From a bacterium (GTDB lineage: Bacteria; UBA6262; WVXT01): a stretch of DNA of 64,000 nucleotides. The notes under the pieces are model-generated. The model was not told where the DNA came from and did not search any database. It saw nothing but the letters and a program-made list of their open reading frames with translations. The stretch spans positions 6,344-70,343 of the forward strand of contig DATKVN010000010.1 in assembly GCA_035530055.1 (NCBI GenBank). Direction: 5' to 3'. Position numbers and translations under genes: made by a program. Positions within the stretch are counted from its first letter, which is position 1, and each line of letters starts with the position of its first letter. This document shows, piece after piece, positions 1 to 64,000 of the stretch.

Positions 1-344
1 GCAAATTTACAGCCAACCTGAGTAGAAAGGCATATTGTTTTTCTATTTTTTGCATAAATAAGGACGCTTTCTATGAAATTTCCGTCCGCGAGTTTAAAAA
101 GAAATTTTTCAGTACCGTCAGTTGACTTAAGATGCTGGGAAAGCTCAAGAGCGCTTATGTAATAGTTCTCGCCAAGTTTATCTCTAAGCGTCACTGGTAT
201 ATTGTCCATTTCGTGAAAATCGTGGACGCCTCTTCGATAAAGCCAGGAGAATATCTGGTTGGCTCTATAGCGTGCTTCGTGCATCTCCACAACTGTTTTT
301 TTAAGTTCTTCCAATGTCAAATTCCTGATATCATTCTTACCCAT
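1..344 (-). CDS. rlmN: 23S rRNA (adenine2503-C2)-methyltransferase RlmN, N-terminal part (runs off window start)
   Basis: Minus-strand translation from ATG at 344 is MGKNDIRNLTLEELKK...YRANQIFSWLY...FHEMDNIP...STDGTEKFLF...RKTICLSTQVGCKFA. This matches the RlmN/Cfr radical SAM N-terminus (FRADQ..W.Y, FDEMT, SSDGT.K, TLCVSSQVGC). The frame continues past position 1. Confidence 0.8.
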   Translation of the reverse strand, partial: MGKNDIRNLTLEELKKTVVEMHEARYRANQIFSWLYRRGVHDFHEMDNIPVTLRDKLGENYYISALELSQHLKSTDGTEKFLFKLADGNFIESVLIYAKNRKTICLSTQVGCKF

Positions 345-362
345 ATTCTGCGATTTTTGACC

Positions 363-1682
363 TTAATATCTAATTGTCTTTCTTTCAATTCCCAGGAGCG
401 GTTTTATGCCAATCATACTGAAAAAGAGCTGATTACTCTTGGTTTCTTCGACAGGTCTCACTTCTCTCAATTTCAGTGGCATAAAAATACCAACCATAAT
501 TCTTAACGTGGAAGATATTAAGAAAAGCGTTAAGATTTTGTACCCAAAAAGAGGCGGTAGTCTCTGCAATAAAAATCCGCCAAGAAGTGCGCCACCAGCG
601 AGCGCTAATCCATTGAGTACATTAAAATACGATATGCAGCGGGTTCGTTTTTCAGGAGTTACTGCATCGTAGATAAAATTGGTTGTACAAAGGTTAAATC
701 CTGCCCATAAAAATCCAGAGAATACTTGAGCGAAAATCAGGAATGCCGGGTTACGGTTAAAAATCCACATTAATGGAATTACTCCAATTAAGGGGGATGT
801 AAATTTAATAATTTTCAGGTTGCCAATTCTGTCTGCATGTCTGCCCCACCGTCTAATCATAATGTAAACCGTAAGAGTTGCAGCAATGGTGATAATGATA
901 TAAAGAATGTAACTAAAATGTAAATCCTTAAGCATTAGTACTGCAAAAAATGGAGCTGCCAAATTAACAGAGAAATTCATCATAGATACGAACAGAACAA
1001 ATTTTGCAAAATTGCTCTCTTTTATTCGAGCCAGGAAATCAAATAAAGTAAATTGATTTTCTTTCCCGTGGTTCAAAGGTGGTTCATACATTCTTGTTAA
1101 AAAATACCAGGACATCATCCTGAATATGAACGCAAGACCAAAAATAAGCGTAAAGCCATAAAATATGTTAACTCCTTTCATCTTCTGAAGAATGAATCCA
1201 GCTATTAAGGCTGCGGCGACTGTTATGAACCCCAGTGTCCTGTTCCTCCAGCCAAAATATGTTCCTCTCTTGTTTTCATCCACCAGGTCTGACATTAGGC
1301 TTCCCCATGCAGGGGTGGCAAGTGCTCCAAATGATGTAAACAGAACTACATATACTATAAAAGTAACTGGTTTCCCTCCACCTGACAAAGCCATAATTGC
1401 CATTGGCAATAACATAAGCGCATGAAGTAAAACAAAGATGTTGATAGTCTTCTTCCGCGACTTCAGGCGCTCGGTAAGGTCAGCACTTTTAACCTGTATC
1501 AGAGATGCAAAGAAATTAGGAAGAGCGCTCAGCATTCCTATATGTTTTGCTGTGGCGCCTAACAAGAGTAAAAATGGAGTGAGATATTCCTGGGTAAAGC
1601 CAGTCATTCCACTGGCAAATATCCCGTCGGAAAACGAAAATTTTAAACTTTTATTTTTCTTATTATCGTTTTGATTTGTCAT
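363..1682 (-). CDS. MFS (major facilitator superfamily) transporter
   Basis: 439 aa with about 12 predicted TM segments and an MFS-like loop between TM2 and TM3 (DLVDENKRGTYFGWRNR). Confidence 0.75.
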   Translation of the reverse strand: MTNQNDNKKNKSLKFSFSDGIFASGMTGFTQEYLTPFLLLLGATAKHIGMLSALPNFFASLIQVKSADLTERLKSRKKTINIFVLLHALMLLPMAIMALSGGGKPVTFIVYVVLFTSFGALATPAWGSLMSDLVDENKRGTYFGWRNRTLGFITVAAALIAGFILQKMKGVNIFYGFTLIFGLAFIFRMMSWYFLTRMYEPPLNHGKENQFTLFDFLARIKESNFAKFVLFVSMMNFSVNLAAPFFAVLMLKDLHFSYILYIIITIAATLTVYIMIRRWGRHADRIGNLKIIKFTSPLIGVIPLMWIFNRNPAFLIFAQVFSGFLWAGFNLCTTNFIYDAVTPEKRTRCISYFNVLNGLALAGGALLGGFLLQRLPPLFGYKILTLFLISSTLRIMVGIFMPLKLREVRPVEETKSNQLFFSMIGIKPLLGIERKTIRY

Positions 1683-1705
1683 ATGTCAAATTCCGGGGAA
1701 ATTCC

Positions 1706-1779
1706 GGGGACACAATACTTAATTATCTCACTTGAACCCCTTTCCCCGCATCCAGTCAATAATTGAGTATTGTGTCCCC
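1706..1779. repeat. Minimal inverted-repeat pair of the RAYT-associated family (GGGGACACAATACTTAATTAT ... ATAATTGAGTATTGTGTCCCC) with a 30-bp spacer
   Basis: Direct sequence match to the terminal inverted repeats of the RAYT element at 21330-22117. The arms extend to AATTCCGGGGACACAATAC / GTATTGTGTCCCCCGAATT. The element lies between the MFS start and the HEPN gene end. Confidence 0.7.
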
Positions 1780-1793
1780 CGAATTTATTAGAC

Positions 1794-2351
1794 TTATTTT
1801 AATCCCTTTATTAAACTTTCTATCGTATCAACAAAATCTATTGCATTTTTATAAACCTTTTCAGCATCTTTTTGCGCAATAACTGCATCGGCCTTATACT
1901 GTGCTGTATTTCTTTTGGATTTCGTGGCCCACATTCTATTAACATATTTCTCATCAAGCCTTTTTGCAGATTTTATCTTCTTGATGTCCTCTGATTCTAT
2001 AGCTTTTCCTTTGAAAACAAAATGATATTCTAAACCCTCGATAAGGCTTTCATGGCTTTGGGCTTTTATCCCTATTGCGGCCAACGCAGCTGTTGCCGCA
2101 TGAAACATTGCATAATATCCACAGCTTATAGTCCAATCATGTCCGATATAATCGGCACTTACTTTTAGTCTTTTCTTGCTCTCTTTATCTTCCGAAACCT
2201 CCATAAGCAAAGAACCTGTCTCAATATTATGCCTTGCTTTATCAACATGATATTTTACTAGTGCTGTAATCGTAGGGTCTACTTTTAAATCGCCATTATC
2301 AAAATAACCTTTTACTTTTATTTTTAGCATTTCTTTCTTCAAATCACTCAT
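1794..2351 (-). CDS. HEPN-domain protein (toxin-like partner of the wHTH-nucleotidyltransferase), variant motif
   Basis: About 185 aa from the internal start MSDLKK. Its ATG overlaps the upstream gene's stop as ATGA (2348-2351). It is homologous to the 8290-8742 protein. The C-terminal block KSKRNTAQYKADA sits where HEPN Rx4-6H is expected, with Y in place of H. Confidence 0.5.
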   Translation of the reverse strand: MSDLKKEMLKIKVKGYFDNGDLKVDPTITALVKYHVDKARHNIETGSLLMEVSEDKESKKRLKVSADYIGHDWTISCGYYAMFHAATAALAAIGIKAQSHESLIEGLEYHFVFKGKAIESEDIKKIKSAKRLDEKYVNRMWATKSKRNTAQYKADAVIAQKDAEKVYKNAIDFVDTIESLIKGLK

Positions 2352-2965
2352 TTTATTACCTCCAATATCAGTTCCCAAAATTTCTCTGCACCAAACAATA
2401 TTATTTTATTTTTTAAGATCTCCTTGGCTACATTATGCTCCTTATCTTTTAACATTGCTAATAAATTTGTTGGCTCAGAAACCAAAGGGTTTATTTCGAC
2501 ACCAAAACCTTTTGACAAGGCGACACATTCCATATCAATAATTTCATCATATTTCTTTTTTGAAGGGACAAGGATAAAAAGGTCGATATCACTTTTTTTA
2601 AAGTCGGTCCCTTTAGCCAAAGATCCAAATAGAACGACAGAAAGTAAGTTAAAATCTGTCTTTTTAGGTAACTCCGAAAGAAGCTTTTCAACTACAAAAA
2701 AAATCTTGTCTCTTTTCTTTAGAAAATCTTCAGCTATCTGATTTGATATTTTAACAAAGCTTGTTTTTACCTCTGGATTTTTATAGTTAGGCCTACAATA
2801 TTTACGGTTTGAACGCTGTTCAATAATTAAAATCTCTTTATCTTTCAATTCTTCAACTTGTCTGTACACATAACTGTAAGAAATGTTTGTTTTTGTAGCT
2901 AACTCGTTTATTGTAAATTGCGCATATACGTCATCATAGAATAGCTTTACTATTTTATCTTGCAT
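2348..2965 (-). CDS. Winged-HTH + minimal nucleotidyltransferase (MNT) fusion protein
   Basis: The N-terminal wHTH resembles a transcriptional regulator. The C-terminal Pol-beta-type NTase motif is LFGSLAKGTDFKKSDIDLFIL (GS-x9-13-DxD). An RBS GGAGG precedes the ATG at 2965. Confidence 0.7.
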   Translation of the reverse strand: MQDKIVKLFYDDVYAQFTINELATKTNISYSYVYRQVEELKDKEILIIEQRSNRKYCRPNYKNPEVKTSFVKISNQIAEDFLKKRDKIFFVVEKLLSELPKKTDFNLLSVVLFGSLAKGTDFKKSDIDLFILVPSKKKYDEIIDMECVALSKGFGVEINPLVSEPTNLLAMLKDKEHNVAKEILKNKIILFGAEKFWELILEVIK

Positions 2966-2978
2966 TTTTAACCTCCAT

Positions 2979-3016
2979 TATCACTTTTGGTGATAATATT
3001 ATCACTAAAAGTGATA
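2979..3016. promoter_or_regulatory. Two palindromic operator-like sites TATCAC-N5-GTGATA, centres 21 bp apart, immediately upstream of the wHTH-MNT gene
   Basis: TATCACTTTTGGTGATA at 2979-2995 and TATCACTAAAAGTGATA at 3000-3016 were seen directly. They lie next to the RBS of the wHTH-containing gene, which suggests an autoregulatory operator. Confidence 0.5.
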
Positions 3017-3436
3017 GATGTCAAGCGAAATTTTACGGGGGGAAACAGGCTTTGCCTATTTCGGGTTGGTGGGGTATTTTCCTTTCCGGCTGCTTTTTAG
3101 CAGCAACTAGGGAGTTGATGCAGCGGTCCCGAAGAATATCTACACTGAATTTCTTCATTCGGGAACGCAAAAACATCAAAATCGCCCCCGCCATCGGCGG
3201 GGCTTTGGCCCAAAAAAGAATTTCTTTTTTTCTTTTTGCCCCCTTTAATTTCTTGTTTTCAGAAACAGAAAAGAAACTGCAATGTCAAAAGAATCAAAAA
3301 CTTACAAAAATATGCCAAAAAAAATCTACATCCGTACCTTCGGTTGAACCTTGGTTTGTTCTTTACAAATTGTCTCACTCGTTCATCAATTCCACCCTGA
3401 TAAGCTTAACCAAATTAGATAATTATTTAAGCATTT

Positions 3437-5281
3437 TTAACCTTTTTTTCTCTCAGCCAAAAGAATAACATGTTTTAACTCTTCTTCGCCTTTTGCCTCA
3501 AGCCACTTCTTCTCAAATTCAGGATTCTGAACAATTTGAGCAATAGCAGCTAAAATTTTTAGATGTAAAACACGTTCGCCAGAAGAACCGACAAGAATAA
3601 ACGCAATATGAACTAACTGATCATTAGGGAAAATAATCCCCGTTTTTGCTCTAACCAAAATGACTTTAGCAATATTTTTCGCTCCGACAAAGATATGTGG
3701 AATAGCTAACCCTTTTCCAATTACTGTGCTTGATTCCGTCTCTCTTTTAACAAATTTCTTGAATAATTCTTCAGAATTTACATTTAGATCCCTACTTAGC
3801 ATGACTGAAACTTCTTTAAAAAAAACTTCCATTTTTAAAGGGGAATCTATATCTAAAACCCTCCCTTCTTCAATAAGTCTCTGGAATTTATCGCCCAGAA
3901 TCCCTTCTCGCTGGATAACTATCTCTTTTAACTCCGTTAGAAGACTGTCTGAGACTAATTCTTTATCCCTAGCAACCAATCTTTCTAAAACATATATGAG
4001 AGCTGTGTTTTGAGCTGCTCTTTTTTGCGCATATACTTTGTACCAGACAACTCCCAAAAGAAGAAAAATAGTAGTCAGAAAAATAATAAACGAGCCCATT
4101 TCTATTAAAAGAAAAATTCCTCCTAATACCCCTAAAATCTGCATATAAGGATAAAAGGGTGCATAGAATTTTGGCCTGTAGCTTAGAAGCTTGCTTTCTC
4201 TGAATAAGATAAGGGTCAGGTTGGCGAATATATAAAGTAAAATCAACACAGTGGAGGCAACTTTGACCAGTAATTCCAGCTTTAAAAAATAAATAGCCAA
4301 AACCATAAAAGCGCCGGTAAAGAAAATAGCGATATGAGGGGTTTTGAATTGGGAGCTTATTTTTTGAAAAACGGCGGGTAAAAGCTTGTCCCTGCTCATA
4401 CTCAAAGGGTATCTTGAAGCAGTCATAATCCCTGCGTTAGCAGTAGAAATAAAGGCCAAAAATGCGCCTATACTTATAATAATTTTTAAAACATTTCCAC
4501 CAAAGGCTCCTGCCCCGTCTGAGATCGGAGTAAGAGTACCTTTTAGGTTCTCGGGACTTAAAACCCCTATAGTTACAAAGATAACCAAAGCATAAAAAAT
4601 AGAGGTTACAATAAGAGAAAGTATCATGCCTAGAGGTAAATTCCTGCCTGGATTTTTTACTTCCTCAGCTAAAGCCACTACTTTAGTCAATCCCCCATAG
4701 GAAATAAAGACAAAGCTTGCTGTCGCAAGCAAAGAATTCAGCCCTTTAGAAAAGAATGGCGAAAAATGTCCGAAATCGACAGCTCTCATACCCCAGACAA
4801 CATAGCTGATAAGTATACCTAATAGGCCAACAACTAACCACACCTGAAATCTTCCAGCTTCTTTTACTCCTATTAAATTCAAGATTATAAAAAATAAACA
4901 ACAAATGAGTGCAACGATATGTATTGGAATATGAGTCATTATCGTTAAATACGCACCCATACCCAACAAAGCAAAGGCCCCTTTCAGGCTCAAAGAAAAC
5001 CAGGTACTAAAACCAGCTATTGTTCCCAATAGCGGACCAAATCCTCTCATGATATAGAAATAATCTCCGCCGGCCTTGGGCATCGCTGTAGTCAATTCTG
5101 CCATACTCAAAACCGTAGGGATACAAAACACACCCGCTATTATGTAAGATAGAATAACCGCAGGCCCCGCTTTAGCATAAGCTAATCCGGGCAAAATAAA
5201 CAAGCCCGAACTCATCATTGCCCCTGTCGCTACACAGAAAACATCTAAAAGAGTAAGTTCTCTTTTTAGACTTCTCTCCAT
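3437..5281 (-). CDS. APC-family amino acid permease fused to a C-terminal PTS EIIA (fructose/Ntr-type) domain
   Basis: 614 aa. The N-terminal roughly 430 aa form a 12-TM APC permease. The C-terminal roughly 150 aa carry the EIIA-2 signature GLAIPH...HIAFILVGS (phosphorylatable His). Confidence 0.8.
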   Translation of the reverse strand: MERSLKRELTLLDVFCVATGAMMSSGLFILPGLAYAKAGPAVILSYIIAGVFCIPTVLSMAELTTAMPKAGGDYFYIMRGFGPLLGTIAGFSTWFSLSLKGAFALLGMGAYLTIMTHIPIHIVALICCLFFIILNLIGVKEAGRFQVWLVVGLLGILISYVVWGMRAVDFGHFSPFFSKGLNSLLATASFVFISYGGLTKVVALAEEVKNPGRNLPLGMILSLIVTSIFYALVIFVTIGVLSPENLKGTLTPISDGAGAFGGNVLKIIISIGAFLAFISTANAGIMTASRYPLSMSRDKLLPAVFQKISSQFKTPHIAIFFTGAFMVLAIYFLKLELLVKVASTVLILLYIFANLTLILFRESKLLSYRPKFYAPFYPYMQILGVLGGIFLLIEMGSFIIFLTTIFLLLGVVWYKVYAQKRAAQNTALIYVLERLVARDKELVSDSLLTELKEIVIQREGILGDKFQRLIEEGRVLDIDSPLKMEVFFKEVSVMLSRDLNVNSEELFKKFVKRETESSTVIGKGLAIPHIFVGAKNIAKVILVRAKTGIIFPNDQLVHIAFILVGSSGERVLHLKILAAIAQIVQNPEFEKKWLEAKGEEELKHVILLAERKKG

Positions 5282-8010
5282 TTAAGCATTCTCCTTATTT
5301 TTGCCCGTGGTCTCAAATATTTGTACAACTCGCCTAACCATAATACCGAAGACGAAAAAATGATTATAATGAGTATTTCTAATAAACCTAAGGGCACAAA
5401 TTGAAATACGCCTTGGAAAAATGGGACATAAAGTACCATGGCTAACAGAAAAACAGAAGCTATAAGAGATGCGACTATAAAATTATTGCTAAAAAGACCT
5501 ATCTTGAAAATAGATCTTTTAAGTGAACGCATATTTAAAACATTAAATAATTGAGTGAATGCCATAACAGTAAATGCCCCTGTCCTTGCCTTTTCTATTC
5601 CGCTTGGCAAATAGGCATTAAAAATAATTAATGTAAAAATAACCATAATACCGGCCATGATGAGAATGAAAGGGATGATTTCTTTTGATAAAATATTTTC
5701 TTTTGCCTTTCGTGGAGGTTCTTCCAAAACGTCCTCATGACTTGGTTCAGCAGCTAAGGCAACATCGCTAACCCCATCAGTAACCAAATTGAGCCATAAC
5801 AACTGAGTAGGTAGCAATGGCAATGGAAGGCCAAGAAGCATTGTAGTTATAATACTTATACTTTCTGCAAAATTAGTAGTGATTAGAAAAGAACTTGCCT
5901 GTCTTGTATTCGTAAAAACAGTTCTTCCTTCTTCTATTGCATTCACAATAGAAGAAAAATTATCATCAGCAAGCACAATTGCGCTTGATTCCCTTGCTAC
6001 ATCAGTACCAATTATACCCATGGCAACTCCGATATCCGCTCTTTTAAGTGCAGGTGCATCATTAACCCCGTCCCCTGTCATGGCAACAATATGGCCTTGT
6101 TTCTGTAAAGTCTCAACAATTCTTAATTTCATACCAGGAGTTAACCTAGCAAAAATAGAAATATGTTTTATTGTTTCTTCAAACTCTTCTTCTGAAAGAT
6201 TTAGCAATTCTTGTTCAGTAAGAACCTCCGGACGCTTACTTTTTGTCTTTTCGCCAATCATCCCTATCTCTTTAGCGACGGCAACAGCTGTGTCCTTATG
6301 GTCTCCTGTCTTCATAATAACTCTAATACCTGCTTTCCTGGCTTTAGCAATTGCCTCCTTTACTTGGGGCCTTGGAGGATCCAGCATACCAACAACGCCA
6401 ACCAAAACAAGATCATTGACCAAATCTTCTGACAGGTTATCTGTACTGACAGGAGTTATCTTGTAAGCTAAGCCAAGAACTCTCATTGCTTTCTTTGCCA
6501 AACCTTGTATTCCGGCTAGAATTTCCTGTCTCTCTTCTTGAGTTATCTTCTTCTCTCCTTTTTCCCAAAGAATAAAAGAGGAATGGGCAAGAACAGCCTC
6601 GGGAGCTCCGATAACATAAATTTCTTTCTTCCTATCTTCTTCCACAAGTACTGAAAGCGATGCTCTATATTTCAATTCTGGATTAAATGGTAAATCATCT
6701 ATTCTTTTCTCTTTTTCCAGCAACTCTTCTTTCTTTAATCCAGCCTTTTCTGCAAGAGCAACCAAAGCAGCCTCTGTGGGGTCACCAATAATTTTATATT
6801 TTTCGTCCTCTTCTTTTACTATCCTTGCATTATTACAAACACAAGCGATATGTAAAAGTTTTGATAAACGAGAATTTTCTAATGGAGCAATGATGTTATC
6901 TTTTTGAGAAAAATCCCCTGAAGGCTTCCAGCCTTCTCCTGAAACAGTGATTTCATCTTCACCCGGCAAAATTATCTTCTCAACATTCATGGTGTTTTGC
7001 GTTAATGTTCCTGTCTTGTCGGTTGCAATAACTGTTGCTACCCCAAGAGTTTCAGTTGCCGGCAATGTTCTAACAATAGCATTTTTTTTTGCCATCCTGT
7101 AGGCACCAATAGCAAGTACTATTATCAGTACTGCGGGCAATCCTTCCGGAATTCCAGCAACAAGAGAAGCTATTGTAAAAAGAAAAATTTCAGAGAATTC
7201 AAACCCTCTAACAAAAAAACCGACCAGGAATACTATAAATGCACAGACAACCGCAATAATACCCATTTGTCTTGCCAGAATAGCTGTCTTCTTTTCAAAA
7301 TGACCCTTGACTTTTTTTATCTTTTCTATACTAGTAGCTACTTTACCAATGGCTGTTTTAATACCCGTAGATACCACAACAGCCTTAGCCTGTCCGCCGG
7401 CAACAAATGTCCCCATCCATACCATATTCTTACGGTCAGCTAAACCTGTTTTTTCAGGCAGCACTTTAACGTCTTTGTCAATAGGAAGTGACTCGCCAGT
7501 TAAAGAAGCCTCTACTGTCCTGGTGTTTTTCACTTCAAGAAGTCTTGCATCAGCAGGAATTCTGTCGCCCTCTTCTAAGAAAATAATGTCTCCGGGCACT
7601 AATTCTTTCGCATGTACTTGCAGTAATTTTCCTCCTCGGAAAACCTTTGCATAAGGCACAATCATCCTTTTTAAAGCCTGAATTGATCTCTCTGCCTTAT
7701 TCTCTTGAATGAAGCCTATTATGGCATTAATTAGAATTACAGCTAAAATTACATAAACATCAACTGCATGGCCAATGAAAAATGAAATGGCAGCAGCGGC
7801 AATAAGGATATAAATTAGAATGCTATGAAATTGCTTAAGGAAAATCAGAACAGGATGTTTAGCTTTTTTCTCAGGTATTTCGTTAGGGCCAAAATCCTGT
7901 AAGCGGGTCTTTGCTTCTTTATGCGAAAGTCCGCTTATCCCGGAAGATAATTTCTTCAGCACTTTTTCAACAGGTTCTGAATGAAATGAATTATTTAACA
8001 TCTGAATCAT
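5266..8010 (-). CDS. P-type cation-transporting ATPase (type II, Ca2+/Mg2+-like)
   Basis: 914 aa with DKTGTLT, TGDGVNDAPALK and TGES-like motifs and about 10 TM segments. The 16-bp overlap with the downstream permease suggests an operon. Confidence 0.9.
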   Translation of the reverse strand: MIQMLNNSFHSEPVEKVLKKLSSGISGLSHKEAKTRLQDFGPNEIPEKKAKHPVLIFLKQFHSILIYILIAAAAISFFIGHAVDVYVILAVILINAIIGFIQENKAERSIQALKRMIVPYAKVFRGGKLLQVHAKELVPGDIIFLEEGDRIPADARLLEVKNTRTVEASLTGESLPIDKDVKVLPEKTGLADRKNMVWMGTFVAGGQAKAVVVSTGIKTAIGKVATSIEKIKKVKGHFEKKTAILARQMGIIAVVCAFIVFLVGFFVRGFEFSEIFLFTIASLVAGIPEGLPAVLIIVLAIGAYRMAKKNAIVRTLPATETLGVATVIATDKTGTLTQNTMNVEKIILPGEDEITVSGEGWKPSGDFSQKDNIIAPLENSRLSKLLHIACVCNNARIVKEEDEKYKIIGDPTEAALVALAEKAGLKKEELLEKEKRIDDLPFNPELKYRASLSVLVEEDRKKEIYVIGAPEAVLAHSSFILWEKGEKKITQEERQEILAGIQGLAKKAMRVLGLAYKITPVSTDNLSEDLVNDLVLVGVVGMLDPPRPQVKEAIAKARKAGIRVIMKTGDHKDTAVAVAKEIGMIGEKTKSKRPEVLTEQELLNLSEEEFEETIKHISIFARLTPGMKLRIVETLQKQGHIVAMTGDGVNDAPALKRADIGVAMGIIGTDVARESSAIVLADDNFSSIVNAIEEGRTVFTNTRQASSFLITTNFAESISIITTMLLGLPLPLLPTQLLWLNLVTDGVSDVALAAEPSHEDVLEEPPRKAKENILSKEIIPFILIMAGIMVIFTLIIFNAYLPSGIEKARTGAFTVMAFTQLFNVLNMRSLKRSIFKIGLFSNNFIVASLIASVFLLAMVLYVPFFQGVFQFVPLGLLEILIIIIFSSSVLWLGELYKYLRPRAKIRRMLKWREV

Positions 8011-8109
8011 TTAGCCTCTCTACTGGCCTAACGTTACCAACGCCTCTGCTATCTTCTCCATAGTCCGTATATAACGCAGCCATTAAAAACTAGAAAAACT
8101 AAAAAACTA

Positions 8110-8292
8110 GGGACAGCGACCTATTTTTCTTTCTTGTTCGGATTCTAATTTTGGGGGCAGGTCTTGATTATTGAATAAAAAAGTCATTTTCCTCTGTTTC
8201 TTATCTAAACTAATTTTAGTATAAATGTAAAAAAGTAGCCTGTCCCCCTCTTCTTTTCCTACTTCTGTTAAATTAAATGGTCGCTGTCCCTA
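8110..8292. repeat. About 183-bp element bounded by a perfect 14-bp inverted repeat TAGGGACAGCGACC / GGTCGCTGTCCCTA
   Basis: The inverted repeat was seen directly. The same 14-mer recurs at 45811-45824. The right copy supplies the TAG stop of the 8290-8742 gene. Confidence 0.4.
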
Positions 8293-8742
8293 TTTTCTCG
8301 GATAATTTTTCTTAAGCCAATTAAGAATTATTTCTAAAAATCCTTCTGCCTCTTTAATCAACTCTACGGCTTCCAACCCTGAAATTCCACCAGCATAATC
8401 ATAATCGGTTATATTTCTCTTTGCCCTGCAGGAATCAAAATAATCTGCCAAATCATAATAATCTTTACCCATTATTTCTTTCATTGCTTGAAACACAGTA
8501 AAATGATGCCCTGCACCTTCTGGCTTATATCCCTTGCAATAAAGGAGAATTGTAGCTAATTGTAAGACAGCATTATAAGCAGTAACAAACTTTCTATCCG
8601 CAGAAAGACCCTTTACTTTTGCGTCTTTTATATCCCTCTTTACGAGTTCTAACAAATTGCCGATTTCTTTTTTAGATGTCTTATGCCGCCTTAACTTTCC
8701 TTGATTCAATAATTGCTTTAAGTGCATCATTATCTCCCACAA
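8290..8742 (-). CDS. HEPN-domain protein (second copy; partner of the wHTH-MNT at 8681-9283)
   Basis: 150 aa, homologous to the 1794-2351 protein with the same C-terminal block (CRAKRNITDYDYAGG). Its start overlaps the 3' end of the upstream MNT gene. Confidence 0.5.
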   Translation of the reverse strand: MWEIMMHLKQLLNQGKLRRHKTSKKEIGNLLELVKRDIKDAKVKGLSADRKFVTAYNAVLQLATILLYCKGYKPEGAGHHFTVFQAMKEIMGKDYYDLADYFDSCRAKRNITDYDYAGGISGLEAVELIKEAEGFLEIILNWLKKNYPRK

Positions 8743-9283
8743 TGAACATTTTCTTATCTTTTAAAACTGCCTTAAGAAAATGGTCTTTCTGTTTTAGCCT
8801 CTTTATAAATTCCTGCATAGGAAATACTGCATAGTTAATTTCACGCATTAATTCTCTCTTGGGCTTAGAAAGGATAGTTGAAAGTTCTCTTGAGGAGATA
8901 TCTCCTATTACCATTAAGTCAATATCGCTGGAAAGGCTTTCCCCTCCCTTTGCATAAGAACCATAGATAAAAGCGACTTTAATTCCATTTCCCTCAAGAT
9001 TATCTTTTAGAACTTTGGCAATCCCTACGCTCTTAAATAAGATATTCTTTAATTCTTCAAATATAGGACAGTTTCTGTTTACTTTATAATAGACGCGATT
9101 GCCCCGTGTGGTCTTTTCGATAAGACCAAGACTATGAAGTTTCTCTACCTCCCGTTGAACGCCTCTTATGGACTGGTGGGTAATTGCAGAAATTTCTCTT
9201 TGATAAAAGTTATCTCCGGGATTAAACAGGAATAATTTTAAAATCTCAACCCTTGCCTTTGAAGAAAAGAGTTTATCTATCAT
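8681..9283 (-). CDS. Winged-HTH + minimal nucleotidyltransferase fusion protein (second copy)
   Basis: wHTH (VEILKLFLFNPGDNFYQREISAITHQSIRGVQREV) plus NTase motif IYGSYAKGGESLSSDIDLMVI. The listed ORF begins with a TTG, so the start was moved to the ATG that begins MIDKLFSS. Confidence 0.65.
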   Translation of the reverse strand: MIDKLFSSKARVEILKLFLFNPGDNFYQREISAITHQSIRGVQREVEKLHSLGLIEKTTRGNRVYYKVNRNCPIFEELKNILFKSVGIAKVLKDNLEGNGIKVAFIYGSYAKGGESLSSDIDLMVIGDISSRELSTILSKPKRELMREINYAVFPMQEFIKRLKQKDHFLKAVLKDKKMFIVGDNDALKAIIESRKVKAA

Positions 9284-9303
9284 AAACTGCCTCCATATAC
9301 ATC

Positions 9304-9336
9304 TTGTAGTCAATTATATACAATTTGTAGTCAATT
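9304..9336. promoter_or_regulatory. Direct repeats TTGTAGTCAATT x2, 21 bp apart, upstream of the second wHTH-MNT gene
   Basis: Seen directly at 9304-9315 and 9325-9336. The 21-bp periodicity matches the TATCAC palindromes at the first copy. Confidence 0.4.
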
Positions 9337-9344
9337 GTCAAGCA

Positions 9345-9530
9345 AGTTCTGGGGCAAGTTCTGGGGACACAATACTTTGAAGTTCTGGGGACACAATACT
9401 TAATTATTCTTCTTTGGAACTATGGCATCTGCTCCTTCGTATAACACGCAGACTGAAGTCTGCGACTACTTTTCAAACGCAGACCAAGGTCTGCTACTCC
9501 AAACGCTCCGATGAATCGGAGCTACTCCTT
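9345..9530. repeat. Repeat cluster: three AGTTCTGGGG units, a solo RAYT-family left end (9387-9407), a conserved about 50-bp linker, and three short hairpins ending in CTACTCC
   Basis: GGGGACACAATACTTAATTAT at 9387-9407. Hairpins are GCAGACTGAAGTCTGC, GCAGACCAAGGTCTGC and CCGATGAATCGG, each followed by (G)CTACTCC. The same IR-plus-linker-plus-hairpin module occurs at 12989-13075. Confidence 0.8.
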
Positions 9531-9567
9531 ATAAAGACCTGTCTGTAATTCTTCATGATTTTTTTGA

Positions 9568-9984
9568 CTACAAATGATAATCTCCAGCGGCTTCAGGCTG
9601 ATAAAGCACTTCCAGAACCTTCAACTTTCTCAATCCTGCTGGAACTTTCCATTCAATAACATCTCCGACTCGATATCCAATTAATGCGGTTCCAATTGGT
9701 GCTAGAATTGAAATTTTGTTTTGGTCAGGATTCGCATCGTCAGGAAAGACTAACCAATAAATCATTTCTTCCCGAGTATCTAAATCTTTGAGACGAACTT
9801 TGGAATTCATTGTAATTACATCTGTAGGAATTTCCTTTGATTTAACCACCTTACTTCGATTCAACTCTCCTTCTAATTTCTCTAGATATATTTCATGTTC
9901 ACTACCAAACGTTCTGGCTTCTCTTATTAATTGTTTTAATCGTTTCTTATCCAAATCAGTAATATAAATCACTTTCTCTTTCAT
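9568..9984 (-). CDS. GreA/GreB-family protein, Rnk-like (regulator of nucleoside diphosphate kinase)
   Basis: 138 aa. The C-terminus ILAPIGTALIGYRVGDVIEWKVPAG matches the GreA/B C-terminal FKBP-like domain, and the size fits Rnk. Confidence 0.7.
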   Translation of the reverse strand: MKEKVIYITDLDKKRLKQLIREARTFGSEHEIYLEKLEGELNRSKVVKSKEIPTDVITMNSKVRLKDLDTREEMIYWLVFPDDANPDQNKISILAPIGTALIGYRVGDVIEWKVPAGLRKLKVLEVLYQPEAAGDYHL

Positions 9985-9994
9985 GTTTGCTCCT

Positions 9995-10190
9995 GGGGAG
10001 ACAATACTTAATTATTCTTCTTGGGTACTGGTTTCCCCTTTTTTAATACCTTTCCGGTTATTTCCTCAAGTTCGTTGAAAAAGTTTTTCAACATCCAATA
10101 GTCCAGTCGTGTTTGCCTATTATTATATAGAAGATTTGGCAAAATTTTCAAAAGTCCAGCATCGGGTTCAATAATTAAGTATTGTGTCCC
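9995..10190. mobile_element. MITE (about 196 bp) derived from the RAYT element: terminal IRs GGGGAGACAATACTTAATTAT / ATAATTAAGTATTGTGTCCC
   Basis: The ends are inverted copies of the RAYT-element termini. The first roughly 60 bp match the RAYT 3' coding end (TCTTCTTGGGTACTGGTTTCCCC...). It is about 85% identical to the element at 13813-14005. It fills the gap between a response-regulator stop and the rnk-like start. Confidence 0.75.
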
Positions 10191-10210
10191 TGGAATTTTT
10201 CCCCGGAATT

Positions 10211-10582
10211 TTACCTTAAAACCGCCTTTATTTTCGCAATTACTTCCGATGAGTCAAAAGGTTTTATAAGAAACGTTTTGACCCCCACCGTATTCATAAG
10301 TTTAGCGTGTTCTTTTTCCACATAGAAGCCAGTCATACCAATAATAGGAATATTTGCAGTTTTGCGAAAGCGTTTCAGTTCAGAAGCAACGTGAAACCCG
10401 CTTTTCTTTCCCAACTTAAGGTCAAGCAATATGACATCCGGTTTTATCTTAGACACCATCTTTAGGGCAGATGTGCCATCGCTAAAGACCACAGTATCAT
10501 ACCCGGTCAAATTCAACAGCTCCTGAAGTTCTTCTAAGAACTCTTTATTATCGTCAATAACCATTATCTTCTTTTTTGCCAT
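10211..10582 (-). CDS. Single-domain response regulator (CheY-like receiver)
   Basis: 123 aa with D10/D11 and the phospho-acceptor region (ILLDLKL), and conserved T and K. Confidence 0.85.
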   Translation of the reverse strand: MAKKKIMVIDDNKEFLEELQELLNLTGYDTVVFSDGTSALKMVSKIKPDVILLDLKLGKKSGFHVASELKRFRKTANIPIIGMTGFYVEKEHAKLMNTVGVKTFLIKPFDSSEVIAKIKAVLR

Positions 10583-10647
10583 TTTTATCTCTTTACTTTT
10601 TAACTTTTTTCAAATTTCTGTTCCACAATCTGAAATAGCTGTTGCTA

Positions 10648-11046
10648 TTAAGCAGGGGCCTTACCTGATAGTTCTTTAATCTTGTTAAGCAATACTTCTA
10701 TATCGAAGGGTTTAATAATAATCCCATCAGCCAGCCTTAAAATGTTTTCCTCTTTATCTCCATAGATTCGCTCTCCCTGCAAGTTCTTGCTTAAAGGTCT
10801 TCCAGTTAAAATAATAACTTTAAGCTTCTTATTTTGTCCTTTTATGCTCTCTAAAATATCAAGTCCACTTAAACCGGGCATCTTGACATCCAGAATGAGA
10901 ATATCGTAATCATATTTTTCAACGAGCCTTTTCCCTCTTAAGCCATCAAATGCCGTAGTTACACGGTAGCCCTCATCTATCAGGATTTCTGCTATTTCTT
11001 CACACAGTTCTTCATCATCATCAAGCATAAGGATTTTCTTTTTCAT
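10648..11046 (-). CDS. Single-domain response regulator (CheY-like receiver)
   Basis: 132 aa (MLDDDEEL...ILILDVKMPGLSG). It overlaps the upstream kinase gene by 4 bp (ATGA). Confidence 0.85.
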   Translation of the reverse strand: MKKKILMLDDDEELCEEIAEILIDEGYRVTTAFDGLRGKRLVEKYDYDILILDVKMPGLSGLDILESIKGQNKKLKVIILTGRPLSKNLQGERIYGDKEENILRLADGIIIKPFDIEVLLNKIKELSGKAPA

Positions 11047-12965
11047 TTTGTTTCTCTTTCGATTGGCAGACTTACGGTTATACTTGTTCCTTTGCCTTTT
11101 TTACTCTTAATGTCTATTCTTCCACTGTGAAGATTGACTAATTCATTACAAATTGTAAGCCCCAGTCCTGTCCCCTTTGATTTCCTGGTAAAGAAAGGTT
11201 CAAATACTCTTTCCAAATCTTCTTTACCTATTCCCATTCCGTTATCCTTGAAGCTTATCTCAATGGAGCCCTTTCCATCATCCCTCGCCGATATTTCTAT
11301 TTTTCCCTTTTTGTTCGAGACAGATTGGTATGCATTAGTTAAAATATTATTGAATATCTCTCTAATCTGCAAAGGGTCTGCCTCAATAAGCTTCTTTTTT
11401 CTCGATTTAAATTTTTTGACTATAGAAACATTCTGCTTATGAAATCTTCTCTTCGTAAAAGTAATACATTCATTTAGAATATCGTAAATCTGTATCTTTT
11501 CATAACTGGGTATTTTTATCCGTGAATAATTTAAAAGATTATTTATAATCTGGCCGCTTTCCAATACCTTCTTTTCTATATTGTCAAGATGTTTATCTAG
11601 TAAGGAATTTTCTCTCTTTTTCCTTATATTATATGCGGCTATCTTGATAACTCCTAATGGATTACGCAGCTCGTGGGCGACAGTTGCGGCAAGAATGCCG
11701 AGGTCGGAGAGGCGCTTTGCCTTATCTAATTCCGCTTGCGTTTTAAATAATTCGTGAGTTTTTTCGCTTATAAGCTTCTCAAAGGTCTCTTTGTCTCTTT
11801 TTAAAACTTCCTCTGCGTGTTTGCGTTCGGTTATGTCCCGGACAACTCCGAGCATACGGATTGCCTTATTGTTTTTGTCACGGATGACATTGCCCGTTTC
11901 TGAAACCCAACGGACTGTGCTGCCATCAGGCCAAACAATACGATGCTCGATATCATAGTCCCTGCCCTTTTCTATGCAGGCATTTACTGAGTCGACAACG
12001 TGCTGTCGGTCCTCAGGATGAACACATTCAAGAAATGCCTCATAAGTTCCACCGAATTCTCCCCGACCAAACCCAAACATAGGCTCTATTGTATCAGACC
12101 ACTCCAGATTACCGGTTCGAATATCCCAATCCCAGCTACCGATATTTGCAGCCCGCTGGGCAAGCGCATAACGCTCTTCACTGAGCTTTAACGCGTCTTC
12201 CGCCCGCTTGCGCCTGGAAATGTCTATCACGCCGGCAATCGCTCCGGAATAATTTCCCTTACCATCAAAAACTGGCGCTGTTTCCAGAGTGGCATAGAGA
12301 CGTATTCCATCTTTTCTCAGGAACTCAAAATCGTGTTGTTCTTCGACACCCTCTTTACGTCGATTCAGAAAGTTTTGAGCAATCTCTACACCACGTTTAT
12401 CCATAAATGAAAATAGATGTTTTCCTATCATTTCATCTGTTGTGTATCCTAACATCTCAGTCATACGAGGATTAACAAACGTGGTATAAGAATCTTTATC
12501 GATAACCCAAATCCCTTCCTGTAAATTTTCAATGAGATGGCGATATTTCTCTTCGCTATACCTCAACGACTCCTCGGATTTTTTGCGCTGGGTGATGTCT
12601 GTCCTTAATTTTTCATTTACCCTCAAAAGCTCTGCCGTTTGTCCGTTAATCTTGATTTCCAGCTCTTCGTGATATCGTTGCAATAACTTCTCCTTCTTCT
12701 TGTTCTCAGCAATGTTACGGATAACTACTGATACCGTGAACAGCCCAACAATAATGATTATGACCATTTCCACTATTGACTCATGCCAGTTAAAGGGAGT
12801 TCTTATCCCTCCCGTTAGAAGGTAAGGTAAATCCAGGATTTCATCTAGCCACGTTAAGATACAAAGCATAACAAACCCGAGGGCGACAAGTAGCCACATT
12901 CTCTTGTTCACAATCGATACTTTTGGTCTGCTGCGATTCTCTTTGATTATTTCTTTCTGTTCCAT
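11043..12965 (-). CDS. Multi-PAS sensor histidine kinase
   Basis: 640 aa with an N-terminal TM region, two or three PAS/PAC segments, the H-box HELRNPLGVIK, and the N/G1/G2 boxes (NAYQSV, DNGMGIG, GTGLGLTIC). Confidence 0.9.
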   Translation of the reverse strand: MEQKEIIKENRSRPKVSIVNKRMWLLVALGFVMLCILTWLDEILDLPYLLTGGIRTPFNWHESIVEMVIIIIVGLFTVSVVIRNIAENKKKEKLLQRYHEELEIKINGQTAELLRVNEKLRTDITQRKKSEESLRYSEEKYRHLIENLQEGIWVIDKDSYTTFVNPRMTEMLGYTTDEMIGKHLFSFMDKRGVEIAQNFLNRRKEGVEEQHDFEFLRKDGIRLYATLETAPVFDGKGNYSGAIAGVIDISRRKRAEDALKLSEERYALAQRAANIGSWDWDIRTGNLEWSDTIEPMFGFGRGEFGGTYEAFLECVHPEDRQHVVDSVNACIEKGRDYDIEHRIVWPDGSTVRWVSETGNVIRDKNNKAIRMLGVVRDITERKHAEEVLKRDKETFEKLISEKTHELFKTQAELDKAKRLSDLGILAATVAHELRNPLGVIKIAAYNIRKKRENSLLDKHLDNIEKKVLESGQIINNLLNYSRIKIPSYEKIQIYDILNECITFTKRRFHKQNVSIVKKFKSRKKKLIEADPLQIREIFNNILTNAYQSVSNKKGKIEISARDDGKGSIEISFKDNGMGIGKEDLERVFEPFFTRKSKGTGLGLTICNELVNLHSGRIDIKSKKGKGTSITVSLPIERETK

Positions 12966-12988
12966 TTTAACCTCGAATTCTCAATTCT

Positions 12989-13075
12989 GGGGACACAATA
13001 CTTAATTATTCTTCAGAATTATGACATCCGCTCTTTCGTATAACACGCAGACTGAAGTCTGCTACTCCTTCCTTT
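12989..13075. repeat. Solo RAYT-family end (12989-13009), conserved linker and GCAGACTGAAGTCTGCTACTCC hairpin
   Basis: Near-identical to the 9387-9470 module. Confidence 0.8.
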
Positions 13076-13163
13076 CCAGAAGCCTCTCCCAGCTTTACCC
13101 AACACCAGCCGTGGGGTAGTTTGTAAGGCACTCTCATATCTTCCTTTTCAGTGCTTTTTTGTC

Positions 13164-13511
13164 TCATTTTTCCAAATCCTCAAATACCTTTTGGATAAGG
13201 GGTTTAATCATAGAGACATCTTTCTTAACAACCTCCCAGAGAATTTCCAGGTCAACTCCAAAATACTCATGAACCAGCCTGTCCCTCATTCCCGCCATCT
13301 TTTTCCAAGGAACTTCAGGATATTTTTCTCTAATTCTTTTTGGGATATTTTTTGTTGCTTCTCCAATTATCTCAATGGCGCGTACCACTGCATAAATCGT
13401 TTTCTTATCTTTTTTAAATTTATTGAAATTCATACCTTCAGTAAATTTTTCAATGTCATTTATAGAATCAAGAATGTCCTGAATGTAATCTCCATACTCT
13501 CGCTTTTTCAT
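13164..13511 (-). CDS. hepT: HepT-like HEPN toxin (DUF86), type VII toxin-antitoxin
   Basis: 115 aa with the canonical R-x4-H-x-Y motif (RDRLVHEY). It overlaps the mntA stop by 4 bp. Confidence 0.85.
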
Positions 13512-13804
13512 ATATAGACGACCTCCTGTAAGATATGTCTACCGATTCTTGGTTTTAATGCCTTTTTGGAGACAAGATCAACCTTTGCTCCCAATATTTT
13601 CATTAAGTACTCTTCTAGATCCATAAATTCAAAAAGACCTATGGGTTTCTCAAACTCTACAAGAATGTCTATGTCACTCTTTTTTTTCTGTTCATCTCTT
13701 ACAAATGAGCCAAAAATCCCTATCTCTTTCAATTTAAATCTTTTTTTCAGTTCTTGCTTGTGCTTCCTAAGTATATTTTCAATCTTTCTGCGGGTCATGG
13801 CCAT
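13508..13804 (-). CDS. mntA: MntA-like minimal nucleotidyltransferase antitoxin
   Basis: [22 protein letters not shown] matches the GS..DxD NTase motif. The listed start at 13822 lies inside the MITE, so the start is more likely Met7 or Met9 (MAMTRRK) near 13804. Confidence 0.8.
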
Positions 13805-13812
13805 ATAATTCT

Positions 13813-14005
13813 GGGGACACAATACTTAATTGTCTTACTCGCTCCCCTTTTCCCTTTTTAATATTCTTCCCACTATTTCCTCAAGTTTGTTGAAAAAATT
13901 TCTCAACATCCAATAGTCCAGGCGTGCTTGCCTATTGTTATATGGAAGATTTGGCAAAATTTTCAAAAGTCCAGCATCGGGTTCAATAATTAAGTATTGT
14001 GTCCC
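13813..14005. mobile_element. MITE (about 193 bp), second copy; IRs GGGGACACAATACTTAATTGT / ATAATTAAGTATTGTGTCCC
   Basis: Same structure as the 9995-10190 element. Its right IR provides the last codons (GHNT) and the TAA stop of the adjacent B12-radical SAM gene. Its left IR abuts the mntA start. Confidence 0.75.
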
Positions 14006-15279
14006 TGGGCCTTTCCCCGGGACTTTTTGGTATGATAACGACTCCCTAAATTTAATGAACTGTATAGTATTGGGTGACGCTTATTAGCCCAGAATCTTTT
14101 TATTATTGAAGGAAAAGAATCAAATTTATGTCTCGCCCAATGAAAACCTCCCAAAAGTTGGTCAGCAGTCATTCTTAAAGGTTCAAAAACAAGTTTAACA
14201 TTATCATATTTACTCCAATCGTAGCTAAATATTCTACCTTCCTTTTGTAAATCATTAAAGATTTTTGTCCCTGGGTAGGGCGTAAGTAAAACTAATTGTG
14301 CGAAAGCCACTCTAGATTCAATAAGAAACTCAACTGTCTCTTCAAAAATAGATTGATCATCACCATCAAAACCAAAAATTAAACTTACATAAATTAAAAT
14401 ACCTACATCCAGAAACATTTTTATAGCTTCTTTGATCTCTTCTTTACTCTTTAGATTTTTGTGATAACGATTTATTTCTTTAGTAGATACAGATTCTAGA
14501 CCAATAAAGAAACTACAGCAACCAGACTCAGAAGCTAATTTTAATAACTCCCTGTCTTTTACAATATTTATAGCTGATTGCCCTACCCATTTTTTATCCA
14601 TATATTTTAATTCTTTGAAAAGTTCCCTTGCATATTGTTTATTTCCTGTAATGTTGTCGTCTAAAAACATAAGATTTTTCCCTTTAATGGTGGAAATATC
14701 TTTAATTACTTCTTTTATTGGTTTATGCCGAGGACGTGGGCCAAAAAATTTTGTTACTGAACAAAAATCACAATTATAAGGACATCCACGAGTTGTCTCT
14801 ACTGGAACGAGGTTAATAACCCCTGCTTTTCTTTTAACTAAATCTCTTCTGGGTATTACGGAATTATTTAAAAGAGGAAATTCGCTTTTATAAAATTTTT
14901 TTAGCTTATTTTCCTGTACATCTTTTATAACACTATCCCAGATATTTTCTGCTTCTCCAATTACAACAGAATCAGTATATTTTATGGATTCATCCGGTAA
15001 AGTTGTGGGATGAATACCTCCAAGAATGGTCTTTATACCCCTTTCCCTGAACATTATTGATATTTCATAAGCTCTGGGAGCGGTTGCCGTCATGGTTGTT
15101 ATGCCCACCAAATCATATTTCTTGTCAAAATTAATTTTATCCCACGGTTCCTCTACTATTTCAATTTCATGTTCTGGAGGAGTTAATCCCGCCAGTACTG
15201 GCAAAGATAATTGAGGTATATGCAAATTTTTGTGACGATGTTCATCTTTAGGACATGGTGAAATAAATAATATTTTCAT
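13990..15279 (-). CDS. B12-binding domain radical SAM protein
   Basis: 429 aa with an N-terminal cobalamin-binding Rossmann segment (DLVGITTMTATA) and the radical SAM CxxxCxxC motif (CPYNCDFC). Confidence 0.85.
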   Translation of the reverse strand: MKILFISPCPKDEHRHKNLHIPQLSLPVLAGLTPPEHEIEIVEEPWDKINFDKKYDLVGITTMTATAPRAYEISIMFRERGIKTILGGIHPTTLPDESIKYTDSVVIGEAENIWDSVIKDVQENKLKKFYKSEFPLLNNSVIPRRDLVKRKAGVINLVPVETTRGCPYNCDFCSVTKFFGPRPRHKPIKEVIKDISTIKGKNLMFLDDNITGNKQYARELFKELKYMDKKWVGQSAINIVKDRELLKLASESGCCSFFIGLESVSTKEINRYHKNLKSKEEIKEAIKMFLDVGILIYVSLIFGFDGDDQSIFEETVEFLIESRVAFAQLVLLTPYPGTKIFNDLQKEGRIFSYDWSKYDNVKLVFEPLRMTADQLLGGFHWARHKFDSFPSIIKRFWANKRHPILYSSLNLGSRYHTKKSRGKAQGHNT

Positions 15280-15296
15280 TATAAACTCCTAATTAC

Positions 15297-15367
15297 GGGG
15301 ACACAATACTTAATTATGACGCAGGCTGAAGCCTGCGGCTACCGTTTCAAACGCAGACTGAAGTCTG
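15297..15367. repeat. Solo RAYT-family end (15297-15317) followed by GCAGGCTGAAGCCTGC and GCAGACTGAAGTCTGC hairpins
   Basis: Direct sequence match to the other family members. Confidence 0.8.
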
Positions 15368-17035
15368 CTATTCCTTCAGCGCTTTGGCGTTTTTTTCATA
15401 AAATGTAGAAGGCTCATAAACCTGACCGTTAGCAAGTTTTTTTGCCTCTCTTTTCATAGCAAAGTATAGCCCTCTGCCCAATAGTGAAGCCATTATCCTG
15501 GTTTTCCAACCGAACTCCTTGTATAAATCTTGAAGAAGTGAGATGATTTTCTTCGACATAAGTTCGTCTTTCCTGTACCATTTTTTTATCGCCCAAACTG
15601 CTCCCGTATAATAATCGATGGATTTTTTAATCTCCCATTCAAAACGATTACGAATACGTGGATCCGGATGGTTTTTGTATCTTTTCCATCCTATTAGCAT
15701 GGTTCGAATCATTCGGGCAATGCTGGGACCGTTTATCTCGAAGTCCTGACGAAAGGCTCTGAGAAGAAACTCGGTTTCCTGACCATTGTAAATGTGCTTA
15801 TGGCGATAATTAAAGCGGTATTGACCGTGTCTATCTGCGGTGGGACATTCTTCTTCAGACAAAAGACTTCCTTCCTTCAGGAGCTGTTCATGAAGAGGCG
15901 TGCCAGGAGCCGGGATGTACAGCATAAACTGGTGGAAGTCCGTATCATGACTAACTGCCCAATCTATAATTTGATCAATGTTTTCCGTAGTATGGTTTTC
16001 TAAACCGATAATAGTTGACCCCATAACGCGAATGCCATGTGATTGCATATCTTGTACAAACGAGTGGGTATCTATCCCTTTAAGCTTTGCATACTGACTG
16101 TTCTCACCTTCCAGTCCTATCCATACCCAGGAAATTCCCAAACCCACCAGCTGTTTGACTGTATAAAATTTCAGAGCCTTGACAGAACTGAAAACGAACA
16201 AAGACCAACTCTTATTGTGCTGTTCCATTAATTCTAACAACCTTAATGCTCTTTTATGATGTAGAAGAAAGTTTTCATCAAGGATGAAGAAAGACCGACT
16301 CTTGAGCTCTTTTTCAATCTGACACATAATGGAAAAAAGAGAATCTCCAGTTTCATAAAAGTTTATGAATTTCCCCTTACCACCAAATAGGGCAGAAGTG
16401 GAACAAAAATTACAGCCCACCGGGCATCCTACTGATGGTATTAAAATTGCAGCGGTATTTCTTTTTGAAAGAGTTATACCAAAAATACGGCCGCCAAATG
16501 CAGAAAGAACTATTGGATGTCTTACTGAAACGTTTTCATCCTGTCCCAGGAACCTTCGAAACCAGCTGACACCTTCTCCTTTGACAATATAATCCGCATC
16601 AATGATATTATGAATATTGGGTATACTGGCAATATGCCCGCCCACAACAATCGTTGCCTTAGGTAAGTATTTGCGTATCACCTCACACATCTTTTTTGCC
16701 TTCCCGATATTGGGAATAATTGAACTAATTCCAACAATATCATAAGAATGGCTTTGGATTTCATTGGTAAAACGGTCGAGGGTAGGAAAATCTAAAAGCG
16801 TACATGGCGCATCAATGTTTGCCTGAAGCAGCATCAATCCAAATGAACGATGGAACAGGCGAAGAGAAAAAGGACCTTGCTCCCGAGTAACCTGGTTATG
16901 ATAAAGTTCCATCGGGTTAATCTTTCGGCTTCCATATTCATCGTCTTGTGCGTAGGGGCCAAATACGCTGGATAATAAAACTTTAGCTTGAGACTTAAGT
17001 GGATGTACAGGATTACTTGTGTTCATAATATTCAT
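15368..17035 (-). CDS. B12-binding domain radical SAM protein (second, longer paralogous type)
   Basis: 555 aa with a B12-binding segment (DIVGISSIIPNIGKAK...VVGGHIASIP) and CPVGCNFC. Confidence 0.85.
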   Translation of the reverse strand: MNIMNTSNPVHPLKSQAKVLLSSVFGPYAQDDEYGSRKINPMELYHNQVTREQGPFSLRLFHRSFGLMLLQANIDAPCTLLDFPTLDRFTNEIQSHSYDIVGISSIIPNIGKAKKMCEVIRKYLPKATIVVGGHIASIPNIHNIIDADYIVKGEGVSWFRRFLGQDENVSVRHPIVLSAFGGRIFGITLSKRNTAAILIPSVGCPVGCNFCSTSALFGGKGKFINFYETGDSLFSIMCQIEKELKSRSFFILDENFLLHHKRALRLLELMEQHNKSWSLFVFSSVKALKFYTVKQLVGLGISWVWIGLEGENSQYAKLKGIDTHSFVQDMQSHGIRVMGSTIIGLENHTTENIDQIIDWAVSHDTDFHQFMLYIPAPGTPLHEQLLKEGSLLSEEECPTADRHGQYRFNYRHKHIYNGQETEFLLRAFRQDFEINGPSIARMIRTMLIGWKRYKNHPDPRIRNRFEWEIKKSIDYYTGAVWAIKKWYRKDELMSKKIISLLQDLYKEFGWKTRIMASLLGRGLYFAMKREAKKLANGQVYEPSTFYEKNAKALKE

Positions 17036-17172
17036 CTTTTCCTCCAGTTATATTAGCAATAATAAAAATAAATTTTATTTACAATTTTTGCGAGATTGAG
17101 GATGCAAAGTGTTTGGCCCCGAAGGTTCAGGACGCCAAACACAAAAAGCCGACCGGTCTCCTGCAACCCGGA

Positions 17173-18903
17173 TTAATACGAATACGCATCTAAAACATAC
17201 TGCTGCACCATTCGATGGGTATTGAAAAAAGAAGCATTGATGGCAATTGAGTGCCGCATAATATCAACCCAGTTATCACGGTTGTTATAAAATAGAGGAA
17301 TGATTACTTTTTGTAACTTTTCATAGAGAGAATGAGCATTCCTTTCATCAACACTCTCTATATCCGAAGCTGAACCGATTGACCATCCAGTAAGACCTTC
17401 AATACATCCTTCAATCCACCATCCATCTAAAATGCTCAAACTGGGAATACCGTTGTGCGCTGCTTTCATACCAGATGTTCCTGAAGCTTCTCGGGGTTTT
17501 CGAGGAGTATTAAGCCATAAATCAACTCCGGAAATAAGCATCTTACCCAGTTCCATATCATAATTTTCAAGATAAACTATTTTAATACTGTCTTTTAGTT
17601 CTTTCGACACAGAAACAATTCTTTTTATCAGTTCTTTTCCAGGCCAATCTCTGGGGTGCGCCCTACCAGCAAAAATCAGTTGAATCTTACCAACGCTTTG
17701 AGAAATATTGACTAACCTGTTCGTATCAAAGAAAACTAAATCCGCCCTTTTATATGCAGTAGCCCTTCGTGCAAACCCAATCGTAAGTGTGTCATAATCC
17801 ATGCCTGCATTCATTTTCTCATTAACATAGTCTAAAAGTTTCTTTTTTGCCTCCTGATGAGCATTCCATATTTCCTCTTTGGGAATACTTAAGGCATACC
17901 GAAGACTGAAAGGGTCATTCATCCAACCGTGAATATACTTATCGTATAACCTTTTAAGACTTTCACAGACCCATGTGTTTGTATGTGTCCCATTAGTGAT
18001 AGAATCAATATGGTAACCGGGAAACATCTCCCGGGAAACTTTACCATGTTCCTTAGCAACACCATTTACATAATGGCTCAAATTCAATGCAAGAAGCGTC
18101 ATATTTAACCTGTCTTCCCCTCCGATATTTTTTAAAAAATCGACGGGCATAGATTCGCCCAGAACTTGCCTGACCAAGTCGTAAGAAAATTGGTCGTGCC
18201 CTGCAGGAACAGGTGTATGTGTGGTAAACACACACATTCTTTTTACCCTATCAATATCCCATATTGGTTCATGATTTCTTTTTCTTTCATTTAAGAGTTC
18301 AAGGGTCAATAAGCTTGCGTGTCCTTCATTCATATGATACCGACTAATTCGATGGTATCCTAATTCTTTAAGTATCCTTACTCCGCCAATACCCAGGATA
18401 ATTTCCTGGGCGAGCCTATACTTTTCATCTCCACCGTATAGATAATCAGTAAGACTCCGGTCATAATCACTATTCTGGTCAATATCCGTATCTAAGAAGA
18501 TGACAGGCACACAATATCCAGTGACACCAGTTGCCCTGTACTGCCATGCCTGGATAAAAACGGGTCTATTTTCTATGGTAACACTTACTTTTTTGGGTAA
18601 GAGTGTCAATAAATCTTTGGGATTCCATTCACATGGTAACTCCTGTTGCTGACCCTGGTCATCCAGCTTTTGATAAAAGTATCCTTTTCTATACAATAGG
18701 GTAATTGCAACCAGAGGAACGCTTAAATCAGCACACGATTTGATTGTATCCCCAGCTAAAATTCCCAAGCCACCGCTATAGGTAGGAATTTTAGAATCAA
18801 TGCCTATCTCCATAGAAAAATAAGCAATTCTTTTCCCTTGCTTTCGTATTTTGGGAACAGATGCCTTTCCCGGGTTAAAATATGTTTTTTCTAAGGGATC
18901 CAT
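17173..18903 (-). CDS. glgP: Alpha-glucan (glycogen/maltodextrin) phosphorylase, short GT35 type
   Basis: 576 aa with AYFSMEIG near the N-terminus and the PLP-lysine motif [14 protein letters not shown]. Confidence 0.85.
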
Positions 18904-19921
18904 TTTCCTTAAATGACGTTTCAGTAAATTTCAGTATCTGGTTCATCATCTTTACTACTTCAACGGGATGTTGACCTATAGCAGTTTCTGCTGAAAGCAT
19001 AACAAAATCAGAGCCATCTAATACTGCGTTGGCAACATCTGTGACTTCAGCTCTGGCAGGCCTTAAATTTTCTACCATACTTTCAAGCATTTGTGTAGCC
19101 GTAATGACGAACTTCTTTGCCTGGTTACATTTTTTGATTATCAGTTTCTGGACAACAGGGATTTCATAGATTGGAATTGATACTCCCATATCCCCCCGCG
19201 CTATCATAATTCCATCGGAGACATCTATTATCTCATCAATATTCTTAATACCCTGCCGATTTTCAATCTTGGCAATTATGTTGCAGTTCGGGAGGTTGGG
19301 TTTAACTAAATCTTTTATTTGAATAATATCGTTTTTATTTCTTACAAAAGATTGTGCAATATAATCTACTTTGTTTTTTATACCGAATTGGATATCGATT
19401 CTATCTTTATTAGTTAATCCTTTAAACCTTAAGGATACATCGGGAATGTTAATTCCTTTGTTTTCCTTCAAAGACCCAGGAATAATCACCTCTGCCTTGA
19501 GATATTTTTTTGTCCTTGATTTTACAATTAGAGCAATGTTGCCGTCATCTATGTATATGTAATTCCCTGGCTTTATATTATCTAAAGAGCTTTCATAATC
19601 AAACGGTATTATATTTTTTTCTCCTAATACATCCTGATTAGTCAGGAAGACCTGTTGTCTTTTTTTCAATTCGATACTCTTTTTATGTTTGAACCTGCCA
19701 ACTCTTATACGATAACCCTCCAGGTCCTGTAATATTTTTATATGGCGTCTATATTTCTTATTTAACTCTCTAATCAAATTTATACAATATTTATGACTGG
19801 CATGGTTTCTATGGGAAAAATTAAGTCTGGCTACATCCATACCAGCGAGCATCATATTTCTCAAGACGGTTACATTGTCGCTTGCAGGTCCTATTGTACA
19901 GATTATTTTTGTCTTGACCAT
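18875..19921 (-). CDS. pyk: Pyruvate kinase lacking the C-terminal (allosteric) domain
   Basis: 348 aa with [26 protein letters not shown] and ATQMLESM motifs. It ends about 15 aa after the A-domain and overlaps the glgP start by 29 bp. Confidence 0.75.
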
Positions 19922-19948
19922 TGTTCTTTTGACATTCTGATTTTTTGT

Positions 19949-20365
19949 TTAACGTCTAATAGTTTTCTTTTTGAAGAGGAGCCAGTTTTTGTCTTGGGGA
20001 TTTTTGGGTTGTATCTTTATTAAGCAATAAGTCCCTTTTAATTTCTTGCCTTTTAATTCAAAGGTTATTTCTTTAGCCTGGAACTTTATCGGCTCATAAT
20101 ATCCTTTATCCCATATTTCTACTGTTCCTGCACCATACAGTCCTTCGGCTATCTCACCTTCAAAATCCTCATATCCTAACGAATGGTCTTCAACCTGAAT
20201 GGCTAATCGTTTGACGCTTTTTTTTGTTGGCGGTTCTTTGGGAATGGCCCAGCTTTTTAATACATCACCTTTTTCCAGACGGAAATCGTAATGGAGACGT
20301 GTGGCTTGGTGTTTCTGGACTACAAAGATAAGATTTTTTGATTTTTTAGGCGTCTTTTTAGGCAT
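19949..20365 (-). CDS. Stand-alone LigD-type 3'-phosphoesterase (PE) domain protein
   Basis: 138 aa. [33 protein letters not shown] matches the LigD PE domain signature (FV.Q.H.A.RLHYD.RLE..GVL.SWAVPKGP). Confidence 0.75.
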
Positions 20366-20996
20366 AAGAATCCTTTCTAGAAGGGCAGAGTTTTCGTAAA
20401 ATACATTCTAAGCATTTTGGTTTTTTTGCATCACAAATCTTTCTGCCATGGTCAATTAAGAGATAGCTAAACTTTCCCCATTCTTTTTTATCTAACAGTT
20501 TCATTAAATCCTGTTCAATCTTCTGGGGGTCTTGATTTTTAGTAAGCCCTAACCTCTGGCTTAATCTCCTGACATGGGTATCGACTGCTATGCCTTCTAC
20601 TTTCCCGAAGCCATTAAAAAGCACTATGTTTGCTGTTTTTCTGGCTACTCCAGGTAGTTGTATCAATTTATCCATTGAATCTGGTAATTTACTGTTAAAA
20701 TCTTTTACAATCTTTTGAGCTGTTGATATTATGTTTTTTGCTTTATTACGATAGAATCCTGTTGAGCGGATTTCCTGTTCAAAAGTTTTCAAGTTAGCTT
20801 TTGCATAATCTTGGACTTTCCTATACTTTTTGAAAAGAGATTTAGTCACTATATTTACTCTCGCATCAGTACATTGGGCAGAAAGAACTGTAGCTACTAA
20901 AATCTCTAAAGGAGTGCTAAAATTTAAGGCAATCTTTGTTTTGGGATACTCTTTTTTTAGTAAGAGTAATATCTTATCTATGTTTTTCACCGACAT
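20358..20996 (-). CDS. nth: Endonuclease III (DNA glycosylase/AP lyase)
   Basis: HhH-GPD motif ([13 protein letters not shown]), catalytic K/D, and a C-terminal Cx6Cx2Cx5C [4Fe-4S] loop ([17 protein letters not shown]). Confidence 0.9.
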
Positions 20997-21053
20997 CGTT
21001 CTTTTCCCTCTCTCGGGAACTTTTTTGACACCGGTTGTTACACTAAAACTAAA

Positions 21054-21251
21054 TCAAGCGCCTTTCTTTCCTGTCTCTATCTCCTTTAGGATTTTTTCCA
21101 GTTGTTTCTTCTCATAAAGCCTGTAGTTGTTTATGGGATGGCGAGTTGCTTCTAACTTCTTCTCATTATCCCATCGTCTTAAAGTCATAGGAGATACGCC
21201 AAGAAAGCTGGCTGCTTGTTTGACAGTCATATAGTGGTTTAGTTTAACCAT
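21054..21251 (-). CDS. Small HTH DNA-binding protein, excisionase/MerR-HTH type
   Basis: 65 aa. MTVKQAASFLGVSPMTLRRW resembles the excisionase-family HTH. It lies directly beside the RAYT element. Confidence 0.55.
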   Translation of the reverse strand: MVKLNHYMTVKQAASFLGVSPMTLRRWDNEKKLEATRHPINNYRLYEKKQLEKILKEIETGKKGA

Positions 21252-21329
21252 TTTATTGTACCTTTGCTAACATTATACAAGTTTATTCATAAAAGTAAAG
21301 TAAATTTTGTGAGTTCTGGGGTGAGTTCT

Positions 21330-22117
21330 GGGGACACAATACTTAATTATTATTCTTGGGTCCTGGTTTCCCCTTTTTTAATACCTTTCCGGTTATTTCC
21401 TCAAGTTTAGTAATAAATTTATCATCACCTAAAGGTCGACCGGTGCGGGCATGTTCTCTGAAGAGATTCCTATCTATGTCTCTATCGTCTTCAGCAAGAT
21501 ATGATGACCAGTCTTCTATTTCTGAAAGCATAAAGTTATCAGAAAGTAAAATATCCTTTTCTTTCAGAACATGAGCTTTCGCACTCGACCAAGGGTAATC
21601 TTCAGCCCTTTTCACTAACCCTGCTCTTACTGGATTCCGTTCAACATAACGGACAGCCGCATAAAGATACTGCTCGTCCAATGGATAAGATATAAATCGC
21701 CCCTGCCACAGATATCCCCTCCACCCTTCACGGAAATTAATCATGCGGGTATAGTATCTGTGTACCTGACCTATTCCCCTCGCTAAACTGTCTTCATTCT
21801 TGGGGACAGCTATTAAATGCACATGATTATCCATCAAACAATATGCCCAGAAAATTACACCAGCTTCTATGGCATGCTTATATAGAAGATTAATGTAGGA
21901 TTTCTTATCTTGGTCGCTGAAGAATACATTCTGAGAGCGATTGCCACGTTGGATAATATGATGAGGATAGTTAAGTATGACGATACGTGCTATTCGTGCC
22001 ATGACATAATTCTAACAAATCAAGTATCAGAAATCAATAATTAAGTATTGTATCCCGGAAACTGGTGGGACGGAACTGGTGGGGCGAAACTGGTGGATAA
22101 TTAAGTATTGTGTCCCC
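21330..22117. mobile_element. REP-associated tyrosine transposase (RAYT / IS200-like) element with 21-bp terminal inverted repeats and a duplicated right end
   Basis: Left IR GGGGACACAATACTTAATTAT (21330-21350). Right IRs at 22036-22056 (degenerate) and 22097-22117, separated by three GAACTGGTGGG units. It is preceded by the GAGTTCTGGGG x2 micro-duplication. Confidence 0.8.
21343..22002 (-). CDS. REP-associated tyrosine transposase (IS200/IS605 TnpA-like, HuH)
   Basis: 219 aa with the HuH motif (MDNHVHLIAVP) and conserved Y in the YYTRMINF region. The architecture matches RAYT/Y1 transposases. The stop codon lies inside the left IR. Confidence 0.85.
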   Translation of the reverse strand: MARIARIVILNYPHHIIQRGNRSQNVFFSDQDKKSYINLLYKHAIEAGVIFWAYCLMDNHVHLIAVPKNEDSLARGIGQVHRYYTRMINFREGWRGYLWQGRFISYPLDEQYLYAAVRYVERNPVRAGLVKRAEDYPWSSAKAHVLKEKDILLSDNFMLSEIEDWSSYLAEDDRDIDRNLFREHARTGRPLGDDKFITKLEEITGKVLKKGKPGPKNNN

Positions 22118-22157
22118 GGAATTATTTCGCCCCTACGTGATTCGCAAGGATTCCATA

Positions 22158-23393
22158 TTAGTCTTTGGGTTCGGTGCGGGGAATGACTACAATTCCTTCA
22201 GGGGAGACGTGATATTTCTTTCGGTCTTCTTCTAAATTATAACCAATAACTGTTCTTTGGGGAATTTTGACATTCTTGTCGATAATTGTGCGTTTGATCC
22301 GCGCATGCCTTCCGATGTCTACATTGTCCATAAGAATTGACTGGTTTACCTCGGAATAGCTGTGGATGAATACGTTTCTGCCTATTACAGAATCTCTTAC
22401 TGTTCCACCACTAATGATGGTGCCTTCACAGACGATGGAGTTTAATGCTACACCTCTCCGTCCGTGTTCATCGAATACAAACTTGGCTGGTGGAAGTTCA
22501 GTGTAACTGGTGGTCTTAATTGGCCAGCGAGGACTGTAAAGGTTAAAGGAAGGTTTGACAGCGCGAAGGTCCATATTTGCTTGATAGTAACTCTCAATTG
22601 TCCCTATATCGCGCCAGTAACTAGTCTCTTTTGAGTCTTCCTCACCGGGAATCCTATTTTCTTTAAAGTCGTAGGCAAAGACCTTCTTTTGCTGATAGAG
22701 GATAGGAATGATGTCCTTCCCGAAATCGTGCTTGGTCTTTTTTCTTAGGATGTCCTCTTTCAGTTCACTTATCAATATGTCGGTGTTGAAAAGGTAATTT
22801 CCCAGAGAGGCTAAAGCTTCATTAGGTCGACCAGGAATGGTGCAGGGCTTTTTGGGCTTTTCCTGAAAGCCAATGATGAGACCATGTTCATCTACACTGA
22901 TAATACCCAGTTGTGATGCATCTTTAATAGGAACGGAAACAGCGGCTACAGTAACAGCGGTATTCTTTTTGATATGAAATTTCACCATCTGGCGAATATC
23001 CATCCTGTAAATGTGGTCTGCCCCAAAGACAGCTACAATATCTGGATTGACCCGTTTAATTAAGTTCAAATTCTGATAGATAGCATCAGCAGTTCCTCTG
23101 TACCAACTCTCTCCTAAACGCATCTGGGCAGGAACGGTAACAATAAAGTGGTCTCTCATAACCTGTCCCAGTTGCCAACCGTCCTGGAGATGCTCAATGA
23201 GAGACTGTGCTTTAAATTGTGTTAGAACATATACGGCATAAATACCTGAATTGAGAAAATTACTGAGGACGAAATCGATTAGTCGGTATTTGCCTCCAAA
23301 AGGCACTGCTGGTTTGGTTCTATCTTTGGTGAGGGGGTAAAGTCTCTCTCCTTTCCCGCCTGCCATAATCATACCGAGAATTTTTGGTTTCAT
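22158..23393 (-). CDS. glgC: Glucose-1-phosphate adenylyltransferase
   Basis: 411 aa with MAGGKGERLYPLT, the PAVPFGG motif and a C-terminal left-handed beta-helix. Confidence 0.9.
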   Translation of the reverse strand: MKPKILGMIMAGGKGERLYPLTKDRTKPAVPFGGKYRLIDFVLSNFLNSGIYAVYVLTQFKAQSLIEHLQDGWQLGQVMRDHFIVTVPAQMRLGESWYRGTADAIYQNLNLIKRVNPDIVAVFGADHIYRMDIRQMVKFHIKKNTAVTVAAVSVPIKDASQLGIISVDEHGLIIGFQEKPKKPCTIPGRPNEALASLGNYLFNTDILISELKEDILRKKTKHDFGKDIIPILYQQKKVFAYDFKENRIPGEEDSKETSYWRDIGTIESYYQANMDLRAVKPSFNLYSPRWPIKTTSYTELPPAKFVFDEHGRRGVALNSIVCEGTIISGGTVRDSVIGRNVFIHSYSEVNQSILMDNVDIGRHARIKRTIIDKNVKIPQRTVIGYNLEEDRKKYHVSPEGIVVIPRTEPKD

Positions 23394-23423
23394 TTTTTTA
23401 TCTTTTCGATAGAATATAAGTTT

Positions 23424-23465
23424 AAAAAAAATAAAAAAGCAGGATTATTAACTTATAAATCCTGC
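23424..23465 (-). terminator. Rho-independent terminator downstream of the dksA-like gene
   Basis: On the minus strand: stem GCAGGATT ... AATCCTGC followed by a U-run (plus-strand A-run at 23424-23438). Confidence 0.6.
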
Positions 23466-23493
23466 TTCATAAGGTTTTTACCTTATAGATATT

Positions 23494-23874
23494 TTAAGCT
23501 GGTTTCTCCATCTTAGCCTTACATTTGATGCATAAGCGAGCATAGGGAACTACTTTCAGTCGCTTTTTGGTTATTATATTACCGCACTTTTCGCACATTC
23601 CAAAATGGCCTTGTTCAATATTTTTTAAAGCACTTTCGATAGCTTCTAATCTTTGCCTTTCACCATGATTGAGTTCAAAAAGTAATTCCCGGGCAGAAGA
23701 ATCGGCTGCCTGGTCGACACTATCTCCTACCTCACCACTGGGATACTCTTTTTCGTTCTCTGTTGTTTTCTGGACTAATTTGAGCAACTCTTCTTTTAAA
23801 TGGAGGAGTTGTTCTTTAAATTTCTTTATTTCTTTTGCACTTATTCTTTTTTTCGATGTGGTTAATTTTTTCAT
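23494..23874 (-). CDS. DksA/TraR-family C4 zinc-finger protein
   Basis: Coiled-coil plus CEKCGNII...CIKCK zinc finger. The start was moved to MKKLTT (ATG at 23874), because the longer listed ORF runs into hairpin repeats. Confidence 0.7.
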   Translation of the reverse strand: MKKLTTSKKRISAKEIKKFKEQLLHLKEELLKLVQKTTENEKEYPSGEVGDSVDQAADSSARELLFELNHGERQRLEAIESALKNIEQGHFGMCEKCGNIITKKRLKVVPYARLCIKCKAKMEKPA

Positions 23875-24054
23875 AGATATTCTCTGCAGTATGCTATTGT
23901 AACCTCGAGATTGCCACGTCCCGATTTTCAATCGGGACTCGCAATGACATTGAGAAGCTATCACGCTCCTTTTCCCGATTTTTAATTGGGAATGTTTATA
24001 AGAATAAATAATTTTTCATTAATTGTCAAGGGAAAAATAAAATAATTTAGATAC

Positions 24055-26391
24055 TTATGAACCTAATTTCCAGGAGATTCCTGCAAAAATTCTCCTGCCG
24101 GGCATTGGATAGCCAAAAACTGTCTGGTATTTTTTATCAAGAATGTTATCGAGAGAAATATACGCTTCCAGATTTCTGATTCTTTGAGCAATCCTCGCAT
24201 TAAGCAAAAAGCAGTCTGGTAATTTATCCCCTGTCTTTCCTCTATCGCTCCATTGTTCGTCAACATATTCTGTTCCTAAACTTAACTTTAAACCAAAATT
24301 GTTAGCATAATTAATCCTGTAGTTGACTCGATTGTGGGGATTATAAGGCGCAATTTCATACTTATCTTCTCCTTCTTTCTTCCCTGCGCTGCGGATATAG
24401 GTATAATTTATGCTCTGAGAAAGTCCTGACATAATTTGATGGATAAATTCTAATTCTACGCCCTGGCTATAGGCTTGGGCGACGTTAGAAGGCCTCCATA
24501 TAAAAGATGGATCCATTGCCCACTCTATCAAATCCTCTATGTTGGTCTCGAATAGGGTCACCCTGCTTAATAAAAAATTCCCTAATTGGTGTTCAAATCC
24601 AAGGTCATAAGCCCAGGCCTTTTCTGGCTTCAAATCGGGATTCCCCTCTGCTTGATAACCATAATCTGTGTAAGGCTGGTATAGATCGCAGAACGTTGGC
24701 GCTCGAAAGCCCCTTCCCAGATTGAACGAAAGTTTTAAAGATTCTCCTGGCTGAGAGAGCTGATAGACCAAACTGAAACTGGGATTTATTTGACCTCCAT
24801 ATGCTGAATGGTTGTCGTAGCGGAGGCCCATTGTTGTAGTCAATGGCTTAAGGGATAGAATCTCCTGGAGAAAGATAGATTCATTTAAGGTCCTTTCACC
24901 AATTATGGTCTGTGAATTGATTTTATTTCTCTGCTTATATTCATCCTGGTGAATGTCCATACCGAGTGTTATCCCGTATAGAGTATCTAACTGAGTCTCT
25001 ACTCCCCGGGTAACATTTTCGTGAAGGTCATCTCTTAGCTCATCGGGATTTCGGTCTCTCCTTTGGTCGTTACTGCCATAGGCTTTGAGCAACAATTTTG
25101 AATTTTCTCCTCCATTTGAGTATTCTAAAATGGCGTATTCTTTCTCGTCCTCCTGATTGTGGTTAGGGTCGGATGCGAATTTTTCCTCTAAAATAATTTT
25201 TTCCCATGTACTTGAGTCAAACGTATAATTAACACCGGGTAGTCCCAGTTTTCCTCTATGGTAACCGCCTCTAAGTTCAAAATTTCCGATTTTCCCGGCA
25301 CTGTATGCTAATCTCCCTGTAAAATTATGGTTGTCATACGCACTATTTTCCCGCCAGCCGTTGGAAGTATTGTTACTTATTGTAAAGTAGGTTTTAATAT
25401 TGGTATCTTTTGTTCCGAAATTTAATCTAGCTATCTGGGTGCCAAAACTTCCTAAACCAAAATTTACATCAGCTGTTACCTTCTCGTCTTTTGCTTCTCT
25501 GGTAATGATATTGACTACTCCTCCCAGAGCATTGGCACCGTAGAGGGCTGAGGCAGGACCGCGCACAACTTCTATTCTTTCAATATTGTCTATGGAAAAT
25601 TGGCTCAGGTCGGCTATTCCATCTGAGGTGCTATTTATAGAGCGACCATCGACCATTACTAGTGTCTGATATGCGGAACAACCCCGAAGCCCAATGTAAG
25701 AGGGAGCTCCCAAGGTTCCATATCTTCTTACTTCTACGCCCAATCTGTTTTTAAGGACTTCTCCCACGTTGTGAGCGTTACTTTCGGCGATTTCTTTCCT
25801 GGTGATTACACTGACGTTTGTGGGTAAATCTTTTAGCATTCTGGGGCCCCTGGTGGGAGTAATTACGATGACTCCCATGTCCCCCATATAGACTGCCTGT
25901 TCCTCTCTATGTTCCTTCTCCTTCTCTATCTCTATCTCCCTCTCTTCTATCTTCTGAGAGGAGACTATCTTCTCCTCTTCCACTTTCTCCCTCACTTCTT
26001 TTAAGTCCTTTTCCAGCTGTTCCTTTAAGATATTGGCCTCTTCTTCTCTCCTTGTCCTCTCAAATTCAAGTTTATCTACCCTCTTCTTGAGCTCCCGTTC
26101 CATTCTATTCTTCTCTTCCTCTTTAGCCCTGAGTCTCCCTTCAACTTCACGCTTGACTTCCTCAATTAATGCCTTCTCCTTCTCTATCTCTATCTCTATC
26201 TCTATCTCTATCTCCCTCTCTTCTATCTTCTCAGAGGAGACTCTCTTTTCCTCTGCCACTTTCTCCCTTACTTCCTTTAACTCCTTTCCCAGCCAGGCGA
26301 GACCAACCACAAGTAGAATGGCTGCCGAAATCAAAATTAAATTTTTCTTTCTTAGTAACATCCAGATTACCCCCTTAAGAAATGTTTCCAA
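24055..26391 (-). CDS. TonB-dependent outer-membrane receptor (BtuB-like by context) with an about 170-aa N-terminal hydrophobic anchor and E/K-rich coiled-coil extension
   Basis: TonB-box-like MGVIVITPTR, then the plug (NIERIEVVRGPASALYGANALGGVVNIITR), a 22-strand barrel and a C-terminal aromatic residue. The N-terminal extension contains an internal direct DNA duplication and a (TCTCTA)n hexamer tract encoding EIEIEIEIE. Confidence 0.8.
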   Translation of the reverse strand: METFLKGVIWMLLRKKNLILISAAILLVVGLAWLGKELKEVREKVAEEKRVSSEKIEEREIEIEIEIEIEKEKALIEEVKREVEGRLRAKEEEKNRMERELKKRVDKLEFERTRREEEANILKEQLEKDLKEVREKVEEEKIVSSQKIEEREIEIEKEKEHREEQAVYMGDMGVIVITPTRGPRMLKDLPTNVSVITRKEIAESNAHNVGEVLKNRLGVEVRRYGTLGAPSYIGLRGCSAYQTLVMVDGRSINSTSDGIADLSQFSIDNIERIEVVRGPASALYGANALGGVVNIITREAKDEKVTADVNFGLGSFGTQIARLNFGTKDTNIKTYFTISNNTSNGWRENSAYDNHNFTGRLAYSAGKIGNFELRGGYHRGKLGLPGVNYTFDSSTWEKIILEEKFASDPNHNQEDEKEYAILEYSNGGENSKLLLKAYGSNDQRRDRNPDELRDDLHENVTRGVETQLDTLYGITLGMDIHQDEYKQRNKINSQTIIGERTLNESIFLQEILSLKPLTTTMGLRYDNHSAYGGQINPSFSLVYQLSQPGESLKLSFNLGRGFRAPTFCDLYQPYTDYGYQAEGNPDLKPEKAWAYDLGFEHQLGNFLLSRVTLFETNIEDLIEWAMDPSFIWRPSNVAQAYSQGVELEFIHQIMSGLSQSINYTYIRSAGKKEGEDKYEIAPYNPHNRVNYRINYANNFGLKLSLGTEYVDEQWSDRGKTGDKLPDCFLLNARIAQRIRNLEAYISLDNILDKKYQTVFGYPMPGRRIFAGISWKLGS

Positions 26392-26457
26392 TAACGCAGA
26401 GCGGTCGCTCTGCGGCTACAGGTTGCTGCACAATTTGAAATTGTGCCTACAAATCCA

Positions 26458-26670
26458 ACCTCCCTTTCGGGAGGACTCCAAAGACCCTGGAGTCCTTGCG
26501 AAAGCAAGGTCCCCTATATACCTCCCTTTCGGGAGGACTCCAAAGACCCTGGAGTCCTTGCGAAAGCAAGGTCCCCTATATACCTCCCTCTCGGCAGGAC
26601 TCCAAAGACCCTGGAGTCCTTGCGAAAACAAGGTCCCCTATATACCTCCCTCTCGGCAGGACTCCGGACT
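26458..26670. repeat. Tandem array of 3.4 x 62-bp units, each made of three hairpins (CCTCCC-TTTC-GGGAGG; GGACTCC-N9-GGAGTCC; CCTTGC-GAAA-GCAAGG)
   Basis: Units at 26458-26519, 26520-26581, 26582-26643 and a partial at 26644-26670 are over 93% identical. They lie between the cobO stop and the TonB-dependent receptor start. Confidence 0.9.
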
Positions 26671-26677
26671 TTTTCAA

Positions 26678-27223
26678 TTAATATTCGATGCCTCTTCTTT
26701 CTTTTACGCCTCGATGAAAGGGGTGTTTTATTTTCTTCATCTCGGTTACTAAATCTGCTCTTTTTATAATTTTCTTGGTTGCTCCTCTTCCAGTTAAAAT
26801 AATTTCTAAGGACTCTGGTTTCTTCTCCAGAAGCTGCAAAATTTCTTCTTCCTTCAAAAATCCGTCCCGTAAAGCAATCAGTATCTCGTCTAAAATTACC
26901 ATGTCATAGTTCTTCTGAAATATTTCCTTAATAGACTCTATTGCCTTCAGACATTTTTCTCTTATCCCTTCCGGTGGAATATTTTTATAGAAATGGGGAT
27001 GCTGAGGAACAAAATTAACAATTTCTATTCCTAGTCCTTTCAGGACTTCCACCTCACCGTAAGAGAAATCTTTCAGGTTTTTGAAGAAGTAAACAAAGCA
27101 TACTTTAAACTTATGTCCTTTTGCCCTTATTGCCTGACCGATGCTCGCTGTAGTTTTACCTTTTCCGTCGCCGGTATAAATCTGAATTAATCCTTTCTCT
27201 TCCAATTTGTGACACCTCCTCAA
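26678..27223 (-). CDS. cobO: Cob(I)yrinic acid a,c-diamide / corrinoid adenosyltransferase (CobO/BtuR/CobA type)
   Basis: 181 aa with the P-loop YTGDGKGKTTASIGQAIRAKG and a size matching the CobA/BtuR family. Confidence 0.85.
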   Translation of the reverse strand: MRRCHKLEEKGLIQIYTGDGKGKTTASIGQAIRAKGHKFKVCFVYFFKNLKDFSYGEVEVLKGLGIEIVNFVPQHPHFYKNIPPEGIREKCLKAIESIKEIFQKNYDMVILDEILIALRDGFLKEEEILQLLEKKPESLEIILTGRGATKKIIKRADLVTEMKKIKHPFHRGVKERRGIEY

Positions 27224-28086
27224 GATAACCCCTTCGGGGTACTTCTGGCGGTTAATTTTTTCTCCCGGTACTTTCTGGACATCAATTTGCTAAGCAAAGT
27301 TACCCGGGGTGCGCCAGTAACAGGATTCTCTTCCACAAGAACTTTGCTCTGGTATACCCTGGAAAGATTCTCTTCAGTTATTACCTCTTTGGGGCTTCCC
27401 ATTTTATAAATTCTGCCGGTATCAAGCAGAATCAAACGGTCGCAGTACTCACTGGCTAAATTCAAATCGTGAGCTACTATAATTACAGTCAGTCTCTTTT
27501 CAGTATTCAATTTCTTGATGAGATCGTAAATCTCTATCTGGTATCCTATATCCAGATGCGCAGTGGGTTCATCGAGCAACATTACCTGTGACCTCTGGGC
27601 TAAAGCACGGGCAATTATTACTCTCTGTCTTTCCCCTCCGGAAAGTTCGAAAATTAGACGATTGCTAAAACTGAGCGTGTTGGTTAGAGTCATTGCTTGA
27701 GAAGCAATTTGCAAATCTCTTTCTGATTCGAATCCAAAACCTGAGAGCCAGGGTGACCTTCCCATGAGAACGACCTCGCCAACTGTAAATGGGAAAGGGA
27801 AATAGGTATCTTGGGGAACGACTCCGATTATCTGGGCAATCTCTTTTTGGCTCAGTGCTAACAGATTTTTCCCATGGAGATGGACTTCTCCTTCCTGAGG
27901 CATTAAAACCCTGGAGAGTATCCTCAGGATTGTTGTCTTGCCCGAGCCATTGGGTCCTATTATGCCCAGAATCTCTCCCTCTCTTACCTCAAAAGAGAGA
28001 CCATCGAGCACCCAGCTCTCGTCATACCTAAATCTCAAATCTTTAACTCTAAAAAAAGGGGTCAGAGTCATTTTTTCTCCATCCAT
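27220..28086 (-). CDS. ABC transporter ATP-binding protein, FecE/BtuD family
   Basis: Walker A (GPNGSGKTT), signature (LSGGERQRV) and Walker B (VMLLDEP). Confidence 0.85.
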   Translation of the reverse strand: MDGEKMTLTPFFRVKDLRFRYDESWVLDGLSFEVREGEILGIIGPNGSGKTTILRILSRVLMPQEGEVHLHGKNLLALSQKEIAQIIGVVPQDTYFPFPFTVGEVVLMGRSPWLSGFGFESERDLQIASQAMTLTNTLSFSNRLIFELSGGERQRVIIARALAQRSQVMLLDEPTAHLDIGYQIEIYDLIKKLNTEKRLTVIIVAHDLNLASEYCDRLILLDTGRIYKMGSPKEVITEENLSRVYQSKVLVEENPVTGAPRVTLLSKLMSRKYREKKLTARSTPKGLS

Positions 28087-28129
28087 TTTTCAACCATCTC
28101 GAGATTGTTTCACTTCGTTCGCAATGACA

Positions 28130-29161
28130 TTAATGGAAAAAGATTGTCTTCTTTTTCCTGAGAAGATAGATGAAAAAGGGGCCTCCACATATGGCAGTTA
28201 TCACTCCTACGGGAATTTCTGTGGGCGCCATGAGCGTCCTGGCAAGAGTATCGGCAAGTATAAGATATATACTTCCGAATAGTCCAGCTGCGGGCAAAAG
28301 TAGCCTGTGGTCTGAGCCGATAATCATTCTCATAAGATGAGGAATTAATATACCCACGAACCCTATAAGACCACTGACTGAAACAGCAGCACCTGTAATT
28401 AGTGAAGCACCGATAAAAGCTATCTTTTTGGTGCGTTCTACGTCCAGACCGAGCTGAGTTGCTGATTCCTCTCCTAAGACTAAAAGATTGAGACCGCGAG
28501 CATAATAGAGAAGTATGAGAATTCCCACTATCACATATAACGAAACTATCACCACCATAGGATACTCTTGTGAACTCAAGCTACCCATCAGCCAGAAAAT
28601 TATTCCCTGCACCTTGTGGGGGCCGGCGATGGAGGTGATGAACATAATAATAGCTGCAAGTATGGCCCCGGTTACCACGCCCACTAAGAGCATTGTTTGA
28701 ATCGATATTTTCCTGTGTATTTTCGAGATATGGTAAACAAAAAGGATGGTGAGTAGTCCTCCGGCAAAACCGAACAGGGGAATTGAGGGTAGGGTACCAA
28801 TAGTAATGTTTAAACCAAGCAGAATAGCGATTATTGCTCCCAGGGCAGAACCACTGGAGACTCCCAGGATATAGGGGTCTGCCAAAGGATTTCTCAACAA
28901 AGCTTGCAAAACCACACCACTAACAGCAAGCGCTCCCCCTACCATGCAGGCAAGTAGTATTCTGGGAAGTCGCACCTTTAACAGAATTATTGCTTTAGTA
29001 TTCCACCAAGTTTGACCAGGAGAATTAGAAAATATCTCAAGTAAATCCTTAAGTTTGATGTCCGCTGAGCCTTGAAAAGAACAAAATATTATGGTGACAA
29101 TGAGAAGAATTATTAACAGGAGTATAGTTATTAGCCATTTTTTTAAACTTAAAACTTTCAT
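28130..29161 (-). CDS. ABC transporter permease, FecCD/BtuC family
   Basis: 343 aa with about 10 TM segments in the typical FecCD layout. Confidence 0.85.
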   Translation of the reverse strand: MKVLSLKKWLITILLLIILLIVTIIFCSFQGSADIKLKDLLEIFSNSPGQTWWNTKAIILLKVRLPRILLACMVGGALAVSGVVLQALLRNPLADPYILGVSSGSALGAIIAILLGLNITIGTLPSIPLFGFAGGLLTILFVYHISKIHRKISIQTMLLVGVVTGAILAAIIMFITSIAGPHKVQGIIFWLMGSLSSQEYPMVVIVSLYVIVGILILLYYARGLNLLVLGEESATQLGLDVERTKKIAFIGASLITGAAVSVSGLIGFVGILIPHLMRMIIGSDHRLLLPAAGLFGSIYLILADTLARTLMAPTEIPVGVITAICGGPFFIYLLRKKKTIFFH

Positions 29162-30090
29162 CTTTGTGGCTCCAAAAATATTTCCGGATGTATTGCCTTA
29201 GCTATTTCCATAAGCCCCTCAATCATTCTCGGTCCGGGTCTGGTTAACAGATTAGCTTCAACTACATAGATTTGACCATTACGCACTGCGGATATATTCG
29301 TCCACCTCTTCCACCATTTTTTTTGAGCGAGACAGGGATCGTCTGGAGTCATCGAACAGATGATAATCACCTCAGGGTCAGCCAAAAGAATCTCTTCCAG
29401 TGAGTATTTACGGTATCTAGAGGAGGAATGACCAACTACATTTCTTCCGCCAGCAATCTCAATTAAATCATGGGCAAAGCTCCCCGGACCCACGGATATG
29501 AGTGGGTCTTTTCCCATTCCCAGAAATACACCAGGACGAGAGATTTCAGCGACTTTTTTCCTAACTCCGTGCAGTCTTTTCTTCAAAGCTTGCAAAAGTT
29601 CTCTTGCTCTTTCTTCTCGATATGTTAGCTTTGCTAATGAAGAAATGTTAGCAAAAATGTCCTCTATCTTTTTAGGGTCTAAAACGAAAACTTTAATGCC
29701 AAAATCTTCCAGTTGTTGGATTAATCGGGGAGTATTGGTTTTCAGAGTGGTCACTACCAGGTCAGGTTCGAGTAATGCAATTGCTTCGATGTTGGGGTTT
29801 ATGTATCCGCCTACTTTTGGCGTAGTTCTCGCTTGTTCAGGATAGTCACAATAGTCTGTTACTCCCACCATTTCATTATTCAGTCCCAGGGCAAAGAGTA
29901 TCTCCGTGATGCTGGGGTCGAGAGAGACTATTCTCTGTGGAGGATGGTTGAATCTCACTTCTCTTTCGAGGTCATCTATGACTACGACTCCGTATGGAGA
30001 ATTCGATTTTAAGGGTGGTGCTTGACTGCTGCAAGAGGATACCAACAAAATGGAAATAATTAAGAAGATAAAATGATGTTTCATAGCCAT
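29158..30090 (-). CDS. Periplasmic substrate-binding (lipo)protein, BtuF/class III cluster A-2 type
   Basis: Signal peptide with a lipobox-like LVSSCSS, and a PBP fold resembling cobalamin/siderophore binders. Its 4-bp overlap with the permease gene suggests an operon. Confidence 0.75.
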   Translation of the reverse strand: MAMKHHFIFLIISILLVSSCSSQAPPLKSNSPYGVVVIDDLEREVRFNHPPQRIVSLDPSITEILFALGLNNEMVGVTDYCDYPEQARTTPKVGGYINPNIEAIALLEPDLVVTTLKTNTPRLIQQLEDFGIKVFVLDPKKIEDIFANISSLAKLTYREERARELLQALKKRLHGVRKKVAEISRPGVFLGMGKDPLISVGPGSFAHDLIEIAGGRNVVGHSSSRYRKYSLEEILLADPEVIIICSMTPDDPCLAQKKWWKRWTNISAVRNGQIYVVEANLLTRPGPRMIEGLMEIAKAIHPEIFLEPQR

Positions 30091-30100
30091 ATTTCTCTTT

Positions 30101-30268
30101 TTGTAGCCGCAAAGCGTAAGCTTTGCCTCATTTTAGCAGAGCTATCGCTCTGCAGCTACAATTTTATGGGTAGTGTAGCCTTTTATGGTCGTAATCGTAA
30201 TATAATTGTAGTGTAGCCCTTTATGGGCGTAATGTTTACGGGCATAAAGCCCTACACTACAAAAACCA
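30101..30268. repeat. Intra-operon mosaic of hairpin modules (AGCAAAGCGTAAGCTTTGC; GCAGAGCTATCGCTCTGC; GTAGTGTAGCC...GGCTACACTAC doublets)
   Basis: It shares modules with 49179-49340, 57340-57478 and 58590-58660. Confidence 0.8.
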
Positions 30269-31006
30269 TTATAAACTAATAAGCGAGAAAATTAGGAGGC
30301 TGAAGACTTCGGTTAATTCGTTTATTGCGCCGAAGGTATCTCCAGTCATACCTCCAATTTTCCTGGTGATATACCTTGTTAAGATAAGAGTAAATAGAAA
30401 TATACTCAAAATAAAGAGTGGCAATTGAGTTTTCAAAATCAGAAACGCTACTATTAATGTAAACAGTGTTGCCCCCAACCATTCTCTCAATCTTACCGGT
30501 TTACAGAAGAACTTTCCCAGACCTTCACTCTTTGCTCCTTTAGAGAGGGAGCCGGAGATTGCCATTGCCCATCTGCTGGATAGAGGCATCAACAGCAAAG
30601 CTTTGTATTTAATTACTTCGGGAATTCCCTCAAGAAGAGCAAATTTAAAAAGAATCAGAATAATCAGTGCTATTGCGCCCATTGTGCCGATATGACTATC
30701 TCCCATTATCTTCAGTATCTCTTGTCTATCCTTGCCTGCGTAGAATCCGTCTACTGTATCGGCGAAACCATCCAGATGGAGCGCGCCGGTGAGAATAACT
30801 AAAAGAAGAATAATAGATAAATTAACTACTGAATGGTTCAAATGTTTTGAAAGCACGAAGTTAAGCCCCACAAGACAACCACCAATCAAAAGACCAACAA
30901 AAGGGAAGTAGAATAAAGACCTGGATAGATAATTGCTGGTAACTTTACCTCTTTTGCCAGAGCTAAAGATAGTTAAAAACTGAATTGCTGCCACCATTGA
31001 TTTCAT
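30269..31006 (-). CDS. cobS: Adenosylcobinamide-GDP ribazoletransferase (cobalamin synthase)
   Basis: 245 aa integral membrane protein with the HLDGFADTVDG motif. Confidence 0.9.
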   Translation of the reverse strand: MKSMVAAIQFLTIFSSGKRGKVTSNYLSRSLFYFPFVGLLIGGCLVGLNFVLSKHLNHSVVNLSIILLLVILTGALHLDGFADTVDGFYAGKDRQEILKIMGDSHIGTMGAIALIILILFKFALLEGIPEVIKYKALLLMPLSSRWAMAISGSLSKGAKSEGLGKFFCKPVRLREWLGATLFTLIVAFLILKTQLPLFILSIFLFTLILTRYITRKIGGMTGDTFGAINELTEVFSLLIFSLISL

Positions 31007-32058
31007 AATCCTTCGGAAACTCCTGCATCGGGGAAGGTTGCCATCTGAGTCAATATCTTTATACCTGCATCTACCATATTTATGCCCAGGGCTGCTCCAG
31101 TACCTTCACCAAGTCTGAGGTCTAAGTCGAGTAGGGGTTTTAAACCTAAAAAGCTCAACATTCGCTTATGGCCAGCTTCTGCTGAACAATGTGAGGGAAT
31201 CAAGTAACTCTTAACTTTCGGTTCTATCTCTATTGCCAGAAGAGCTGCTGCCCCGGAGATGAATCCGTCGATAACCACAGGAATCCTGTGAGAAGCACCG
31301 GCAAGCATAATTCCCAGTAGTCCTCCGATTTCAAACCCTCCCACTTTGGATAGAATATCGATCGGGTCATTGGGGTCTGGTCTATTGGTTTCTAATGCCT
31401 TCTTAATAACATCTATTTTACGCTTAAGTTTAAAGTCATCTATTCCTGTCCCCCTGCCGGTAATTTCTTCTGCAGATGTCTTGGTTATAGCTGCGAGAAT
31501 TGCGCTGGATGGGGTGGTATTCCCAATTCCCATATCTCCTGTGCCAATAATATCTATGCCTCTTTCCAGTTCTTCTTCCACAATTTCGATTCCTTCATTA
31601 ATTGACCTTATTGCTTCTTCCCGGCTCATTGCCGGTTCTTTTACTATGTTTTTAGTTCCATAATTTATTTTTCTGATTATAAGATTGGGGTGGGGTTTTA
31701 AGTCGCAGGCAACTCCCATATCGACTACTACCACTCTTGCGCCTATGTGGCGAGCGAGAACGTTAATTCCTGCTCCTCCCTGTAAAAAGTTGTAAACCAT
31801 CTGGCTGGTGACTTCCTGAGGAAAGACACTTACTCCTTCTTTTGCGATTCCATGGTCTCCGGCTAAAGTAAATATCACTTTATTCTTCAAATTGGGACTA
31901 TCTTCTCTCTTGATTCCCACCACAATTTTTGCCAGCTCTTCCAGTCTTCCTAAACTCCCTCTGGGTTTGGTGAGAAAGTCTAATCTCTTTTGCGTTTTTT
32001 CCATCATTTGTTGGTCGATTGGCTCAATCTTTTCAATAACTTTTCGAATTCTTTCCAT
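31003..32058 (-). CDS. cobT: Nicotinate-nucleotide--dimethylbenzimidazole phosphoribosyltransferase
   Basis: 351 aa with the CobT signature regions (GDHGIAKEGVS, GTGDMGIGNTT). Confidence 0.9.
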   Translation of the reverse strand: MERIRKVIEKIEPIDQQMMEKTQKRLDFLTKPRGSLGRLEELAKIVVGIKREDSPNLKNKVIFTLAGDHGIAKEGVSVFPQEVTSQMVYNFLQGGAGINVLARHIGARVVVVDMGVACDLKPHPNLIIRKINYGTKNIVKEPAMSREEAIRSINEGIEIVEEELERGIDIIGTGDMGIGNTTPSSAILAAITKTSAEEITGRGTGIDDFKLKRKIDVIKKALETNRPDPNDPIDILSKVGGFEIGGLLGIMLAGASHRIPVVIDGFISGAAALLAIEIEPKVKSYLIPSHCSAEAGHKRMLSFLGLKPLLDLDLRLGEGTGAALGINMVDAGIKILTQMATFPDAGVSEGL

Positions 32059-32060
32059 TT

Positions 32061-32588
32061 TTACCCCTTTATCTTAACGGGAATCCCTGCCTCCAGCAAG
32101 TATACTTCGTCTGCCAGCTTAGCAACTACCTGGTTGGTTTGCCCGGCGATATCCCTAAAATTACGGCCTAATCTATTTTCTGGAACAATTCCCATCCCTA
32201 CCTCGTTAGAAACTATTAGAGTGGTAAGGTTTCTCTTCTTGAGAGTCCTGAAGAACTCTTTAATTTTCTTCAAAGTTGCTGCTTCTTTTTCTCCGGAAAG
32301 GAGAAGATTTGAAATCAAGATAGTTAAACAATCGACTATCACTATACTGGCTTTCCCTAATTTAGCCAAAATTTTTGATATATCTTTTCTTTCTTCTATA
32401 GTTTTCCAAGAAGCGGGGCGTCTTTTCTTGTGTCTCTCTATTCTTTTTTTCATCTCTTCATCGAGGGCAAAAGCAGTGGCGACATAAACTACCCCAGATT
32501 GTCCAGACGATAACTTCTTGGCCTGGGTAACAGCGAAACTGCTCTTCCCACTGCGTGCTCCACCTAAGATAAGGATTAACTTTCCCAT
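32061..32588 (-). CDS. cobU: Bifunctional adenosylcobinamide kinase / adenosylcobinamide-phosphate guanylyltransferase
   Basis: P-loop ILGGARSGKSSFA. The start was chosen at MGKLIL (ATG at 32588), 8 nt downstream of the GGAG RBS. The longer listed start lies inside the riboswitch terminator. Confidence 0.85.
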   Translation of the reverse strand: MGKLILILGGARSGKSSFAVTQAKKLSSGQSGVVYVATAFALDEEMKKRIERHKKRRPASWKTIEERKDISKILAKLGKASIVIVDCLTILISNLLLSGEKEAATLKKIKEFFRTLKKRNLTTLIVSNEVGMGIVPENRLGRNFRDIAGQTNQVVAKLADEVYLLEAGIPVKIKG

Positions 32589-32610
32589 ATACATTTCTCC
32601 AAAAATTAAA

Positions 32611-32780
32611 AAACCCAACCTTCACTTGAAAGTTGGGACTGAAGCCTTATGAATTCGGCCAACCCTCCCGCGAAGGCACTATATTGCAAACAGGTTCTCG
32701 GACTTGCTTCTGTTAAGAAGCTCACCGTTGCGGGGCAGTGTCCGGTTTTCACGGACTTCCCCTATTTACATAAAAAATAT
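32611..32780 (-). promoter_or_regulatory. Cobalamin (AdoCbl) riboswitch with terminator-type expression platform
   Basis: Minus-strand RNA reads GGGGAAGUCCGUGAAAACCGGACACUGCCCCGCAACGGUGAGC ... AAGUCCGAGAACCUGUUUGC (B12-box-like), then the terminator CCCAACUUUCAAGUGAAGGUUGGG + UUUUUU ending 22 nt before the cobU ATG. Confidence 0.8.
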
Positions 32781-32787
32781 TTAATTT

Positions 32788-32818
32788 ATTCTACTATATA
32801 TGCTCTTCCTCTGTCAAG
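32788..32818 (-). promoter_or_regulatory. Sigma70-like promoter for the riboswitch-cob/btu operon
   Basis: Minus-strand TTGACA (32813-32818), a 19-nt spacer, then TAGAAT (32788-32793). The spacer is one or two nt longer than optimal. Confidence 0.4.
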
Positions 32819-33681
32819 CACTTTCCTAATTTCGTCTTCCTATATTCTTTTAACTGTGATAGAACATCATAGGGAATTTCCTGATTTCCTATCAGAATTT
32901 CCTCATCCAATATCTCTCCGTGACAATCGGAGCCTCCAGTAATTAGAAGACCAAACGCCTTAGCCCAACTCCGAAATCTCTTTACATCTTCAGAAGAATG
33001 CTTAGTATAGTAACCTTCAATTCCATCTAATCCAAAACCTTTGAGTTTTTGAATTATTTCCTTGCTGTTTCCTCCATATAGAGGATGGGCGATAACAGAG
33101 ATTCCTCCAAGCCGGGAGATCAGGTCGAGTGCTTCTTGAGAGGGCAATCTTAACTTAGGAACGTAGGCTGGTTTGCCATAAGCTAAATAGCGGTCGAAAG
33201 CTTCCTGGAGATAGTTAACAAATCCTTCTTCTTTTAAAACTTTCGCCACATGCATTCTACCAACAGAACCTTTGCCAGCGAACTCAAATAATTGTTGGGG
33301 ATCAATCTTAACTCCCAGATGGTCCAGTTTTTCTAAAATCTCGTAGGCTCTCTTGCGGCGTGCTTCCCTGAAATTGCGGAGTTTCTCCTGAAAATTCTCA
33401 TCTTGCCAATCGATATAGTATCCCAGAATGTGTATCTCTTCATCTCGAGAAGACTCCGGCTCGACGCTTAGTTCCACTCCAGGAACGATTTCTACTCCCA
33501 ATTTTTTTCCCGCCTTAATAGCCGAGGGGGTAGCATCAGTATTGTCGTGGTCAGTAATAGATATGGCGGCCAAACCCGCCTTGCTGGCATGCTTAACAAT
33601 TTCTTCCGGAGTAAAAGCCCCGTCAGAAAATGTGCTATGTATATGCAAGTCTACGTATAGATTTTTCAAAATATGCTCCAT
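32794..33681 (-). CDS. PHP-domain metal-dependent phosphoesterase (TrpH/YciV-like)
   Basis: 295 aa with the N-terminal HIHSTFSDG and the conserved His/Asp metal ligands of the PHP fold. Confidence 0.8.
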   Translation of the reverse strand: MEHILKNLYVDLHIHSTFSDGAFTPEEIVKHASKAGLAAISITDHDNTDATPSAIKAGKKLGVEIVPGVELSVEPESSRDEEIHILGYYIDWQDENFQEKLRNFREARRKRAYEILEKLDHLGVKIDPQQLFEFAGKGSVGRMHVAKVLKEEGFVNYLQEAFDRYLAYGKPAYVPKLRLPSQEALDLISRLGGISVIAHPLYGGNSKEIIQKLKGFGLDGIEGYYTKHSSEDVKRFRSWAKAFGLLITGGSDCHGEILDEEILIGNQEIPYDVLSQLKEYRKTKLGKCLTEEEHI

Positions 33682-33699
33682 TAATAAGTAGATGCTGGA

Positions 33700-33795
33700 G
33701 TCCTGCCGATTTCATCGGGGGAATAACTATCTTCCTCCCTCTCGGGAGGACTCCATACCCAGACTTTCTTCGGGAGGAATCCAGAAAAATTTAAA
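33700..33795. repeat. Hairpin modules (CCCCGATGAAATCGGGG; CCTCCCTCTCGGGAGG; GGACTCC)
   Basis: Members of the CCTCCC/GGGAGG family. Confidence 0.7.
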
Positions 33796-33801
33796 AATTA
33801 C

Positions 33802-33876
<75 letters not shown>

Positions 33877-33889
33877 TTTGATTAAGAAA

Positions 33890-33918
33890 ATTTTATTCCA
33901 AAAAGACCCTTTTGTCAA
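33890..33918 (-). promoter_or_regulatory. Near-consensus sigma70 promoter for tRNA-Gly
   Basis: Minus-strand TTGACA (33913-33918), a 17-nt spacer, then TAAAAT (33890-33895). The -10 ends 13 nt before the tRNA 5' end. Confidence 0.65.
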
Positions 33919-33935
33919 GTAAATGGTTAGAACCC

Positions 33936-34613
33936 TCATTTGCTGAATTTATATTTAAGTATAGTTAAAATGCCTGAAAGAGCATCTTTCCAGTTGATTT
34001 TCTTTCCCTCTTTTAATGTTCTGGGAGAATATGATATGGGGATTTCATGAATCTCGTAACCTTTCTTCAGCAATTTAACTGTAACTTCGGCTTCAAATTC
34101 AAACCTTTTTGCTTGCAATGTCAAATTTTTTAGAACGCCAGTTTCAAAGGCCTTATAGCAGGTATATGAATCGGTGATCCTGGAACGGTATAATATATTG
34201 ACTAACCAGGTCAAAAACTTGTTGCCTAAAAGGTAACGCAAGTAAATAGGTTTGTTAAATTGTAGAAATCTGGAACCATAAATAATCTTGGCTTTTCTAT
34301 CCAGAATTGGTCTCATCAATTTATGGTACTCTTCGGGGTCATATTCTAAATCAGCATCCTGTATGATTGTTACCTCTCCCTCAAGGTAGGGAATCGCTGT
34401 CCTTATTGCGCTTCCCTTTCCCTGGTTTTTCGTATGGTAAATTACTCTTATATTTTCATCCCTCAATTTTTCCAATATCTCTCTCGTCCTGTCAGTGGAA
34501 CCGTCATCAACTATAACAATTTGCTTATCAATATTTACTTTTTTTACTTTGTCGATGATGTTTAGTATCGTACTTTCTTCATTAAAAACTGGCATGATAA
34601 CTGATAATTTCAC
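33936..34613 (-). CDS. Family 2 glycosyltransferase (polyprenol-phosphate sugar transferase-like)
   Basis: 225 aa with SVIMPVFNEE, DDGSTD, the DxD motif (QDADLEYD) and GSRF. Confidence 0.8.
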   Translation of the reverse strand: MKLSVIMPVFNEESTILNIIDKVKKVNIDKQIVIVDDGSTDRTREILEKLRDENIRVIYHTKNQGKGSAIRTAIPYLEGEVTIIQDADLEYDPEEYHKLMRPILDRKAKIIYGSRFLQFNKPIYLRYLLGNKFLTWLVNILYRSRITDSYTCYKAFETGVLKNLTLQAKRFEFEAEVTVKLLKKGYEIHEIPISYSPRTLKEGKKINWKDALSGILTILKYKFSK

Positions 34614-36112
34614 AACTTCTCCTCTTTTAATGTCTTCTTCAAAAACTGGAGAGCTTCCTCTTTATTTTTTAATTTTCCTCCCGCCTGGATTTCTGCTACT
34701 CTTTTCAATAACTTGCCAATCAAAGGACCTTGAGGAAGATTGAAACTTTTCATAATCTCATCTCCTCGAACAAGAGGTTTAGGCAAGATTCGTTCTTTAT
34801 GGTAGTAGTACTTGTTTAACATTTTTCTAACAGTCTGTTCATGTTTCCTTATGGACTTTCGACTTATTTCTATGGCAAACTTTTTATCTCGCTCAGGTAG
34901 AATCTTTCGATAAGAATAGCGGTCTGCCAGAGAGAGAAGAAGAGTGTCCACTCCTTCTTCAGAAAGGTCTCTAAAAAAGCGATGGATTGCTCTATCGGTC
35001 AACCGAGGAGCTTCATTCAAGTTACCGGGACGCATATGGTGCTTAACCGTCTTCTCTACAATTTTGATTGCCTTATTACTGAATTTAAGCCTCTGCATAA
35101 TTTCCATAACCAGTGAGGCTCCCTTTTCATCGTGACCAAAAAACCGAACCCTTCCCTCTTCCCTCCTTACTGTTTTTGGCTTACCGATGTCGTGAAAAAT
35201 TGCTGCCCACTTTAAAAGAGATTTTCTTTCTACTTCACCAAATATTTTCTCATCGAGATGAGCCATTATCTTGCTAGACATCCGGGGAAAGAGCTTGACC
35301 AGGTTAGCAAAAATCTCTTCCAAGGATTTGAGAGTCTCCAGGGAATGTCCCCACAGCCCTTCCCGGTGGTAATAATTTCCAGGTTTCTCCTTCATTATTT
35401 TTATTTCAGGAATGATTCTGTTCAAAAGTCCTATTCTGTGCAGTCTTTGAAGATATCGATAACCTTGAGGTGCAAAGAGAATCTTGAACAATTCGTCTCT
35501 TATTCTCTCTCTGGCTACGCTTTTAATTAAATCGACCTTCTTTTTAATTTCATCCTCTGTTTTTTTCTCTATAGCAAATTCCAAGGTGGCTGCCAGGCGA
35601 TATCCGCGGAGTAATCTCAAGGGGTCATCGTCAAAAATTTTGCGAGAAGTTCTCCTTACTATTCTCTTTTTCAAATCTCCTATCCCGCCAGAAGGGTCTA
35701 TAATTAACCTGGACAGGAGTTTCGCCCGTTTTAAGGTTTTGAGGCTTCCTTCTATTTGGTCTAATCTCACAGCCATTGCATCGATGGTGAAATCTCTTAG
35801 TAAAAGGTCTTCTTTTATTTCTTTTCCGCGCATTTGAGAGAAGTCTAAATTGAATATCTGTTTATCTTTCTTCTTGGATATTTTCTGTTTTACTACCCGA
35901 TAAATCCTGTTTTTCTCATCCAGAAGAACAAAACTGCCGCTCACTTCACTGGCGAAATTCCTGGCGAACTTCTCAGCATCTCCTTCAGGAACAAAATCAA
36001 AATCCCCGGTCTCCCTTCCCAATAGTAAATCTCTTAGGGAACCACCCACCAGAAATATTTTTCTGTTAGATTTATTTGCAAAATTTAATATCAGTTTCAG
36101 CAATTTTTCCAT
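34610..36112 (-). CDS. CCA-adding tRNA nucleotidyltransferase / poly(A) polymerase family protein with HD domain
   Basis: Pol-beta head (FLVGGSLRDLLLGRETGDFDFV), the RNA-binding region and an HD motif (AAIFHDIGKP). The start was set at MEKLLK (ATG at 36112). The listed start further upstream lies in CCTCCC/GGGAGG repeats. Confidence 0.8.
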   Translation of the reverse strand: MEKLLKLILNFANKSNRKIFLVGGSLRDLLLGRETGDFDFVPEGDAEKFARNFASEVSGSFVLLDEKNRIYRVVKQKISKKKDKQIFNLDFSQMRGKEIKEDLLLRDFTIDAMAVRLDQIEGSLKTLKRAKLLSRLIIDPSGGIGDLKKRIVRRTSRKIFDDDPLRLLRGYRLAATLEFAIEKKTEDEIKKKVDLIKSVARERIRDELFKILFAPQGYRYLQRLHRIGLLNRIIPEIKIMKEKPGNYYHREGLWGHSLETLKSLEEIFANLVKLFPRMSSKIMAHLDEKIFGEVERKSLLKWAAIFHDIGKPKTVRREEGRVRFFGHDEKGASLVMEIMQRLKFSNKAIKIVEKTVKHHMRPGNLNEAPRLTDRAIHRFFRDLSEEGVDTLLLSLADRYSYRKILPERDKKFAIEISRKSIRKHEQTVRKMLNKYYYHKERILPKPLVRGDEIMKSFNLPQGPLIGKLLKRVAEIQAGGKLKNKEEALQFLKKTLKEEKL

Positions 36113-36298
36113 TTCAGTGCATGCGTTAGAAGGTCTCTGAAAATTCTGGACTCCTTGCGAATCGCGTAGGGGCGACCCTTGTGGTCGCCCGAACCTCCCT
36201 TTCGGGAGGACTCCACAAATTCTGGATTCCTTGCGAGAGCAAGGTTTTTTCCTCCCTCCCTTTCGGGAGGACTCCAAACTCCGATTTTGATAGGGCTC
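36113..36298. repeat. Hairpin-module mosaic (GCGACCCTTGTGGTCGCC; two CCTCCCTTTCGGGAGGACTCC units; CCTTGCGAGAGCAAGG)
   Basis: Members of the CCTCCC/GGGAGG family. Confidence 0.8.
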
Positions 36299-36598
36299 CT
36301 ATTTCTTTGAGCCTTTTTCTAAATTTTCTTTGATTTCTTTTAAGGTGCGTCGTCTCTCCATAGATGGTTTTACGTGTCGAATAATCCTTATAGTCTCTTC
36401 CCTGTCGTAGAGCCTATAGCCACCCTTGGTATAGCTGGCTACCTTTAATAAGCCGATGTCGGTGTAATACCTTACGAGAGAAGTAGTTACTCCTGCCAGA
36501 TTGGCTATCTCACCAATCTTAAGTAACCCTCTTCCCAATCTCTCCTTACGGGACAATCTCTCAATCTTCTTCCTTCTATCTTTTTCCTTTGGTGCCAT
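36299..36598 (-). CDS. MerR-family HTH transcriptional regulator (short)
   Basis: LKIGEIANLAGVTTSLVRYYTDIGLL resembles the MerR N-terminal HTH. 99 aa. Confidence 0.7.
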   Translation of the reverse strand: MAPKEKDRRKKIERLSRKERLGRGLLKIGEIANLAGVTTSLVRYYTDIGLLKVASYTKGGYRLYDREETIRIIRHVKPSMERRRTLKEIKENLEKGSKK

Positions 36599-36614
36599 CT
36601 CTTATCCCTCCTCT

Positions 36615-37415
36615 TTATTTTATGGTCTCAGTCTCCAGAGTGGGAATTGCTTCAAGCAACTTTTTTGTATAGGGATGAAGGGGGTCTTCATATACATTCC
36701 TGACAGAACCCCTTTCTACAATTTTTCCCTGGTACATTACCGCTACCCTGTCAGCTAAAAACCGCACGACGTTCAAATCATGAGCGATAAGAAGATAAGA
36801 TAATTCCAGAGAATCCCTCAAATCGAGCAAAAGATTTAGAATCTGAGCCTGAACAGAAATATCCAAAGAAGATACGGGCTCATCTGCGACAATCAATTCC
36901 GGTTGCATAGCCAGTGCCCTGGCAATGCCGATTCTCTGTCTTTGACCTCCACTGAACTGATGGGGATACTCATTTAAAATATTAACTGGCAATCCCACTC
37001 GATTTAAAAGTTCTCTTGTTTCCTTTTTTATTTTCTTATTTTTTACTTTCTCGTCAGTAGCTTCTAATCTATGTTTAACTGCTTCTCCAACAATAGTTCC
37101 TATTGTGAGCCTGGGATTGAGACTGGCAAAGGGATCCTGGAAGATTATCTGTATTTTTCGAGCCAGCTCTTTTCTTTTCAGTAAAGAGATATCTTTGCCG
37201 TGGAAAAAAATTTCCCCATCTGTGGGTTCAAATAGCCCCACAATCATCTTTGCTGTGGTGGTTTTGCCACAGCCGGATTCCCCTACCAGGGCAAAGACTT
37301 CTCCTTTTTTGATTTCAAAGGAGATACCATCAACAGCTCGTACGTAATCGATAACTCTCCTGAACACTCCTCGCTCTACAGGGAAATACTTTTTCAGATT
37401 ATCAACTTTTAACAT
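36615..37415 (-). CDS. Oligopeptide/dipeptide ABC transporter ATP-binding protein (OppF/DppF type)
   Basis: Walker A (GESGCGKTT), signature (FSGGQRQRI) and Walker B. Confidence 0.85.
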   Translation of the reverse strand: MLKVDNLKKYFPVERGVFRRVIDYVRAVDGISFEIKKGEVFALVGESGCGKTTTAKMIVGLFEPTDGEIFFHGKDISLLKRKELARKIQIIFQDPFASLNPRLTIGTIVGEAVKHRLEATDEKVKNKKIKKETRELLNRVGLPVNILNEYPHQFSGGQRQRIGIARALAMQPELIVADEPVSSLDISVQAQILNLLLDLRDSLELSYLLIAHDLNVVRFLADRVAVMYQGKIVERGSVRNVYEDPLHPYTKKLLEAIPTLETETIK

Positions 37416-37501
37416 AACTCCTTCACCCTACCCGTCCCGAGACCGGGACGGGACCGGGAAAACCGCCCGCTAAGCTGGTCGGGCACCGTTTACGGTGCCG
37501 T

Positions 37502-38497
37502 CTAATAGACGGCACGAATACACCTTACCCAGTGATTTTTGACTATCTCCCTGAGTCTTGGCTCCTCGGGTTTACAGTCCTCAATAACTTTTGGACATCT
37601 GGGATTAAATTTGCACCCTGAAGGTAAATTACTGGGGTCAGGGACTTGTCCGGGGATTGCTTTGAGTCTTCTCTTCTTACCCTGGGAAGAACTTGGCAGT
37701 TCTTCTCTTGAAGGAAGAGACTCTAAAAGCCCTTTAGTGTAAGGATGTAGAGGATTATGAAAAATTTCAGAAGTTGACGCTTCCTCAACTATGATTCCTG
37801 CATACATAACTGAGACCCTTTGACAGGTCTGGGCAACTATGCCAAAATCGTGAGTGATCAAGACTACCGAAAGTCCCAGTTTCTTTTGTAGTTCAGTTAG
37901 AAGGTTTAGTATCTCTTTTTGAATAGTGACATCGAGCGCTGTGGTTGGTTCATCAGCAATTAAAATTTCTGGATTGGAAGAGAGAGCTATGGCAATCATT
38001 ACTCTCTGTTGCATTCCTCCACTTAGCTGATGCGGATAGGACAACATCGTATCTTTTGGCTTGGGTAGCTTAACCAGCTCAAGGAGTTCGATTATCTCTT
38101 TTTCCATTTGATGAGTAGACAAGTTCTCTTTCTTGTGAAGAATGAGAGATTCAGCAATCTGCTTACTTATTTTGAATACGGGATTAAGAGAAGTAAAGGG
38201 GTCTTGAAAAATGATAGAGATTCTATCTCCTCTTATCTGGAGTAATTTCTCGTCGGATAACCTCAGGAGGTCTTCTCCCTTAAAAAGGATTTCGCCCGAG
38301 ATAACCCTACCCTCCTTTTCCGGAATTAATTTCAGTATGGACAGAGCAAGCGTGCTCTTTCCGCAGCCAGATTCACCAACTATACTTAAGACTTCGTTCC
38401 TTTTCAGAGTGAGCGAAGTATCTCTCAGTGCCTGGATAACTTTTCCTCCTTTATAAAACTCAACGGAAAGATTTTTGACTTCTAAAATTTTTTCCAT
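37502..38497 (-). CDS. Oligopeptide/dipeptide ABC transporter ATP-binding protein (OppD/DppD type)
   Basis: Walker A (GESGCGKST), signature (LSGGMQQRV) and the C-terminal Opp extension with Cys residues. Confidence 0.85.
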   Translation of the reverse strand: MEKILEVKNLSVEFYKGGKVIQALRDTSLTLKRNEVLSIVGESGCGKSTLALSILKLIPEKEGRVISGEILFKGEDLLRLSDEKLLQIRGDRISIIFQDPFTSLNPVFKISKQIAESLILHKKENLSTHQMEKEIIELLELVKLPKPKDTMLSYPHQLSGGMQQRVMIAIALSSNPEILIADEPTTALDVTIQKEILNLLTELQKKLGLSVVLITHDFGIVAQTCQRVSVMYAGIIVEEASTSEIFHNPLHPYTKGLLESLPSREELPSSSQGKKRRLKAIPGQVPDPSNLPSGCKFNPRCPKVIEDCKPEEPRLREIVKNHWVRCIRAVY

Positions 38498-38599
38498 TGC
38501 TATTTTTTCCTATTCAGACATCCTTCTGTTTAAGGGTCAAACTTTCGTTTGACACTCCAAAGGACTAAATAATTTTGGAGTGTAAAGCGAAATCTTTAC

Positions 38600-39436
38600 C
38601 TATTCTGCCATCATTCTGGGGTCGAAGACATCGCGCAATCCTTCGCCAAGGAGGTTATAAGCCAGAACGGTGATAAGAATTGCCAGGCCGGGGTAGAGAG
38701 AAAGCCACCACGCCACAGTAATATAATCTTTGCCTGCAGTTAAAATATTACCCCAACTGGGAGTTGGCGGCTGGACGCCCAGACCAAGAAAGGACAAAGC
38801 CGATTCAGTCAAAATTGCTCCGCCAATCCCTAGTGTGGCTGTAACCAGAATGGGGGCCATTACATTGGGCAATAGATGAACAAACATCACTCTTATGTTT
38901 GACAAACCTAATACCTTGGCTGCCTGAACGAACTCTCTCTCCCTTATTGAAAGACATTCACCTCTGACGAGTCTGGTTAAACCAGGCCATCCTGTCAACC
39001 CGATAACTACCATTACAGTCCAGATATTAGGCTCAAGGAAGGCGATTACCATCAAGATTAAAAAGAATGTGGGAAAGCAGAGCATTATGTCTACAAATCT
39101 CATAATTACAGCATCGAGCCAGCCTCCAAAGTATCCAGAGAGAAGCCCGAGAATACTTCCGATTATAATGGCAATTCCTATTGCTACAAATCCCACAAGA
39201 AGTGAAATTCGAGTCCCGTAGATTACTCTGGAGAGAAGGTCTCTTCCCAGATCATCGGTTCCTAAAGGATGTTTAGTAGAAGGTGGCTCTAACCTGTGAA
39301 GAATATCCTGCTGGTGAGGACTGAAAGGGGCAATGAGAGGAGCAATAACTGCTACCAGTGCTAAGGAGAAAATAATGAGAGCTCCCAACATAGCCAACTT
39401 ATTCCTTCTAAATCTTTTCCAGAAAATCTTCCACAT
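38600..39436 (-). CDS. Oligopeptide/dipeptide ABC transporter permease (OppC/DppC type)
   Basis: 278 aa with 6 TM segments and an EAA-like loop. Confidence 0.85.
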   Translation of the reverse strand: MWKIFWKRFRRNKLAMLGALIIFSLALVAVIAPLIAPFSPHQQDILHRLEPPSTKHPLGTDDLGRDLLSRVIYGTRISLLVGFVAIGIAIIIGSILGLLSGYFGGWLDAVIMRFVDIMLCFPTFFLILMVIAFLEPNIWTVMVVIGLTGWPGLTRLVRGECLSIREREFVQAAKVLGLSNIRVMFVHLLPNVMAPILVTATLGIGGAILTESALSFLGLGVQPPTPSWGNILTAGKDYITVAWWLSLYPGLAILITVLAYNLLGEGLRDVFDPRMMAE

Positions 39437-39462
39437 CTATTTTCCTTTTCAGAGACCTCTTT

Positions 39463-40434
39463 TTATCGATATCTAATGCGGGGGTCGATAAAAGCATAAG
39501 TTATATCGGCGATTAGATTGCCCAATAGAGTGAGAAGAGCAGCAATAACTCCCACACCCATAATTACCGGATAGTCTCTGGCCATAATCGCCTGATAACC
39601 GAGGCGTCCCATTCCCGGCCAGGCGAAAATGGTTTCAAAAATAAATCCGCCTCCAATTAAAGCGGGAAGTGATAGTCCTAAAAGAGTAACAATGGGAATT
39701 AGAGCATTACGTAGGGCATGTCTATATATCACTTTCTTCTCGGACAATCCTTTGGCGCGGGCGGTGCGGATATAATCCTGGCGGAGTACCTCTAGCATAG
39801 ATGTTCTCGAATATCTGGATAAATATGCCAGTCCGCCAAAAGCAGAAACAAAAACAGGTAAGATTAAATGTTTAATAATGTCCCAAAGCTTTCCCCAGAA
39901 AGAAAAATAAGGGAAATTAACGGAATGCATGCCTGAAATGGGAAGCCATCCCAGAACAACGCCAAAAAGTACCATTAGAAGCAAGGCGAGCCAGAAAGCA
40001 GGCACGGAGAAACCCAAGAAAACAAATACTGTCATCCCCTTGTCAAAAAATGAATCTTGTCTCACTGCAGAGATAACCCCTATGGGCAGGGCAATAAAAA
40101 AGATGAGAAGTAAGGAAAGGACGTTTAATAATAAAGTTGCCGGAAGCCTCTCCAAAATTTTTATAATCACCAGGCGTCCGTCTTTAAAAGACTTTCCAAA
40201 ATCGAAGCGCACTAACCGACTTAGCCAGAGCCAATACTGGACGTGGAGCGGTTTATCCAACCCGTATAAGGAGTGGAGACGGGCTTTAGCCTCAGCACTA
40301 ACCTTGGGGCTGAGTCCAGTCAGCATATCGGCAGGTCCTCCGGGAGAGAGATGAACGACTACAAAAGTAATGATTGTAATTCCCAGGAGGAGCGGAATCA
40401 TGAACAATAGTCTGCGAACAATATACTCAAGCAT
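39463..40434 (-). CDS. Oligopeptide/dipeptide ABC transporter permease (OppB/DppB type)
   Basis: 323 aa in the BPD transporter layout. Confidence 0.85.
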
Positions 40435-40445
40435 AGTTTCTTCCC

Positions 40446-40946
40446 TTAAAAAACTTTCGTTAAAATAAGGACAGCCATTATAATAGTGATGAATACTTTT
40501 ACTGAAATTGCCGCCACTCTTCCCAGAAAAGCACCCAGTCCAGCAGTAATAGCTCTTTTGGAACCCTCTTTCTTGAACAGTTCAAAAAGGAAAGCTCCCA
40601 CAAATGCACCTACTAATCCGCCCACCAAGGGACCGAGAATAGGCAGGAAAGAACTACCTATAAAAATACCGACAATGCCTCCTAAAAAAGCACCTATCAA
40701 ACCCAATCTTGAGGCGCCATAATGCTTTGCCCCAAAGATATTGGAAAAGAATTCGAAAATTTCACCCACAACTGCCAATCCCAGGAGGAGAAGTAAGAAC
40801 CAGACTGTTATTGTTTGAAAACGGGTAATTAATCCATAAACCAGGGCGTCAGCAACAATAATGAAGGTTCCCGGCAGTCCGAAAAAGGGTGAGATAATCC
40901 CTAAAAGGAGAACGGCTATAAAAGCGATTATTCCCACAATTTCCAT
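40446..40946 (-). CDS. DUF456-family small membrane protein
   Basis: 166 aa, four TM segments, Gly-rich. Confidence 0.55.
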
Positions 40947-40968
40947 TTTAACTACCTCCCCAATATGA

Positions 40969-41757
40969 TTAAGTGGTTCTTTTCTCTATGTAAATTTTAC
41001 TGCCTTTATTTAAATTCAAACGCTGTGAGGCATCATCTCCATAAAGCGAAATCTCCAAATTATCGAAACTGCCAAATATGGCAATGGGTAGACCTTTTTT
41101 CTCTTCTTGATAGGAAGAACTAATTTTTGATATCTTTGCTTTCCCTATGACTATTTGGAACTTATTGCCCTCAATGAATCGGAGAAAAGCATCCTGGTTA
41201 ATATTGGTAATCAAGTTTCCAAAATGGTCGACATACATAACCTCACCCATTAGACGATTGTTTTTTATTTGAGGCTCAGAAAATTTTAGTTTTTTTATCT
41301 TTTTTATCGCCGTGCCAAATTTCTCTATTTTTTTTCCTCTGGAAAGATGTGCTGCTACCGGAGCAAAGATATCCCGGCCATGAAAAGTGCGAGACACTGG
41401 TTTCAGAAAATATTCTTCATTGGTTATCTGGATAATTCTTTTTATATCTCTTTCTGTGAGAAAAGATAGAACTCCGTTATCGGGTGCTACAAAGATATAC
41501 TTTTCTGTTTCCACTATTACAGATTTCCGCTCACTTCCCACTCCCGGGTCGACCACTATGAGGAAGACCGTGCCTTCAGGGAAATATGGGTAGGAGCTTT
41601 TCAAAAGGAATGCTGCATCGTGGATATTGTGGGATTCTATTTCGTGGCAGAGGTCAACAATTTTTGCCTGGGGATTAATACGATATATTACTCCCTTCAT
41701 AATTCCTACGAAATTATCATTTAATCCAAAATCTGTTAATAAACCAATAACTCTCAT
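40969..41757 (-). CDS. SAM hydroxide adenosyltransferase family protein (DUF62; fluorinase/chlorinase-like fold)
   Basis: 262 aa. IGLLTDFGLNDNFVGIMKGVI...VVDPGVGSERK resembles the N-terminal domain of this family. Confidence 0.7.
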   Translation of the reverse strand: MRVIGLLTDFGLNDNFVGIMKGVIYRINPQAKIVDLCHEIESHNIHDAAFLLKSSYPYFPEGTVFLIVVDPGVGSERKSVIVETEKYIFVAPDNGVLSFLTERDIKRIIQITNEEYFLKPVSRTFHGRDIFAPVAAHLSRGKKIEKFGTAIKKIKKLKFSEPQIKNNRLMGEVMYVDHFGNLITNINQDAFLRFIEGNKFQIVIGKAKISKISSSYQEEKKGLPIAIFGSFDNLEISLYGDDASQRLNLNKGSKIYIEKRTT

Positions 41758-41809
41758 CTTTTAGTATTTGGTAGCTCCGATTCATCGGAGCGTCAAGGAG
41801 TAGCAGACT

Positions 41810-42334
41810 TTAGTCTGCGTCCAAGAATTCCTTTTTCAACTCTTCTGGCAATATCTTTCGATTTTCTAAAGTTACCTCAATGAGTTCTACGTCTTCTCTT
41901 TTTCTAATGGCATCAATAAACTTATTGTGTCTTTCCTGGAGTGTGCCGATTACTCTTTTGGAGCTATCGAGTGCTTTAATTACTGCTTCCTGAAATTTAG
42001 GAGAATAGAGTTCCATCCTTCCAATCTCGTCGATGAGGATAATCTTTTTCTTATCATCATTTACAGCAAGAGAAATGCTCCTCCCGGCAATATTCTCTAA
42101 ATCTTCAATATTAACTCCGTATTTCCCTACTCGATAAGGGCTGTTTAAAGCTTTATAAGCTAAGATTCCCTTTTTACCCCTGAGAGTAATAATCCTGAAT
42201 CCTTTCCTCTCCCCTTGCTGGCGAATCTCCTCAGTATAGAATCCTCCCACTTCTTTCAACCCGCTAATCAATTTCATAATAACTGTGGTCTTTCCCACAC
42301 CGGGTCTACCGGTGAAGAGAATGTTCTTCTTCAT
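41810..42334 (-). CDS. NTPase, THEP1/COG1618-like P-loop protein
   Basis: 174 aa with the P-loop FTGRPGVGKTT. Confidence 0.65.
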   Translation of the reverse strand: MKKNILFTGRPGVGKTTVIMKLISGLKEVGGFYTEEIRQQGERKGFRIITLRGKKGILAYKALNSPYRVGKYGVNIEDLENIAGRSISLAVNDDKKKIILIDEIGRMELYSPKFQEAVIKALDSSKRVIGTLQERHNKFIDAIRKREDVELIEVTLENRKILPEELKKEFLDAD

Positions 42335-42502
42335 TTTTTTCCAGATTATGCTGGCTAAACCTGTAACAGCGGTTTATTATTCGGTAGCCGCAACCTTTAG
42401 GTTGCGTGGAATATGCGCAGGCTAAAGCCTGCGACTACCTAAGAGGATACAAAATTGTTGACAATTGAAAATATTTTCTATATCATATCCCCGTGATATA
42501 AA

Positions 42503-43297
42503 ATGGCAAAAATAATATTTTTAGGTACTGCTGGGGCAGTAGCCTCAGCCCAAAGAGATAATACTTCCTTGCTTTTTATGGATGATTCCGGAGAGAAATT
42601 TCTTATAGACTGTCCCGGAAGTCCTGTAACAAAACTTGCTAAACTGGGTTTCGATTATCGCGAAATTTCTAACCTCATATTAACCCATACTCATGTTGAC
42701 CATATCTATGGAGTACCTTCTCTCTTACATTCCCAGTACAGGTTAGGAAATAAAATAAATATCTTTGCTACCCAGGAATGCCTCCTTCTTATCAGAGGAC
42801 TTATCTCTTTTCACCGGCTTGAAGACCCTGAGAAGTTTCCTGAAGTTTCTTTCCAGACCATACCAACTGATAAGAATAATTTTCTCTTTTTCCAAAAGGA
42901 AAATACCCTCATCTCCTCTTTTCCAGTAAAGCATACTCCTGATTCTATAGGACTCAAAATTTATCTTAAAGATCTCCCACTCACCTGTGTCTACTCAGGA
43001 GATACAGCATTTAGCCGCACAATTGTTGAGGAAGCAAAAGATGCCGATTATCTCATACACGACTGCGCCTGTCCATCACGCTTTGCCAAAGAGCTTGAAG
43101 AAATGCACACCTCAGCCCTGGCTTTAGGAGAAATTGCCGAGGAAGCTCAAGTTAAGACCCTCGTTCCTATCCATTTTTTTACTGAAATCGAATTTAAAAT
43201 GGAAGAAATAGAAAACGAGATAAAAAATAATTTTTCAGGAAACCTTATAATTCCTTCTGACTTCGATTCTTTAGAATTAAAGCCTCAGCTTTCTTGA
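42503..43297 (+). CDS. MBL-fold metallo-hydrolase
   Basis: HTHVDH motif (HxHxDH) and downstream D/H ligands. This is the only plus-strand CDS. A TTGACA-17-TATCAT promoter lies at 42458-42486. Confidence 0.75.
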   Translation: MAKIIFLGTAGAVASAQRDNTSLLFMDDSGEKFLIDCPGSPVTKLAKLGFDYREISNLILTHTHVDHIYGVPSLLHSQYRLGNKINIFATQECLLLIRGLISFHRLEDPEKFPEVSFQTIPTDKNNFLFFQKENTLISSFPVKHTPDSIGLKIYLKDLPLTCVYSGDTAFSRTIVEEAKDADYLIHDCACPSRFAKELEEMHTSALALGEIAEEAQVKTLVPIHFFTEIEFKMEEIENEIKNNFSGNLIIPSDFDSLELKPQLS

Positions 43298-43976
43298 TAT
43301 CTTCAAGAGAGTTCACATTGACCCGCCAGGTATCAATCTTTTGGTAACGTACTTCAAATTTTTTATCTATTAAATACTGTAAGGCATCTCCAATGTAGTA
43401 TTCTCCCATTGCTGACGGTTTGATATGTGGGATGGCTTTAAAGATATCGGGCTCAATAATTAATAGCCCACTTATTCCATAATCAGAAATTTTGTCCTTT
43501 GGCTTCTCCACTATCTTTTTAATCAGATCTCCTTCCCAAACTACCTGACCTGTTGTTTCAGGACTCTCTTCTCTATTGATAAGGAGAGTTGCCAGGGGAC
43601 GAAATTTTAGATGAGACTCGATGAGTTTTGTGAAGTCGTAAAAGGAAACAAGGTCACAATAAGCCAACAAGAAGTTGTCTTCACCGACAAATCCTTGAGC
43701 TTTTGCCAGTGCATCTCCCGTGCCTAATGGTTTCTCCTGTTCTATGTAGGTAAGCTGCGTGTCCCATTGTCCCCCGTCGCCCAGTCTTTCAGAAACGGTT
43801 CCCTGCTCGCCAGGCGAGACAACAATACCTACTTGGCCAATTCCTGCCCTCCCAAAACCTCTAAGGCTGTACTCAATCATCGGTCTTCCTGCTACAGGGA
43901 TTAAGGCTTTAGGAAGCGAATTGGTCAGTGGCCGAAGTCTTTTACCAATACCAGCAGCCAGAATTAAACCTTTCAT
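43245..43976 (-). CDS. Sugar-phosphate nucleotidyltransferase (GlmU/RmlA N-terminal-like)
   Basis: LAAGIGKRLRPLT is a G-x-G-x-R-L-x-PLT motif. The start was set at MKGL (ATG at 43976). The listed upstream extension lies in GGGAGG repeats. Confidence 0.75.
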   Translation of the reverse strand: MKGLILAAGIGKRLRPLTNSLPKALIPVAGRPMIEYSLRGFGRAGIGQVGIVVSPGEQGTVSERLGDGGQWDTQLTYIEQEKPLGTGDALAKAQGFVGEDNFLLAYCDLVSFYDFTKLIESHLKFRPLATLLINREESPETTGQVVWEGDLIKKIVEKPKDKISDYGISGLLIIEPDIFKAIPHIKPSAMGEYYIGDALQYLIDKKFEVRYQKIDTWRVNVNSLEDIKKAEALILKNRSQKEL

Positions 43977-44055
43977 GCCTTCTCGTTCATTATAGAAACC
44001 TCCCTTTCGGGAGGACTCCGAAAAAAGGGGCCTGACCCCTTTTTTACCCCTTTTT

Positions 44056-44814
44056 TTATCCAAACATTCTCCTCAAAAAACCTAAAGGTCTCCTCATCTT
44101 TTTGGCGTAATCTACAATCTTGTATACTTCAATTCCTGTCTTTTTCATAATAAGTTCTATTGCTTTAGTCTTTCCCCCCAGAAAATCTATTAAACCAAGC
44201 TTTTTTGCCTCTTCCCCTAAGTAAATCTTTCCAGTGGATATTTCTTTTACTACTTCCTCGCTTAGTTTTCTGTTCTTGGTGACTTCTTCTATGAAATTTT
44301 TGTAAATGGTATTGAGTTCTTCTTTTAGCAACTCTTTCTCTTTCGGGGTCGACTTCTTATAAGGTATGCCAAATGTCTTGTAGACACCTGAGGCCATTGT
44401 CTCCACGTCTATCCCGAACTTTTTCATCAGCTCAGAGAAGTCGGGTCGAATGGACGCCACACCAATACTCCCCAGGGTACTTAAGCGGTCAGCTACAATA
44501 CTGTCGCAAGATGAGGCAATCCAGTAGCCACCAGAAGCAGCATATTCTTTTATCCAGGCTACCGTGGGCTTTCCCAGGCTTTTGATACATTCTGCAATCT
44601 CTTTACAGGGGAAAGGTCTTCCGCCGGGAGAATTTATTTCCAGAATCAAACCTTTAATCCGGCGATTCTTCTTTACACTTTCAATTAATGGAATTAGTCC
44701 GGCTGAGGATACTGTTCTGGTCATAGCCAAGAAAGGGAAAGACGAAGGAGGGCCTTCCTCAGAAATAACCATCCCCTTAATTGGAATAATTGCAATCTTT
44801 CCTTTTTTAGCCAT
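44056..44814 (-). CDS. sppA: Signal peptide peptidase SppA (S49, 36K type)
   Basis: ClpP/crotonase fold with the catalytic Ser context (ASGGYWIASSCD) and Lys. The start was taken at MAKKGK. Confidence 0.8.
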   Translation of the reverse strand: MAKKGKIAIIPIKGMVISEEGPPSSFPFLAMTRTVSSAGLIPLIESVKKNRRIKGLILEINSPGGRPFPCKEIAECIKSLGKPTVAWIKEYAASGGYWIASSCDSIVADRLSTLGSIGVASIRPDFSELMKKFGIDVETMASGVYKTFGIPYKKSTPKEKELLKEELNTIYKNFIEEVTKNRKLSEEVVKEISTGKIYLGEEAKKLGLIDFLGGKTKAIELIMKKTGIEVYKIVDYAKKMRRPLGFLRRMFG

Positions 44815-44879
44815 CTTATTCTCCTTGTGACAAACAGTCACTCACTTTGTCCTCTCTCCCCTTAGGGTCAGGGTGAGGG

Positions 44880-45085
44880 GGTTCCTTCGATATATCCTTT
44901 CCTACTTTAAATTTTTTGACTTCCTCTTCGGGGATAGGAGAAACCGCCCATGTTCTGGGGTTGCGAGAAAAGAATTGGATTGTCCTGGCTCTTCTCTTGC
45001 GTGCCAGTTCAGGCACCTTAGAGAATCCTTCACCGATCCAGATGTGAAATCCAAAACGCATACTATCTGACTCCACTATCCCCAA
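44880..45085 (-). pseudogene. nfo: Remnant of endonuclease IV (nfo): only about 55 N-terminal codons retained
   Basis: MRFGFHIWIGEGF...FFSRNPRTWAVSPIPEEEVKKFKVG aligns with Nfo MKYIGAHVSAAGG...FTKNQRQWRAAPLT..IDEFKAA. Homology stops after about residue 60 and the ORF ends at 89 aa. Confidence 0.5.
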
Positions 45086-45716
45086 TCTCTCTTAATCCTT
45101 CTAAAAGAACAAACCTTCCCAAAGGTTTAACCTTGCACTGAAAACTTTTGATAAATAAATTGTTGTTATATAATCCTCCACTTAAATAGAAAAATTCAGG
45201 TTCATCTATGAATTTATAGACGTTCTCTGCTATTCCTTTGACAAAGCTTGCCAGAATATCGTTTATCTCATACCCTTCTGAAATCTTATCGAAAATTTTA
45301 GCCATACCTAAAACTCCACAAGTCACTCCCAGGGACTGAGAAGTTTTCTCTATCTCTGATGTCTTTACATTAAAATGGTTCTCCAGAAGCTCAATAGAAA
45401 ATCCTAAAGTTGCTCCACAGAGAGCGTTCCAATCCATCTCCTCATATTTACTACTTTTCATTTTTACATATTTGATGTCCCTACTTCCCACATCCACCAC
45501 CAGAAAATTCCCGTTTCCAATCAATCTCCTGCTACCCTTTTCCAGAGCAACCAATTCATTGACCACTCTATCTGCTTTCAATTTCGCGTTATGCCCGCAG
45601 GCTATATCGAATCTTATGTCACTCTTAAGCAAGTCGAGAGTCTTCATAACTCTATACTCATCTTTTTCTGTGTTTAATATCTTGGTATAACTGGTTCCCA
45701 CATCGCCTAAAAGCAT
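45063..45716 (-). CDS. ASKHA-fold ATPase, BadF/BadG/BcrA/BcrD-like (activase-like)
   Basis: N-terminal LLGDVGTSYTK (phosphate-1), VVDVGSRDIK (phosphate-2) and FYLSGG (adenosine motif). 217 aa. Confidence 0.55.
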   Translation of the reverse strand: MLLGDVGTSYTKILNTEKDEYRVMKTLDLLKSDIRFDIACGHNAKLKADRVVNELVALEKGSRRLIGNGNFLVVDVGSRDIKYVKMKSSKYEEMDWNALCGATLGFSIELLENHFNVKTSEIEKTSQSLGVTCGVLGMAKIFDKISEGYEINDILASFVKGIAENVYKFIDEPEFFYLSGGLYNNNLFIKSFQCKVKPLGRFVLLEGLREIGDSGVR

Positions 45717-45796
45717 ATCGCCTCACTCCATCCAGCGGGTCGCATAAATGCCACCCCCACAAAAAATGTACCTGTCACCTTTTTTATGCACCGCCT

Positions 45797-46525
45797 TTAA
45801 AAATGGTCGCTGTCCCTATTTAAGTAGAGATAAGCTTCGATTTTGCTTTTTACGGAATTATCGAGAACATCGTCAACTTCAACATAAAGTCCATTATGCT
45901 TTTTTGCCAGATATTTCGCCAAGGAGTTCTTGCTGCAGAAAGCCTGTGCATAGAATACCGTAGGCAGGTCCTCCCTTATCATGATTTCCAACTCCAGGTC
46001 TGCGGGAACTCTTGCTTCCATACACCTTGCCCAGCCGAAAACATGGGTCTCTTTAGGAAATAGGTCAAGTATGCTGAAATCATTGGGAGGGACTCCCCAG
46101 AAACCATAATTTGGCTTTACATACTTCAACTTTGACTTATCAACATCTTTAACCACACTGTCCACTATCAAATCAAACTTCTTTCTCAATTCCAGGTCGC
46201 TTTCGCATACTGTCTGGGGATGTCTACGAGTAGCATTATTTTGAGTGGTAACTATAGGCACATTAAGCTCACGCTTAAGAATTTCACTGACGAACCTACC
46301 ATTGTCACACTTGCTATAGCCATTATCGAAAATGATGAGGTCTAATTTTATAGTCAAAGCATTGGCGATAATGCTTTTAATTGTAGCACAGTATATCTTT
46401 GGTAAGTAGGATTCAGCTTTGGTGTTATCAGTAAAATCGAAAAGAGTGTCCAGGTCTATGAAATCGTTTCCTCTATATTTATCTAAAACTTCCTGTGGGG
46501 GAACTCCCACTATGCCTATCTTCAT
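45797..46525 (-). CDS. Hypothetical Cys-containing protein, partner of the ASKHA ATPase
   Basis: 242 aa with several Cys (KCDNG, ARCMEA). I could not assign a family. The last six codons come from the GGTCGCTGTCCCTA repeat. Confidence 0.35.
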   Translation of the reverse strand: MKIGIVGVPPQEVLDKYRGNDFIDLDTLFDFTDNTKAESYLPKIYCATIKSIIANALTIKLDLIIFDNGYSKCDNGRFVSEILKRELNVPIVTTQNNATRRHPQTVCESDLELRKKFDLIVDSVVKDVDKSKLKYVKPNYGFWGVPPNDFSILDLFPKETHVFGWARCMEARVPADLELEIMIREDLPTVFYAQAFCSKNSLAKYLAKKHNGLYVEVDDVLDNSVKSKIEAYLYLNRDSDHF

Positions 46526-47159
46526 CTTTTTTTCCCCTTCTTATTAACCAGACGCCAAAATATACAATCGGTGTATCTAATAACGCAATTAGTAGTTTGA
46601 TAATATATTGTCCTTTAATTAATGTAAAAACTGGCATTACACCATAAAAAGCAATGGTAATAAAGACAACTGTATCGATGAACTGTGAGACAAACGTTGA
46701 AGCATTATTTCTCAGCCAGAGATGCTTTCCTTTGGTAACCTTGCGCCAGAAATGGAATGCCCAGATGTCGTGGTACTGGCTTACCAGATAAGCAATAAAA
46801 CTAGCGATAATAATCCGCGAGGTGCCACCCAGAATCTTGGTGAAGGCCTCTTCTCCAGTCCAGAAAGAAGCTTTGGGAAAGATGAGAGTAAGTCTAATCA
46901 GTGCCAGGACGACCAGTAGAGTGATGAACCCACTAAAGACCACATATTTCCCTTTTTTTTTACCCCAAACTTCGCAAATTATATCAGTAATGGGGAAAGT
47001 TATGGAGTAGGCAAAAACTCCTCCCGGGACTATAAGACCAGCTATATTGACAATCTTGCTCGCCAGAACCCCGGCAATGACCAGGCCACCGACAAAAATG
47101 GCTATCAGAAGAATATAAATCTTCTCTTCTCGCTGAATAGCCCTTTCAGTTTTTCCCAT
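46479..47159 (-). CDS. Queuosine-precursor transporter, YhhQ/Vut (DUF165) family
   Basis: 226 aa with 6 TM segments. VFAYSITFPITDI and FIDTVVF match the family signatures. Confidence 0.7.
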   Translation of the reverse strand: MGKTERAIQREEKIYILLIAIFVGGLVIAGVLASKIVNIAGLIVPGGVFAYSITFPITDIICEVWGKKKGKYVVFSGFITLLVVLALIRLTLIFPKASFWTGEEAFTKILGGTSRIIIASFIAYLVSQYHDIWAFHFWRKVTKGKHLWLRNNASTFVSQFIDTVVFITIAFYGVMPVFTLIKGQYIIKLLIALLDTPIVYFGVWLIRRGKKDEDRHSGSSPTGSFR

Positions 47160-47169
47160 TCGTTTCTCC

Positions 47170-47533
47170 TATCGTCGATATAGGATAGAATAGCAAAAGA
47201 ACTAAAATTTGTCAATTAAAACTGTCTACTTGACTATTTATACTAATTTTGAGGGTCTTAAGTGGAGGGAGCTTGATTTTCTGGGAAGCTGTGCAGGCTT
47301 TAGTTTTTGGAGTCCTCCCGAAAGGGAGGAAAGCAAAAAGTTGTAGCTCGAGAGCGACAACTCTGCATTGTAGGGGCGGCACTCCGTGGCCGCCCAAATG
47401 AAGGGACGGCACAGAATCCGTCCCCTACAGAGAGGCAAAGCTTACGCTTTGCTGCTACATTTTTGAATAACCCTTGCTTTCGCAAGGACTCCATAGGTTG
47501 TGAAATGTTCCGATGGATCGGAGCTACTCCATA
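47170..47533. repeat. About 360-bp intergenic mosaic of hairpin modules
   Basis: Modules in order: GGAGTCCTCCCGAAAGGGAGG; GAGAGCGACAACTCTGC; GGGGCGGCACTCCGTGGCCGCCC; GGGACGGCACAGAATCCGTCCCC; GCAAAGCTTACGCTTTGC; CTTGCTTTCGCAAGG; CCGATGGATCGGAGCTACTCC. Confidence 0.85.
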
Positions 47534-47839
47534 TTAAAATTGGAAGCTGGGGGTGTCGTAGGTGCACTGGCAGGGGATTTTTTTGCACTTGGGACAGCCT
47601 TCTTTATACTTTTCGATTTCCTTTTCTACATTCACATCTAAAAGGTTGGCTAAACTTAAAAACCAGGCAAAAACATCTCCTACTTCTTCCTTAAAATCAC
47701 TCTTTTTGCCTTCACGAATTAGCTTGGCTAACTCCCCTACTTCTTCAATAAACCAGACAAAAGTCCTGGCAAGTCCTCTCTTCTTGTCTCTGGAATAGTA
47801 GAGTTTGTGCATTAGATTCTGAAATTCTCTTATTTCCAA
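47534..47839 (-). CDS. MazG-like nucleotide pyrophosphohydrolase domain protein
   Basis: 101 aa. EEVGELAK...EEVGDVFAW matches the EExxE...E..D metal-binding pattern. Confidence 0.7.
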   Translation of the reverse strand: MEIREFQNLMHKLYYSRDKKRGLARTFVWFIEEVGELAKLIREGKKSDFKEEVGDVFAWFLSLANLLDVNVEKEIEKYKEGCPKCKKIPCQCTYDTPSFQF

Positions 47840-47854
47840 TTGAACCTCCTTTTA

Positions 47855-47960
47855 CCCCCTCGCCCCTGGCCGTGGCTCGTGCCACCCTGGCCGTTAAGGC
47901 CCAGAATGGACAGGCGCACAGGCAGGCCTAACTCTCTCCCCCAAGGGGGATAGGGAACTT
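47855..47960. repeat. Repeat family CCTGGCCGTGGCTCGTGCCA...GGCAGGCCTAACTCTCTCCCCCAAGGGGGA
   Basis: A second copy with about 80% identity lies at 54140-54235. Confidence 0.7.
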
Positions 47961-47972
47961 TTTTCCCATTTG

Positions 47973-49178
47973 TCAAATCTCTTCCCAAAGGAAGAGTTGT
48001 TTGTCTATTTCTGGTTCGAGTTCCTTCTTTGCAGGATAAAATTTTCCATTTAGAGTTATAAATTTTCGTGCTCGTTTAACAACCGTGCCCAACTTTTTCA
48101 ACTGTTCCAGTTCCTTCAATTTAGTGTTTTTCCTTATATCCAGAATTTTCCTAGCTGATATTCTACCAATTCCAGGAACTCTGATCAGTTCTTCGAACGA
48201 AGCTTTATTTATTTCTACCGGAAACCTGTCTGTATTACTTAAAGCCCATACTAACTTGGGGTCTTTATCCAGATAGAGATCCCCTTTCTCATCAAAAATC
48301 AATTCCTCTGGAGTGAAATTATATTTCCGTAAGAGAAAATCGGCCTGATAAAGACGGAATTCTCTCAAAGGAGGACAAGGACGCAAGTTCTCCAAAGGAG
48401 TATCTTCTACCGGAGTGAAAGCACTGTAATAGACTCTACGAAGGTTATGGCCTCTATAAAGATTGTGACTCAGAGAAAGGATTTCCTTATCCCCCTCCTT
48501 TGCCGCTCCTACTACGAGCTGAGTGGTCACTCCTCCTTTCAAGGGATGTTTCCCATGAAAAGAGGCAATCTTCTTCAACCCATCGAGCAGTTCTCGATGG
48601 AAATTCTTATCCGCAGATAGTTCAGAAAGGCATTTCTGGTTTGGTGCTTCTAAGTTCATAGAGAGCCTATCTGCTAATCTTCCTGTGGCTTCGATGAGGC
48701 CAGTATCTACACCAGGCAGAATTTTACAGTGTATATATCCCTGGTAATTATACCGTTGCCTTAAAATCTTTAGAGTCCCCAGCATCTTTTCTTGACTGGC
48801 ATTAGGAGAAACATTTATTGCTGAAGAAAGAAAAAGCCCTTTAACCCACCTTTTCTTATAGTATTCCAGGAAAAGAGAAGCAAGCTCTTGAGGTGTGAAT
48901 TCTATTCGAGGACAATCTCTGTCTTTCCTATTTACGCAGTAGAAGCAGTTGTTCTCGCAAAAATTAGTTTGCAGAACTTTAAACAGATTTATACATTCAC
49001 CTTTTTGTCCTGCCGCAGGATAGATGAGACTGGAACGGGCAATGTGTTTCTTAGGGAAAATAGCCAGGGGGAAACCAGTTACATCGAAGCCAGCCAGTTC
49101 TCCCAATAAGTTTGCTTTATGATGTAAATTCTGTTTTTTCATACTCAAATTACGGGCATAAAGCCCCTGGGCGACCAT
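47973..49178 (-). CDS. Putative DNA modification/repair radical SAM protein (TIGR03916-like) with C-terminal HhH
   Basis: CENNCFYC (CxxxCxxC) and a C-terminal helix-hairpin-helix (FEELIRVPGIGRISARKI). Confidence 0.7.
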   Translation of the reverse strand: MVAQGLYARNLSMKKQNLHHKANLLGELAGFDVTGFPLAIFPKKHIARSSLIYPAAGQKGECINLFKVLQTNFCENNCFYCVNRKDRDCPRIEFTPQELASLFLEYYKKRWVKGLFLSSAINVSPNASQEKMLGTLKILRQRYNYQGYIHCKILPGVDTGLIEATGRLADRLSMNLEAPNQKCLSELSADKNFHRELLDGLKKIASFHGKHPLKGGVTTQLVVGAAKEGDKEILSLSHNLYRGHNLRRVYYSAFTPVEDTPLENLRPCPPLREFRLYQADFLLRKYNFTPEELIFDEKGDLYLDKDPKLVWALSNTDRFPVEINKASFEELIRVPGIGRISARKILDIRKNTKLKELEQLKKLGTVVKRARKFITLNGKFYPAKKELEPEIDKQLFLWEEI

Positions 49179-49340
49179 AAAGGTCGCCCCTACGCGACCA
49201 AAACATTATCCGTAGTGTAGCCCTTTATGGGCGTAATCTCTACGGGGACAAGCCCCTACACTACTTACATTGACGCACCGTTACGGACATAAAGACCTGC
49301 ATTGCCAATGAAGCAGAGCTTCGCTCTGCTGCTACATTCG
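49179..49340. repeat. REPIN-like doublets: TACGGGCATAAAGCCCCTG ... GTAGTGTAGCCCTTTATGGGCGTAAT...TACGGGGACAAGCCCCTACACTAC plus GCAGAGCTTCGCTCTGC
   Basis: Inverted pairs begin with GTAG. The same unit occurs at 30170-30265 and 58595-58650. Confidence 0.8.
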
Positions 49341-49428
49341 TTTACCAGAATGAGCGCCTATACTCCTTTACTTTTTCTTCTTTTTTGGCTTCTTCTTCTC
49401 TCTCTTGGCCGGTACTTTCCCTGGCATA

Positions 49429-49929
49429 CTAATCACCACCCCTTTTTCCAAGTTTTTCCATTAAGATAGGAAGATTAACAATGTCTTCTTTATTATACTC
49501 CAGTAACACTTGTAAGGCCTTTTTGTTATTTTCTTTTTCGTATTGGTACCATAGTTCCATAGCTACCCAGCCATCTACCTCTTTCAGGCGTCTTTTAATT
49601 CCTAGTATTTGTTCGACTTTTTTTAAACCACCATAAAGATTTCTTTCCCAGCAGTCGTACATCAAGTCGTAGGTTGCGAAAAAATCATCCAAATCTACAC
49701 TCAGCTTCTCCTTTATGACCGGGAGATCAAACCTGCTCCCATTGTAAGTGTAAATGGCAGTTGTCCCCACAAGGCTCTTAAGCAAGTTTGGCTTGGTAAT
49801 TTCTTTTCCCACTAACTGAATTAGCGTGCCATCCCCGCGATATATTCCCAGAACAGTTATTTCTCCTTCAAATGAGGTCTCAATGTCCAGAAAAGCTTTC
49901 ATAATTCGTCTTTCTACCGGAGCAAACAT
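49429..49929 (-). CDS. RNase H-like 3'-5' exonuclease domain protein (COG3359/YprB-like)
   Basis: FLDIETS ... YNGSRFDLPVI ... YNKEDIVNL matches the DEDD-type exonuclease motifs I, II and III. Confidence 0.6.
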   Translation of the reverse strand: MFAPVERRIMKAFLDIETSFEGEITVLGIYRGDGTLIQLVGKEITKPNLLKSLVGTTAIYTYNGSRFDLPVIKEKLSVDLDDFFATYDLMYDCWERNLYGGLKKVEQILGIKRRLKEVDGWVAMELWYQYEKENNKKALQVLLEYNKEDIVNLPILMEKLGKRGGD

Positions 49930-50921
49930 TCTTGTGGAATTCTCTCCATAGTTGCTATTTCGGCAGCCCTTTTCAGGAAGCCATCAAATCTCCTGCCTTG
50001 CCTGTATCCTCCACACCAATCTAAGGAACTATCAAACTTTTGAAAGAATTCGTTTATCCGTCTAATAAATATTTCTCTGATGTATTTGCCAAAAATTGAG
50101 GAAAGGGAGATGGGAAAGATGAACTTATCACCGGACTTGATAAAACAGAGCTTCAATTTTTTCTTTTTATGGAAGACTGTAAAAATATCTATTCCCTCTT
50201 TTGTAGGAAAAGGTTGAATTTCAAATCTCTCTCCCAAGCAACTCAAAATTTTCTTCTTTCCCCAGCCATCTATCTTCCCTGAAAAAAAGGAAATTTCTTC
50301 TTCTGGGTAGTTTTCCAGAAATAGATTAATAAAATCACCTATTGTTTGAACCTCGAGCCAGTACTTATCCAGATTTTTCTCTCCCGTCTTATTAAGAATG
50401 GAAGGACAAAATATTCCACTTTTCCAAAAAATGAATTCAATTCTCTTTTTTCTTAACGTCTCTTTCAATTTTTCTGAGATATTTTCTATAAATTGAGTTT
50501 CTGCTTTCCAGGCGGGGAGATTGTAGGGAGCACCGATTCCACAGAGGGAGCTTTTCCAATTTACAGGACAATCACTAAGAAGACCCTGTCCATTGAGAAC
50601 TATTTTGGAGAAAAAATCGTTATCGAAATCTTGGGGCAATTTTCTATTCAAAAGAGAATAGAAAGCAAGTACTGTAGCCTCTGCTAATTTATATGTTTTC
50701 TGGTTATTGCTCTTGAAAAGTTCTTTACTATCACAGACAATGAGGCTCTTCTTATCACTTTTATCTTTTGAAACTACCTTTTTAAGCTCATTCCAGAAAA
50801 AATCTTTATTGAAGTCATAACCTCTTTCTATTCTAAAGGCAGTAGCGGTTACCACCAGAGGTCCCAACATTCTCTGGTTCCGAAAACCTAATCCATTCTC
50901 ATCAATTCCTACAATGAGCAT
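49914..50921 (-). CDS. RNase HII-family-like protein with C-terminal extension
   Basis: N-terminal GIDENGLG (DE) and the downstream CDSK motif typical of RNase HII, plus about 150 extra C-terminal residues. Confidence 0.45.
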   Translation of the reverse strand: MLIVGIDENGLGFRNQRMLGPLVVTATAFRIERGYDFNKDFFWNELKKVVSKDKSDKKSLIVCDSKELFKSNNQKTYKLAEATVLAFYSLLNRKLPQDFDNDFFSKIVLNGQGLLSDCPVNWKSSLCGIGAPYNLPAWKAETQFIENISEKLKETLRKKRIEFIFWKSGIFCPSILNKTGEKNLDKYWLEVQTIGDFINLFLENYPEEEISFFSGKIDGWGKKKILSCLGERFEIQPFPTKEGIDIFTVFHKKKKLKLCFIKSGDKFIFPISLSSIFGKYIREIFIRRINEFFQKFDSSLDWCGGYRQGRRFDGFLKRAAEIATMERIPQECLLR

Positions 50922-50936
50922 TTTTGAATCTCAAAC

Positions 50937-51446
50937 TCAATATTTTTCCCAGTGGAGGACGTCTTTCAGTTTTCTCTTGGCCGGCTTCGGTTCCTCTTTA
51001 CTATAACCCAGGGGAATGAGAGTGATTAGTTTAAAATTTTGAGGTGCTCCGAGCAGTTGGCGGACCTTCTCTGCATATAGTTTCTTGTCTCCAGCTACCC
51101 AGCAGGCTCCTAATCCATGTGCGTGAGCAGCTAAGAGTATGTTCTCTGTTGCTGCACAACCATCTTCTAAGTAGTATTTCGTCTGGCGAGAAAAAATGAC
51201 AATGCAGACAGGAGCCTCCACAATAAACCTGCCGTAATCGGTCATTTCTGCTATTTTCTTCCTGATTTCCTCCTTGGTAACCACAATGAACTCTACAGGT
51301 TGTATGTTCACTGCACTGGGAGCAAGTCGACCACAATCGATGATATCTTTAATTACTTTTTTGGGGACAGGCGTAGGCAAAAATTTTCTTTTACTTCTTC
51401 TGGTCTTCAACGCTTCAATTGCTTTCATAGTTATTTTCCTTATCAA
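50937..51446 (-). CDS. Nitroreductase family protein
   Basis: 169 aa. RRSKRKF...LAPSAVNIQP and the C-terminal PLGY fit the FMN-nitroreductase fold. Confidence 0.8.
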   Translation of the reverse strand: MIRKITMKAIEALKTRRSKRKFLPTPVPKKVIKDIIDCGRLAPSAVNIQPVEFIVVTKEEIRKKIAEMTDYGRFIVEAPVCIVIFSRQTKYYLEDGCAATENILLAAHAHGLGACWVAGDKKLYAEKVRQLLGAPQNFKLITLIPLGYSKEEPKPAKRKLKDVLHWEKY

Positions 51447-51630
51447 ACAAAATTTTTGGTATTTCCTTGTTTTTTATCTTATATCTTTTTGGAAAAAAAG
51501 TCAATATTCCCAAATAATAACTGGTAGTCAGGGACTTCATCTTTTGGAGTCCTCCCGAAAGGGAGGAAAGACCCCCTATTTCATCGGGGGAACCCAGAAG
51601 TTGCGGTTACTAAATAATAAAATAGAAAGG

Positions 51631-51922
51631 CTTGAAATGAACCTGTAAGCCGAATCCTGTATTCCGACTACAAATCGGAACGATGGTTATTTATCTAAGC
51701 GACCAACCCATAGAGTAGTAACGAGACGGGCCGTCTCTCCTCTGCTATTCGGTCTTGCTCCGAGTGGGGTTTAGCCTTTTCACTACAGCATTACCTGTAC
51801 CTGGTTTCTGTGCCACTTTCCGTAGGATCGCTCCCCTTCCGTTTACACGGAACACCCTGCCCTGTGGAGTTCGGACTTTCCTCTCCGATAAATATCGGAG
51901 CAACCATCCGGTTCACTTCAAA
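51631..51922 (-). ncRNA. rnpB: RNase P RNA, bacterial type A, compact
   Basis: Minus strand reads GAAGUGAACC...AGGAAAGUCCGAACUCCACAGGGCAGGGUG...GGAAAGUGCCACAGAAA...AAACCCCACUCGGAGCAAGACCGAAUAG...ACGGCCCGUC...CGCUUAGAUAAAUAACC...GGCUUACAGGUUCAUUUC. The P1 helix pairs 5' GAAGUGAACC with 3' GGUUCAUUUC. Confidence 0.85.
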
Positions 51923-51934
51923 CCTATATATACG

Positions 51935-52047
51935 CAGGCTAAAGCCTGCGGCTACCATTTATTATTGGGTAGTCGCAACCTTTAGGTTGCGTTATGTACG
52001 CAGACTAAAGTCTGCTACTCCTAAGACGCTCCGATGAATCGGAGCTA
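51935..52047. repeat. Hairpin modules (GCAGGCTAAAGCCTGC; GCAACCTTTAGGTTGC; GCAGACTAAAGTCTGC; CCGATGAATCGG, each followed by (G)CTAC)
   Basis: Same family as 9440-9530 and 42385-42440. It abuts the rnhA stop. Confidence 0.8.
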
Positions 52048-52650
52048 CTACTTTTTTATTGCTATACTGGCAAGTTGGTCGGCTACCTTATTCTTATTTC
52101 TACCTATCAGGCAATAAGTCACTTTTTCAAACTTGCCTTCGAGGTTTTTTGCTTGTTGGAATAGTCTCCGTAGGTCTTTGTTGTTTATTCGAAACCTTCC
52201 GTCCATCTGATTAATCAACAATTGGGAATCGCTGAATACGTTAACACTTTGCGCTAATAGCTTTTTACTCTCTTTCAATCCCTGAATTAAAGCCTTGTAT
52301 TCAGCTACATTGTTAGTTGCTAAACCGATATATTTATTTACCTCTTTAATTTTCTTCTTTTTCTCATCATAAATAACTACCCCGATCCCGGAAGGGCCGG
52401 GATTGGGCTCTGCAGATCCATCGACATATACCTTGAGATTTCTGTATCTTTTAACTCCGGGGAAAGATTTTACCATAGAAGCTGCAACGGAGATAGCTTT
52501 CCATATTTCTTTATCGGTGAGCCCAGGAAGTCTCTTCTTTGCTGAGCGAAAAGACTTCTCCTGGGCAAGAGTGTTCAATATCCTGTAGGTCTCTTCCCTT
52601 AACTCAGATTCCTTCACTTTTCTTCCTTCAGATATAGTATCCTCAAACAA
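52048..52650 (-). CDS. rnhA: Ribonuclease HI with N-terminal extension
   Basis: RNase H catalytic DEDD residues in VYVDGSA, AEYKAL, SDSQLLI and the C-terminal D. 200 aa. Confidence 0.85.
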   Translation of the reverse strand: MFEDTISEGRKVKESELREETYRILNTLAQEKSFRSAKKRLPGLTDKEIWKAISVAASMVKSFPGVKRYRNLKVYVDGSAEPNPGPSGIGVVIYDEKKKKIKEVNKYIGLATNNVAEYKALIQGLKESKKLLAQSVNVFSDSQLLINQMDGRFRINNKDLRRLFQQAKNLEGKFEKVTYCLIGRNKNKVADQLASIAIKK

Positions 52651-53324
52651 TTTCTACAAGCTACTAGGTCTTCCCCTTTCAAAACATCATTTATAACCTG
52701 AGGTGGTAAGACTATGCTACACCCTCCACAAAATCCATTAGTTAACGGAACAACTGCCACTCCATCCTTCTTTTCCCTTATTCTCTGATACCTTTTAAAT
52801 ATTTCCGATTCGATGTTAGCTATTTTCTGTTTCTGTTCCGATTGAACTTCCTGTAGATTCTGCTTTAAGCGTTGCAATCTGTCTTCTAATTCCTTTTGTT
52901 GTTTAGTAACTTCTTCTTTCTTCTTAGCCAGCTCTTCTTTTTTTATCTTCTCTTCGGTAAGTAAAGCATCCTCTTGCTCCATCACTGCAAGAACTGTATT
53001 TTCAATATCATTTTTTAACTTCTTACCTTCCTCAATTTCTTTCAGTAATGCAGTATAGGCTTCGTTTGTCTTTATTGAAAAGAGTTCGCTCTGATGTTTT
53101 TTAAGTTCTTCCTCTTTGGTCTTGAGTTCGAGTTCTTTACTTTTCCTACCTACTTGTAGTTCAGCCATCTTCTTTTTCGACTCGTTAAACGATGCCTGGC
53201 TTTCTTCAAACTCTCTTTTCAATCTGTCAATTTCTTGGGGGATCTGGTCGATTTCACTTCGAATGCGGTCAAGAAGTAAATCGACTTCCTGCAACTCGAT
53301 TAATCTCTCTAATTGTTCATTCAC
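52614..53324 (-). CDS. COG1579-type coiled-coil + C4 zinc-ribbon protein (DUF164)
   Basis: Long coiled coil plus a C-terminal CGGCSIVLPPQ...CRNC. This family is classically adjacent to RNase HI (as with Rv2229c next to Rv2228c). Confidence 0.7.
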   Translation of the reverse strand: MNEQLERLIELQEVDLLLDRIRSEIDQIPQEIDRLKREFEESQASFNESKKKMAELQVGRKSKELELKTKEEELKKHQSELFSIKTNEAYTALLKEIEEGKKLKNDIENTVLAVMEQEDALLTEEKIKKEELAKKKEEVTKQQKELEDRLQRLKQNLQEVQSEQKQKIANIESEIFKRYQRIREKKDGVAVVPLTNGFCGGCSIVLPPQVINDVLKGEDLVACRNCLRILYLKEEK

Positions 53325-53411
53325 GTCCGCTCCCCAAAAAAAATCTAACTTACTTATACTAAATTTTTAGGGGAAAGTCAACTTGAAAGTTCCTCTAAAA
53401 GTTATCCGATT

Positions 53412-54122
53412 TCACCTGGAGTGACCTATGGGCATTATAAATAAGGGTTCTATGTCTTTTTCGAACTCAAGAGTTGTCTTTACGAATTTTTTGTCTACAG
53501 AAGCTACAAAGCAGGTTCCTAATTTTAATGCCGCGCACTGCAAGTAAACGTTTTCTCCAATGGCTCCTGCTTCTGCGCTGACGAAAGAAATTTTCCTGGT
53601 CATAGAAAACTCAGACAATTTCGAGAAATCCGCAACAAACATCAAAATAACAGGAGCGGTCTTCACGTATTCCTGTGTGCCTATACCTTTCCGTATATCT
53701 CTATTACTAATGGATAAGAGAGAATGGTTTTCGGGAATATAGAGGAAAGTGCCTTTGCTTGTAGCAACATAAACTGAGACCGAATAGCGAGCCGTTGCTG
53801 AAGGAGAAGTAAGCTTTCCATTAGGACGATTAACTCCTCTTGCTGCCCATAGGATTTGTCCGATCTCTTTTTCCTTTAATTCCTTACTGGAAAAACCCTC
53901 CTTGCTCGACCGACGAAGATTCAGTGCTTTTTCAAGACTAACTTTACTTTTTTTCTTGGGGGCTGGTAATTTCCACTCTTCTTGCGTGGACTTTGATACT
54001 TCTTCAGCAAAACCACACGACATTATAGACCACCCAACCCCGATAGCAAAGCTTAACACCATAATTTTCCAGAAATTCTTTTTCAATTTAGTCCTCCTTT
54101 CCAATAAAGTTGCATCTGCCAT
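53412..54122 (-). CDS. SagB/ThcOx-type nitroreductase-fold dehydrogenase, probably lipoprotein
   Basis: GQILWAARGV ... AGAIGENVYLQCAAL fit the nitroreductase fold. Start chosen at MADATLL. The n-region RRTKLKK, hydrophobic core and IMSC lipobox suggest lipoprotein export. Confidence 0.65.
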   Translation of the reverse strand: MADATLLERRTKLKKNFWKIMVLSFAIGVGWSIMSCGFAEEVSKSTQEEWKLPAPKKKSKVSLEKALNLRRSSKEGFSSKELKEKEIGQILWAARGVNRPNGKLTSPSATARYSVSVYVATSKGTFLYIPENHSLLSISNRDIRKGIGTQEYVKTAPVILMFVADFSKLSEFSMTRKISFVSAEAGAIGENVYLQCAALKLGTCFVASVDKKFVKTTLEFEKDIEPLFIMPIGHSR

Positions 54123-54249
54123 AAAATTATTTTCCCCGCACCCCTGACCGTGGCTCGTGCCAGGCACGGGCAGGTCCTGGCTGTGGCAGGCTTAACCCTC
54201 TCCCCAGAGAGGAAAGGGAGTTTTTTCTCCGTTTATTAAGAAGTAACTG

Positions 54250-54284
54250 CACAAAGAAAAGAGCGACTCTGGAGGGAGTCGCTC
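54250..54284 (-). terminator. Rho-independent terminator downstream of the lysine-rich micro-ORF
   Basis: Stem GAGCGACTC / GAGTCGCTC (54261-54269 and 54276-54284), followed on the minus strand by UUUUCUUUGU. Confidence 0.55.
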
Positions 54285-54320
54285 CTTTCTTTTAAAAATC
54301 TTTTAAGATGTAATTCTTTT

Positions 54321-54392
54321 TTAACACGATTTTTTCTTTTTCTTCTTGCCCTTTTTTTTCTTCTTGGCCTTCTTTTTCTTCTTAGCTGCCAT
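54321..54392 (-). CDS. Candidate 23-aa poly-lysine micro-protein (MAAKKKKKAKKKKKGKKKKKKSC)
   Basis: GGAGGTG RBS 6 nt upstream of the ATG at 54392, TAA stop at 54321-54323, then a terminator. It is not in the supplied ORF track because it is too short. Confidence 0.35.
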   Translation of the reverse strand: MAAKKKKKAKKKKKGKKKKKKSC

Positions 54393-54449
54393 CGATTTCA
54401 CCTCCCCCCTTTAAAAAAAACTAGGAATTTAAAATTCCAATCGTTAACC

Positions 54450-54521
54450 TGGGCAATGCTGGGGTTGAACCAGCGACTTCTGCCTTGTGAAAGCAGCGCT
54501 CTCCCGCTGAGCTAATTGCCC
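54450..54521 (-). tRNA. tRNA-Val (anticodon CAC), CCA not encoded
   Basis: Reverse complement GGGCAATTAGCTCAGCGGGAGAGCGCTGCTTTCACAAGGCAGAAGTCGCTGGTTCAACCCCAGCATTGCCCA. Anticodon loop TTCACAA, T-loop GGTTCAACC. Confidence 0.9.
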
Positions 54522-54554
54522 TTAAAAAGAATTTTCAAAATTTTCCAACGCAGA

Positions 54555-54666
54555 CCAAGGTCTGCTACTCCACAGTCTTTTGGAGTAGCGAAACTTGTTT
54601 CGCGTTAATAACAAGGTCTGCTACTCCACAGTCTTTTGGAGTAGCGAAACTTGTTTCGCGTTAATA
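54555..54666. repeat. Perfect tandem duplication, 2 x 56 bp (AAGGTCTGCTACTCCACAGTCTTTTGGAGTAGCGAAACTTGTTTCGCGTTAATAAC)
   Basis: Each unit contains the nested inverted repeat GCTACTCC...GGAGTAGC and GCGAAAC-TT-GTTTCGC. A single copy occurs at 61600-61660. Confidence 0.9.
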
Positions 54667-54735
54667 ACGCAGAGCAATCTCTGCTTATTCCTTTTAAAAT
54701 AATTATAATGCGATAATGAAATTTTGTCAAGAAGT

Positions 54736-55317
54736 TTAAAATTTTTTATCTACTTTTTTGGAAATAATATTGCGCCTTTGACTAATGTAAAGTTTCCTAA
54801 TCTGATTAAACGTTTCAATGTACTCCCGGGTTTTATAGTCGGGAAAAGTCCAGGGTCGGAACTTAAAAGTTCCCTGGCTGAAATATAAAGTTATCTCTGC
54901 ATAGATCATCTCTCTTAAATAAATTCTGTTTGGTGAATCTTTAGTGTTGGCTAAGACCAGCTTTGTACAATCGAGATAACCCGGGTCAAGATTAATAAGA
55001 CGGCTTGGTTCATCTTTGGAAAGCGAAAACTTTTCTTCCAGACTGTTGGTAAATAATTTAATCTCTACTAACCCCCTTGGTTCAATTAACTCGCAAAAAC
55101 TTAAAAATCGTCTCTTTAAATTTTTGCCTATCTCTTCTTCGTAGTAATCGGTCTTGTCAAAGTTGAATACATTGCTTTTCAAATCTACCGGCCCAAATTT
55201 CTCAACTAAAATTTGTGTTAGCTGGTCGAAAAGGTCTACATTCGGAGATATCATACCCATTATTAACTTTACTGGTAGAGGTTTTTTTATTTTACGCATT
55301 GTTTGTCCTTTCACCAT
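54736..55317 (-). CDS. Hypothetical protein (possibly DUF4416-like)
   Basis: 193 aa with no recognisable catalytic motif. The assignment is from weak memory of the family only. Confidence 0.35.
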   Translation of the reverse strand: MVKGQTMRKIKKPLPVKLIMGMISPNVDLFDQLTQILVEKFGPVDLKSNVFNFDKTDYYEEEIGKNLKRRFLSFCELIEPRGLVEIKLFTNSLEEKFSLSKDEPSRLINLDPGYLDCTKLVLANTKDSPNRIYLREMIYAEITLYFSQGTFKFRPWTFPDYKTREYIETFNQIRKLYISQRRNIISKKVDKKF

Positions 55318-55357
55318 AGAATTATATACATAAATGGACTATTCATCAAGTGAAAAA

Positions 55358-56623
55358 TTAAAATTTCAATAATTTTACAAATTTTTCTTTATCTGTAAAA
55401 GGACCAACTACTGCCAGATTAAGGTGCTCCTTAACGAAAATCTTTTTGGCTACTCTGTTTATGTCGTCTGAAGTAACTTTTTCAATTTCTTTCATCTGTT
55501 TTTCCGGCAGTTTAATCTCTCCTAAAAGAAGTTCTTGATGGCCCAGAAAACTTGCTACCCCTGGAGAAAGCTCCAGTTCCAGAGCCAGTCTGCCTTTCAA
55601 GTATTCTTTAGCTTTTCCCAATTCTTCTTTTCCAACAATTTCTTGACACATTCTTTTAAACTCTTCCAAAATGGTCGTAATGGCAATTTCTGTTTTGTTT
55701 ATCTCCACTCCCGCATTGACACGCAGGTTCCCCCCATCCAGATAAGATTCCCTTAAAGAATCAACTGAATAAACTATACCTTCTTCTTCTCGAAGCCTAA
55801 CGAAGAGCCGGGAACTTACCATTCCTCCCAGAATCGTATTTAAAACCCTGAGCACATAATAGTCGGGATGTTTATAAGCAAAAGTCCTTACTCCCAGACA
55901 TAGATAAGCCTGGTCAGTCTTTCTATATTGAAGAGTTGTAGCAGGAGCGGTCTGTTTTTCTTCTAAAGGCAGGTAAGAAGGTTTTTTTCTGTTTTTCCAT
56001 CTTCTTAAATACTTCTTAACCAAAGCCGAAGTCTTTCCAGACTGGACATCACCAGCAATGGAAATTACAGTATTATTGGAAGAAAAATTATTCTTCCTAT
56101 AAACCAATAATTTTTCCCGATCGATATTTTTAACTACCTCTTTCTTTCCGATTACTTCCCAGCCCAGGGGCTGGTTGCCGTAGAGTAGAGATTCATAAAT
56201 ATTTACAACCTGAATATCTGGTTTATCCTGATGCATATTAATCTCTTCCAAAATCACGCCTTTTTCCTTTTCAATCTCTTCTCTTTCAAATTTGGAATTA
56301 AGTAACATATCTGAAAGAACATCGAGAGCGAGCTCCAGGTGAGGACTGGCTAAGTGAATGAAAAAGCCAGTGCTCTCTTCGCTGGTATAAGCGTTTAGTT
56401 CTCCTCCTACTCTATCAATAGTTTCGGAAATGGTTTTGGCGCTTGGACGCTTGCTCGTTCCCCTAAAGAACATATGCTCCAAAAAATGGGTAATGCCGTT
56501 CAGTTGCCGAGATTCATAGCGAGACCCTGTTCCAATTAAAATCAAAACAGTGACTGCTCGCGTCCCTTTCATTGGAGCTGTTATGACTTTCAAACCGTTA
56601 TCTATTAGATATTTTTTATACAT
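55358..56623 (-). CDS. M16-family zinc peptidase (insulinase-like)
   Basis: Inverted zinc-binding motif HFLEHMFFRGT (HxxEH) and a downstream E. 421 aa. Confidence 0.85.
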   Translation of the reverse strand: MYKKYLIDNGLKVITAPMKGTRAVTVLILIGTGSRYESRQLNGITHFLEHMFFRGTSKRPSAKTISETIDRVGGELNAYTSEESTGFFIHLASPHLELALDVLSDMLLNSKFEREEIEKEKGVILEEINMHQDKPDIQVVNIYESLLYGNQPLGWEVIGKKEVVKNIDREKLLVYRKNNFSSNNTVISIAGDVQSGKTSALVKKYLRRWKNRKKPSYLPLEEKQTAPATTLQYRKTDQAYLCLGVRTFAYKHPDYYVLRVLNTILGGMVSSRLFVRLREEEGIVYSVDSLRESYLDGGNLRVNAGVEINKTEIAITTILEEFKRMCQEIVGKEELGKAKEYLKGRLALELELSPGVASFLGHQELLLGEIKLPEKQMKEIEKVTSDDINRVAKKIFVKEHLNLAVVGPFTDKEKFVKLLKF

Positions 56624-56638
56624 AGCAAAAAATTCTAT

Positions 56639-57328
56639 TTACTTTCTTTTGGGATGTTTTTTGCCTTTTAAGAGTAGAATAAAAAATATTCCACTTAAAA
56701 ATCCGCCAATATGTGCCCACCAGGCAATTCCTCCTGCCTGGGCAGTCCCTGGACCCAGGGTTAACACTCCAATGAAAAACTGCATTAAAAACCAAATTCC
56801 TAAAAATATGAAAGCAGGTAGCTTAATTATCTGGAAAAAGAAAAAGATTGGCACAAGAGTGATGACCCGGGATTTAGGATAGAGGATAAAGTATGCACCC
56901 AAAATCCCAGCAATAGCCCCACTGGCACCAATCGAGGGCACAGAAGAAGTGGGATTGGCAAAGATATGAGCTAAGCTTGCCCCCAATCCGCAAAGGAGAT
57001 AGAAAATCAGGAACTTAAAATGTCCCAATCTATCCTCTACATTATCAGCAAAAATCCAGAGATACAACATATTGCCCAGAAGATGAACCCATCCTCCATG
57101 TAGGAAAAGGGAAGTGAATATTGGAAAGTAACTCCTAAGGAGTCCTTGAGATACATAGAGGCGAGAATCAAAAAAGCGCGCGGGCACCACACCAGCAAAT
57201 TTCACAAGTTCTGGCAATTGTCGACCGAGGCTAAGCTCATAAAAAAAAACAGAAATGTTTGCCACAATTAGAAATATGGTGCTAATGGGATACCTTTCTG
57301 ATGGTATGGTGTCTTTAAGTGGAATCAT
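56639..57328 (-). CDS. Rhomboid-family intramembrane serine protease
   Basis: GASGAIAGILGAY (GxSG) and the catalytic H in AHIGGFLSG. Start set at MIPLKD (ATG at 57328). The listed longer start is in repeats. Confidence 0.8.
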   Translation of the reverse strand: MIPLKDTIPSERYPISTIFLIVANISVFFYELSLGRQLPELVKFAGVVPARFFDSRLYVSQGLLRSYFPIFTSLFLHGGWVHLLGNMLYLWIFADNVEDRLGHFKFLIFYLLCGLGASLAHIFANPTSSVPSIGASGAIAGILGAYFILYPKSRVITLVPIFFFFQIIKLPAFIFLGIWFLMQFFIGVLTLGPGTAQAGGIAWWAHIGGFLSGIFFILLLKGKKHPKRK

Positions 57329-57339
57329 TTTTGTTCTAT

Positions 57340-57478
57340 ATTTATTTTTTGTAGCAGCAAAGCGTAAGCTTTGCTCCCCTGTAGGGGACGGACTCCGTGC
57401 CGTCCCTTCCTTTGGGCGACCATCCCGATACATCGGGATCGCCCTTACAATGCAGAGTTATCGCCCTGCGGCAACATT
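57340..57478. repeat. Hairpin-module mosaic (AGCAAAGCGTAAGCTTTGCT; GGGGACGGACTCCGTGCCGTCCC; GGCGACCATCCCGATACATCGGGATCGCC; GCAGAGTTATCGCCCTGC)
   Basis: It shares modules with 30101-30160 and 47340-47460. Confidence 0.8.
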
Positions 57479-58549
57479 TTATTTTGCCTTGATACCTAAT
57501 TTATCATATAAATACCGGAAATTTATCTCCCGATTAACCAGTTCTACTGCTCTGGTCACCTTCTTCTTCCCGCTAACTCTCAAGCGTCTCAGTAGGCTTT
57601 CTATTTTTTCAACCGTTGTGAGTGTGTCTTCTTTAACCAATATCATCGGTACTTGCCGTTCTTCTGCCCGAGAAATTATAATATTGCTGGGGAAAAGGTT
57701 GCCTGTTAAAATAATGCATCTCGTCGAGGTTTCCAGGGCAGCAAGCTGGATGTCCGGGCGGTCACCTCCAGTAATAACCGCTTTGTTTTGAACTTTTCGG
57801 AAATACCTTAAAGCCCCTTCGACATTCATAGCCCCTATCATAAAATGTTCCACTAGCTCGTCCAGCTTATCATCGCAACAAAGAATTTCTCCTCCCAGGT
57901 TATTACAGAGTTCGCCAATGCTAATAGCATTTAATAAGGTATCCTGAGGAATCATGCCTAAAACTTCGATTCCCTCTCTTTTCAAAAAAGGAACTATTCT
58001 CCTTTTGAAATAGTCAATCCTGTCTGAGGCTACGCGGTTTAGAACAACACCTATAAAACTTTCTCCCAGAAACTCGCTGGCAGCAAGAATAGAGTCTACT
58101 GAAATATCTGTTTCGCATTTGTTAATTAATACGGTTTTTGCTTTCATTTTTTTAATTAGTTTTTTTCCGGGGATACCTAAGAATGAACCTTCGTTGAGAT
58201 TACCCGCTCCTCCTATTAGAACCAAATTTCTACCCTTAGAAATCTTATTATAAGCGTCAATCACTTTATCCTCGATATTTTTTATTTTTTTCGTATAGGC
58301 TTGAATGGTGAGGTCCTGAGTCAAAACAACCGGGCAAACTAAATCGAGTGGGTCCCGTAGTCCCAAAATTTCCTCCATGGAGACTCCGTCTTCGTCAGTT
58401 AATACCTTTCCTACTCTAACAGGAAGTTTTCCCAGAGGTTTAAAATAGGCAACAGATATACCATCGTTTTGAAACCTCTTTCCCAAACCTATACAAACCA
58501 GAGTCTTTCCGGAATATTCGGAAGTAGAACCTACATATAGAGAGACCAT
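57479..58549 (-). CDS. Phosphotransacetylase N-terminal-like protein (BioD-like P-loop-type fold + DRTGG domain)
   Basis: GGAGNLNEGSFLG and ITGGDRPDIQLAAL (DRTGG motif). This family commonly accompanies ADP-forming acyl-CoA synthetases. Confidence 0.65.
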   Translation of the reverse strand: MVSLYVGSTSEYSGKTLVCIGLGKRFQNDGISVAYFKPLGKLPVRVGKVLTDEDGVSMEEILGLRDPLDLVCPVVLTQDLTIQAYTKKIKNIEDKVIDAYNKISKGRNLVLIGGAGNLNEGSFLGIPGKKLIKKMKAKTVLINKCETDISVDSILAASEFLGESFIGVVLNRVASDRIDYFKRRIVPFLKREGIEVLGMIPQDTLLNAISIGELCNNLGGEILCCDDKLDELVEHFMIGAMNVEGALRYFRKVQNKAVITGGDRPDIQLAALETSTRCIILTGNLFPSNIIISRAEERQVPMILVKEDTLTTVEKIESLLRRLRVSGKKKVTRAVELVNREINFRYLYDKLGIKAK

Positions 58550-58589
58550 TTCATCCTCCTTTATTTAAAAATGTAGCAGTGCCAAGAGT

Positions 58590-58660
58590 TAAGTTGTAGG
58601 TAGTGTAGCCCTTTATGGGCGTAATTTTTACGGGGACAAGCCCCTACACTACCAATTTAA
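58590..58660. repeat. REPIN-like GTAG doublet (GTAGTGTAGCCCTTTATGGGCGTAAT...TACGGGGACAAGCCCCTACACTAC)
   Basis: Third copy of this unit. Confidence 0.8.
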
Positions 58661-58661
58661 A

Positions 58662-60758
58662 TTAAATTTTTATTGTTAAGCGGGAGTCTATTACCACAGC
58701 TCCTTTCCCCGCAGGTAAAACCATCAATGGATTTATATCAATCTCCAAAATTTCGGAAAAATCTGTAACCAGTTGAGACAGTCTTAACAGAGACTCTCTA
58801 ACTGCTATTAAGTCAGAAGGTTCTTCTCCTCTCACTCCTTTAAGAATTGGGTATGAACGAATTTCTTTTATCATTAACTCTGCTTCATTGAAAGTTAATG
58901 GCGCAATTCTGAAAGATACGTCTTTAAGGACTTCTACATAGATTCCCCCAAGCCCGAACATAAGAAGAGGACCGAAGGACGGATCTCTGGAGGAGCCTAA
59001 TACTACCTCTTTCCCTGGTGCAATCATCTCTTCTACAGTTACTCCCAGGATTAACGCTTCCGGCATAAATCTCTTTGCATTTGAGATGAGGTCTTCAAAG
59101 CTTATGGCAACTTGAGACTTCTCAGTGATTCCCACCTTAACTCCCCCTACATCAGATTTGTGTAAAATATCGGGTGAGACAATCTTCATCACCACGGGGT
59201 AACCGAGAGAGTTCGCCGCAGAGATTGCCTCACGCGAAGTCTCAGTAACGATTCTCTGGGGAAGAGAAAAACCATAGGCTGAGAGCACTTCTCTTGTCTC
59301 TTCGGTAGTCAAATTCGCTTCGCTTTTCTCTTTCGCTTTTGTGAAAATCTCCTCTGCTTTCTTCTTATTTATCTCAAAAGACAGAGTCTTGCCAGAAGGT
59401 GTCTCTTTCCACTTTCGGTACTTAACCATAGCCTCCAGAGCAGAAATGGTACGCTCCGGGTAAGAATAATTGGGTATCTTTCCCGAACGCAAAATCCTTA
59501 TACCTTCTTTAACTTCCAACCGTCCCATAAAGGAAGAGACAATGGGTTTGTCAGAGACTGCTGAGGAAATTTTGCGTATAACTTCTGCCGTTTCTTTTAT
59601 CTTAGTCATCGCTTGAGGAGCCAGAATTACAGTAAGGCTATCAACTCCCGGGTCATCAACGATGGTTTTCATTGCCTTCTCATAACGATCTGCTCCTGCA
59701 TCGCCAATCACATCAACTGGATTATATATGGAAGCGTTAGGGGGGAGTTCTTTTCGGAGTTTACTAATTGTGTTTTCCCTGAAAGAAGCCATCTGGAGAA
59801 TAGAATTTTCTACTGCATCAGCTGCAATAATTCCCGGACCACCGGCATTGGTCAGAATAGCAAGATTTGGTCCTCGGGGAAGAGGTTGATAGGCAAAGGC
59901 AATAGCGTAATCAAAAAGAGTTTGTACTGTCTCAGCTCTGATTATCCCACATTGTCTAAAAGCAGCTTCATAGGCGGTGTCCAAACCTGTCAAGGTTCCT
60001 GTGTGTGAAGAGGCAGCTCTTGCACCGGCTTGTGTCCGTCCAGATTTGATAATAATAACAGGTTTTTTTCGGGAAACCTCTCTAGCTACTTCCATAAATC
60101 TAGTCCCATTGCTTACTCCTTCCAGGTAGCCGAGGATGACTTTGGTTTCATGGTCCTCAGCCAAGGTAAGCAACAGGTCCACCTCGTCGATATCTGCCTT
60201 GTTTCCCAGGCTAATGAATTTTGAGAATCCGACATCTTCCCCAAGTGCCCAATCTAAAACGGCAGTACATAGAGCGCCAGATTGGGAAAAGAAGGCAATA
60301 TTTCCTGGGGAAGGCATACCTGCGGCAAAAGAGGCGTTGAGGTTTGAAGCAGTATCGATAATTCCAAGACAATTCGGACCGAGTACCCTTATACCTGAGT
60401 TTTTGATAGTTTCAACTAATTCTCTTTCGAGTTGAGAACCCTGTTTACCAGATTCTTTGAAGCCGGCTGAAATAATAACTACTGTGCCGATTCCTCTGTT
60501 CACGCAATCTTTAAGGATAGAAGGAACAAATTGAGAAGGAATGGCAACCACAGCGAGGTCTATCTCCCCTTCCACAGCAAAAATTGTGGAATATGCTCTT
60601 ATTCTCAAAATTTCTTCTGCTTTGGGATTGATGGGATAAATCTTTCCTGGGTAGCCATATTGGAGGAGATTTTTCAAAACGCTATGGCCAACTTTTCCTT
60701 CCTGGCGGGAAGCACCGATAACTGCTATTGATTTAGGGTTGAAAAGTTTTTTCATCAC
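58662..60758 (-). CDS. acd: Acetyl-CoA synthetase (ADP-forming), fused alpha/beta (NDP-forming acyl-CoA synthetase)
   Basis: 698 aa with N-terminal CoA-binding (IAVIGASRQEGKVG), a succinyl-CoA-synthetase-like ligase domain with the phosphohistidine region, and a C-terminal ATP-grasp. Confidence 0.9.
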   Translation of the reverse strand: MMKKLFNPKSIAVIGASRQEGKVGHSVLKNLLQYGYPGKIYPINPKAEEILRIRAYSTIFAVEGEIDLAVVAIPSQFVPSILKDCVNRGIGTVVIISAGFKESGKQGSQLERELVETIKNSGIRVLGPNCLGIIDTASNLNASFAAGMPSPGNIAFFSQSGALCTAVLDWALGEDVGFSKFISLGNKADIDEVDLLLTLAEDHETKVILGYLEGVSNGTRFMEVAREVSRKKPVIIIKSGRTQAGARAASSHTGTLTGLDTAYEAAFRQCGIIRAETVQTLFDYAIAFAYQPLPRGPNLAILTNAGGPGIIAADAVENSILQMASFRENTISKLRKELPPNASIYNPVDVIGDAGADRYEKAMKTIVDDPGVDSLTVILAPQAMTKIKETAEVIRKISSAVSDKPIVSSFMGRLEVKEGIRILRSGKIPNYSYPERTISALEAMVKYRKWKETPSGKTLSFEINKKKAEEIFTKAKEKSEANLTTEETREVLSAYGFSLPQRIVTETSREAISAANSLGYPVVMKIVSPDILHKSDVGGVKVGITEKSQVAISFEDLISNAKRFMPEALILGVTVEEMIAPGKEVVLGSSRDPSFGPLLMFGLGGIYVEVLKDVSFRIAPLTFNEAELMIKEIRSYPILKGVRGEEPSDLIAVRESLLRLSQLVTDFSEILEIDINPLMVLPAGKGAVVIDSRLTIKI

Positions 60759-60803
60759 TCTTTTGAGCTCAATTCCGTTTAAACAGAGAAATATATCGTT
60801 AGT

Positions 60804-61568
60804 TCACTCTATTTTCTTGTCGTATTTTGTTGTCCTTTGTTTAGCCCACTCCCAGGTATAATCATACAAGTGGAGCCCTTTACTTATTGCTATAATTTCT
60901 CCGTCTTCAACTCCAATCTCTTCTGCCATATACTGTTTTACCAGTTGCAGTCCCCCAAGGTTTGAGGGAAAACCTCCCCATAAATCCCAGGACCTGAAAT
61001 AAGGTATGAAATGGAGTTTGCCATACCTGATTCTGGTATCTATTAATCTCATACAGGGAGGGTCTTTTAAACTAACGTCAGAAGGCATTCCAATCTCCAT
61101 TATCGCCTGATTTGTGCCATATCCCTCTGTCTTGTACATGTTTATAACTTCTTCTACTTGGTTGACATTAAGGGGAATCTCTCTCATCATCTTCTTTCCC
61201 TCAACATTTTCCTCTATTCTCACCTTGGGGTCAACCAGCCTTTCACCATAGGTATAGTCTTCGGTTTCTGTCTTGGCTCCGGTCAAAAGGTATTGCAGAT
61301 AGCCCTGAACGTACTCCATGGTGGTTGGGGGAGGAATGCCTGAACCTTCGGGAATGAGGGGTATTATCTGATGGGAAGGTTTCTTAACTCTGAGAGTAAC
61401 GAAGTCGAGTTCTAGTCTCTTCTGACCCTTATAGCTACCCCTGGTAATTGTGTAGACTTGTCCCTTCTCCAGTATTGCTGAGAGACACTGGAACCAGGCA
61501 TCGTCGAGGTCGAAGGCCTCGATATATACTGGCTTCATCCCTTCGTTTTGAGTATGTTGAGTCATCAT
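60804..61568 (-). CDS. Thymidylate synthase-like protein (short, archaeal-type ThyA/dCMP hydroxymethylase superfamily)
   Basis: PPCMRLIDTRI...YFRSWDLWGGFPSNLGGL parallels ThyA PCH..QFYV...YQRSxDxxLGxPFNI. 254 aa and divergent. Confidence 0.55.
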   Translation of the reverse strand: MMTQHTQNEGMKPVYIEAFDLDDAWFQCLSAILEKGQVYTITRGSYKGQKRLELDFVTLRVKKPSHQIIPLIPEGSGIPPPTTMEYVQGYLQYLLTGAKTETEDYTYGERLVDPKVRIEENVEGKKMMREIPLNVNQVEEVINMYKTEGYGTNQAIMEIGMPSDVSLKDPPCMRLIDTRIRYGKLHFIPYFRSWDLWGGFPSNLGGLQLVKQYMAEEIGVEDGEIIAISKGLHLYDYTWEWAKQRTTKYDKKIE

Positions 61569-61589
61569 TCACACCTCAAACTACCTTGC

Positions 61590-61670
61590 TTTCGCAAGGA
61601 CTCCATTGTTTCTGGAGTAGCGAAACTTGTTTCGCGTTAATAACGCAGAGCAAGCTCTGCTACTCCATTG
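61590..61670. repeat. Hairpin modules (CTTGCTTTCGCAAGGACTCC; GGAGTAGCGAAACTTGTTTCGC; GCAGAGCAAGCTCTGCTACTCC)
   Basis: Single copy of the 56-bp unit that is duplicated at 54555-54666. Confidence 0.8.
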
Positions 61671-61680
61671 AATCTATTTT

Positions 61681-63057
61681 TTATTCACGGAAGTATTTTC
61701 TCCCAGGTCTTATAATCAAGAGCTGTCCTGTCCTGATCTTATTGATATTTTTTATATTATTGTCTCTTTTTATTGCATACACCGTAGTATAGTATTCTCG
61801 AGCAATTATTCCCAAAATATCTCCCTTTTTCACCTTGTAGCGAATAAGTCCCCTTCCAGGAGTTAAATCTTTTACTTCAGCAACGTTGGTAAGAAATCTC
61901 TCCTTTGTGCCGGGAGGTAGCTTTAACTTAAAATTGGGATAGTTCTTGGGAGTACACCAGGCTCGTAAAGCGGGATTCAATTTTTTTATCTTAGCCTCTG
62001 TTGTGCCCACGCACTTGGCAATAACTTCCAGGTCAATTACTTTATCTAAAACTATTTCATCATAGTTTAAAGGCTCTTCAAAATTTAAGGGGAAACCGTA
62101 CTCCTGATAATTTTCTCCAATACTTACACAAGCCATAAATTTGGGAACAAAGTTTTCCGTTTCCTTGGGCAGAGCTTTTCTTTCTACCAACTGGTTAAAG
62201 TCGACAGCCTTAGAAAATTTTAAATCACGACCAATTCCACTTTGTCCCCGATTATAAGCGGCCAGAGCTAAATGCCAGTCATTAAACCAGGCATGGAGGT
62301 CTTTGAGGAATTTAAGGGCAGCACGGGTAGCCTTTTCCGGGTCTCTCCTCTCGTCTATCCAGTAATTAATAACCAATCCCAGGTTTCTGGCAGGAGTTTC
62401 CATTAACTGCCATAGACCCACTGCCCGAGCCCGAGAATAGGCGTTCACTTTATAAAGACTCTCCACTACAGGTAAATAGACCAGTTCTCGAGGAAGGTCA
62501 TATTCTTCCAGAACTCCAAAGATCATCTCTCGGTATCTTCCCGACCTTTCCAGTGCTTCAGCAATTGCTTTTCTTCTTTTTCCTTTAGTATAAAGTCTTA
62601 TATATTCCTTTGCTAAACTATTTTCAATATCTATGGGTATGGTATAATTTTCTTTTATTTTCTCTGCTTCCAGATTTTCTGTTCCTTTCAGTTCTTCTTT
62701 AGAGACATCGAGGATCGATTTGGAATTTCTTTCCATTTCTTCCAGAAGCACGTCCATTTTGCCGAATAGATTATCGTATTCCTCCTTCAATTGATAGTTC
62801 AGAACAGCATCCAGATTGGCCTTCGCCAATTTTTTCAAAGCTCGTTTATAAAGATTCTCTGCGAGATCAATCTTTCCTTCTTCGTAGGCTATAACTGCCT
62901 GATTATAGAGGTTTTCTGTCTCTTTAATTACCTGCCTTAAAGATTCTATTTTTTCCTGAATAGGTGAAGGAGAGCTATTTACAGATTGGAAGATTAATGG
63001 AAGGAAGAAAAAAATAGTTATAAAAAACGAAAGGGAAAATTTTTGTTTTATTTTCAT
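61681..63057 (-). CDS. Lytic murein transglycosylase (SLT domain) with C-terminal LysM, MltD-like
   Basis: Signal peptide, SLT motif (ARAVGLWQLMETPAR, catalytic E in VESLY) and a C-terminal LysM (YKVKKGDILGIIAREY). Confidence 0.8.
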   Translation of the reverse strand: MKIKQKFSLSFFITIFFFLPLIFQSVNSSPSPIQEKIESLRQVIKETENLYNQAVIAYEEGKIDLAENLYKRALKKLAKANLDAVLNYQLKEEYDNLFGKMDVLLEEMERNSKSILDVSKEELKGTENLEAEKIKENYTIPIDIENSLAKEYIRLYTKGKRRKAIAEALERSGRYREMIFGVLEEYDLPRELVYLPVVESLYKVNAYSRARAVGLWQLMETPARNLGLVINYWIDERRDPEKATRAALKFLKDLHAWFNDWHLALAAYNRGQSGIGRDLKFSKAVDFNQLVERKALPKETENFVPKFMACVSIGENYQEYGFPLNFEEPLNYDEIVLDKVIDLEVIAKCVGTTEAKIKKLNPALRAWCTPKNYPNFKLKLPPGTKERFLTNVAEVKDLTPGRGLIRYKVKKGDILGIIAREYYTTVYAIKRDNNIKNINKIRTGQLLIIRPGRKYFRE

Positions 63058-63113
63058 ATTCTTATATTTTAGAGTATTCTATATTTTTTCTTTTAAATAA
63101 TCAAATAAAAAGA

Positions 63114-64000
63114 TTACGATTGAATGTCGAATCTTTTTATTTTTAGCGTTTCCTTCAGGGAATTCATATATTCAAATACCTCAGGGTGTACTGGAATCCC
63201 TTCTTTTTTTCTCCGATTTTCCATCTCAAATTCTTTCTCCCCGGCAATATAGATTCTCTCTTTCCCGGGAAATTTCTTAGAACCTTTTATTTCTCTGAAC
63301 ATCGAATCTATCGTCTTCTTAAATTCATCGAGTGGGCGAAAAAGTTCTATCTTAATTGCTCCCAGGAAATGGCCAAGATTGTACCCCCCCTTTTTTAATC
63401 GTGAAAGATGTAAACCATAATTGGCTCCTGTGAGGCAAGCGCATAGAATATCTACAAGCAGACCCAGACCATATCCCTTATGCCCACCCAACTCTTCTCC
63501 TATTCCTCCCAAGGGGAGAAGCGCTGCTTTTCTCGTAAATATACCTTCAGTAACCTTTTTTGGATTGGTGAGGGTCTTGCCTCTTTCATCTATTGCCCAG
63601 CCTGAGAGCATCTCTTTATTTTCCCTCTCCAGGACTTCCAGTTTTCCTCTCTGGATAATACTCGTTGCCATATCCAGAACAAAGGGCAATGGTCCACCAG
63701 TAGGTACAGCCACACTTATAGGATTTGTTCCCAGAACAGGTTCCACTCCGAAAGTGGGAGCGACCGAAAAACGAGCATTAGTGAGAGAAATACCAATCAT
63801 ATCCTTCTCTAAAGCCATTGTTGAATAGTAACCAGCTATTCCAAAGTGGTTGCTATTTTTCACGCCAACAAAACCCATTCCAGTCTTTTCAGCAATTTCG
63901 ATACATTTCCTCATAGCCTTGTACGCTACTACCTGACCCAAACCGTTTCCGCCATCAATTAAAGCACTCACCGGTGTCTCTTTTACTACCTTTATTTTGG
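63114..64000 (-). CDS. Ldh_2-family malate/L-lactate/sulfolactate dehydrogenase, C-terminal part (N-terminus beyond window end)
   Basis: NHFGIAGYY and GGHKGYGLGLLVDIL are typical of the Ldh_2 family. The frame is open to position 64000. Confidence 0.75.
   Translation of the reverse strand, partial: KIKVVKETPVSALIDGGNGLGQVVAYKAMRKCIEIAEKTGMGFVGVKNSNHFGIAGYYSTMALEKDMIGISLTNARFSVAPTFGVEPVLGTNPISVAVPTGGPLPFVLDMATSIIQRGKLEVLERENKEMLSGWAIDERGKTLTNPKKVTEGIFTRKAALLPLGGIGEELGGHKGYGLGLLVDILCACLTGANYGLHLSRLKKGGYNLGHFLGAIKIELFRPLDEFKKTIDSMFREIKGSKKFPGKERIYIAGEKEFEMENRRKKEGIPVHPEVFEYMNSLKETLKIKRFDIQS

Follow-up and report, generated by a model that had tools for sequence, protein, structure and literature searches.

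The window, the whole 64,000-nucleotide stretch analysed here, has a G+C content of about 40% and carries nearly all of its genes on the - strand; a TonB-dependent receptor is encoded in it. It contains 22 copies of a short hairpin module (20 intact, one truncated in a 56-bp tandem duplication and one decayed), referred to below as REPs (repetitive extragenic palindromes), and three related hairpin families besides this main module. An earlier sequence-only reading of the DNA had listed nine hairpin loci and quoted seven hairpins, all of which are present in the sequence. The REP copies and two genes that bear on them are as follows.

9445-9469, - strand: REP with stem CGCAGAC and the short tag GTAGT, reading GTAGTCGCAGACTTCAGTCTGCGTG on the - strand; first of a head-to-tail triplet, also found in strain variants L001-L008.
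9477-9500, - strand: REP with stem GCAGACC, reading GGAGTAGCAGACCTTGGTCTGCGT.
9503-9528, - strand: REP with the 8-bp stem GCTCCGAT, reading GGAGTAGCTCCGATTCATCGGAGCGT; DNA hairpin of -7.7 kcal/mol.
9568-9984, - strand: greA-like gene, with the REP triplet 9445-9528 downstream of it.
13045-13068, - strand: REP with stem GCAGAC, reading GGAGTAGCAGACTTCAGTCTGCGT; 37 nt inside a solo copy of a 21-nt inverted repeat (12989-13009).
15318-15343, - strand: REP with stem CGCAGGC and tag GGTAGC; 2 nt from a solo 21-nt inverted repeat (15297-15317).
15351-15374, - strand: REP with stem GCAGAC and the mutated tag GGAATAG, the TAG of which is the stop codon of gene 15368-17035 (-).
21343-22002, - strand: gene for a Y1-type HUH protein of 219 aa (PF01797, E = 4e-10; motif YVERNPVRAGLV).
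41770-41793, + strand: REP with stem GCTCCGAT and tag GGTAG, reading GGTAGCTCCGATTCATCGGAGCGT on the + strand; missing at the orthologous site in L174.
41797-41820, + strand: REP with stem GCAGAC, reading GGAGTAGCAGACTTTAGTCTGCGT on the + strand; its loop TAA on the - strand is the stop codon of gene 41810-42334 (-).
42383-42407, + strand: REP with stem CGCAACC and tag GGTAGC; paired with the next copy in inverted orientation, the tags facing outwards.
42414-42439, - strand: REP with stem CGCAGGC and tag GGTAGT.
47505-47530, - strand: REP of the GCTCCGAT type whose single mismatch is T·G at pair 2 (GTTCCGATGGATCGGAGC and TACTCC on the + strand).
51931-51956, - strand: REP with stem CGCAGGC; begins a group of four REPs immediately upstream of the RNase P RNA gene (51630-51919, -).
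51968-51993, + strand: REP with stem CGCAACC and tag GGTAGT; inverted relative to 51931-51956, tags inside.
51998-52021, - strand: REP with stem GCAGAC; alone among the four in being retained at the L090 orthologous site, where the loop differs.
52026-52051, - strand: REP with stem GCTCCGAT and the variant tag GTAGTAG, the outer TAG of which is the stop codon of gene 52048-52650 (-).
54548-54571, - strand: REP with stem GCAGACC; begins a cluster adjoining tRNA-Val (54450-54521, -).
54582-54605, + strand: REP with stem GCGAAAC, reading GGAGTAGCGAAACTTGTTTCGCGT.
54610-54627, - strand: truncated REP GGAGTAGCAGACCTTGTT, a product of the 56-bp tandem duplication of the preceding pair.
54638-54661, + strand: REP with stem GCGAAAC, duplicate copy.
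54666-54690, - strand: decayed REP with stem GCAGAG, the mutated tag GAATAAG and one inner mismatch.
61614-61637, + strand: REP with stem GCGAAAC; joined through the linker TAATAA to the next copy, which is inverted relative to it (tags outside).
61643-61666, - strand: REP with stem GCAGAGC, reading GGAGTAGCAGAGCTTGCTCTGCGT.

On the + strand, the one used in the sequence-only reading, the repeated unit is (A)CGC-stem-loop-stem-GC followed by TACTCC, or CGC...GCG followed by G/A-CTACC. Read on the opposite strand, the 22 window copies consist of GG(A)GTAG, a hairpin of 6-8 bp and GT, as in GGAGTAGCAGACTTCAGTCTGCGT. The unit is longer than the hairpin plus (G)CTAC(T)CC originally described; the quoted hairpin CCGAT-GA-ATCGG exists but is really part of an 8-bp stem, GCTCCGAT-GA-ATCGGAGC. 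The first 60 bases of the span 9387-9530 that had been assigned to hairpins (9387-9446) contain none: they are the 21-nt terminal inverted repeat GGGGACACAATACTTAATTAT of a Y1-transposase element and a spacer.

REP stems open and close with G-C/C-G pairs around a loop of 2-4 nt. Seven stem types occur in the window (GCAGAC, GCAGACC, GCAGAGC, GCGAAAC, GCTCCGAT, CGCAGGC and CGCAACC). Intact copies have a perfect stem of 7-8 bp with a 2-nt loop (equivalently, 6-7 bp with a 4-nt loop) and are preceded by GGAGTAG or GGTAG(C/T), the last G of the tag being the first base of the stem or lying 1 nt ahead of the hairpin. Three copies have off-type tags, mutated at 15351 and 54666 and variant at 52026. 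Folded as ssDNA, each on its own, single units gave -5.3 to -8.4 kcal/mol. Published definitions of REPs specify a fully paired basal stem of 7-20 nt (the RNAMotif rule of PMC6006769) or 6-13 bp (PMC3733652) with a loop of 2-5 nt, and a GT[AG]G tetranucleotide 0-2 nt 5' of the hairpin foot (PMC3733652, PMC6006769). The hairpin, the tag and the dispersed, mostly extragenic copies that define GTAG-REPs are all present here, and the accompanying REP-associated tyrosine transposase (RAYT) is found in relatives only.

The sequence CTACTCC occurs 17 times in the window, against an expectation of 5.85±2.24. Perfect hairpins whose last base begins CTAC number 12, whereas 30 dinucleotide-preserving shuffles gave a mean of 0.47 and a maximum of 2. 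The sample was enlarged by searching metagenome contigs with a single stem type, its loop left free, which yielded 119 loci (~0.87 Mb); counts of this bait stem are consequently inflated, and the remaining stems turned up in the flanks without having been baited. A census that used the tag alone as its anchor was then made over the window, the syntenic genome locus L026 (from a genome labelled 'Clostridia bacterium', a label that looks doubtful) and the 119 metagenome loci, 0.95 Mb in total after removal of duplicates; it replaced a mismatch-tolerant hairpin scan, which was too noisy. At least six consecutive perfect pairs lie directly upstream of 261 of the 427 CTACTCC sites in this census, against 0-1 such hairpins among the 86-213 sites of each of four control 7-mers of equal composition. 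Unpaired tag sites (n = 144) occur at the background rate of the control words.

The tag-anchored census contains 40 distinct perfect hairpins with ~22 stems. Most of these are not the bait: they include GCTCCGAT, GCAGGTT, GCGAAAC, GCGAAGC, GCAGAGC, GCGGAGC, GCGAGAC and GCGGAC, as well as GCCCCGAT, GTCCCGAT, GCACGAT, GCACCGC, GCGGGTT and others. Covariation was assessed in an alignment of 34 distinct 16-nt variants, restricted to tag-bearing copies with at most two mismatches. Standard pairs fill 94.5% of the cells, compared with 20-45% in slid registers, and five of the seven pairs covary. Double-sided changes occupy 44 cells versus 11.2±2.6 in shuffles, a count that none of 500 shuffles reached. 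The sequence-only reading had argued from stems that vary yet stay paired to selection on pairing, and had staked that argument on an excess of compensatory over non-compensatory change; such an excess is what was found.

Several perfect types recur over many loci. Single-mismatch copies (~27) are outnumbered by perfect ones by ~10:1, and each mismatched variant was seen once, save for a few within-locus tandem duplicates. Some are one-step intermediates between perfect types: GTCCCGAT/ATCGGGGC between GCCCCGAT and GTCCCGAT, GCAGGC/GTCTGC between GCAGAC and GCAGGC, and GCAGGTT/AACCCGC between GCAGGTT and GCGGGTT. Most GTAG families are split into subfamilies with alternative complementary stem residues (Di Nocera 2013, PMC3733652), so the covariation itself is a known property of the class.

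Although crude ORF calls cover 88% of the DNA, only 46 of 267 REP copies fall inside them. Intergenic copies mostly separate co-directional genes (157/173) and lie a median of 43 nt past the upstream stop. In this setting GTAG comes first on the sense strand in 110 of 157 cases and the reverse orientation is seen in 47; throughout the window the G-rich strand is the - strand, and this 70:30 bias may reflect either transcription or an RNA role, or the replication strand. Among 92 close neighbour pairs, 56 are head-to-tail, 30 are inverted with the tags outside and six with the tags inside; every inverted pair joins different stems (36/36; 30/30 and 6/6, respectively). The clusters are partly BIME-like in being of mixed type, in their recurring pairings and in one recurring linker, TAATAA (61638-61642), found again at 54662-54665, with direct arrays being commoner.

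Orthologous sites were compared in relatives. The site 15297-15374, bounded throughout by the same 21-nt repeat and gene end, has five different REP contents in the window and in four relatives (flanking genes roughly 87-95% identical to those of the window):

Window: CGCAGGC and GCAGAC.
L026: GCAGAC and GCTCCGAT.
L120: spacer and GCAGAC.
L161: GCTCCGAT alone.
L201: GCAGAC and GCTGCGAT.

The right boundary is constant over all five combinations, so that the position of REP 15351-15374 is taken in relatives by different REP bodies with the boundary unchanged. REP sets also largely differ in the spacers 41758-41809 and 42335-42502 and in the region upstream of the RNase P RNA gene, between contigs ~85% identical in their genes. 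In strain variants, one stem of the 9445-9528 triplet has undergone a G-to-A change that is not compensated, and a rearrangement breakpoint lies at the adjoining 21-mer. This turnover is the behaviour of mobile or recombining repeats and not of site-specific regulatory structures. The elements had been proposed to be a structured family of the BIME/REP kind as opposed to a selfish repeat; the first half of that proposal agrees with the GTAG-REP definition, but the opposition is a false one. Since REPs are thought to be spread by a RAYT that needs the hairpin, paired stems are the expected product of a mobile-element filter and are not proof of a host function.

The sequence-only reading had also pointed to a RAYT as a candidate binder of the repeats, which is supported by RAYT genes flanked by these REPs in related contigs. 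Candidate proteins were scored against the NCBI curated profile NF047646, 'REP-associated tyrosine transposase', at its cut-off of 80 bits. Three genes of 177-178 aa were found in the flanks of the REP-baited metagenome loci (L133:802-1335, L162:4954-5487 and L124:6463-6999). Their products score 92-101 bits and carry the HUH (NHYH) and Tyr (FNYIHHN) motifs. All are flanked by REPs in inverted orientation, GGAGTAG-hairpins upstream and hairpin-CTA(A/C)TCC copies downstream, and one has at least nine tandem REP copies downstream. The L124 protein is 42% identical to the other two, and its flanking stems are GCGGAGC/GCGAAGC under the same tag. L133 encodes a further RAYT (6061-6498; 84.6 bits), and the hairpins on its flanks belong to a different family, GTAGGGGYGRGC...CCC, of which two copies lie in the window. 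One RAYT protein (P0002) has the same two housekeeping genes around it in seven samples, a synteny that matches the single-copy, vertically inherited pattern described for RAYTs (PMC5581495). The window holds no canonical RAYT, and a homologue search together with four contig look-ups for the RAYT of the window's own genome returned RAYTs in other samples only; the proposed link to a RAYT comes through relatives that share the REPs.

RAYTs (TnpAREP) bind the REP as a folded hairpin in ssDNA, with the 5' GTAG serving for recognition and as a guide to the cleavage site, and they cut at dinucleotides beside the hairpin (PMC8266576, PMC3479197). For group-3 REPs, which are perfect palindromes, a mismatch in the stem reduces or abolishes cleavage, whereas swapping the stem to its complement has a moderate effect only (PMC8266576). 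By analogy with this biochemistry, a RAYT in the present lineage would bind the REP as an ssDNA hairpin, read the 5' GTAG as guide and recognition motif, and cleave and rejoin DNA beside the hairpin, by which REPs would be spread or rearranged. Such an enzyme would act as a filter on both tag and pairing: copies with broken stems would be poor substrates, stop spreading and decay, and compensated variants would restore pairing and could found new subfamilies. Because only pairing-restoring variants would do so, many stems, all paired and under one common tag, would be the predicted outcome.

We consider it probable (about 0.85) that the hairpins are canonical GTAG-tagged REPs in BIME-like clusters. 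Recognition by a RAYT of the folded ssDNA hairpin together with its GTAG guide is most likely what keeps their stems paired.

The strongest competing explanation is that the hairpins are primarily RNA elements under host selection (3' stabilizing stem-loops, operon punctuation or termination), the covariation being that of RNA pairing. The placement of most copies shortly after the stops of co-directional genes and the excess of GTAG-first copies on the sense strand are what such elements would show; moreover, the cluster 9430-9567 folds well as RNA (z = -3.5), and E. coli REPs are reported to stabilize mRNA (background cited in PMC6006769 and PMC3733652). However, the opposite orientation accounts for 30% of the copies, and inverted pairs are frequent. 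Of the single mismatches, eight are G·T on the strand of the sequence-only reading, 12 are G·T on the opposite one and six are neither; this lack of strand-specific wobble tolerance argues against an RNA element, in which such tolerance would be expected. In relatives with flanking genes 85-95% identical, the orthologous spacers hold other modules or lack them altogether, and the invariant unpaired 7-nt tag has no obvious role in RNA yet corresponds to the RAYT guide motif. A terminator scan of 9000-16000 found no T-run after any REP on the - (sense) strand and two weak antisense matches, which leaves intrinsic termination unsupported in that interval. Rfam 15 at the gathering score gave no match at the hairpin loci; it recognized RNase P RNA, two tRNAs and a cobalamin riboswitch, and nothing else. 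Of the two structures initially proposed, RNA or cruciform DNA, RNA fits less well than ssDNA given the occurrence of both orientations, the strand-neutral G·T mismatches and the lack of a sense-strand tail at 9000-16000. RNA-level selection is thus unlikely as the main cause of the paired stems, although effects on transcripts may exist as a by-product.

It is very unlikely that the hairpins belong to, or are mobilized by, the Y1 transposase encoded in the window itself (21343-22002), as internal or end structures of its element and of miniature derivatives. The protein does have a Y1 domain and the YVERNPVRAGLV motif, and the element and the REPs are associated in space: each of the three solo 21-nt repeats in the window (9387, 12989 and 15297) has a similarly oriented REP 2-40 nt after it, and when all loci are pooled, a REP is located no more than 80 nt away on the inner side of 13 of the 47 repeat copies, where ~2.3% would be expected. 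Nevertheless, the gene is flanked by inverted copies of GGGGACACAATACTTAATTAT, at 21330 (+) and 22097 (-), and not by REPs. Its product scores 62.3 bits on NF047646, under the 80-bit cut-off, and on these two grounds it was rejected as the RAYT. Among 80 loci with homologues of the gene in other genomes, these REPs are present only in the syntenic L026, and separate canonical RAYTs flanked by these very REPs exist. The 21-nt repeat, GGGGACAC..., fits the terminal-repeat consensus GGGG[AT][CG]A[CG] of the TIRYTs (TnpAY1 subclass 2.1), a class described without REPs (PMC6006769). From its sequence, the gene is best classed as a TIRYT, the inverted-repeat-flanked type, distinct from a canonical RAYT.

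That the hairpins are palindromes formed by chance, or copies of one repeat in neutral decay, with pairing unconstrained, has the short length of each element and nothing else in its favour, and is refuted by the covariation, with ~22 stems all still paired, by the rarity of one-mismatch relative to perfect copies, and by the tagged-hairpin excess over shuffles and control 7-mers, which give essentially none.

Among known systems, the GTAG-REP/RAYT 'REPtrons' of group 3 (Stenotrophomonas maltophilia and Marinomonas; Di Nocera 2013, PMC3733652; Corneloup 2021, PMC8266576) resemble the present REPs in having a short, perfect hairpin (loop of 2-4 nt) with GTAG at its 5' foot, and in subfamilies with alternative complementary stem residues. 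They are likewise extragenic and mostly placed after genes, with REPs in inverted orientation flanking the RAYT gene, and a genome may hold several REP families, each with its own RAYT, as L133 does with two. The present REPs differ from them in a tag of 7 nt (GGAGTAG) whose last G is the first base of the stem, in an unusually wide set of stems under one tag and in a host that belongs to an uncultured lineage outside the phyla listed in those surveys. Head-to-tail pairs are the commonest here (56/92), whereas head-to-tail dimers are reported to be rare in most GTAG families.

Like the BIMEs of E. coli, mosaics of Y and Z palindromic units, the clusters mix REP types, often in alternating orientation, and repeat certain combinations: GCGAAAC/GCAGAGC with the same linker at 54638-54690 and 61614-61666, and CGCAGGC/CGCAACC at 42383-42439 and 51931-51993. 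Unlike BIMEs, they have perfect stems, without a conserved bulge, and frequent head-to-tail arrays. REPINs (Bertels & Rainey 2011, PMC3116915) are also REP-derived repeats with a single-copy RAYT, and inverted doublets with the tags outside exist here (30), but the two REPs share a stem in none of the 30. These doublets therefore cannot fold into one long hairpin as a REPIN does, and the repeated unit appears to be the single REP. The ends of IS200/IS605 elements (IS608 and ISDra2) similarly present a hairpin and a 5' guide tetranucleotide to a homologous (PF01797) Y1 HUH enzyme acting on ssDNA; here, in contrast, the hairpins do not enclose a transposase, and each unit is ~24 nt long and of high copy number.

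A further reading, which we regard as possible but doubtful, is that the REPs are tag-bounded cassettes, in which ~20 stems under one 7-nt tag would have had their bodies swapped at the fixed tag boundary, with new units inserting beside existing tags into head-to-tail arrays and fusing with the ends of the unrelated TIRYT element into chimeras of 21-nt repeat and REP, as seen at several sites. Insertion beside an existing tag would resemble the choice by IS608 of its own guide-complementary target. If true, this behaviour would be a direct natural record of insertion-site choice by a RAYT and of cross-talk between two Y1 systems.

The closest homologues of the CCA-adding enzyme encoded in the window (71-97% identity) come from unlabelled MAGs only, and the next ones (at most 50%) bear the labels Elusimicrobia or Omnitrophota; for the Y1 gene, most homologues belong to Omnitrophota MAGs. 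The small dispersed repeats (SDR) of Nostocaceae, suggested by the 40% G+C and the style of the repeats, were dropped from consideration, as homologues and synteny point to uncultured Omnitrophota-like MAGs. On these homologies the host is probably an uncultured lineage near Omnitrophota, its phylum being tentative. A literature search on RAYTs and REPs in this host group returned incidental mentions only and no paper linking them.

The class of element, the covariation of its stems and the link to a RAYT have all been described before, and no new biology is opened here. The known GTAG-REP/RAYT system is extended to an uncultured lineage outside the phyla so far surveyed, and the broad set of covarying stems under one tag provides a clean natural data set on what a RAYT reads in a REP. 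For annotation, REPs explain assembly breaks and strain rearrangements in such MAGs, as well as three cases in the window in which the end of a gene overlaps a REP.

The window holds an IS-like Y1 element at 21330-22117, in which a gene on the minus strand (21343-22002), encoding a 219-aa Y1/RAYT-like protein, lies between inverted copies of a 21-nt repeat, GGGGACACAATACTTAATTAT (the 21-mer). These copies are located at 21330 (+) and 22097 (-), with an extra copy at 22037 (-), and are adjoined by short tandem 12-mers. The element matches the TIRYT / subclass 2.1 class of Y1 transposases as published (PMC6006769), and the protein scored below the cut-off of the curated RAYT model. The same 21-mer also forms three inverted pairs that enclose no transposase gene.

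1706-1779, gene-less inverted 21-mer pair
9995-10191, gene-less inverted 21-mer pair
13813-14006, gene-less inverted 21-mer pair

Both of the ~200 bp pairs still carry the 3' terminus of the transposase gene region and, for this reason, look like internally deleted, MITE-like derivatives. Flanked by the pairs are a greA-like gene, which has a different location in the syntenic relative L026, and a HepT/MNT toxin-antitoxin pair.

Solo 21-mers were found close to REPs, the GTAG-tagged palindromes, with the REP in the same orientation and on the inner side of the 21-mer.

9387-9469, solo 21-mer followed by a REP
12989-13068, solo 21-mer followed by a REP
15297-15343, solo 21-mer followed by a REP

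With loci pooled, a REP lies within 80 nt on the inner side of nine of the 15 solo 21-mers and of 13 of all 47 copies, compared with ~2.3% expected. A composite of 21-mer, ~39-nt spacer and GCAGAC REP is repeated at several sites (9387, 12989 and the comparison locus L120). Such composites may be chimeric mobile units or may reflect REP-targeted insertion.

REPs also contain the 3' ends of three window genes (stops at 15368-15370, 41810-41812 and 52048-52050). The stop codon of genes 15368-17035 and 52048-52650 is the TAG of the GTAG tag, and that of gene 41810-42334 is a TAA in the REP loop. The TAG-in-tag stop at 15368 is present in all five relatives despite their differing REP bodies.

Further tagged or related hairpins were identified in the window.

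26393-26420, 30103-30128, 30134-30159, 47433-47458, 49310-49336 and 57350-57377, second tagged family (six copies)
36162-36192 (+) and 49167-49197 (-), third family, TCGCGTAGGGGCGACC-loop-GGTCGCCC
47472-47492 (-) and 61584-61604 (-), GGAGT followed by CCTTGC-GAAA-GCAAGG; tag related to the REP tag
26426-26455 (-), TGTAG followed by GCACAATT-loop-AATTGTGC; tag related to the REP tag

The second family consists of (T)GTAGC, 0-2 nt and GCA(A/G)AGC-loop-GCT(T/C)TGC, reading ...GCTACA on the plus strand, and its stem likewise shows compensatory A-T/G-C change. The third family matches the REPs flanking the second RAYT (6061-6498) of the comparison locus L133, and similar hairpins occur in three loci of unrelated MAGs (L044, L055 and L082). 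Its copy at 36162 falls within ORF 34610-36277 only through an ORF call that, judging from homologues of ~500 aa, is probably ~50 codons too long. A RAYT gene of L133 (802-1335) is followed directly on its downstream side (L133 1-800) by a tandem array of a 26-nt unit, GCGCAGACTAAAGTCTGCTAATCCTAAG, with at least nine perfect copies that carry the tag CTAATCC (GGATTAG) instead of CTACTCC. GGAGT may be an older core of the REP tag, since GGAGT(G/T)-hairpins flank RAYT homologues of just 53% identity (L217 and L222).

Four RNA features were annotated.

32673-32808 (-), cobalamin riboswitch
33802-33876 (-), tRNA-Gly(CCC)
51630-51919 (-), RNase P RNA gene, scoring 168.5 bits in Rfam
54450-54521 (-), tRNA-Val(CAC)

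Four REPs (51931-52051) are packed into 130 bases immediately upstream of the RNase P RNA gene, just one of which is shared with the relative L090. The REP cluster at 54548-54690 starts 27 nt from tRNA-Val. A perfect (12/12) sigma-70 consensus, TTGACA-17-TATAAT, is located at 9313-9341 (-), directly downstream of a REP/repeat cluster and just upstream of a nucleotidyltransferase-like gene (8681-9313).

Follow-up and report, generated by a model that had tools for sequence, protein, structure and literature searches.

A TIRtron Deletion Derivative at the 3' End of a Radical SAM Gene and Upstream of mntA-hepT

The 192-bp element between a B12-binding radical SAM gene and the mntA-hepT gene pair is, judged by its sequence, a non-autonomous deletion derivative of a TIRtron, i.e., of a unit in which a RAYT-like gene (TIRYT) is placed between terminal inverted repeats (TIRs) that share the motif GGGGWSAS (PMC3733652). 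We thus consider it a new member of a known but little-studied TIRYT/TIRtron kind, which works like a MITE or a REPIN. As read from the gene's frame, the radical SAM gene certainly owes its stop codon and its last four codons to the element, and about six further codons probably stem from an outer motif of the repeat, which gives a total of about 10 residues (SRGKAQGHNT). That is, the protein shows an apparent swap of its tail past the conserved core at similar length and without truncation. In the following, the window denotes the whole stretch of 64 kb that was analysed; the coordinates of its features are collected in Table 1.

Results

Boundaries and Authenticity of the Inverted Repeat

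The element is delimited by a perfect 18-nt inverted repeat (GGGACACAATACTTAATT / AATTAAGTATTGTGTCCC) with 192 bp from TIR to TIR. The arms are 100% complementary at a spacing of 156 nt and extend to 20 nt if one mismatch is allowed. An inverted repeat bounding the element had been claimed by the first-pass annotation of the window, and the claim is borne out by copy statistics: with up to three mismatches, the 18-mer is found 12 times in the 64-kb window, all within 1.7-22.1 kb, compared to 0.05 expected copies, and none of 100 shuffles reaches 12. For the 7 nt outside of the 20-nt repeat core (GGGACACAATACTTAATTAT), the position-wise composition of 160 copies yields the consensus AATTCYG. 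This outer 7-mer recurs within 40 nt at 55 of the 160 copies (about 11 expected), i.e., the tandem outer motif is found family-wide.

JGI, ENA and Logan samples provide 18 contigs with the gene order radical SAM gene, 185-nt gap, mntA, hepT and 53-aa ORF. The 281 nt covering the element and both junctions are base-identical in all seven contigs checked, which rules out an assembly artefact. Breaks and mis-joins at repeats are common in short-read assemblies, and one related contig (L003) does terminate 5 nt past the repeat. Still, a chance inverted repeat or an assembly chimera has a next to negligible probability and is already refuted by the excess of copies and by the same junctions in contigs of at least seven independent samples.

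The Intact TIRtron and Its Derivatives in the Window

The same window harbours an intact TIRtron with a 219-aa Y1/HUH transposase gene, whose stop codon is formed by the TTAA of the left TIR in the opposite reading direction. For this ORF, Pfam reports Y1_Tnp (IS200-like) alone at E<=0.01, with E=4e-10 and above the Pfam cut-off. The NCBIfam model REP_Tyr_transpos (NF047646) scores 62.3 bits (E=4.5e-17), which is below its cut-off of 80, and the closest solved structure is E. coli TnpAREP (PDB 4ER8, E=2e-4). Compared by eye with Table 1 of PMC6006769, not with the authors' HMMs, the motifs DNHVH, LWQGRF and RYVERNP fit TnpAY1 subclass 2.1 with the Y motif off at one non-key position; the motifs given there are NHVH/NH[YF]H, W[EQ] and YIELNP / Y[IV]HLNP. 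A further trait of subclass 2.1 is an HTH-like domain at the C-terminus (similar to Bac_DnaA_C, HTH_23 or HTH_28). Subclass 2.1 is equated with TIRYTs (Quentin et al. 2018, PMC6006769; Di Nocera et al. 2013, PMC3733652), which correspond to RAYT group 1 (Bertels et al. 2017, PMC5581495). Together with its preceding G, the repeat studied here reads GGGGACAC, i.e., its outer end fits the GGGGWSAS motif of TIRYT repeats (PMC3733652, PMC6006769).

The 192-bp element carries the same 18-mers as the gene-bearing unit. Next to the left arm, its interior shows homology to the 3' end of the Y1 gene, of which about 75 bp have been kept along with both repeats. A remnant ORF (13835..13966) contains the Y1 remnant and ends with FFNKLEEIVGRILKREKGSE before its stop, compared to KFITKLEEITGKVLKKGKPGPKNNN in the intact gene. 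Identity with the Y1 3' end is about 70% for this element and about 93% over 78 nt for the copy at 9996-10190. The three full-length copies (13814-14005, 9996-10190 and positions 316-507 of contig L126) align end to end with about 88-96% identity. No target-site duplication is found at the copies 13814-14005, 9996-10190 and 1707-1778, i.e., their flanks share no direct repeat. In the sense of a miniature inverted-repeat element, the label MITE of the first-pass annotation is appropriate, given multiple copies, perfect TIRs and a non-coding interior.

With regard to shorter forms, the mini element at 1707-1778 folds as single-stranded DNA with -20.8 kcal/mol (z=-6.2). A single 18-mer reaches only -2.1 kcal/mol, lacks GTAG and is not palindromic. 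GTAG-type REP hairpins are located beside several repeats, namely GTAGCAGACTTCAGTCTGC at 13047-13065 and further ones at 9448, 15321 and 15353. The unit that includes the first of them is situated downstream of hepT and upstream of a histidine kinase gene. In general, units of REP and repeat are found in this lineage upstream of genes and in the same orientation as those genes, and on related contigs repeats are present at almost every gene boundary (e.g., L107). An Rfam scan of the whole window gave no match at or near the element; its only matches are RNase P, two tRNAs and a cobalamin riboswitch elsewhere.

Table 1. Features of the window that are discussed in the text.
Feature	Position	Strand	Remarks
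Mini element	1707..1778		72 bp: two TIRs and a 36-nt spacer
Partial TIR, solo TIR and three GTAG-REP hairpins	9364..9530	+	Upstream of an NTase/HEPN gene pair
Second full miniature copy	9996..10190		Between GreA/Rnk-like gene and response-regulator gene
Solo TIR (12990-13007), Y1 5'-leader relic, GTAG-REP hairpin (13047-13062) and miaB-like fragment	12990..13085	+	
hepT, HEPN RNase toxin	13164..13511	-	Pfam HepT-like, E=2e-34; own AGGAGG; overlaps mntA stop by 4 nt
mntA, nucleotidyltransferase antitoxin	13508..13798	-	Pfam NTP_transf_2, Polbeta; likely start ATG 13798
Outer 7-mer AATTCTG (extended TIR)	13807..13813	+	From composition of 160 copies, consensus AATTCYG
Miniature element	13814..14005		Apparent internally deleted TIRtron derivative, 192 bp
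Left TIR	13814..13831	+	Adjoins mntA
Y1 gene 3'-end remnant	13832..13908	-	DNA alignment to 21349-21427
Right TIR	13988..14005	-	Encodes G-H-N-T and TAA stop 13990-13992 of radical SAM gene
B12-binding radical SAM gene, 429 aa	13990..15279	-	Pfam PF02310 and PF04055
Outer tandem motif AAAGTCCCGGGGAAAGGCCCA	14006..14026	-	Encodes (K)SRGKAQ of radical SAM tail; assignment probable
Solo TIR and two GTAG-REP hairpins	15298..15368	+	Between two radical SAM genes
Intact TIRtron	21331..22116	-	Y1/HUH transposase gene 21343..22002 (219 aa) between inverted TIRs
TIRs of intact TIRtron	21331-21348; 22039-22056 and 22099-22116	+; -	

The Radical SAM Gene End

Read on the minus strand in the frame of the radical SAM ORF, the right arm gives G GGA CAC AAT ACT TAA, such that the residues G-H-N-T and the stop codon are placed inside the repeat, just as the first-pass annotation had noticed. 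The assignment of the codons ahead of them is less direct. The 21 nt next to the right arm (AAAGTCCCGGGGAAAGGCCCA) resemble the tandem of outer 7-mer and GGGGA that is found as AAAATTCCGGGGAAAAATTCCA outside the copy 9996-10190 and as AAATTCCGGGGAAATTCCG outside the copy at 1707; the match on which the assignment is based is imperfect (about 20 of 26 positions with two indels).

To relate this tail to other proteins, we consider the close relatives, for all of which the conserved core reaches HPILYSSLNLGSRYHT (ending NLGSRYHT) and the tails diverge after it. The proteins P0001 and P0002 (97-98% identity) share with the window the length of 429 aa, the tail KKSRGKAQGHNT and the repeat. P0003 (95% identity, 432 aa) ends with HNKKMESSGDTILNY and has the repeat in another frame. 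No repeat is present on the contigs of P0004 (87% identity, 427 aa, tail YNKKMQRDAC) and P0005 (83% identity, 432 aa, tail RNRKMIIGSNNDSSF).

Since the orthologues' lengths match (427 and 432 vs. 429 aa), the radical SAM protein is not truncated. On the other hand, the element does more than abut the gene, since stop and tail are element sequence. The first-pass annotation had proposed that the insertion rewrites the C-terminus, and that equal length and an unrelated stop in orthologues lacking the element would reduce it to a mere neighbour. Given the comparison, both need refinement: the lengths are indeed similar, which speaks against shortening, but the tail is exchanged (probably for about 10 residues) and derives, as the stop, from the element. 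In the ancestor, the replaced tail probably counted about 10-15 non-conserved residues; the conserved core was left intact.

On the contigs of P0001 and P0002 (L124 and L125) the junction is identical while the element is internally deleted to 96 bp and 93 bp, respectively. The insertion thus predates the split of these lineages. In P0003, the residues SSGDTILNY are the repeat in another frame, and it is this contig (L003) that stops 5 nt later. An alignment with L001, L002 and L003 reveals that L003 keeps HNKKME ahead of the repeat, compared to KK followed by the outer motif in the window. The history at this end thus comprises two insertions, or else a single one that was rearranged later. 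All presence/absence comparisons span lineages with differences of 3-17% in protein sequence, and it is from these between-lineage data that we infer insertion or excision at the radical SAM end.

A more destructive variant is seen on L126. There, a unit of REP hairpin and repeat takes the place of the last about 40 radical SAM residues, i.e., RFWANKR is directly followed by LQSACYTKEQMP and a stop.

The Repeat as Portable Stop

Reading inward, a stop codon is reached within 24 nt in two of the three frames, namely TAA at offset 13 and, in copies that continue with ATTATTGA, TGA at offset 21. The third frame is open for 58 codons in the copy 13814-14005. We surveyed 179 exact repeat copies from the window and from loci of other genomes. 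An open frame of at least 100 codons enters the repeat at 31 of these copies; in five cases the ORF ends at the repeat's TAA (window, L018, L029, L098 and L107) and in two at the TGA. Donation of a stop codon by the repeat is thus recurrent but uncommon. The first-pass annotation had suggested a portable cassette of stop and terminator, of which the stop part is supported (two of three frames, 5/179 copies) but not the terminator, since none is found on the sense strand (see below).

The mntA-hepT End

The Pfam matches of the gene pair (NTP_transf_2/Polbeta and HepT-like) exceed their cut-offs. Membership of the gene pair in the MntA-HepT type VII toxin-antitoxin systems is assigned at the family level only, since the NCBIfam equivalog models for MntA-HepT remain below their cut-off (48 vs. 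60).

Nine bases separate the left arm from the annotated mntA start (ATG 13804-13802, 98-aa ORF) downstream of it, and seven of them (AATTCTG, 13807-13813) fit the outer extension AATTCYG. Each of the 16 close MntA homologues (92-97% identical) has 96 aa and a start that matches the second ATG (13798-13796). In line with that, MntA of L126 is 98% identical to the window ORF from residue 3 on, i.e., the upstream ATG 13804 merely adds the residues MA. Given the uniform length of the homologues, the real mntA start is probably ATG 13798, which is 15 nt from the arm. The distance of 9 bp reported by the first-pass annotation is thus correct for the annotated ATG but not for the likely one.

Elsewhere, mntA is preceded by a TIR of the same orientation, CAGAACT and a leader of 15-25 nt with AAAGGAGG, then TTTGTGGCC and a GTG start; the leader carries AAGGAGG. 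In five other contexts (L126, L133, L134, L135 and L136) the TIR is located about 35 nt upstream of mntA, and in a sixth (L127-L132) the leader is kept with the TIR decayed to a relic. The window reads repeat, CAGAATTAT, ATGGCC and ATG. Here, a gap of 20 alignment columns removes the Shine-Dalgarno sequence (AAAGGAGG), ATG replaces GTG, and the additional upstream ATG of mntA arises from a T-to-A change. Nearby genes show clear Shine-Dalgarno motifs (radical SAM gene AGGAG, hepT AGGAGG, GreA-like gene AGGAG, kinase gene GAGG). Given the leader deletion of about 20 nt and the motifs kept by the neighbours, the ribosome-binding site of mntA is genuinely missing. That the native site had been displaced was also the expectation of the first-pass annotation; its loss is real, but the cause is the deletion rather than a fresh insertion, since the repeat is the usual neighbour of the cassette. 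Judged from the alignment, the change from GTG to ATG may compensate for the lost site.

We also scanned the region 12900-14200 for promoters and terminators, where site counts are not above those of shuffles. On the minus strand, no site of sigma-70-type consensus facing mntA is found inside the element, nor is an intrinsic terminator on this (sense) strand. In the predicted fold of the transcript (MFE -61.2 kcal/mol, z=-2.9), the two arms pair over about 19 bp. As neither a sense-strand terminator nor an inward promoter was found, we infer that transcription of the radical SAM gene reads through into mntA-hepT.

Distribution of Repeat and Y1 Enzyme

The DNA of the window is 94-96% identical to contigs of the MAG Clostridia bacterium 1244-F3-H4-B3 (WJOT01). 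A scan for the exact 20-mer GGGACACAATACTTAATTAT with one genome per species gave at least 120 stretches. Among the matches listed, the hosts comprise MAGs of Omnitrophota, Clostridia, Desulfobacterota, Gamma-, Alpha- and Zetaproteobacteria, Actinomycetes, Planctomycetes (including Scalindua rubra), Nitrospirae, SAR324, Aminicenantes and Spirochaetota, as well as the genome of Nitrosomonas aestuarii Nm36 and an assembly of Ca. Thiomargarita nelsonii. That is, the exact 20-nt core is present in more than 10 phyla among the matches listed. The Y1 genes beside those copies are 46-70% identical to the window's 219-aa protein, such that the repeat core is far better conserved than the enzyme. Since the search asked for the exact 20-mer, the exactness is by construction; informative are the taxonomic spread and the divergence of the Y1 genes. 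A full-text search for the repeat sequence in the literature collection used here gave no match.

Discussion

Relation to Known Systems

The element and its relatives resemble TIRtrons in several respects, i.e., a Y1/HUH gene lies between long inverted repeats starting with GGGGWSAS, the 3' repeat overlaps the gene end, repeats occur as singles, dimers and clusters, the taxonomic spread is wide and patchy, and the protein carries the motifs NHVH, WQ and Y[IV]ExNP. Differences concern the repeat itself. The parts of the TIRtron papers considered here give only the shared 8-nt motif and moderate copy numbers, while the 20-nt core is found exactly in more than 10 phyla among the matches listed. 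Relative to the same parts, a conserved and often tandem outer 7-mer (AATTCYG), a 192-bp derivative retaining a part of the transposase gene and the combination of repeats with GTAG REP hairpins are additional features.

The REPIN-RAYT system (Bertels and Rainey 2011, PMC3116915) shares with our observations the non-autonomous inverted dimers, their long single-stranded DNA hairpins and the presumed mobilisation in trans by a Y1 enzyme, the gene of which is flanked by copies of the same repeat; both are intergenic and show no target duplication. In contrast, the repeat studied here has no palindromic GTAG unit, is common to phyla instead of co-evolving within one lineage, and belongs to a transposase group with more IS-like traits. 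Canonical REPs are defined by GT[AG]G and a palindromic hairpin of 20-40 nt, neither of which applies to the repeat; a REPIN-like mechanism is not refuted thereby. IS200/IS605 elements likewise have a Y1/HUH transposase, probable single-stranded DNA chemistry and no target duplication. Their own features are subterminal hairpins, no TIRs, the motif Y...Q and often tnpB (PMC6006769). Membership in IS200/IS605 was rejected, given the Y motif YVERNP in place of Y...Q and the presence of terminal inverted repeats.

Repeats that remodel gene ends are known from several bacteria, e.g., the RPEs of Rickettsia, which are inserted in frame, as well as NEMIS/Correia, ERIC and RUP elements. As in our case, these small repeats lie beside or inside a coding sequence, with which they are (here presumably) co-transcribed, and modify either a gene end or the expression of a neighbour. 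They are of other families, while here the stop codon derives from the TTAA core of a Y1-type repeat.

Alternative Explanations

Three other readings of the repeats have to be weighed. Size, TIRs, multiple copies and the lack of coding capacity fit a generic MITE, so a classical MITE derived from an insertion sequence with DDE transposase (IS630/Tc1 or IS5 type) comes to mind. It is highly improbable, because no target-site duplication is present at the three window copies examined, the only gene found between the same repeats is of Y1/HUH type, both here and in other phyla, and the element's interior derives from that gene. The same gene brings up REP or REPIN-type repeats, since it is RAYT-like (REP_Tyr_transpos E=4.5e-17, nearest structure 4ER8), dimers of the repeat form long hairpins, and canonical GTAG hairpins are found beside several repeats. 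But the repeat itself neither starts with 5' GT[AG]G nor is it a palindrome (-2.1 kcal/mol), the NCBIfam score of 62 bits falls short of the cut-off of 80, PMC6006769 describes subclass 2.1 as having no association with REPs, and the core is common to phyla rather than lineage-specific, such that we hold this reading for rather improbable.

Somewhat more weight, albeit still at the level of an unlikely explanation, is due to the idea that the repeats are the abutting ends of repeat-bounded cassettes, i.e., portable sites of recombination or cleavage in an arrangement like an integron array, with the "MITE" being a by-product. The gene pair mntA-hepT (94-98% amino acid identity) occurs in at least six neighbourhoods, each time with a repeat or relic of the same orientation about 35 nt upstream; in L136, three repeats of the same orientation separate DUF5661, mntA-hepT and a methyltransferase gene; in L107, nearly every gene boundary has a repeat; L124 and L125 keep the repeat pair without mntA-hepT and differ in the 5' region of the kinase gene; and the miaB-like fragment travels with the unit of REP and TIR. 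The pattern would equally be produced by homologous recombination between dispersed repeats, though, and the 192-bp unit recurs discretely at unrelated sites (9996-10190 and L126 316-507) with about 88-96% identity throughout. This discrete recurrence and the cassette-free repeat pair of L124/L125 argue that the 192-bp unit behaves as an element in its own right. A more far-reaching variant takes the 25-27-nt repeat (AATTCYG and GGGACACAATACTTAATTAT) as the invariant site of a horizontally spreading Y1/HUH system that also shuffles cassettes such as mntA-hepT with one repeat. We regard it as speculative and a little less likely still; if true, cassette exchange would be built on an HUH tyrosine enzyme and not on an integrase.

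Proposed Course of Events

We consider a TIRtron deletion derivative that donates the radical SAM tail, combined with a deletion in the mntA leader, read-through transcription and mobilisation in trans by the Y1 enzyme, to be a quite probable account as a whole. Accordingly phrased as a sequence of steps, a copy became fixed in this lineage where the radical SAM gene ends, such that its TTAA core gives the TAA stop and the last four codons and its outer tandem motif probably supplies about six more. The repeat is the normal upstream neighbour of mntA-hepT, and between repeat and start a deletion of about 20 nt in the window removed the Shine-Dalgarno sequence of this gene pair; the start codon is ATG in place of GTG. 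Transcription of mntA-hepT would then proceed from the radical SAM gene across the element, with the arms forming the stem of about 19 bp in the transcript, and translation of mntA would rely on the stronger ATG start. Finally, the Y1 enzyme may mobilise copies in trans via the single-stranded DNA hairpin of two repeats and without target duplication, i.e., in a REPIN-like manner. Only two papers in the literature collection used here mention TIRYT/TIRtron repeats, and they report no biochemical test of TIRYT activity on such repeats.

Conclusions

The effects on both gene ends look ordinary and probably harmless in a genome whose intergenic gaps are filled by this repeat family. The impact on the locus is small, i.e., the radical SAM core is kept, and the toxin-antitoxin pair is intact and stable across many samples. 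The locus nevertheless provides a clean and dated example of a Y1-type repeat that donates a stop codon and a protein tail. It also illustrates how an antitoxin gene can lose its ribosome-binding site through a deletion beside such a repeat, a loss that is apparently offset by the GTG-to-ATG change.

Beyond the locus, the window and its relatives present side by side an intact gene, deletion derivatives, mini dimers, solo ends and associations with cassettes. In our view, such by-products outrank the main finding in interest, namely the invariance of the core across phyla, the outer tandem 7-mers and the association with cassettes. A repeat core that is conserved far beyond its protein offers a starting point for biochemistry on an unstudied branch of HUH enzymes.

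Neighboring genes in related contigs

The GreA/Rnk-like gene of the related contig L124 (626-1060) is flanked by a LigD_N-like gene on one side and pyruvate kinase on the other, while the corresponding window site (19931-19964) is empty. A gene that is 90% identical to it is found 10 kb from the empty site (9568..9984), where it abuts the second copy of the miniature element and where its AGGAG ribosome-binding site forms at the very outer edge of the repeat. The downstream histidine kinase (11043..12965) shows 88% identity to its L124 counterpart (7208-9100) solely from residue 123 on. There is no relation between the N-terminal parts (122 aa in the window, 319 aa in L124), and this identity break adjoins a REP+repeat unit. 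For the radical SAM gene of the related contig L126 (517-1683), about 40 C-terminal residues are replaced by such a unit. That gene, which encodes 388 aa, also carries an internal deletion of 75 nt and shows no B12-binding match; it is possibly decaying.

REP hairpins and the mntA-hepT cassette

Beside solo repeats we find canonical GTAG-tagged REP hairpins, which together with them form REP+repeat units that are placed between genes and share the genes' orientation. Two lone GTAG REP hairpins (41803 and 52000) are far from every repeat copy. Within the window, the 13 repeat copies are all confined to the first 22 kb; the other 42 kb have no copy. The cobalamin riboswitch and the RNase P RNA from the Rfam scan have no connection with the miniature-element finding.

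Feature coordinates in the window
Feature	Positions	Remark
Nucleotidyltransferase/HEPN gene pairs	1794..2965, 8290..9313, 13164..13804	three separate pairs within 14 kb
GTAG-tagged REP hairpins	9448-9530, 13047-13066, 15321-15368	canonical, e.g., GTAGCAGACTTCAGTCTGC; by solo repeats
Outer AATTCYG-type flanks	1688-1706, 9356-9387, 10191-10212, 14006-14026, 21310-21330	also at many other loci
Intact TIRtron	21331-22116	Y1/HUH gene 21343..22002 inside
Cobalamin riboswitch	32673-32808	Rfam scan
Bacterial RNase P RNA	51630-51919	Rfam scan

The mntA-hepT cassette (94-98% aa identity) occurs in at least six distinct genomic neighborhoods (window 13080-13803; L126 and L127-L136), and upstream of it a repeat or repeat relic is present in every neighborhood compared. 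A fragment of the 5'-region of a miaB-like gene (GAGAGGCTTCTGGAAAGGAAGG, 13063-13085) co-travels with the REP+repeat unit. Each of the three nucleotidyltransferase/HEPN pairs directly adjoins a repeat copy, as is likewise seen in the contigs L126 and L107.

Structure of the repeat flanks and of the TIRtron

The 7 nt that flank the repeat core on the outside follow the consensus AATTCYG. This 7-mer plus a partial GGGGA(CAC) is tandemly repeated in 55 of 160 copies, compared to about 11 expected. The tandem 7-mers might have been left behind by cleavage and rejoining, or might serve as additional binding sites. The outer tandem motif of the miniature element also builds a terminator-like hairpin with a T-run behind it (CCTGGGCCTTTCCCCGGG ACTTTTTGG; 14004-14021 (+), pattern match only), antisense to the radical SAM gene.

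In the TIRtron, the left repeat provides, with its TTAA, the end of the enclosed Y1/HUH gene. At the right end the repeat is present twice (22039-22056 with one mismatch, and 22099-22116), with about three CCACCAGTTTCGCCC-like tandem units of 13-14 nt in between (22057-22098). This unit shows a higher copy number in the related contig L053.

Conservation of the repeat core

Scanning genome contigs for the 20-mer GGGACACAATACTTAATTAT yielded at least 120 stretches (L004-L123), with MAGs of more than 10 phyla among the matches listed, where all copies are exact by construction given the exact query. The 20-mer is also present in Nitrosomonas aestuarii Nm36 and Ca. Thiomargarita nelsonii. The Y1 proteins adjoining its copies share only 46-70% identity with the Y1 of the window (among the matches listed), so conservation of the repeat, here queried as an exact 20-mer, far exceeds that of its presumed enzyme.

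Follow-up and report, generated by a model that had tools for sequence, protein, structure and literature searches.

The question raised by this locus is what kind of element a tyrosine transposase gene and its inverted repeats form, and what the short duplications beside those repeats record. The window analyzed here is the whole stretch of 64,000 nucleotides; a first-pass annotation had found in it an IS200-like RAYT gene whose 21-bp terminal inverted repeats recur at eight loci, and had read a micro-duplication at each locus as a repeated target or guide. We think it likely that the locus is a TIRtron, that is, a single-copy TIRYT gene with inverted ends of about 28 nt and gene-less derivatives in nearby intergenic gaps, of the RAYT Group 1 / TnpAY1 subclass 2.1 type, whose enzyme would nick outside a conserved 20-mer and act in trans.

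A scan that allowed up to 3 mismatches (the most found was 2) placed the 21-mer GGGGACACAATACTTAATTAT at 12 sites in seven intergenic loci of the window, all between 1.7 and 22.1 kb, where 100 dinucleotide shuffles gave an expected count of 0; the inverted repeats surround a real open reading frame at 21343-22002 on the minus strand, as first described. The sites are the following.

Plus strand: 1706, 9387, 9995, 12989, 13813, 15297, and 21330
Minus strand: 1759, 10171, 13986, 22037 (2 mismatches), and 22097

The multi-locus family is real, and its seven loci become the eight of the first-pass annotation only when the doubled right end is counted apart. Three of the earlier coordinates (22036, 10190, and 14005) were each off by one. 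The 21-bp length holds for the core of the repeat; the conserved part extends about 7 nt outward, in a semi-variable stretch, as A[A/G]TTC[C/T]G followed by GGGACAC..., to give a unit of about 28 nt. A single unit is not palindromic (dG 0 in a fold computation), and the 28-mer lacks a GT[AG]G tag. We also considered a small hairpin within the single repeat, formed by the outer AATT with the inner AATT, and rejected it for the variants in the window, which are unfolded; with the AATTAAG flank variant of other genomes a single repeat folds, at -3.4 kcal/mol. The matches in an Rfam gathering scan of the window were limited to RNase P, two tRNAs, and a cobalamin riboswitch, none of them at a repeat locus, and a literature search for the repeat sequence itself found no paper.

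The gene and its own ends are arranged as follows.

21310..21321, plus strand: C-side stutter unit TGAGTTCTGGGG, which repeats part of the C-side repeat's outer end in tandem
21322..21350, plus strand: C-side terminal inverted repeat, an 8-nt outer flank TGAGTTCT and the 21-mer core, 0 mismatches
21343..22002, minus strand: TIRYT gene, encoding a Y1 HUH tyrosine transposase-like protein of 219 aa
22037..22057, minus strand: inner N-side repeat CGGGATACAATACTTAATTAT, 2 mismatches, 34 nt upstream of the ATG
22058..22096, minus strand: three tandem 14-nt units CCACCAGTTTCGCC / CCACCAGTTCCGTC / CCACCAGTTTCCGG, numbered from the outer repeat inward
22097..22125, minus strand: outer N-side repeat, a perfect 21-mer with an AATTCC flank

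The C-side repeat overlaps the final 8 nt of the coding sequence and contains its TAA stop codon. On the other side, the three 14-nt units are partial copies of the inner repeat's outer flank, the third running 3 nt past the interval given and into the repeat at 22055-22057. Only one copy of the TIRYT gene is present in the 64 kb. The remaining loci lack the gene.

1688..1786: minimal repeat pair without a gene (stutter unit 1688-1698; repeat 1699-1726, plus strand; 32-nt spacer; repeat 1759-1786, minus strand)
9343..9407, plus strand: solo repeat 9380-9407 with two stutter units, 9343-9354 (12 nt) and 9355-9379 (25 nt)
9989..10212: first MITE (repeat 9995-10015, plus strand; repeat 10171-10191, minus strand; flank 10192-10200; stutter unit 10201-10212)
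12975..13009, plus strand: solo repeat 12989-13009, with a CAATTCT flank and a GAATTCT copy upstream
13807..14027: second MITE (repeat 13813-13833, plus strand; repeat 13986-14006, minus strand)
15291..15317, plus strand: solo repeat truncated precisely where the 21-mer ends on its inner side, with REP hairpins directly adjoining (GACGCAGGCTGAAGCCTGC...)

As single-stranded DNA, the minimal pair is computed to form a hairpin with a 27-bp stem (-20.8 kcal/mol, z -5.5). The solo repeat at 9380-9407 is followed by about 20 nt that resemble the 3' part of the gene and then by REP hairpins tagged with GGAGT. The MITEs were correctly described as keeping the 3' end of the gene: in the one at 9995, 93 nt, repeat included, are 90% identical to the 3' side of the gene, and its interior consists of some 65-70 nt of coding sequence from that end and then of unrelated sequence. 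The two MITEs are 85-89% identical to each other, with 20 of 21 positions alike in the repeat cores.

The protein carries the residues expected of its family, and the first-pass assignment to HuH tyrosine transposases of the RAYT branch is upheld by the Pfam Y1_Tnp match (E 4e-10) and by alignment. Its motifs are D-N-H-V-H at 58-62, with the HUH residues at H60-V61-H62; W99-Q100; Y119-V-E-R-N-P, with the catalytic tyrosine; and S139-S140. Across 43 aligned homologues N59, H62, W99, Y119, N123, P124, S139, and S140 are invariant, and H60 is at least 90% conserved. The closest PDB entry by sequence is 4ER8, E. coli TnpA-REP, a RAYT associated with REP-BIME (Ton-Hoang 2012, Messing 2012), and Y119 aligns to its Y115. 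The AF2 model (pLDDT 89.3) likewise has 4ER8 as top fold match (E 2.4e-8, 18% fold-aligned identity), ahead of the IS200/IS605 TnpAs. The C-terminal tail of about 80 aa is helical in the model and conserved (TGRPLG...KPGPK); a Pfam search with the last 78 aa returned nothing at E 10.

The association between gene and repeat extends far beyond this bacterium. An exact match to the 20-mer is present in at least 120 genome stretches whose labels span many phyla, many of the labels coming from MAGs and perhaps being unreliable; complete genomes that carry it include CP070837.1 and OZ252091.1. The 20-mer directly adjoins homologues that are only 46-70% identical to the protein; conservation is higher in the DNA end than in the protein. 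When homologues were picked by protein alone, they had repeats that matched to within 2 mismatches, any substitution being present at both ends alike, and the gene-repeat arrangement is kept in homologues from 34% to 99% identical in many phyla. In the homologues read, 34-60 nt separate the N-side repeat from the ATG that it precedes, and the C-side repeat lies over the stop codon; the single N-side repeat of homologues matches the position of our inner one. The most divergent case, a homologue on a P. aeruginosa plasmid (34% identity), has an GGGGACAG repeat, a doubled N-side repeat, and stutter; repeats of paralogues and of this plasmid homologue carry GGGGACAG or GGGGACGG. A scan of IMG/VR for the 20-mer gave 0 matches and thus no sign of a phage vector.

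What had been called micro-duplications are incomplete tandem copies of the outer end of the repeat itself, referred to here as stutter. Rather than accompanying every locus, as had been described, they are clear at six of the 12 repeat ends in the window (1688, 9343, 10201, 12975, 21310, and 22058), degenerate at one (14007), and absent from five (1779, 9995, 13813, 15297, and 22117). The copies begin 7-10 nt outside GGGACAC, and their stop points vary. In a set of 133 repeats, 29 have partial copies (0 in shuffles); 29 of 31 cases have their outer boundary at the fixed distance of 7-10 nt, which is the same in many phyla, and the period ranges from 10 to 73 nt. Since the units vary in length and end point, they were not copied from one another, and their junctions show 1-3 nt of microhomology at most. 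Stutter is also seen at solo ends, where no second repeat is close enough to make a hairpin, and this fits recognition of double-stranded DNA better than recognition of a hairpin. The reading of the duplications as a repeated target is contradicted by their origin in the repeat end and by the 9-nt flanks of 49 repeat pairs, which match at chance as direct repeats (2.2/9), so that no target-site duplication is seen, and at 5.4/9 as inverted repeats; the same comparison rules out the outer heptamer as a target-site duplication. We found no evidence that the duplications serve as a guide.

Comparison of strains indicates that these ends are still changing. Apart from one microsatellite, every indel of at least 4 nt among strain contigs that are 99.2-99.97% identical to the window is at the outer end of a repeat, whereas the other tandem repeats in the 20 kb compared show a single 6-nt change. 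Among near-identical strains stutter units are gained or lost only where they adjoin a full repeat, and this is seen at the gene's own end, where strains encoding an identical protein have 1 to 3 C-side units; at one MITE end, the 13-nt unit of the first MITE being missing from strains L134 and L135; and at one solo end, the repeat at 12975..13009 having one more 11-nt unit, CAATTCTGGGG, in strains L130-L133. An identical stutter allele is common to three independent samples, and the units are much shorter than the assembly k-mer. The indels at repeat ends include one large segment.

1664..9376: 7.7-kb segment missing from two 99%-identical strain contigs (L134 and L135)

Both contigs have 9377 linked directly to 1663. 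The breakpoint on one side coincides with the place where the flank of repeat 9387 has its outer edge; on the other side, about 25 nt separate the breakpoint from the 1706 pair's stutter. A more distant relative, L104, has the MFS N-terminus found in the window, which favors a deletion in L134 and L135 over an insertion in the window. The segment encodes two HEPN/nucleotidyltransferase pairs, a fusion of an amino-acid permease with EIIA, and a P-type ATPase. HEPN/nucleotidyltransferase toxin-antitoxin pairs stand beside repeats at 4 of the 120 loci listed, and their association with the repeat is therefore local, not general.

The gene itself has stayed in place. It is present in 11 contigs, and all eight that reach the flanking genes show the same context; WJOT01, the closest GTDB relative (91-96% identity), has it at the same site, with five N-side units against three in the window and with exact repeat copies in at least six stretches on at least five contigs. 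Repeat sites are kept at orthologous positions in relatives of 83-95% nucleotide identity. One of these, L035 (83% identity), lacks the gene and keeps one repeat, at the site orthologous to the outer N-side repeat; its empty site contains ATTCTG and is too diverged from the window at 19.9 kb to be aligned through. The earlier description of the system as active or recently active is right as to recent change, seen as stutter at the ends and as the repeat-bounded 7.7-kb indel; no new insertions were seen among the strains compared. Stutter polymorphism was likewise not seen in Elusimicrobia P0094, where the ends of the homologue are invariant among strains 98.7-99.4% identical, which suggests that the end dynamics are not universal.

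From the sequence variation we infer that the enzyme nicks at the outer boundary of the repeat and is active now. It would recognize the conserved 20-mer and nick a single strand at a set distance, 7-10 nt, beyond it, at what would be the foot of the hairpin that a repeat pair makes in single-stranded DNA. Nicking would create a 5'-phosphotyrosine link; the free 3'-OH would be extended over a variable distance and then resealed, leaving a partial copy of the end beside the full repeat, and the same nick could give rise to adjacent deletions and rearrangements that start exactly at repeat edges. By analogy with what has been proposed for RAYTs and REPINs, the enzyme may act in trans on ends without a gene. 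A bolder reading, which we consider less likely than not, is that the outer ends are a polar record of Y1 HUH catalysis, with a fixed nick, variable extension, and resealing, operating in trans and seeding kilobase deletions. Some junctions hold extra bases beyond those predicted by a simple nick, extension, and resealing. If the bolder reading is true, natural variation would locate the cut site for the TIRYT class and would point to a single-strand nickase specific for an unusually long, universal sequence.

The stutter and the repeat-linked indels could instead reflect replication slippage or fork stalling at the repeat or its hairpin, or errors of assembly, catalysis being irrelevant to them. 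Tandem units of 11-15 nt are able to expand by slippage, the difference between three and five N-side units in relatives is of that sort, and the static Elusimicrobia ends would be in keeping with it. We nevertheless consider such an origin unlikely: slippage does not readily account for units that are unequal and not mutual copies, for an outer boundary constant over many phyla, for so little microhomology at the junctions, or for changes confined to sites adjoining a full repeat while other tandem repeats in the same 20 kb hardly vary, and alleles that recur in independent samples, in units far below the k-mer, argue against artefact. Nor do we see much prospect, indeed almost none, for an ordinary family of MITEs mobilized by some unrelated DDE transposase that is encoded elsewhere, with the Y1 gene merely caught between two copies. 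The terminal inverted repeats and short gene-less copies do look MITE-like, but the flanks of the 49 pairs lack a target-site duplication, no DDE gene lies between or beside the repeats in the window, and the conserved layout of gene and repeat would be unexplained.

Two better-known Y1 systems must also be weighed against a TIRtron. E. coli TnpA-REP is the product of a single-copy gene between inverted cognate repeats and is presumed to act on hairpins in single-stranded DNA; each E. coli REP is a short, imperfect palindrome that has a GTAG guide on its 5' side. A canonical REP/REPIN-RAYT (subclasses 2.2, 2.4, and 2.5; Groups 2 and 3), in which a domesticated RAYT spreads palindromic, GTAG-tagged REP doublets, would explain why our protein, with the same HUH and tyrosine core, is nearest to TnpA-REP in sequence and fold, why its gene is single-copy and vertically kept at one locus, and why inverted doublets form long, REPIN-like hairpins. 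The first-pass reading of a RAYT/REPIN system with its own repeats is right as to a cognate inverted-repeat family, but it is quite improbable that the family is REP/REPIN: the unit is a non-palindromic, untagged 28-mer, from which only pairs make hairpins, and the protein scores 62.3 bits against the NCBIfam RAYT equivalog NF047646 REP_Tyr_transpos, under the cut-off of 80. True hairpin REPs with GGAGT/GTAG tags are abundant in the window (28 against 1.2 expected), none of them flanking the TIRYT gene, and the literature treats TIR-flanked genes as a class apart from REP-associated ones (PMC3733652, PMC6006769). A further rival is an autonomous selfish element of the IS200/IS605 type that is now transposing, with the MITEs and solo ends as recent debris. 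The Y1_Tnp match, derivatives with internal deletions and both ends, and the density of copies within 20 kb speak for it, and with the TnpAs of IS608 and ISDra2 the locus shares the Y1 HUH fold, precise sequence-defined ends, and no target-site duplication. In those elements, however, the ends are asymmetric and carry subterminal hairpins, the motif is Y-x3-Q, and there are several identical copies, whereas here the ends are symmetric inverted repeats, the motif is Y-x3-N-P, and the gene is single and fixed in context; with MITEs so diverged, repeat sites kept orthologously in relatives, and strains free of insertion polymorphism, we judge a transposing element very unlikely and set the label IS200-like aside.

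The TIRtron reading agrees with what has been published of that class. TIRYT repeats of the main group share GGGGWSAS (Di Nocera, De Gregorio and Rocco 2013, BMC Genomics 14:522, PMC3733652), and the start of the repeat in the window, GGGGACAC, fits it (W=A, S=C, A, S=C). In TIRtrons, as here, long terminal inverted repeats, in place of REPs, flank a RAYT-like Y1 gene, one of them lying over the 3' end of the gene, and the repeats recur in moderate numbers as singles, dimers, and groups (PMC3733652). On the protein side, the motifs of TnpAY1 subclass 2.1 are NHVH, W[EQ], YIELNP or Y[IV]HLNP, and SS (Quentin, Siguier, Chandler, Fichant 2018, PMC6006769), and the subclass corresponds to RAYT Group 1 (Bertels, Gallie, Rainey 2017, PMC5581495). 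Our protein has NHVH, WQ, and SS in the proximal part of the tail, and its Y-V-E-R-N-P is one position off the published consensus; it also agrees with the subclass in having an additional domain at the C-terminus, a gene in low copy number with no GTAG REPs next to it, and a distribution among taxa that is broad and patchy, although at 219 aa it is shorter than the median of 238. The C-terminal extension of subclass 2.1 resembles the helix-turn-helix domains Bac_DnaA_C, HTH_23, and HTH_28, and the subclass is the second largest of TnpAY1, after IS200-type transposases (Quentin 2018, PMC6006769). Judged by sequence, the locus fits the TIRtron/TIRYT class already described, and our assignment to subclass 2.1 draws on motifs and repeat type rather than on the authors' HMMs.

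A literature search found no paper that tests the cut site of a TIRYT or the spread of its repeats, and a text search of PMC3733652 found no mention of tandem partial end copies or their polymorphism among strains. The locus and its strain variants predict both a recognition site, the 20-mer, and a cut point, 7-10 nt outside it, and they show that, in a natural population, the indels of this 20-kb stretch, small and large alike, come mainly from repeat ends. If these predictions are confirmed, the picture of long-lived intragenomic repeat populations drawn from RAYTs and REPINs would extend to a non-palindromic type of repeat. As a catalogue entry the locus is ordinary. Whereas the published TIRtrons have an 8-nt motif common to varied repeats, here a full 20-mer is identical across many labelled phyla. 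Conservation of the 20-mer past that of the protein, the nature of the micro-duplications, and the end changes at the level of strains are results that go beyond the first-pass annotation.

A family of 21-bp repeats, GGGGACACAATACTTAATTAT, surrounds the RAYT gene, as the first-pass annotation had proposed: with up to three mismatches allowed, the window holds 12 copies, at most 2 mismatches are seen, and 100 dinucleotide-preserving shuffles contain none. They form seven loci, not the eight first counted, although the repeats, the gene-less forms and the gene are all real.

Copies of the 21-mer in the window (start positions) and the associated gene
1706, 9387, 9995, 12989, 13813, 15297, 21330; plus strand; 21-mer
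1759, 10171, 13986, 22037 (2 mismatches), 22097; minus strand; 21-mer
21343-22002; minus strand; transposase gene

Every copy falls within 1.7-22.1 kb, in a short intergenic gap with minus-strand genes on either side, and no copy occurs in the other 42 kb of the window. Conserved sequence reaches about 7 nt beyond the 21-mer outward, as A[A/G]TTC[C/T]G. The proposal that the MITEs (gene-less repeat pairs) are derivatives keeping the gene's 3' end is borne out by the one at 9995, which matches the gene's 3' side over 93 nt at 90% identity and thus retains about 65-70 nt of coding sequence. Judged by the end retaining gene-3'-like sequence, orientation is identical at all seven loci, a possible sign of the replication-related strand bias known for single-strand transposons. 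The seven loci (window 1-22200) are also co-directional with the minus-strand genes, and GC skew is negative over the entire window.

The gene encodes 219 residues that match Pfam Y1_Tnp (E 4e-10); tblastn found no second gene copy in the 64-kb window. The catalytic core of this Y1 HUH protein is intact. Both features on which the transposase reading depends are present, the HUH motif as H60-V-H62 and the catalytic tyrosine as Y119, which aligns with catalytic Y115 of E. coli TnpA-REP (PDB 4ER8), the top PDB sequence match (E 2e-4). Across 43 aligned homologues, which share 46-87% identity with the window protein, N59, H62, W99, R102, Y119, E121, N123, P124, S139 and S140 are invariant, and H60 is conserved in at least 90%. 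An AlphaFold2 model (mean pLDDT 89.3) again has 4ER8 as its top Foldseek match (E 2.4e-8), followed by the ISDra2, IS608 and IS200 transposases; against the NCBIfam RAYT equivalog the protein scores 62.3 bits, under the cut-off of 80. A conserved helical tail, TGRPLG..F..LE..TGR.L..KPGPK, makes up the last 80 residues and matches nothing in Pfam, and the stop codon lies within the repeat at the gene's 3' end, or C-side (AAT AAT TAA).

As single-stranded DNA, a single repeat unit does not fold (dG 0), and it lacks a GTAG tag; pairs fold like any inverted repeat, that at 1688-1790 with -20.8 kcal/mol (z -5.5). When the 9 nt outside each arm were compared in 49 repeat pairs from the window and related loci, they matched as direct repeats at 2.2/9, the chance level, so the target-site duplication that flank alignment might have revealed is absent. 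The same flanks match at 5.4/9 as inverted repeats, which places the outer heptamer within the inverted repeat. Micro-duplications had been described at each locus and taken for a repeated target or guide; of the 12 ends in the window, six have a clear one and a seventh a degenerate one, and they are partial copies, in tandem, of the outer end of the repeat itself ("stutter"). Of 133 exact repeats in the fetched loci, 29 have one or more such copies in the 93 nt upstream (0 in shuffled controls). The duplicated unit begins 7-10 nt outside GGGACAC in 29/31 cases, its end point varies, and periods run from 10 to 73 nt. Stutter also occurs in a P. aeruginosa plasmid homologue.

Partial end copies are still being gained or lost, in a polar manner, at autonomous and gene-less ends alike. 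Look-ups with the window RAYT protein and a neighboring gene gave 17 strain contigs from several metagenomes, 99.2-99.97% identical to the window over 5.8-26.6 kb; all eight that reach the flanking genes share one context (glgC, the gene, a MerR-type HTH gene, nth). With every gap listed, indels of at least 4 nt all lie at repeat outer ends, bar one 6-nt microsatellite change at 26181.

Differences among strains (L-numbers are strain contigs)
21310-21333; gene C-side end; one unit in the window, L145 and L146; two in L138; three in L139, L140 and L142 (identical, three samples); three different ones in L141
12989; solo (single-repeat) end; one extra 11-nt unit in L130-L133
10192-10212; MITE end; 13-nt unit missing in L134 and L135
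1664-9376; 7.7 kb absent (junction 9377/1663) in L134 and L135, both 99% identical to the window

At the C-side end every strain has the distal unit, and variation is confined to the stretch from there to the full repeat; the gene's 5' side shows no variation among these strains. The stretch 25900-26300 is CT-rich and microsatellite-like (CTCTAT repeats; two 101-nt copies, 276 nt apart) and contains the indel at 26181, TAGAGA.

Larger rearrangements also have repeat-edge breakpoints. One breakpoint of the 7.7-kb segment falls exactly where the flank of repeat 9387 ends on its outer side. The segment carries two HEPN/nucleotidyltransferase pairs, a permease-EIIA fusion and a P-type ATPase. Two strains lack it, and L104, a more distant relative, has about 3 kb of different sequence in its place, so what lies between the two repeat loci is a variable island. 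In more distant relatives, too, synteny breaks exactly at repeat edges, and one (L035, about 83% identity) keeps the repeat at the orthologous site with the gene absent. Among strains of an Elusimicrobia species, the ends of the homologue are invariant.

The element's cognate inverted repeat spans 28 nt, and its 20-nt core, GGGACACAATACTTAATTAT, is conserved beyond the level of the protein. The exact core occurs in at least 120 genome stretches (one genome per GTDB species); record titles among the matches listed, in which MAG labels may be wrong, include Omnitrophota, Alpha-, Gamma- and Zetaproteobacteria, Desulfobacterota-type groups, Planctomycetes (including Scalindua), Nitrospirae, Actinomycetes, Aminicenantes, Spirochaetota, Saccharibacteria and others. 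Among these listed carriers are complete chromosomes as well as the isolate Nitrosomonas aestuarii Nm36. Labels conflict for the window itself, whose closest relatives are called "Clostridia bacterium" and whose closest named protein homologues are Omnitrophota. The exact core, with stutter, is also present on a contig binned as Nanoarchaeota archaeon (L119, JBDRFR010000128.1), through either misbinning or a true occurrence across domains. Genes adjoining the exact 20-mer encode products just 46-70% identical to the window protein (46% in L080, 51% in L118, 52% in L113, 53% in L030, 54% in L008, all fetched stretches), so the DNA end is more conserved than the protein. Homologues chosen by protein alone, a sampling free of DNA-search bias, agree: in all three (66-75% identity) the repeats differ from the 21-mer at no more than 2 positions, with the same substitution on both arms. 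Paralogues at 31-46% identity and the P. aeruginosa plasmid homologue (34%) have other repeats, still starting GGGGAC. The outer heptamer differs by genome (AATTCCG, AATTCTG, AATTAAG, AGTTCGG, AATTATG and others).

We suggest that the protein recognizes the 20-mer and nicks one strand at a fixed outer boundary, which would also be where the hairpin of a repeat pair has its foot. The 3'-OH could be extended variably before the phosphotyrosine link resolves, leaving a partial copy beside the full repeat; if the nick were not resealed, or were joined to another end, adjacent deletions would follow. Like RAYTs in the model proposed for REPINs, the enzyme may act in trans. An alternative, unequal strand exchange between sister copies, predicts identical products, and the two models are inseparable here. 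Slippage alone is less likely, since unit length and end point both vary and the junctions show minimal microhomology. Neither the cross-phylum 20-mer nor the strain-polymorphic polar stutter was found in the literature searched; they make the putative mechanism of this class of element directly testable.

Other repeats share the window. A separate population, larger than that of the 21-mer, is made up of REP-like hairpins in which a 5' GGAGT tag (GGAGTAG or GGAGTCC) accompanies a 6-bp stem and a loop of 4 nt; 28 copies were counted, where shuffled sequence gives 1.2.

Other features of the window
9448-9535, 13047-13068, 15321-15374, 26453-26670, 33728-33757, 36188-36278, 41797-41820, 43993-44022, 47298-47537, 51535-52058, 54525-54667, 61578-61666; GGAGT hairpins
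30164-30260, 49206-49264, 58594-58652; 53-nt units
1794-2965, 8290-9313, 13164-13822; HEPN (or HepT)/nucleotidyltransferase (MNT) toxin-antitoxin-like pairs
51630-51919; RNase P RNA (class A)
32673-32808; cobalamin riboswitch
33805-33876, 54450-54521; tRNAs

Hairpin stems vary by subfamily with pairing kept (CCTCCC/GGGAGG, CCTTGC/GCAAGG, CAGACY/RGTCTG, CGAAAC/GTTTCG), and some lie in 56- or 62-nt tandem arrays. None flanks the Y1 gene, and the window contains no RAYT cognate to them; they follow all three solo 21-mer ends, and in L104 one sits between two 21-mer arms. The three toxin-antitoxin-like pairs directly adjoin 21-mer loci; this link is local, a homologue being present at just 4/120 other such loci. 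The RNA genes and riboswitch indicate an ordinary chromosomal context. The 53-nt units, GTAGTGTAGCCCTTTATGGGCGTAAT...GGGGACAAGCCCCTACACTAC, have complementary outer ends, GTAGTGTAG and CTACACTAC, and resemble the "double-foot" GTAG REPs of TnpAY1 subclass 2.4.

The names TIRtron and TIRYT were given to RAYT-like genes that have long terminal inverted repeats, not REPs, on their flanks (Di Nocera et al. 2013, PMC3733652); their repeats share the motif GGGGWSAS, often overlap a gene end on one side, and are moderately abundant as single, dimeric or grouped copies. Twenty of 26 TIRYTs fall in TnpAY1 subclass 2.1, Bertels' RAYT Group 1, which is marked by NHVH, W[EQ], YIELNP / Y[IV]HLNP and SS motifs, a C-terminal extension, low copy number and no REPs nearby (Quentin et al. 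2018, PMC6006769). What stands of the original RAYT reading is an enzyme of the RAYT branch, its own family of repeats, and recent change; the REP/REPIN type does not, and the IS200-like label is rejected. With GGGGACAC, D-N-H-V-H, WQ, YVERNP and SS, the window element agrees with TIRtrons and subclass 2.1 in all features that could be tested, and by motifs and repeat type we assign the locus to the TIRtrons, as a further member of a described class.
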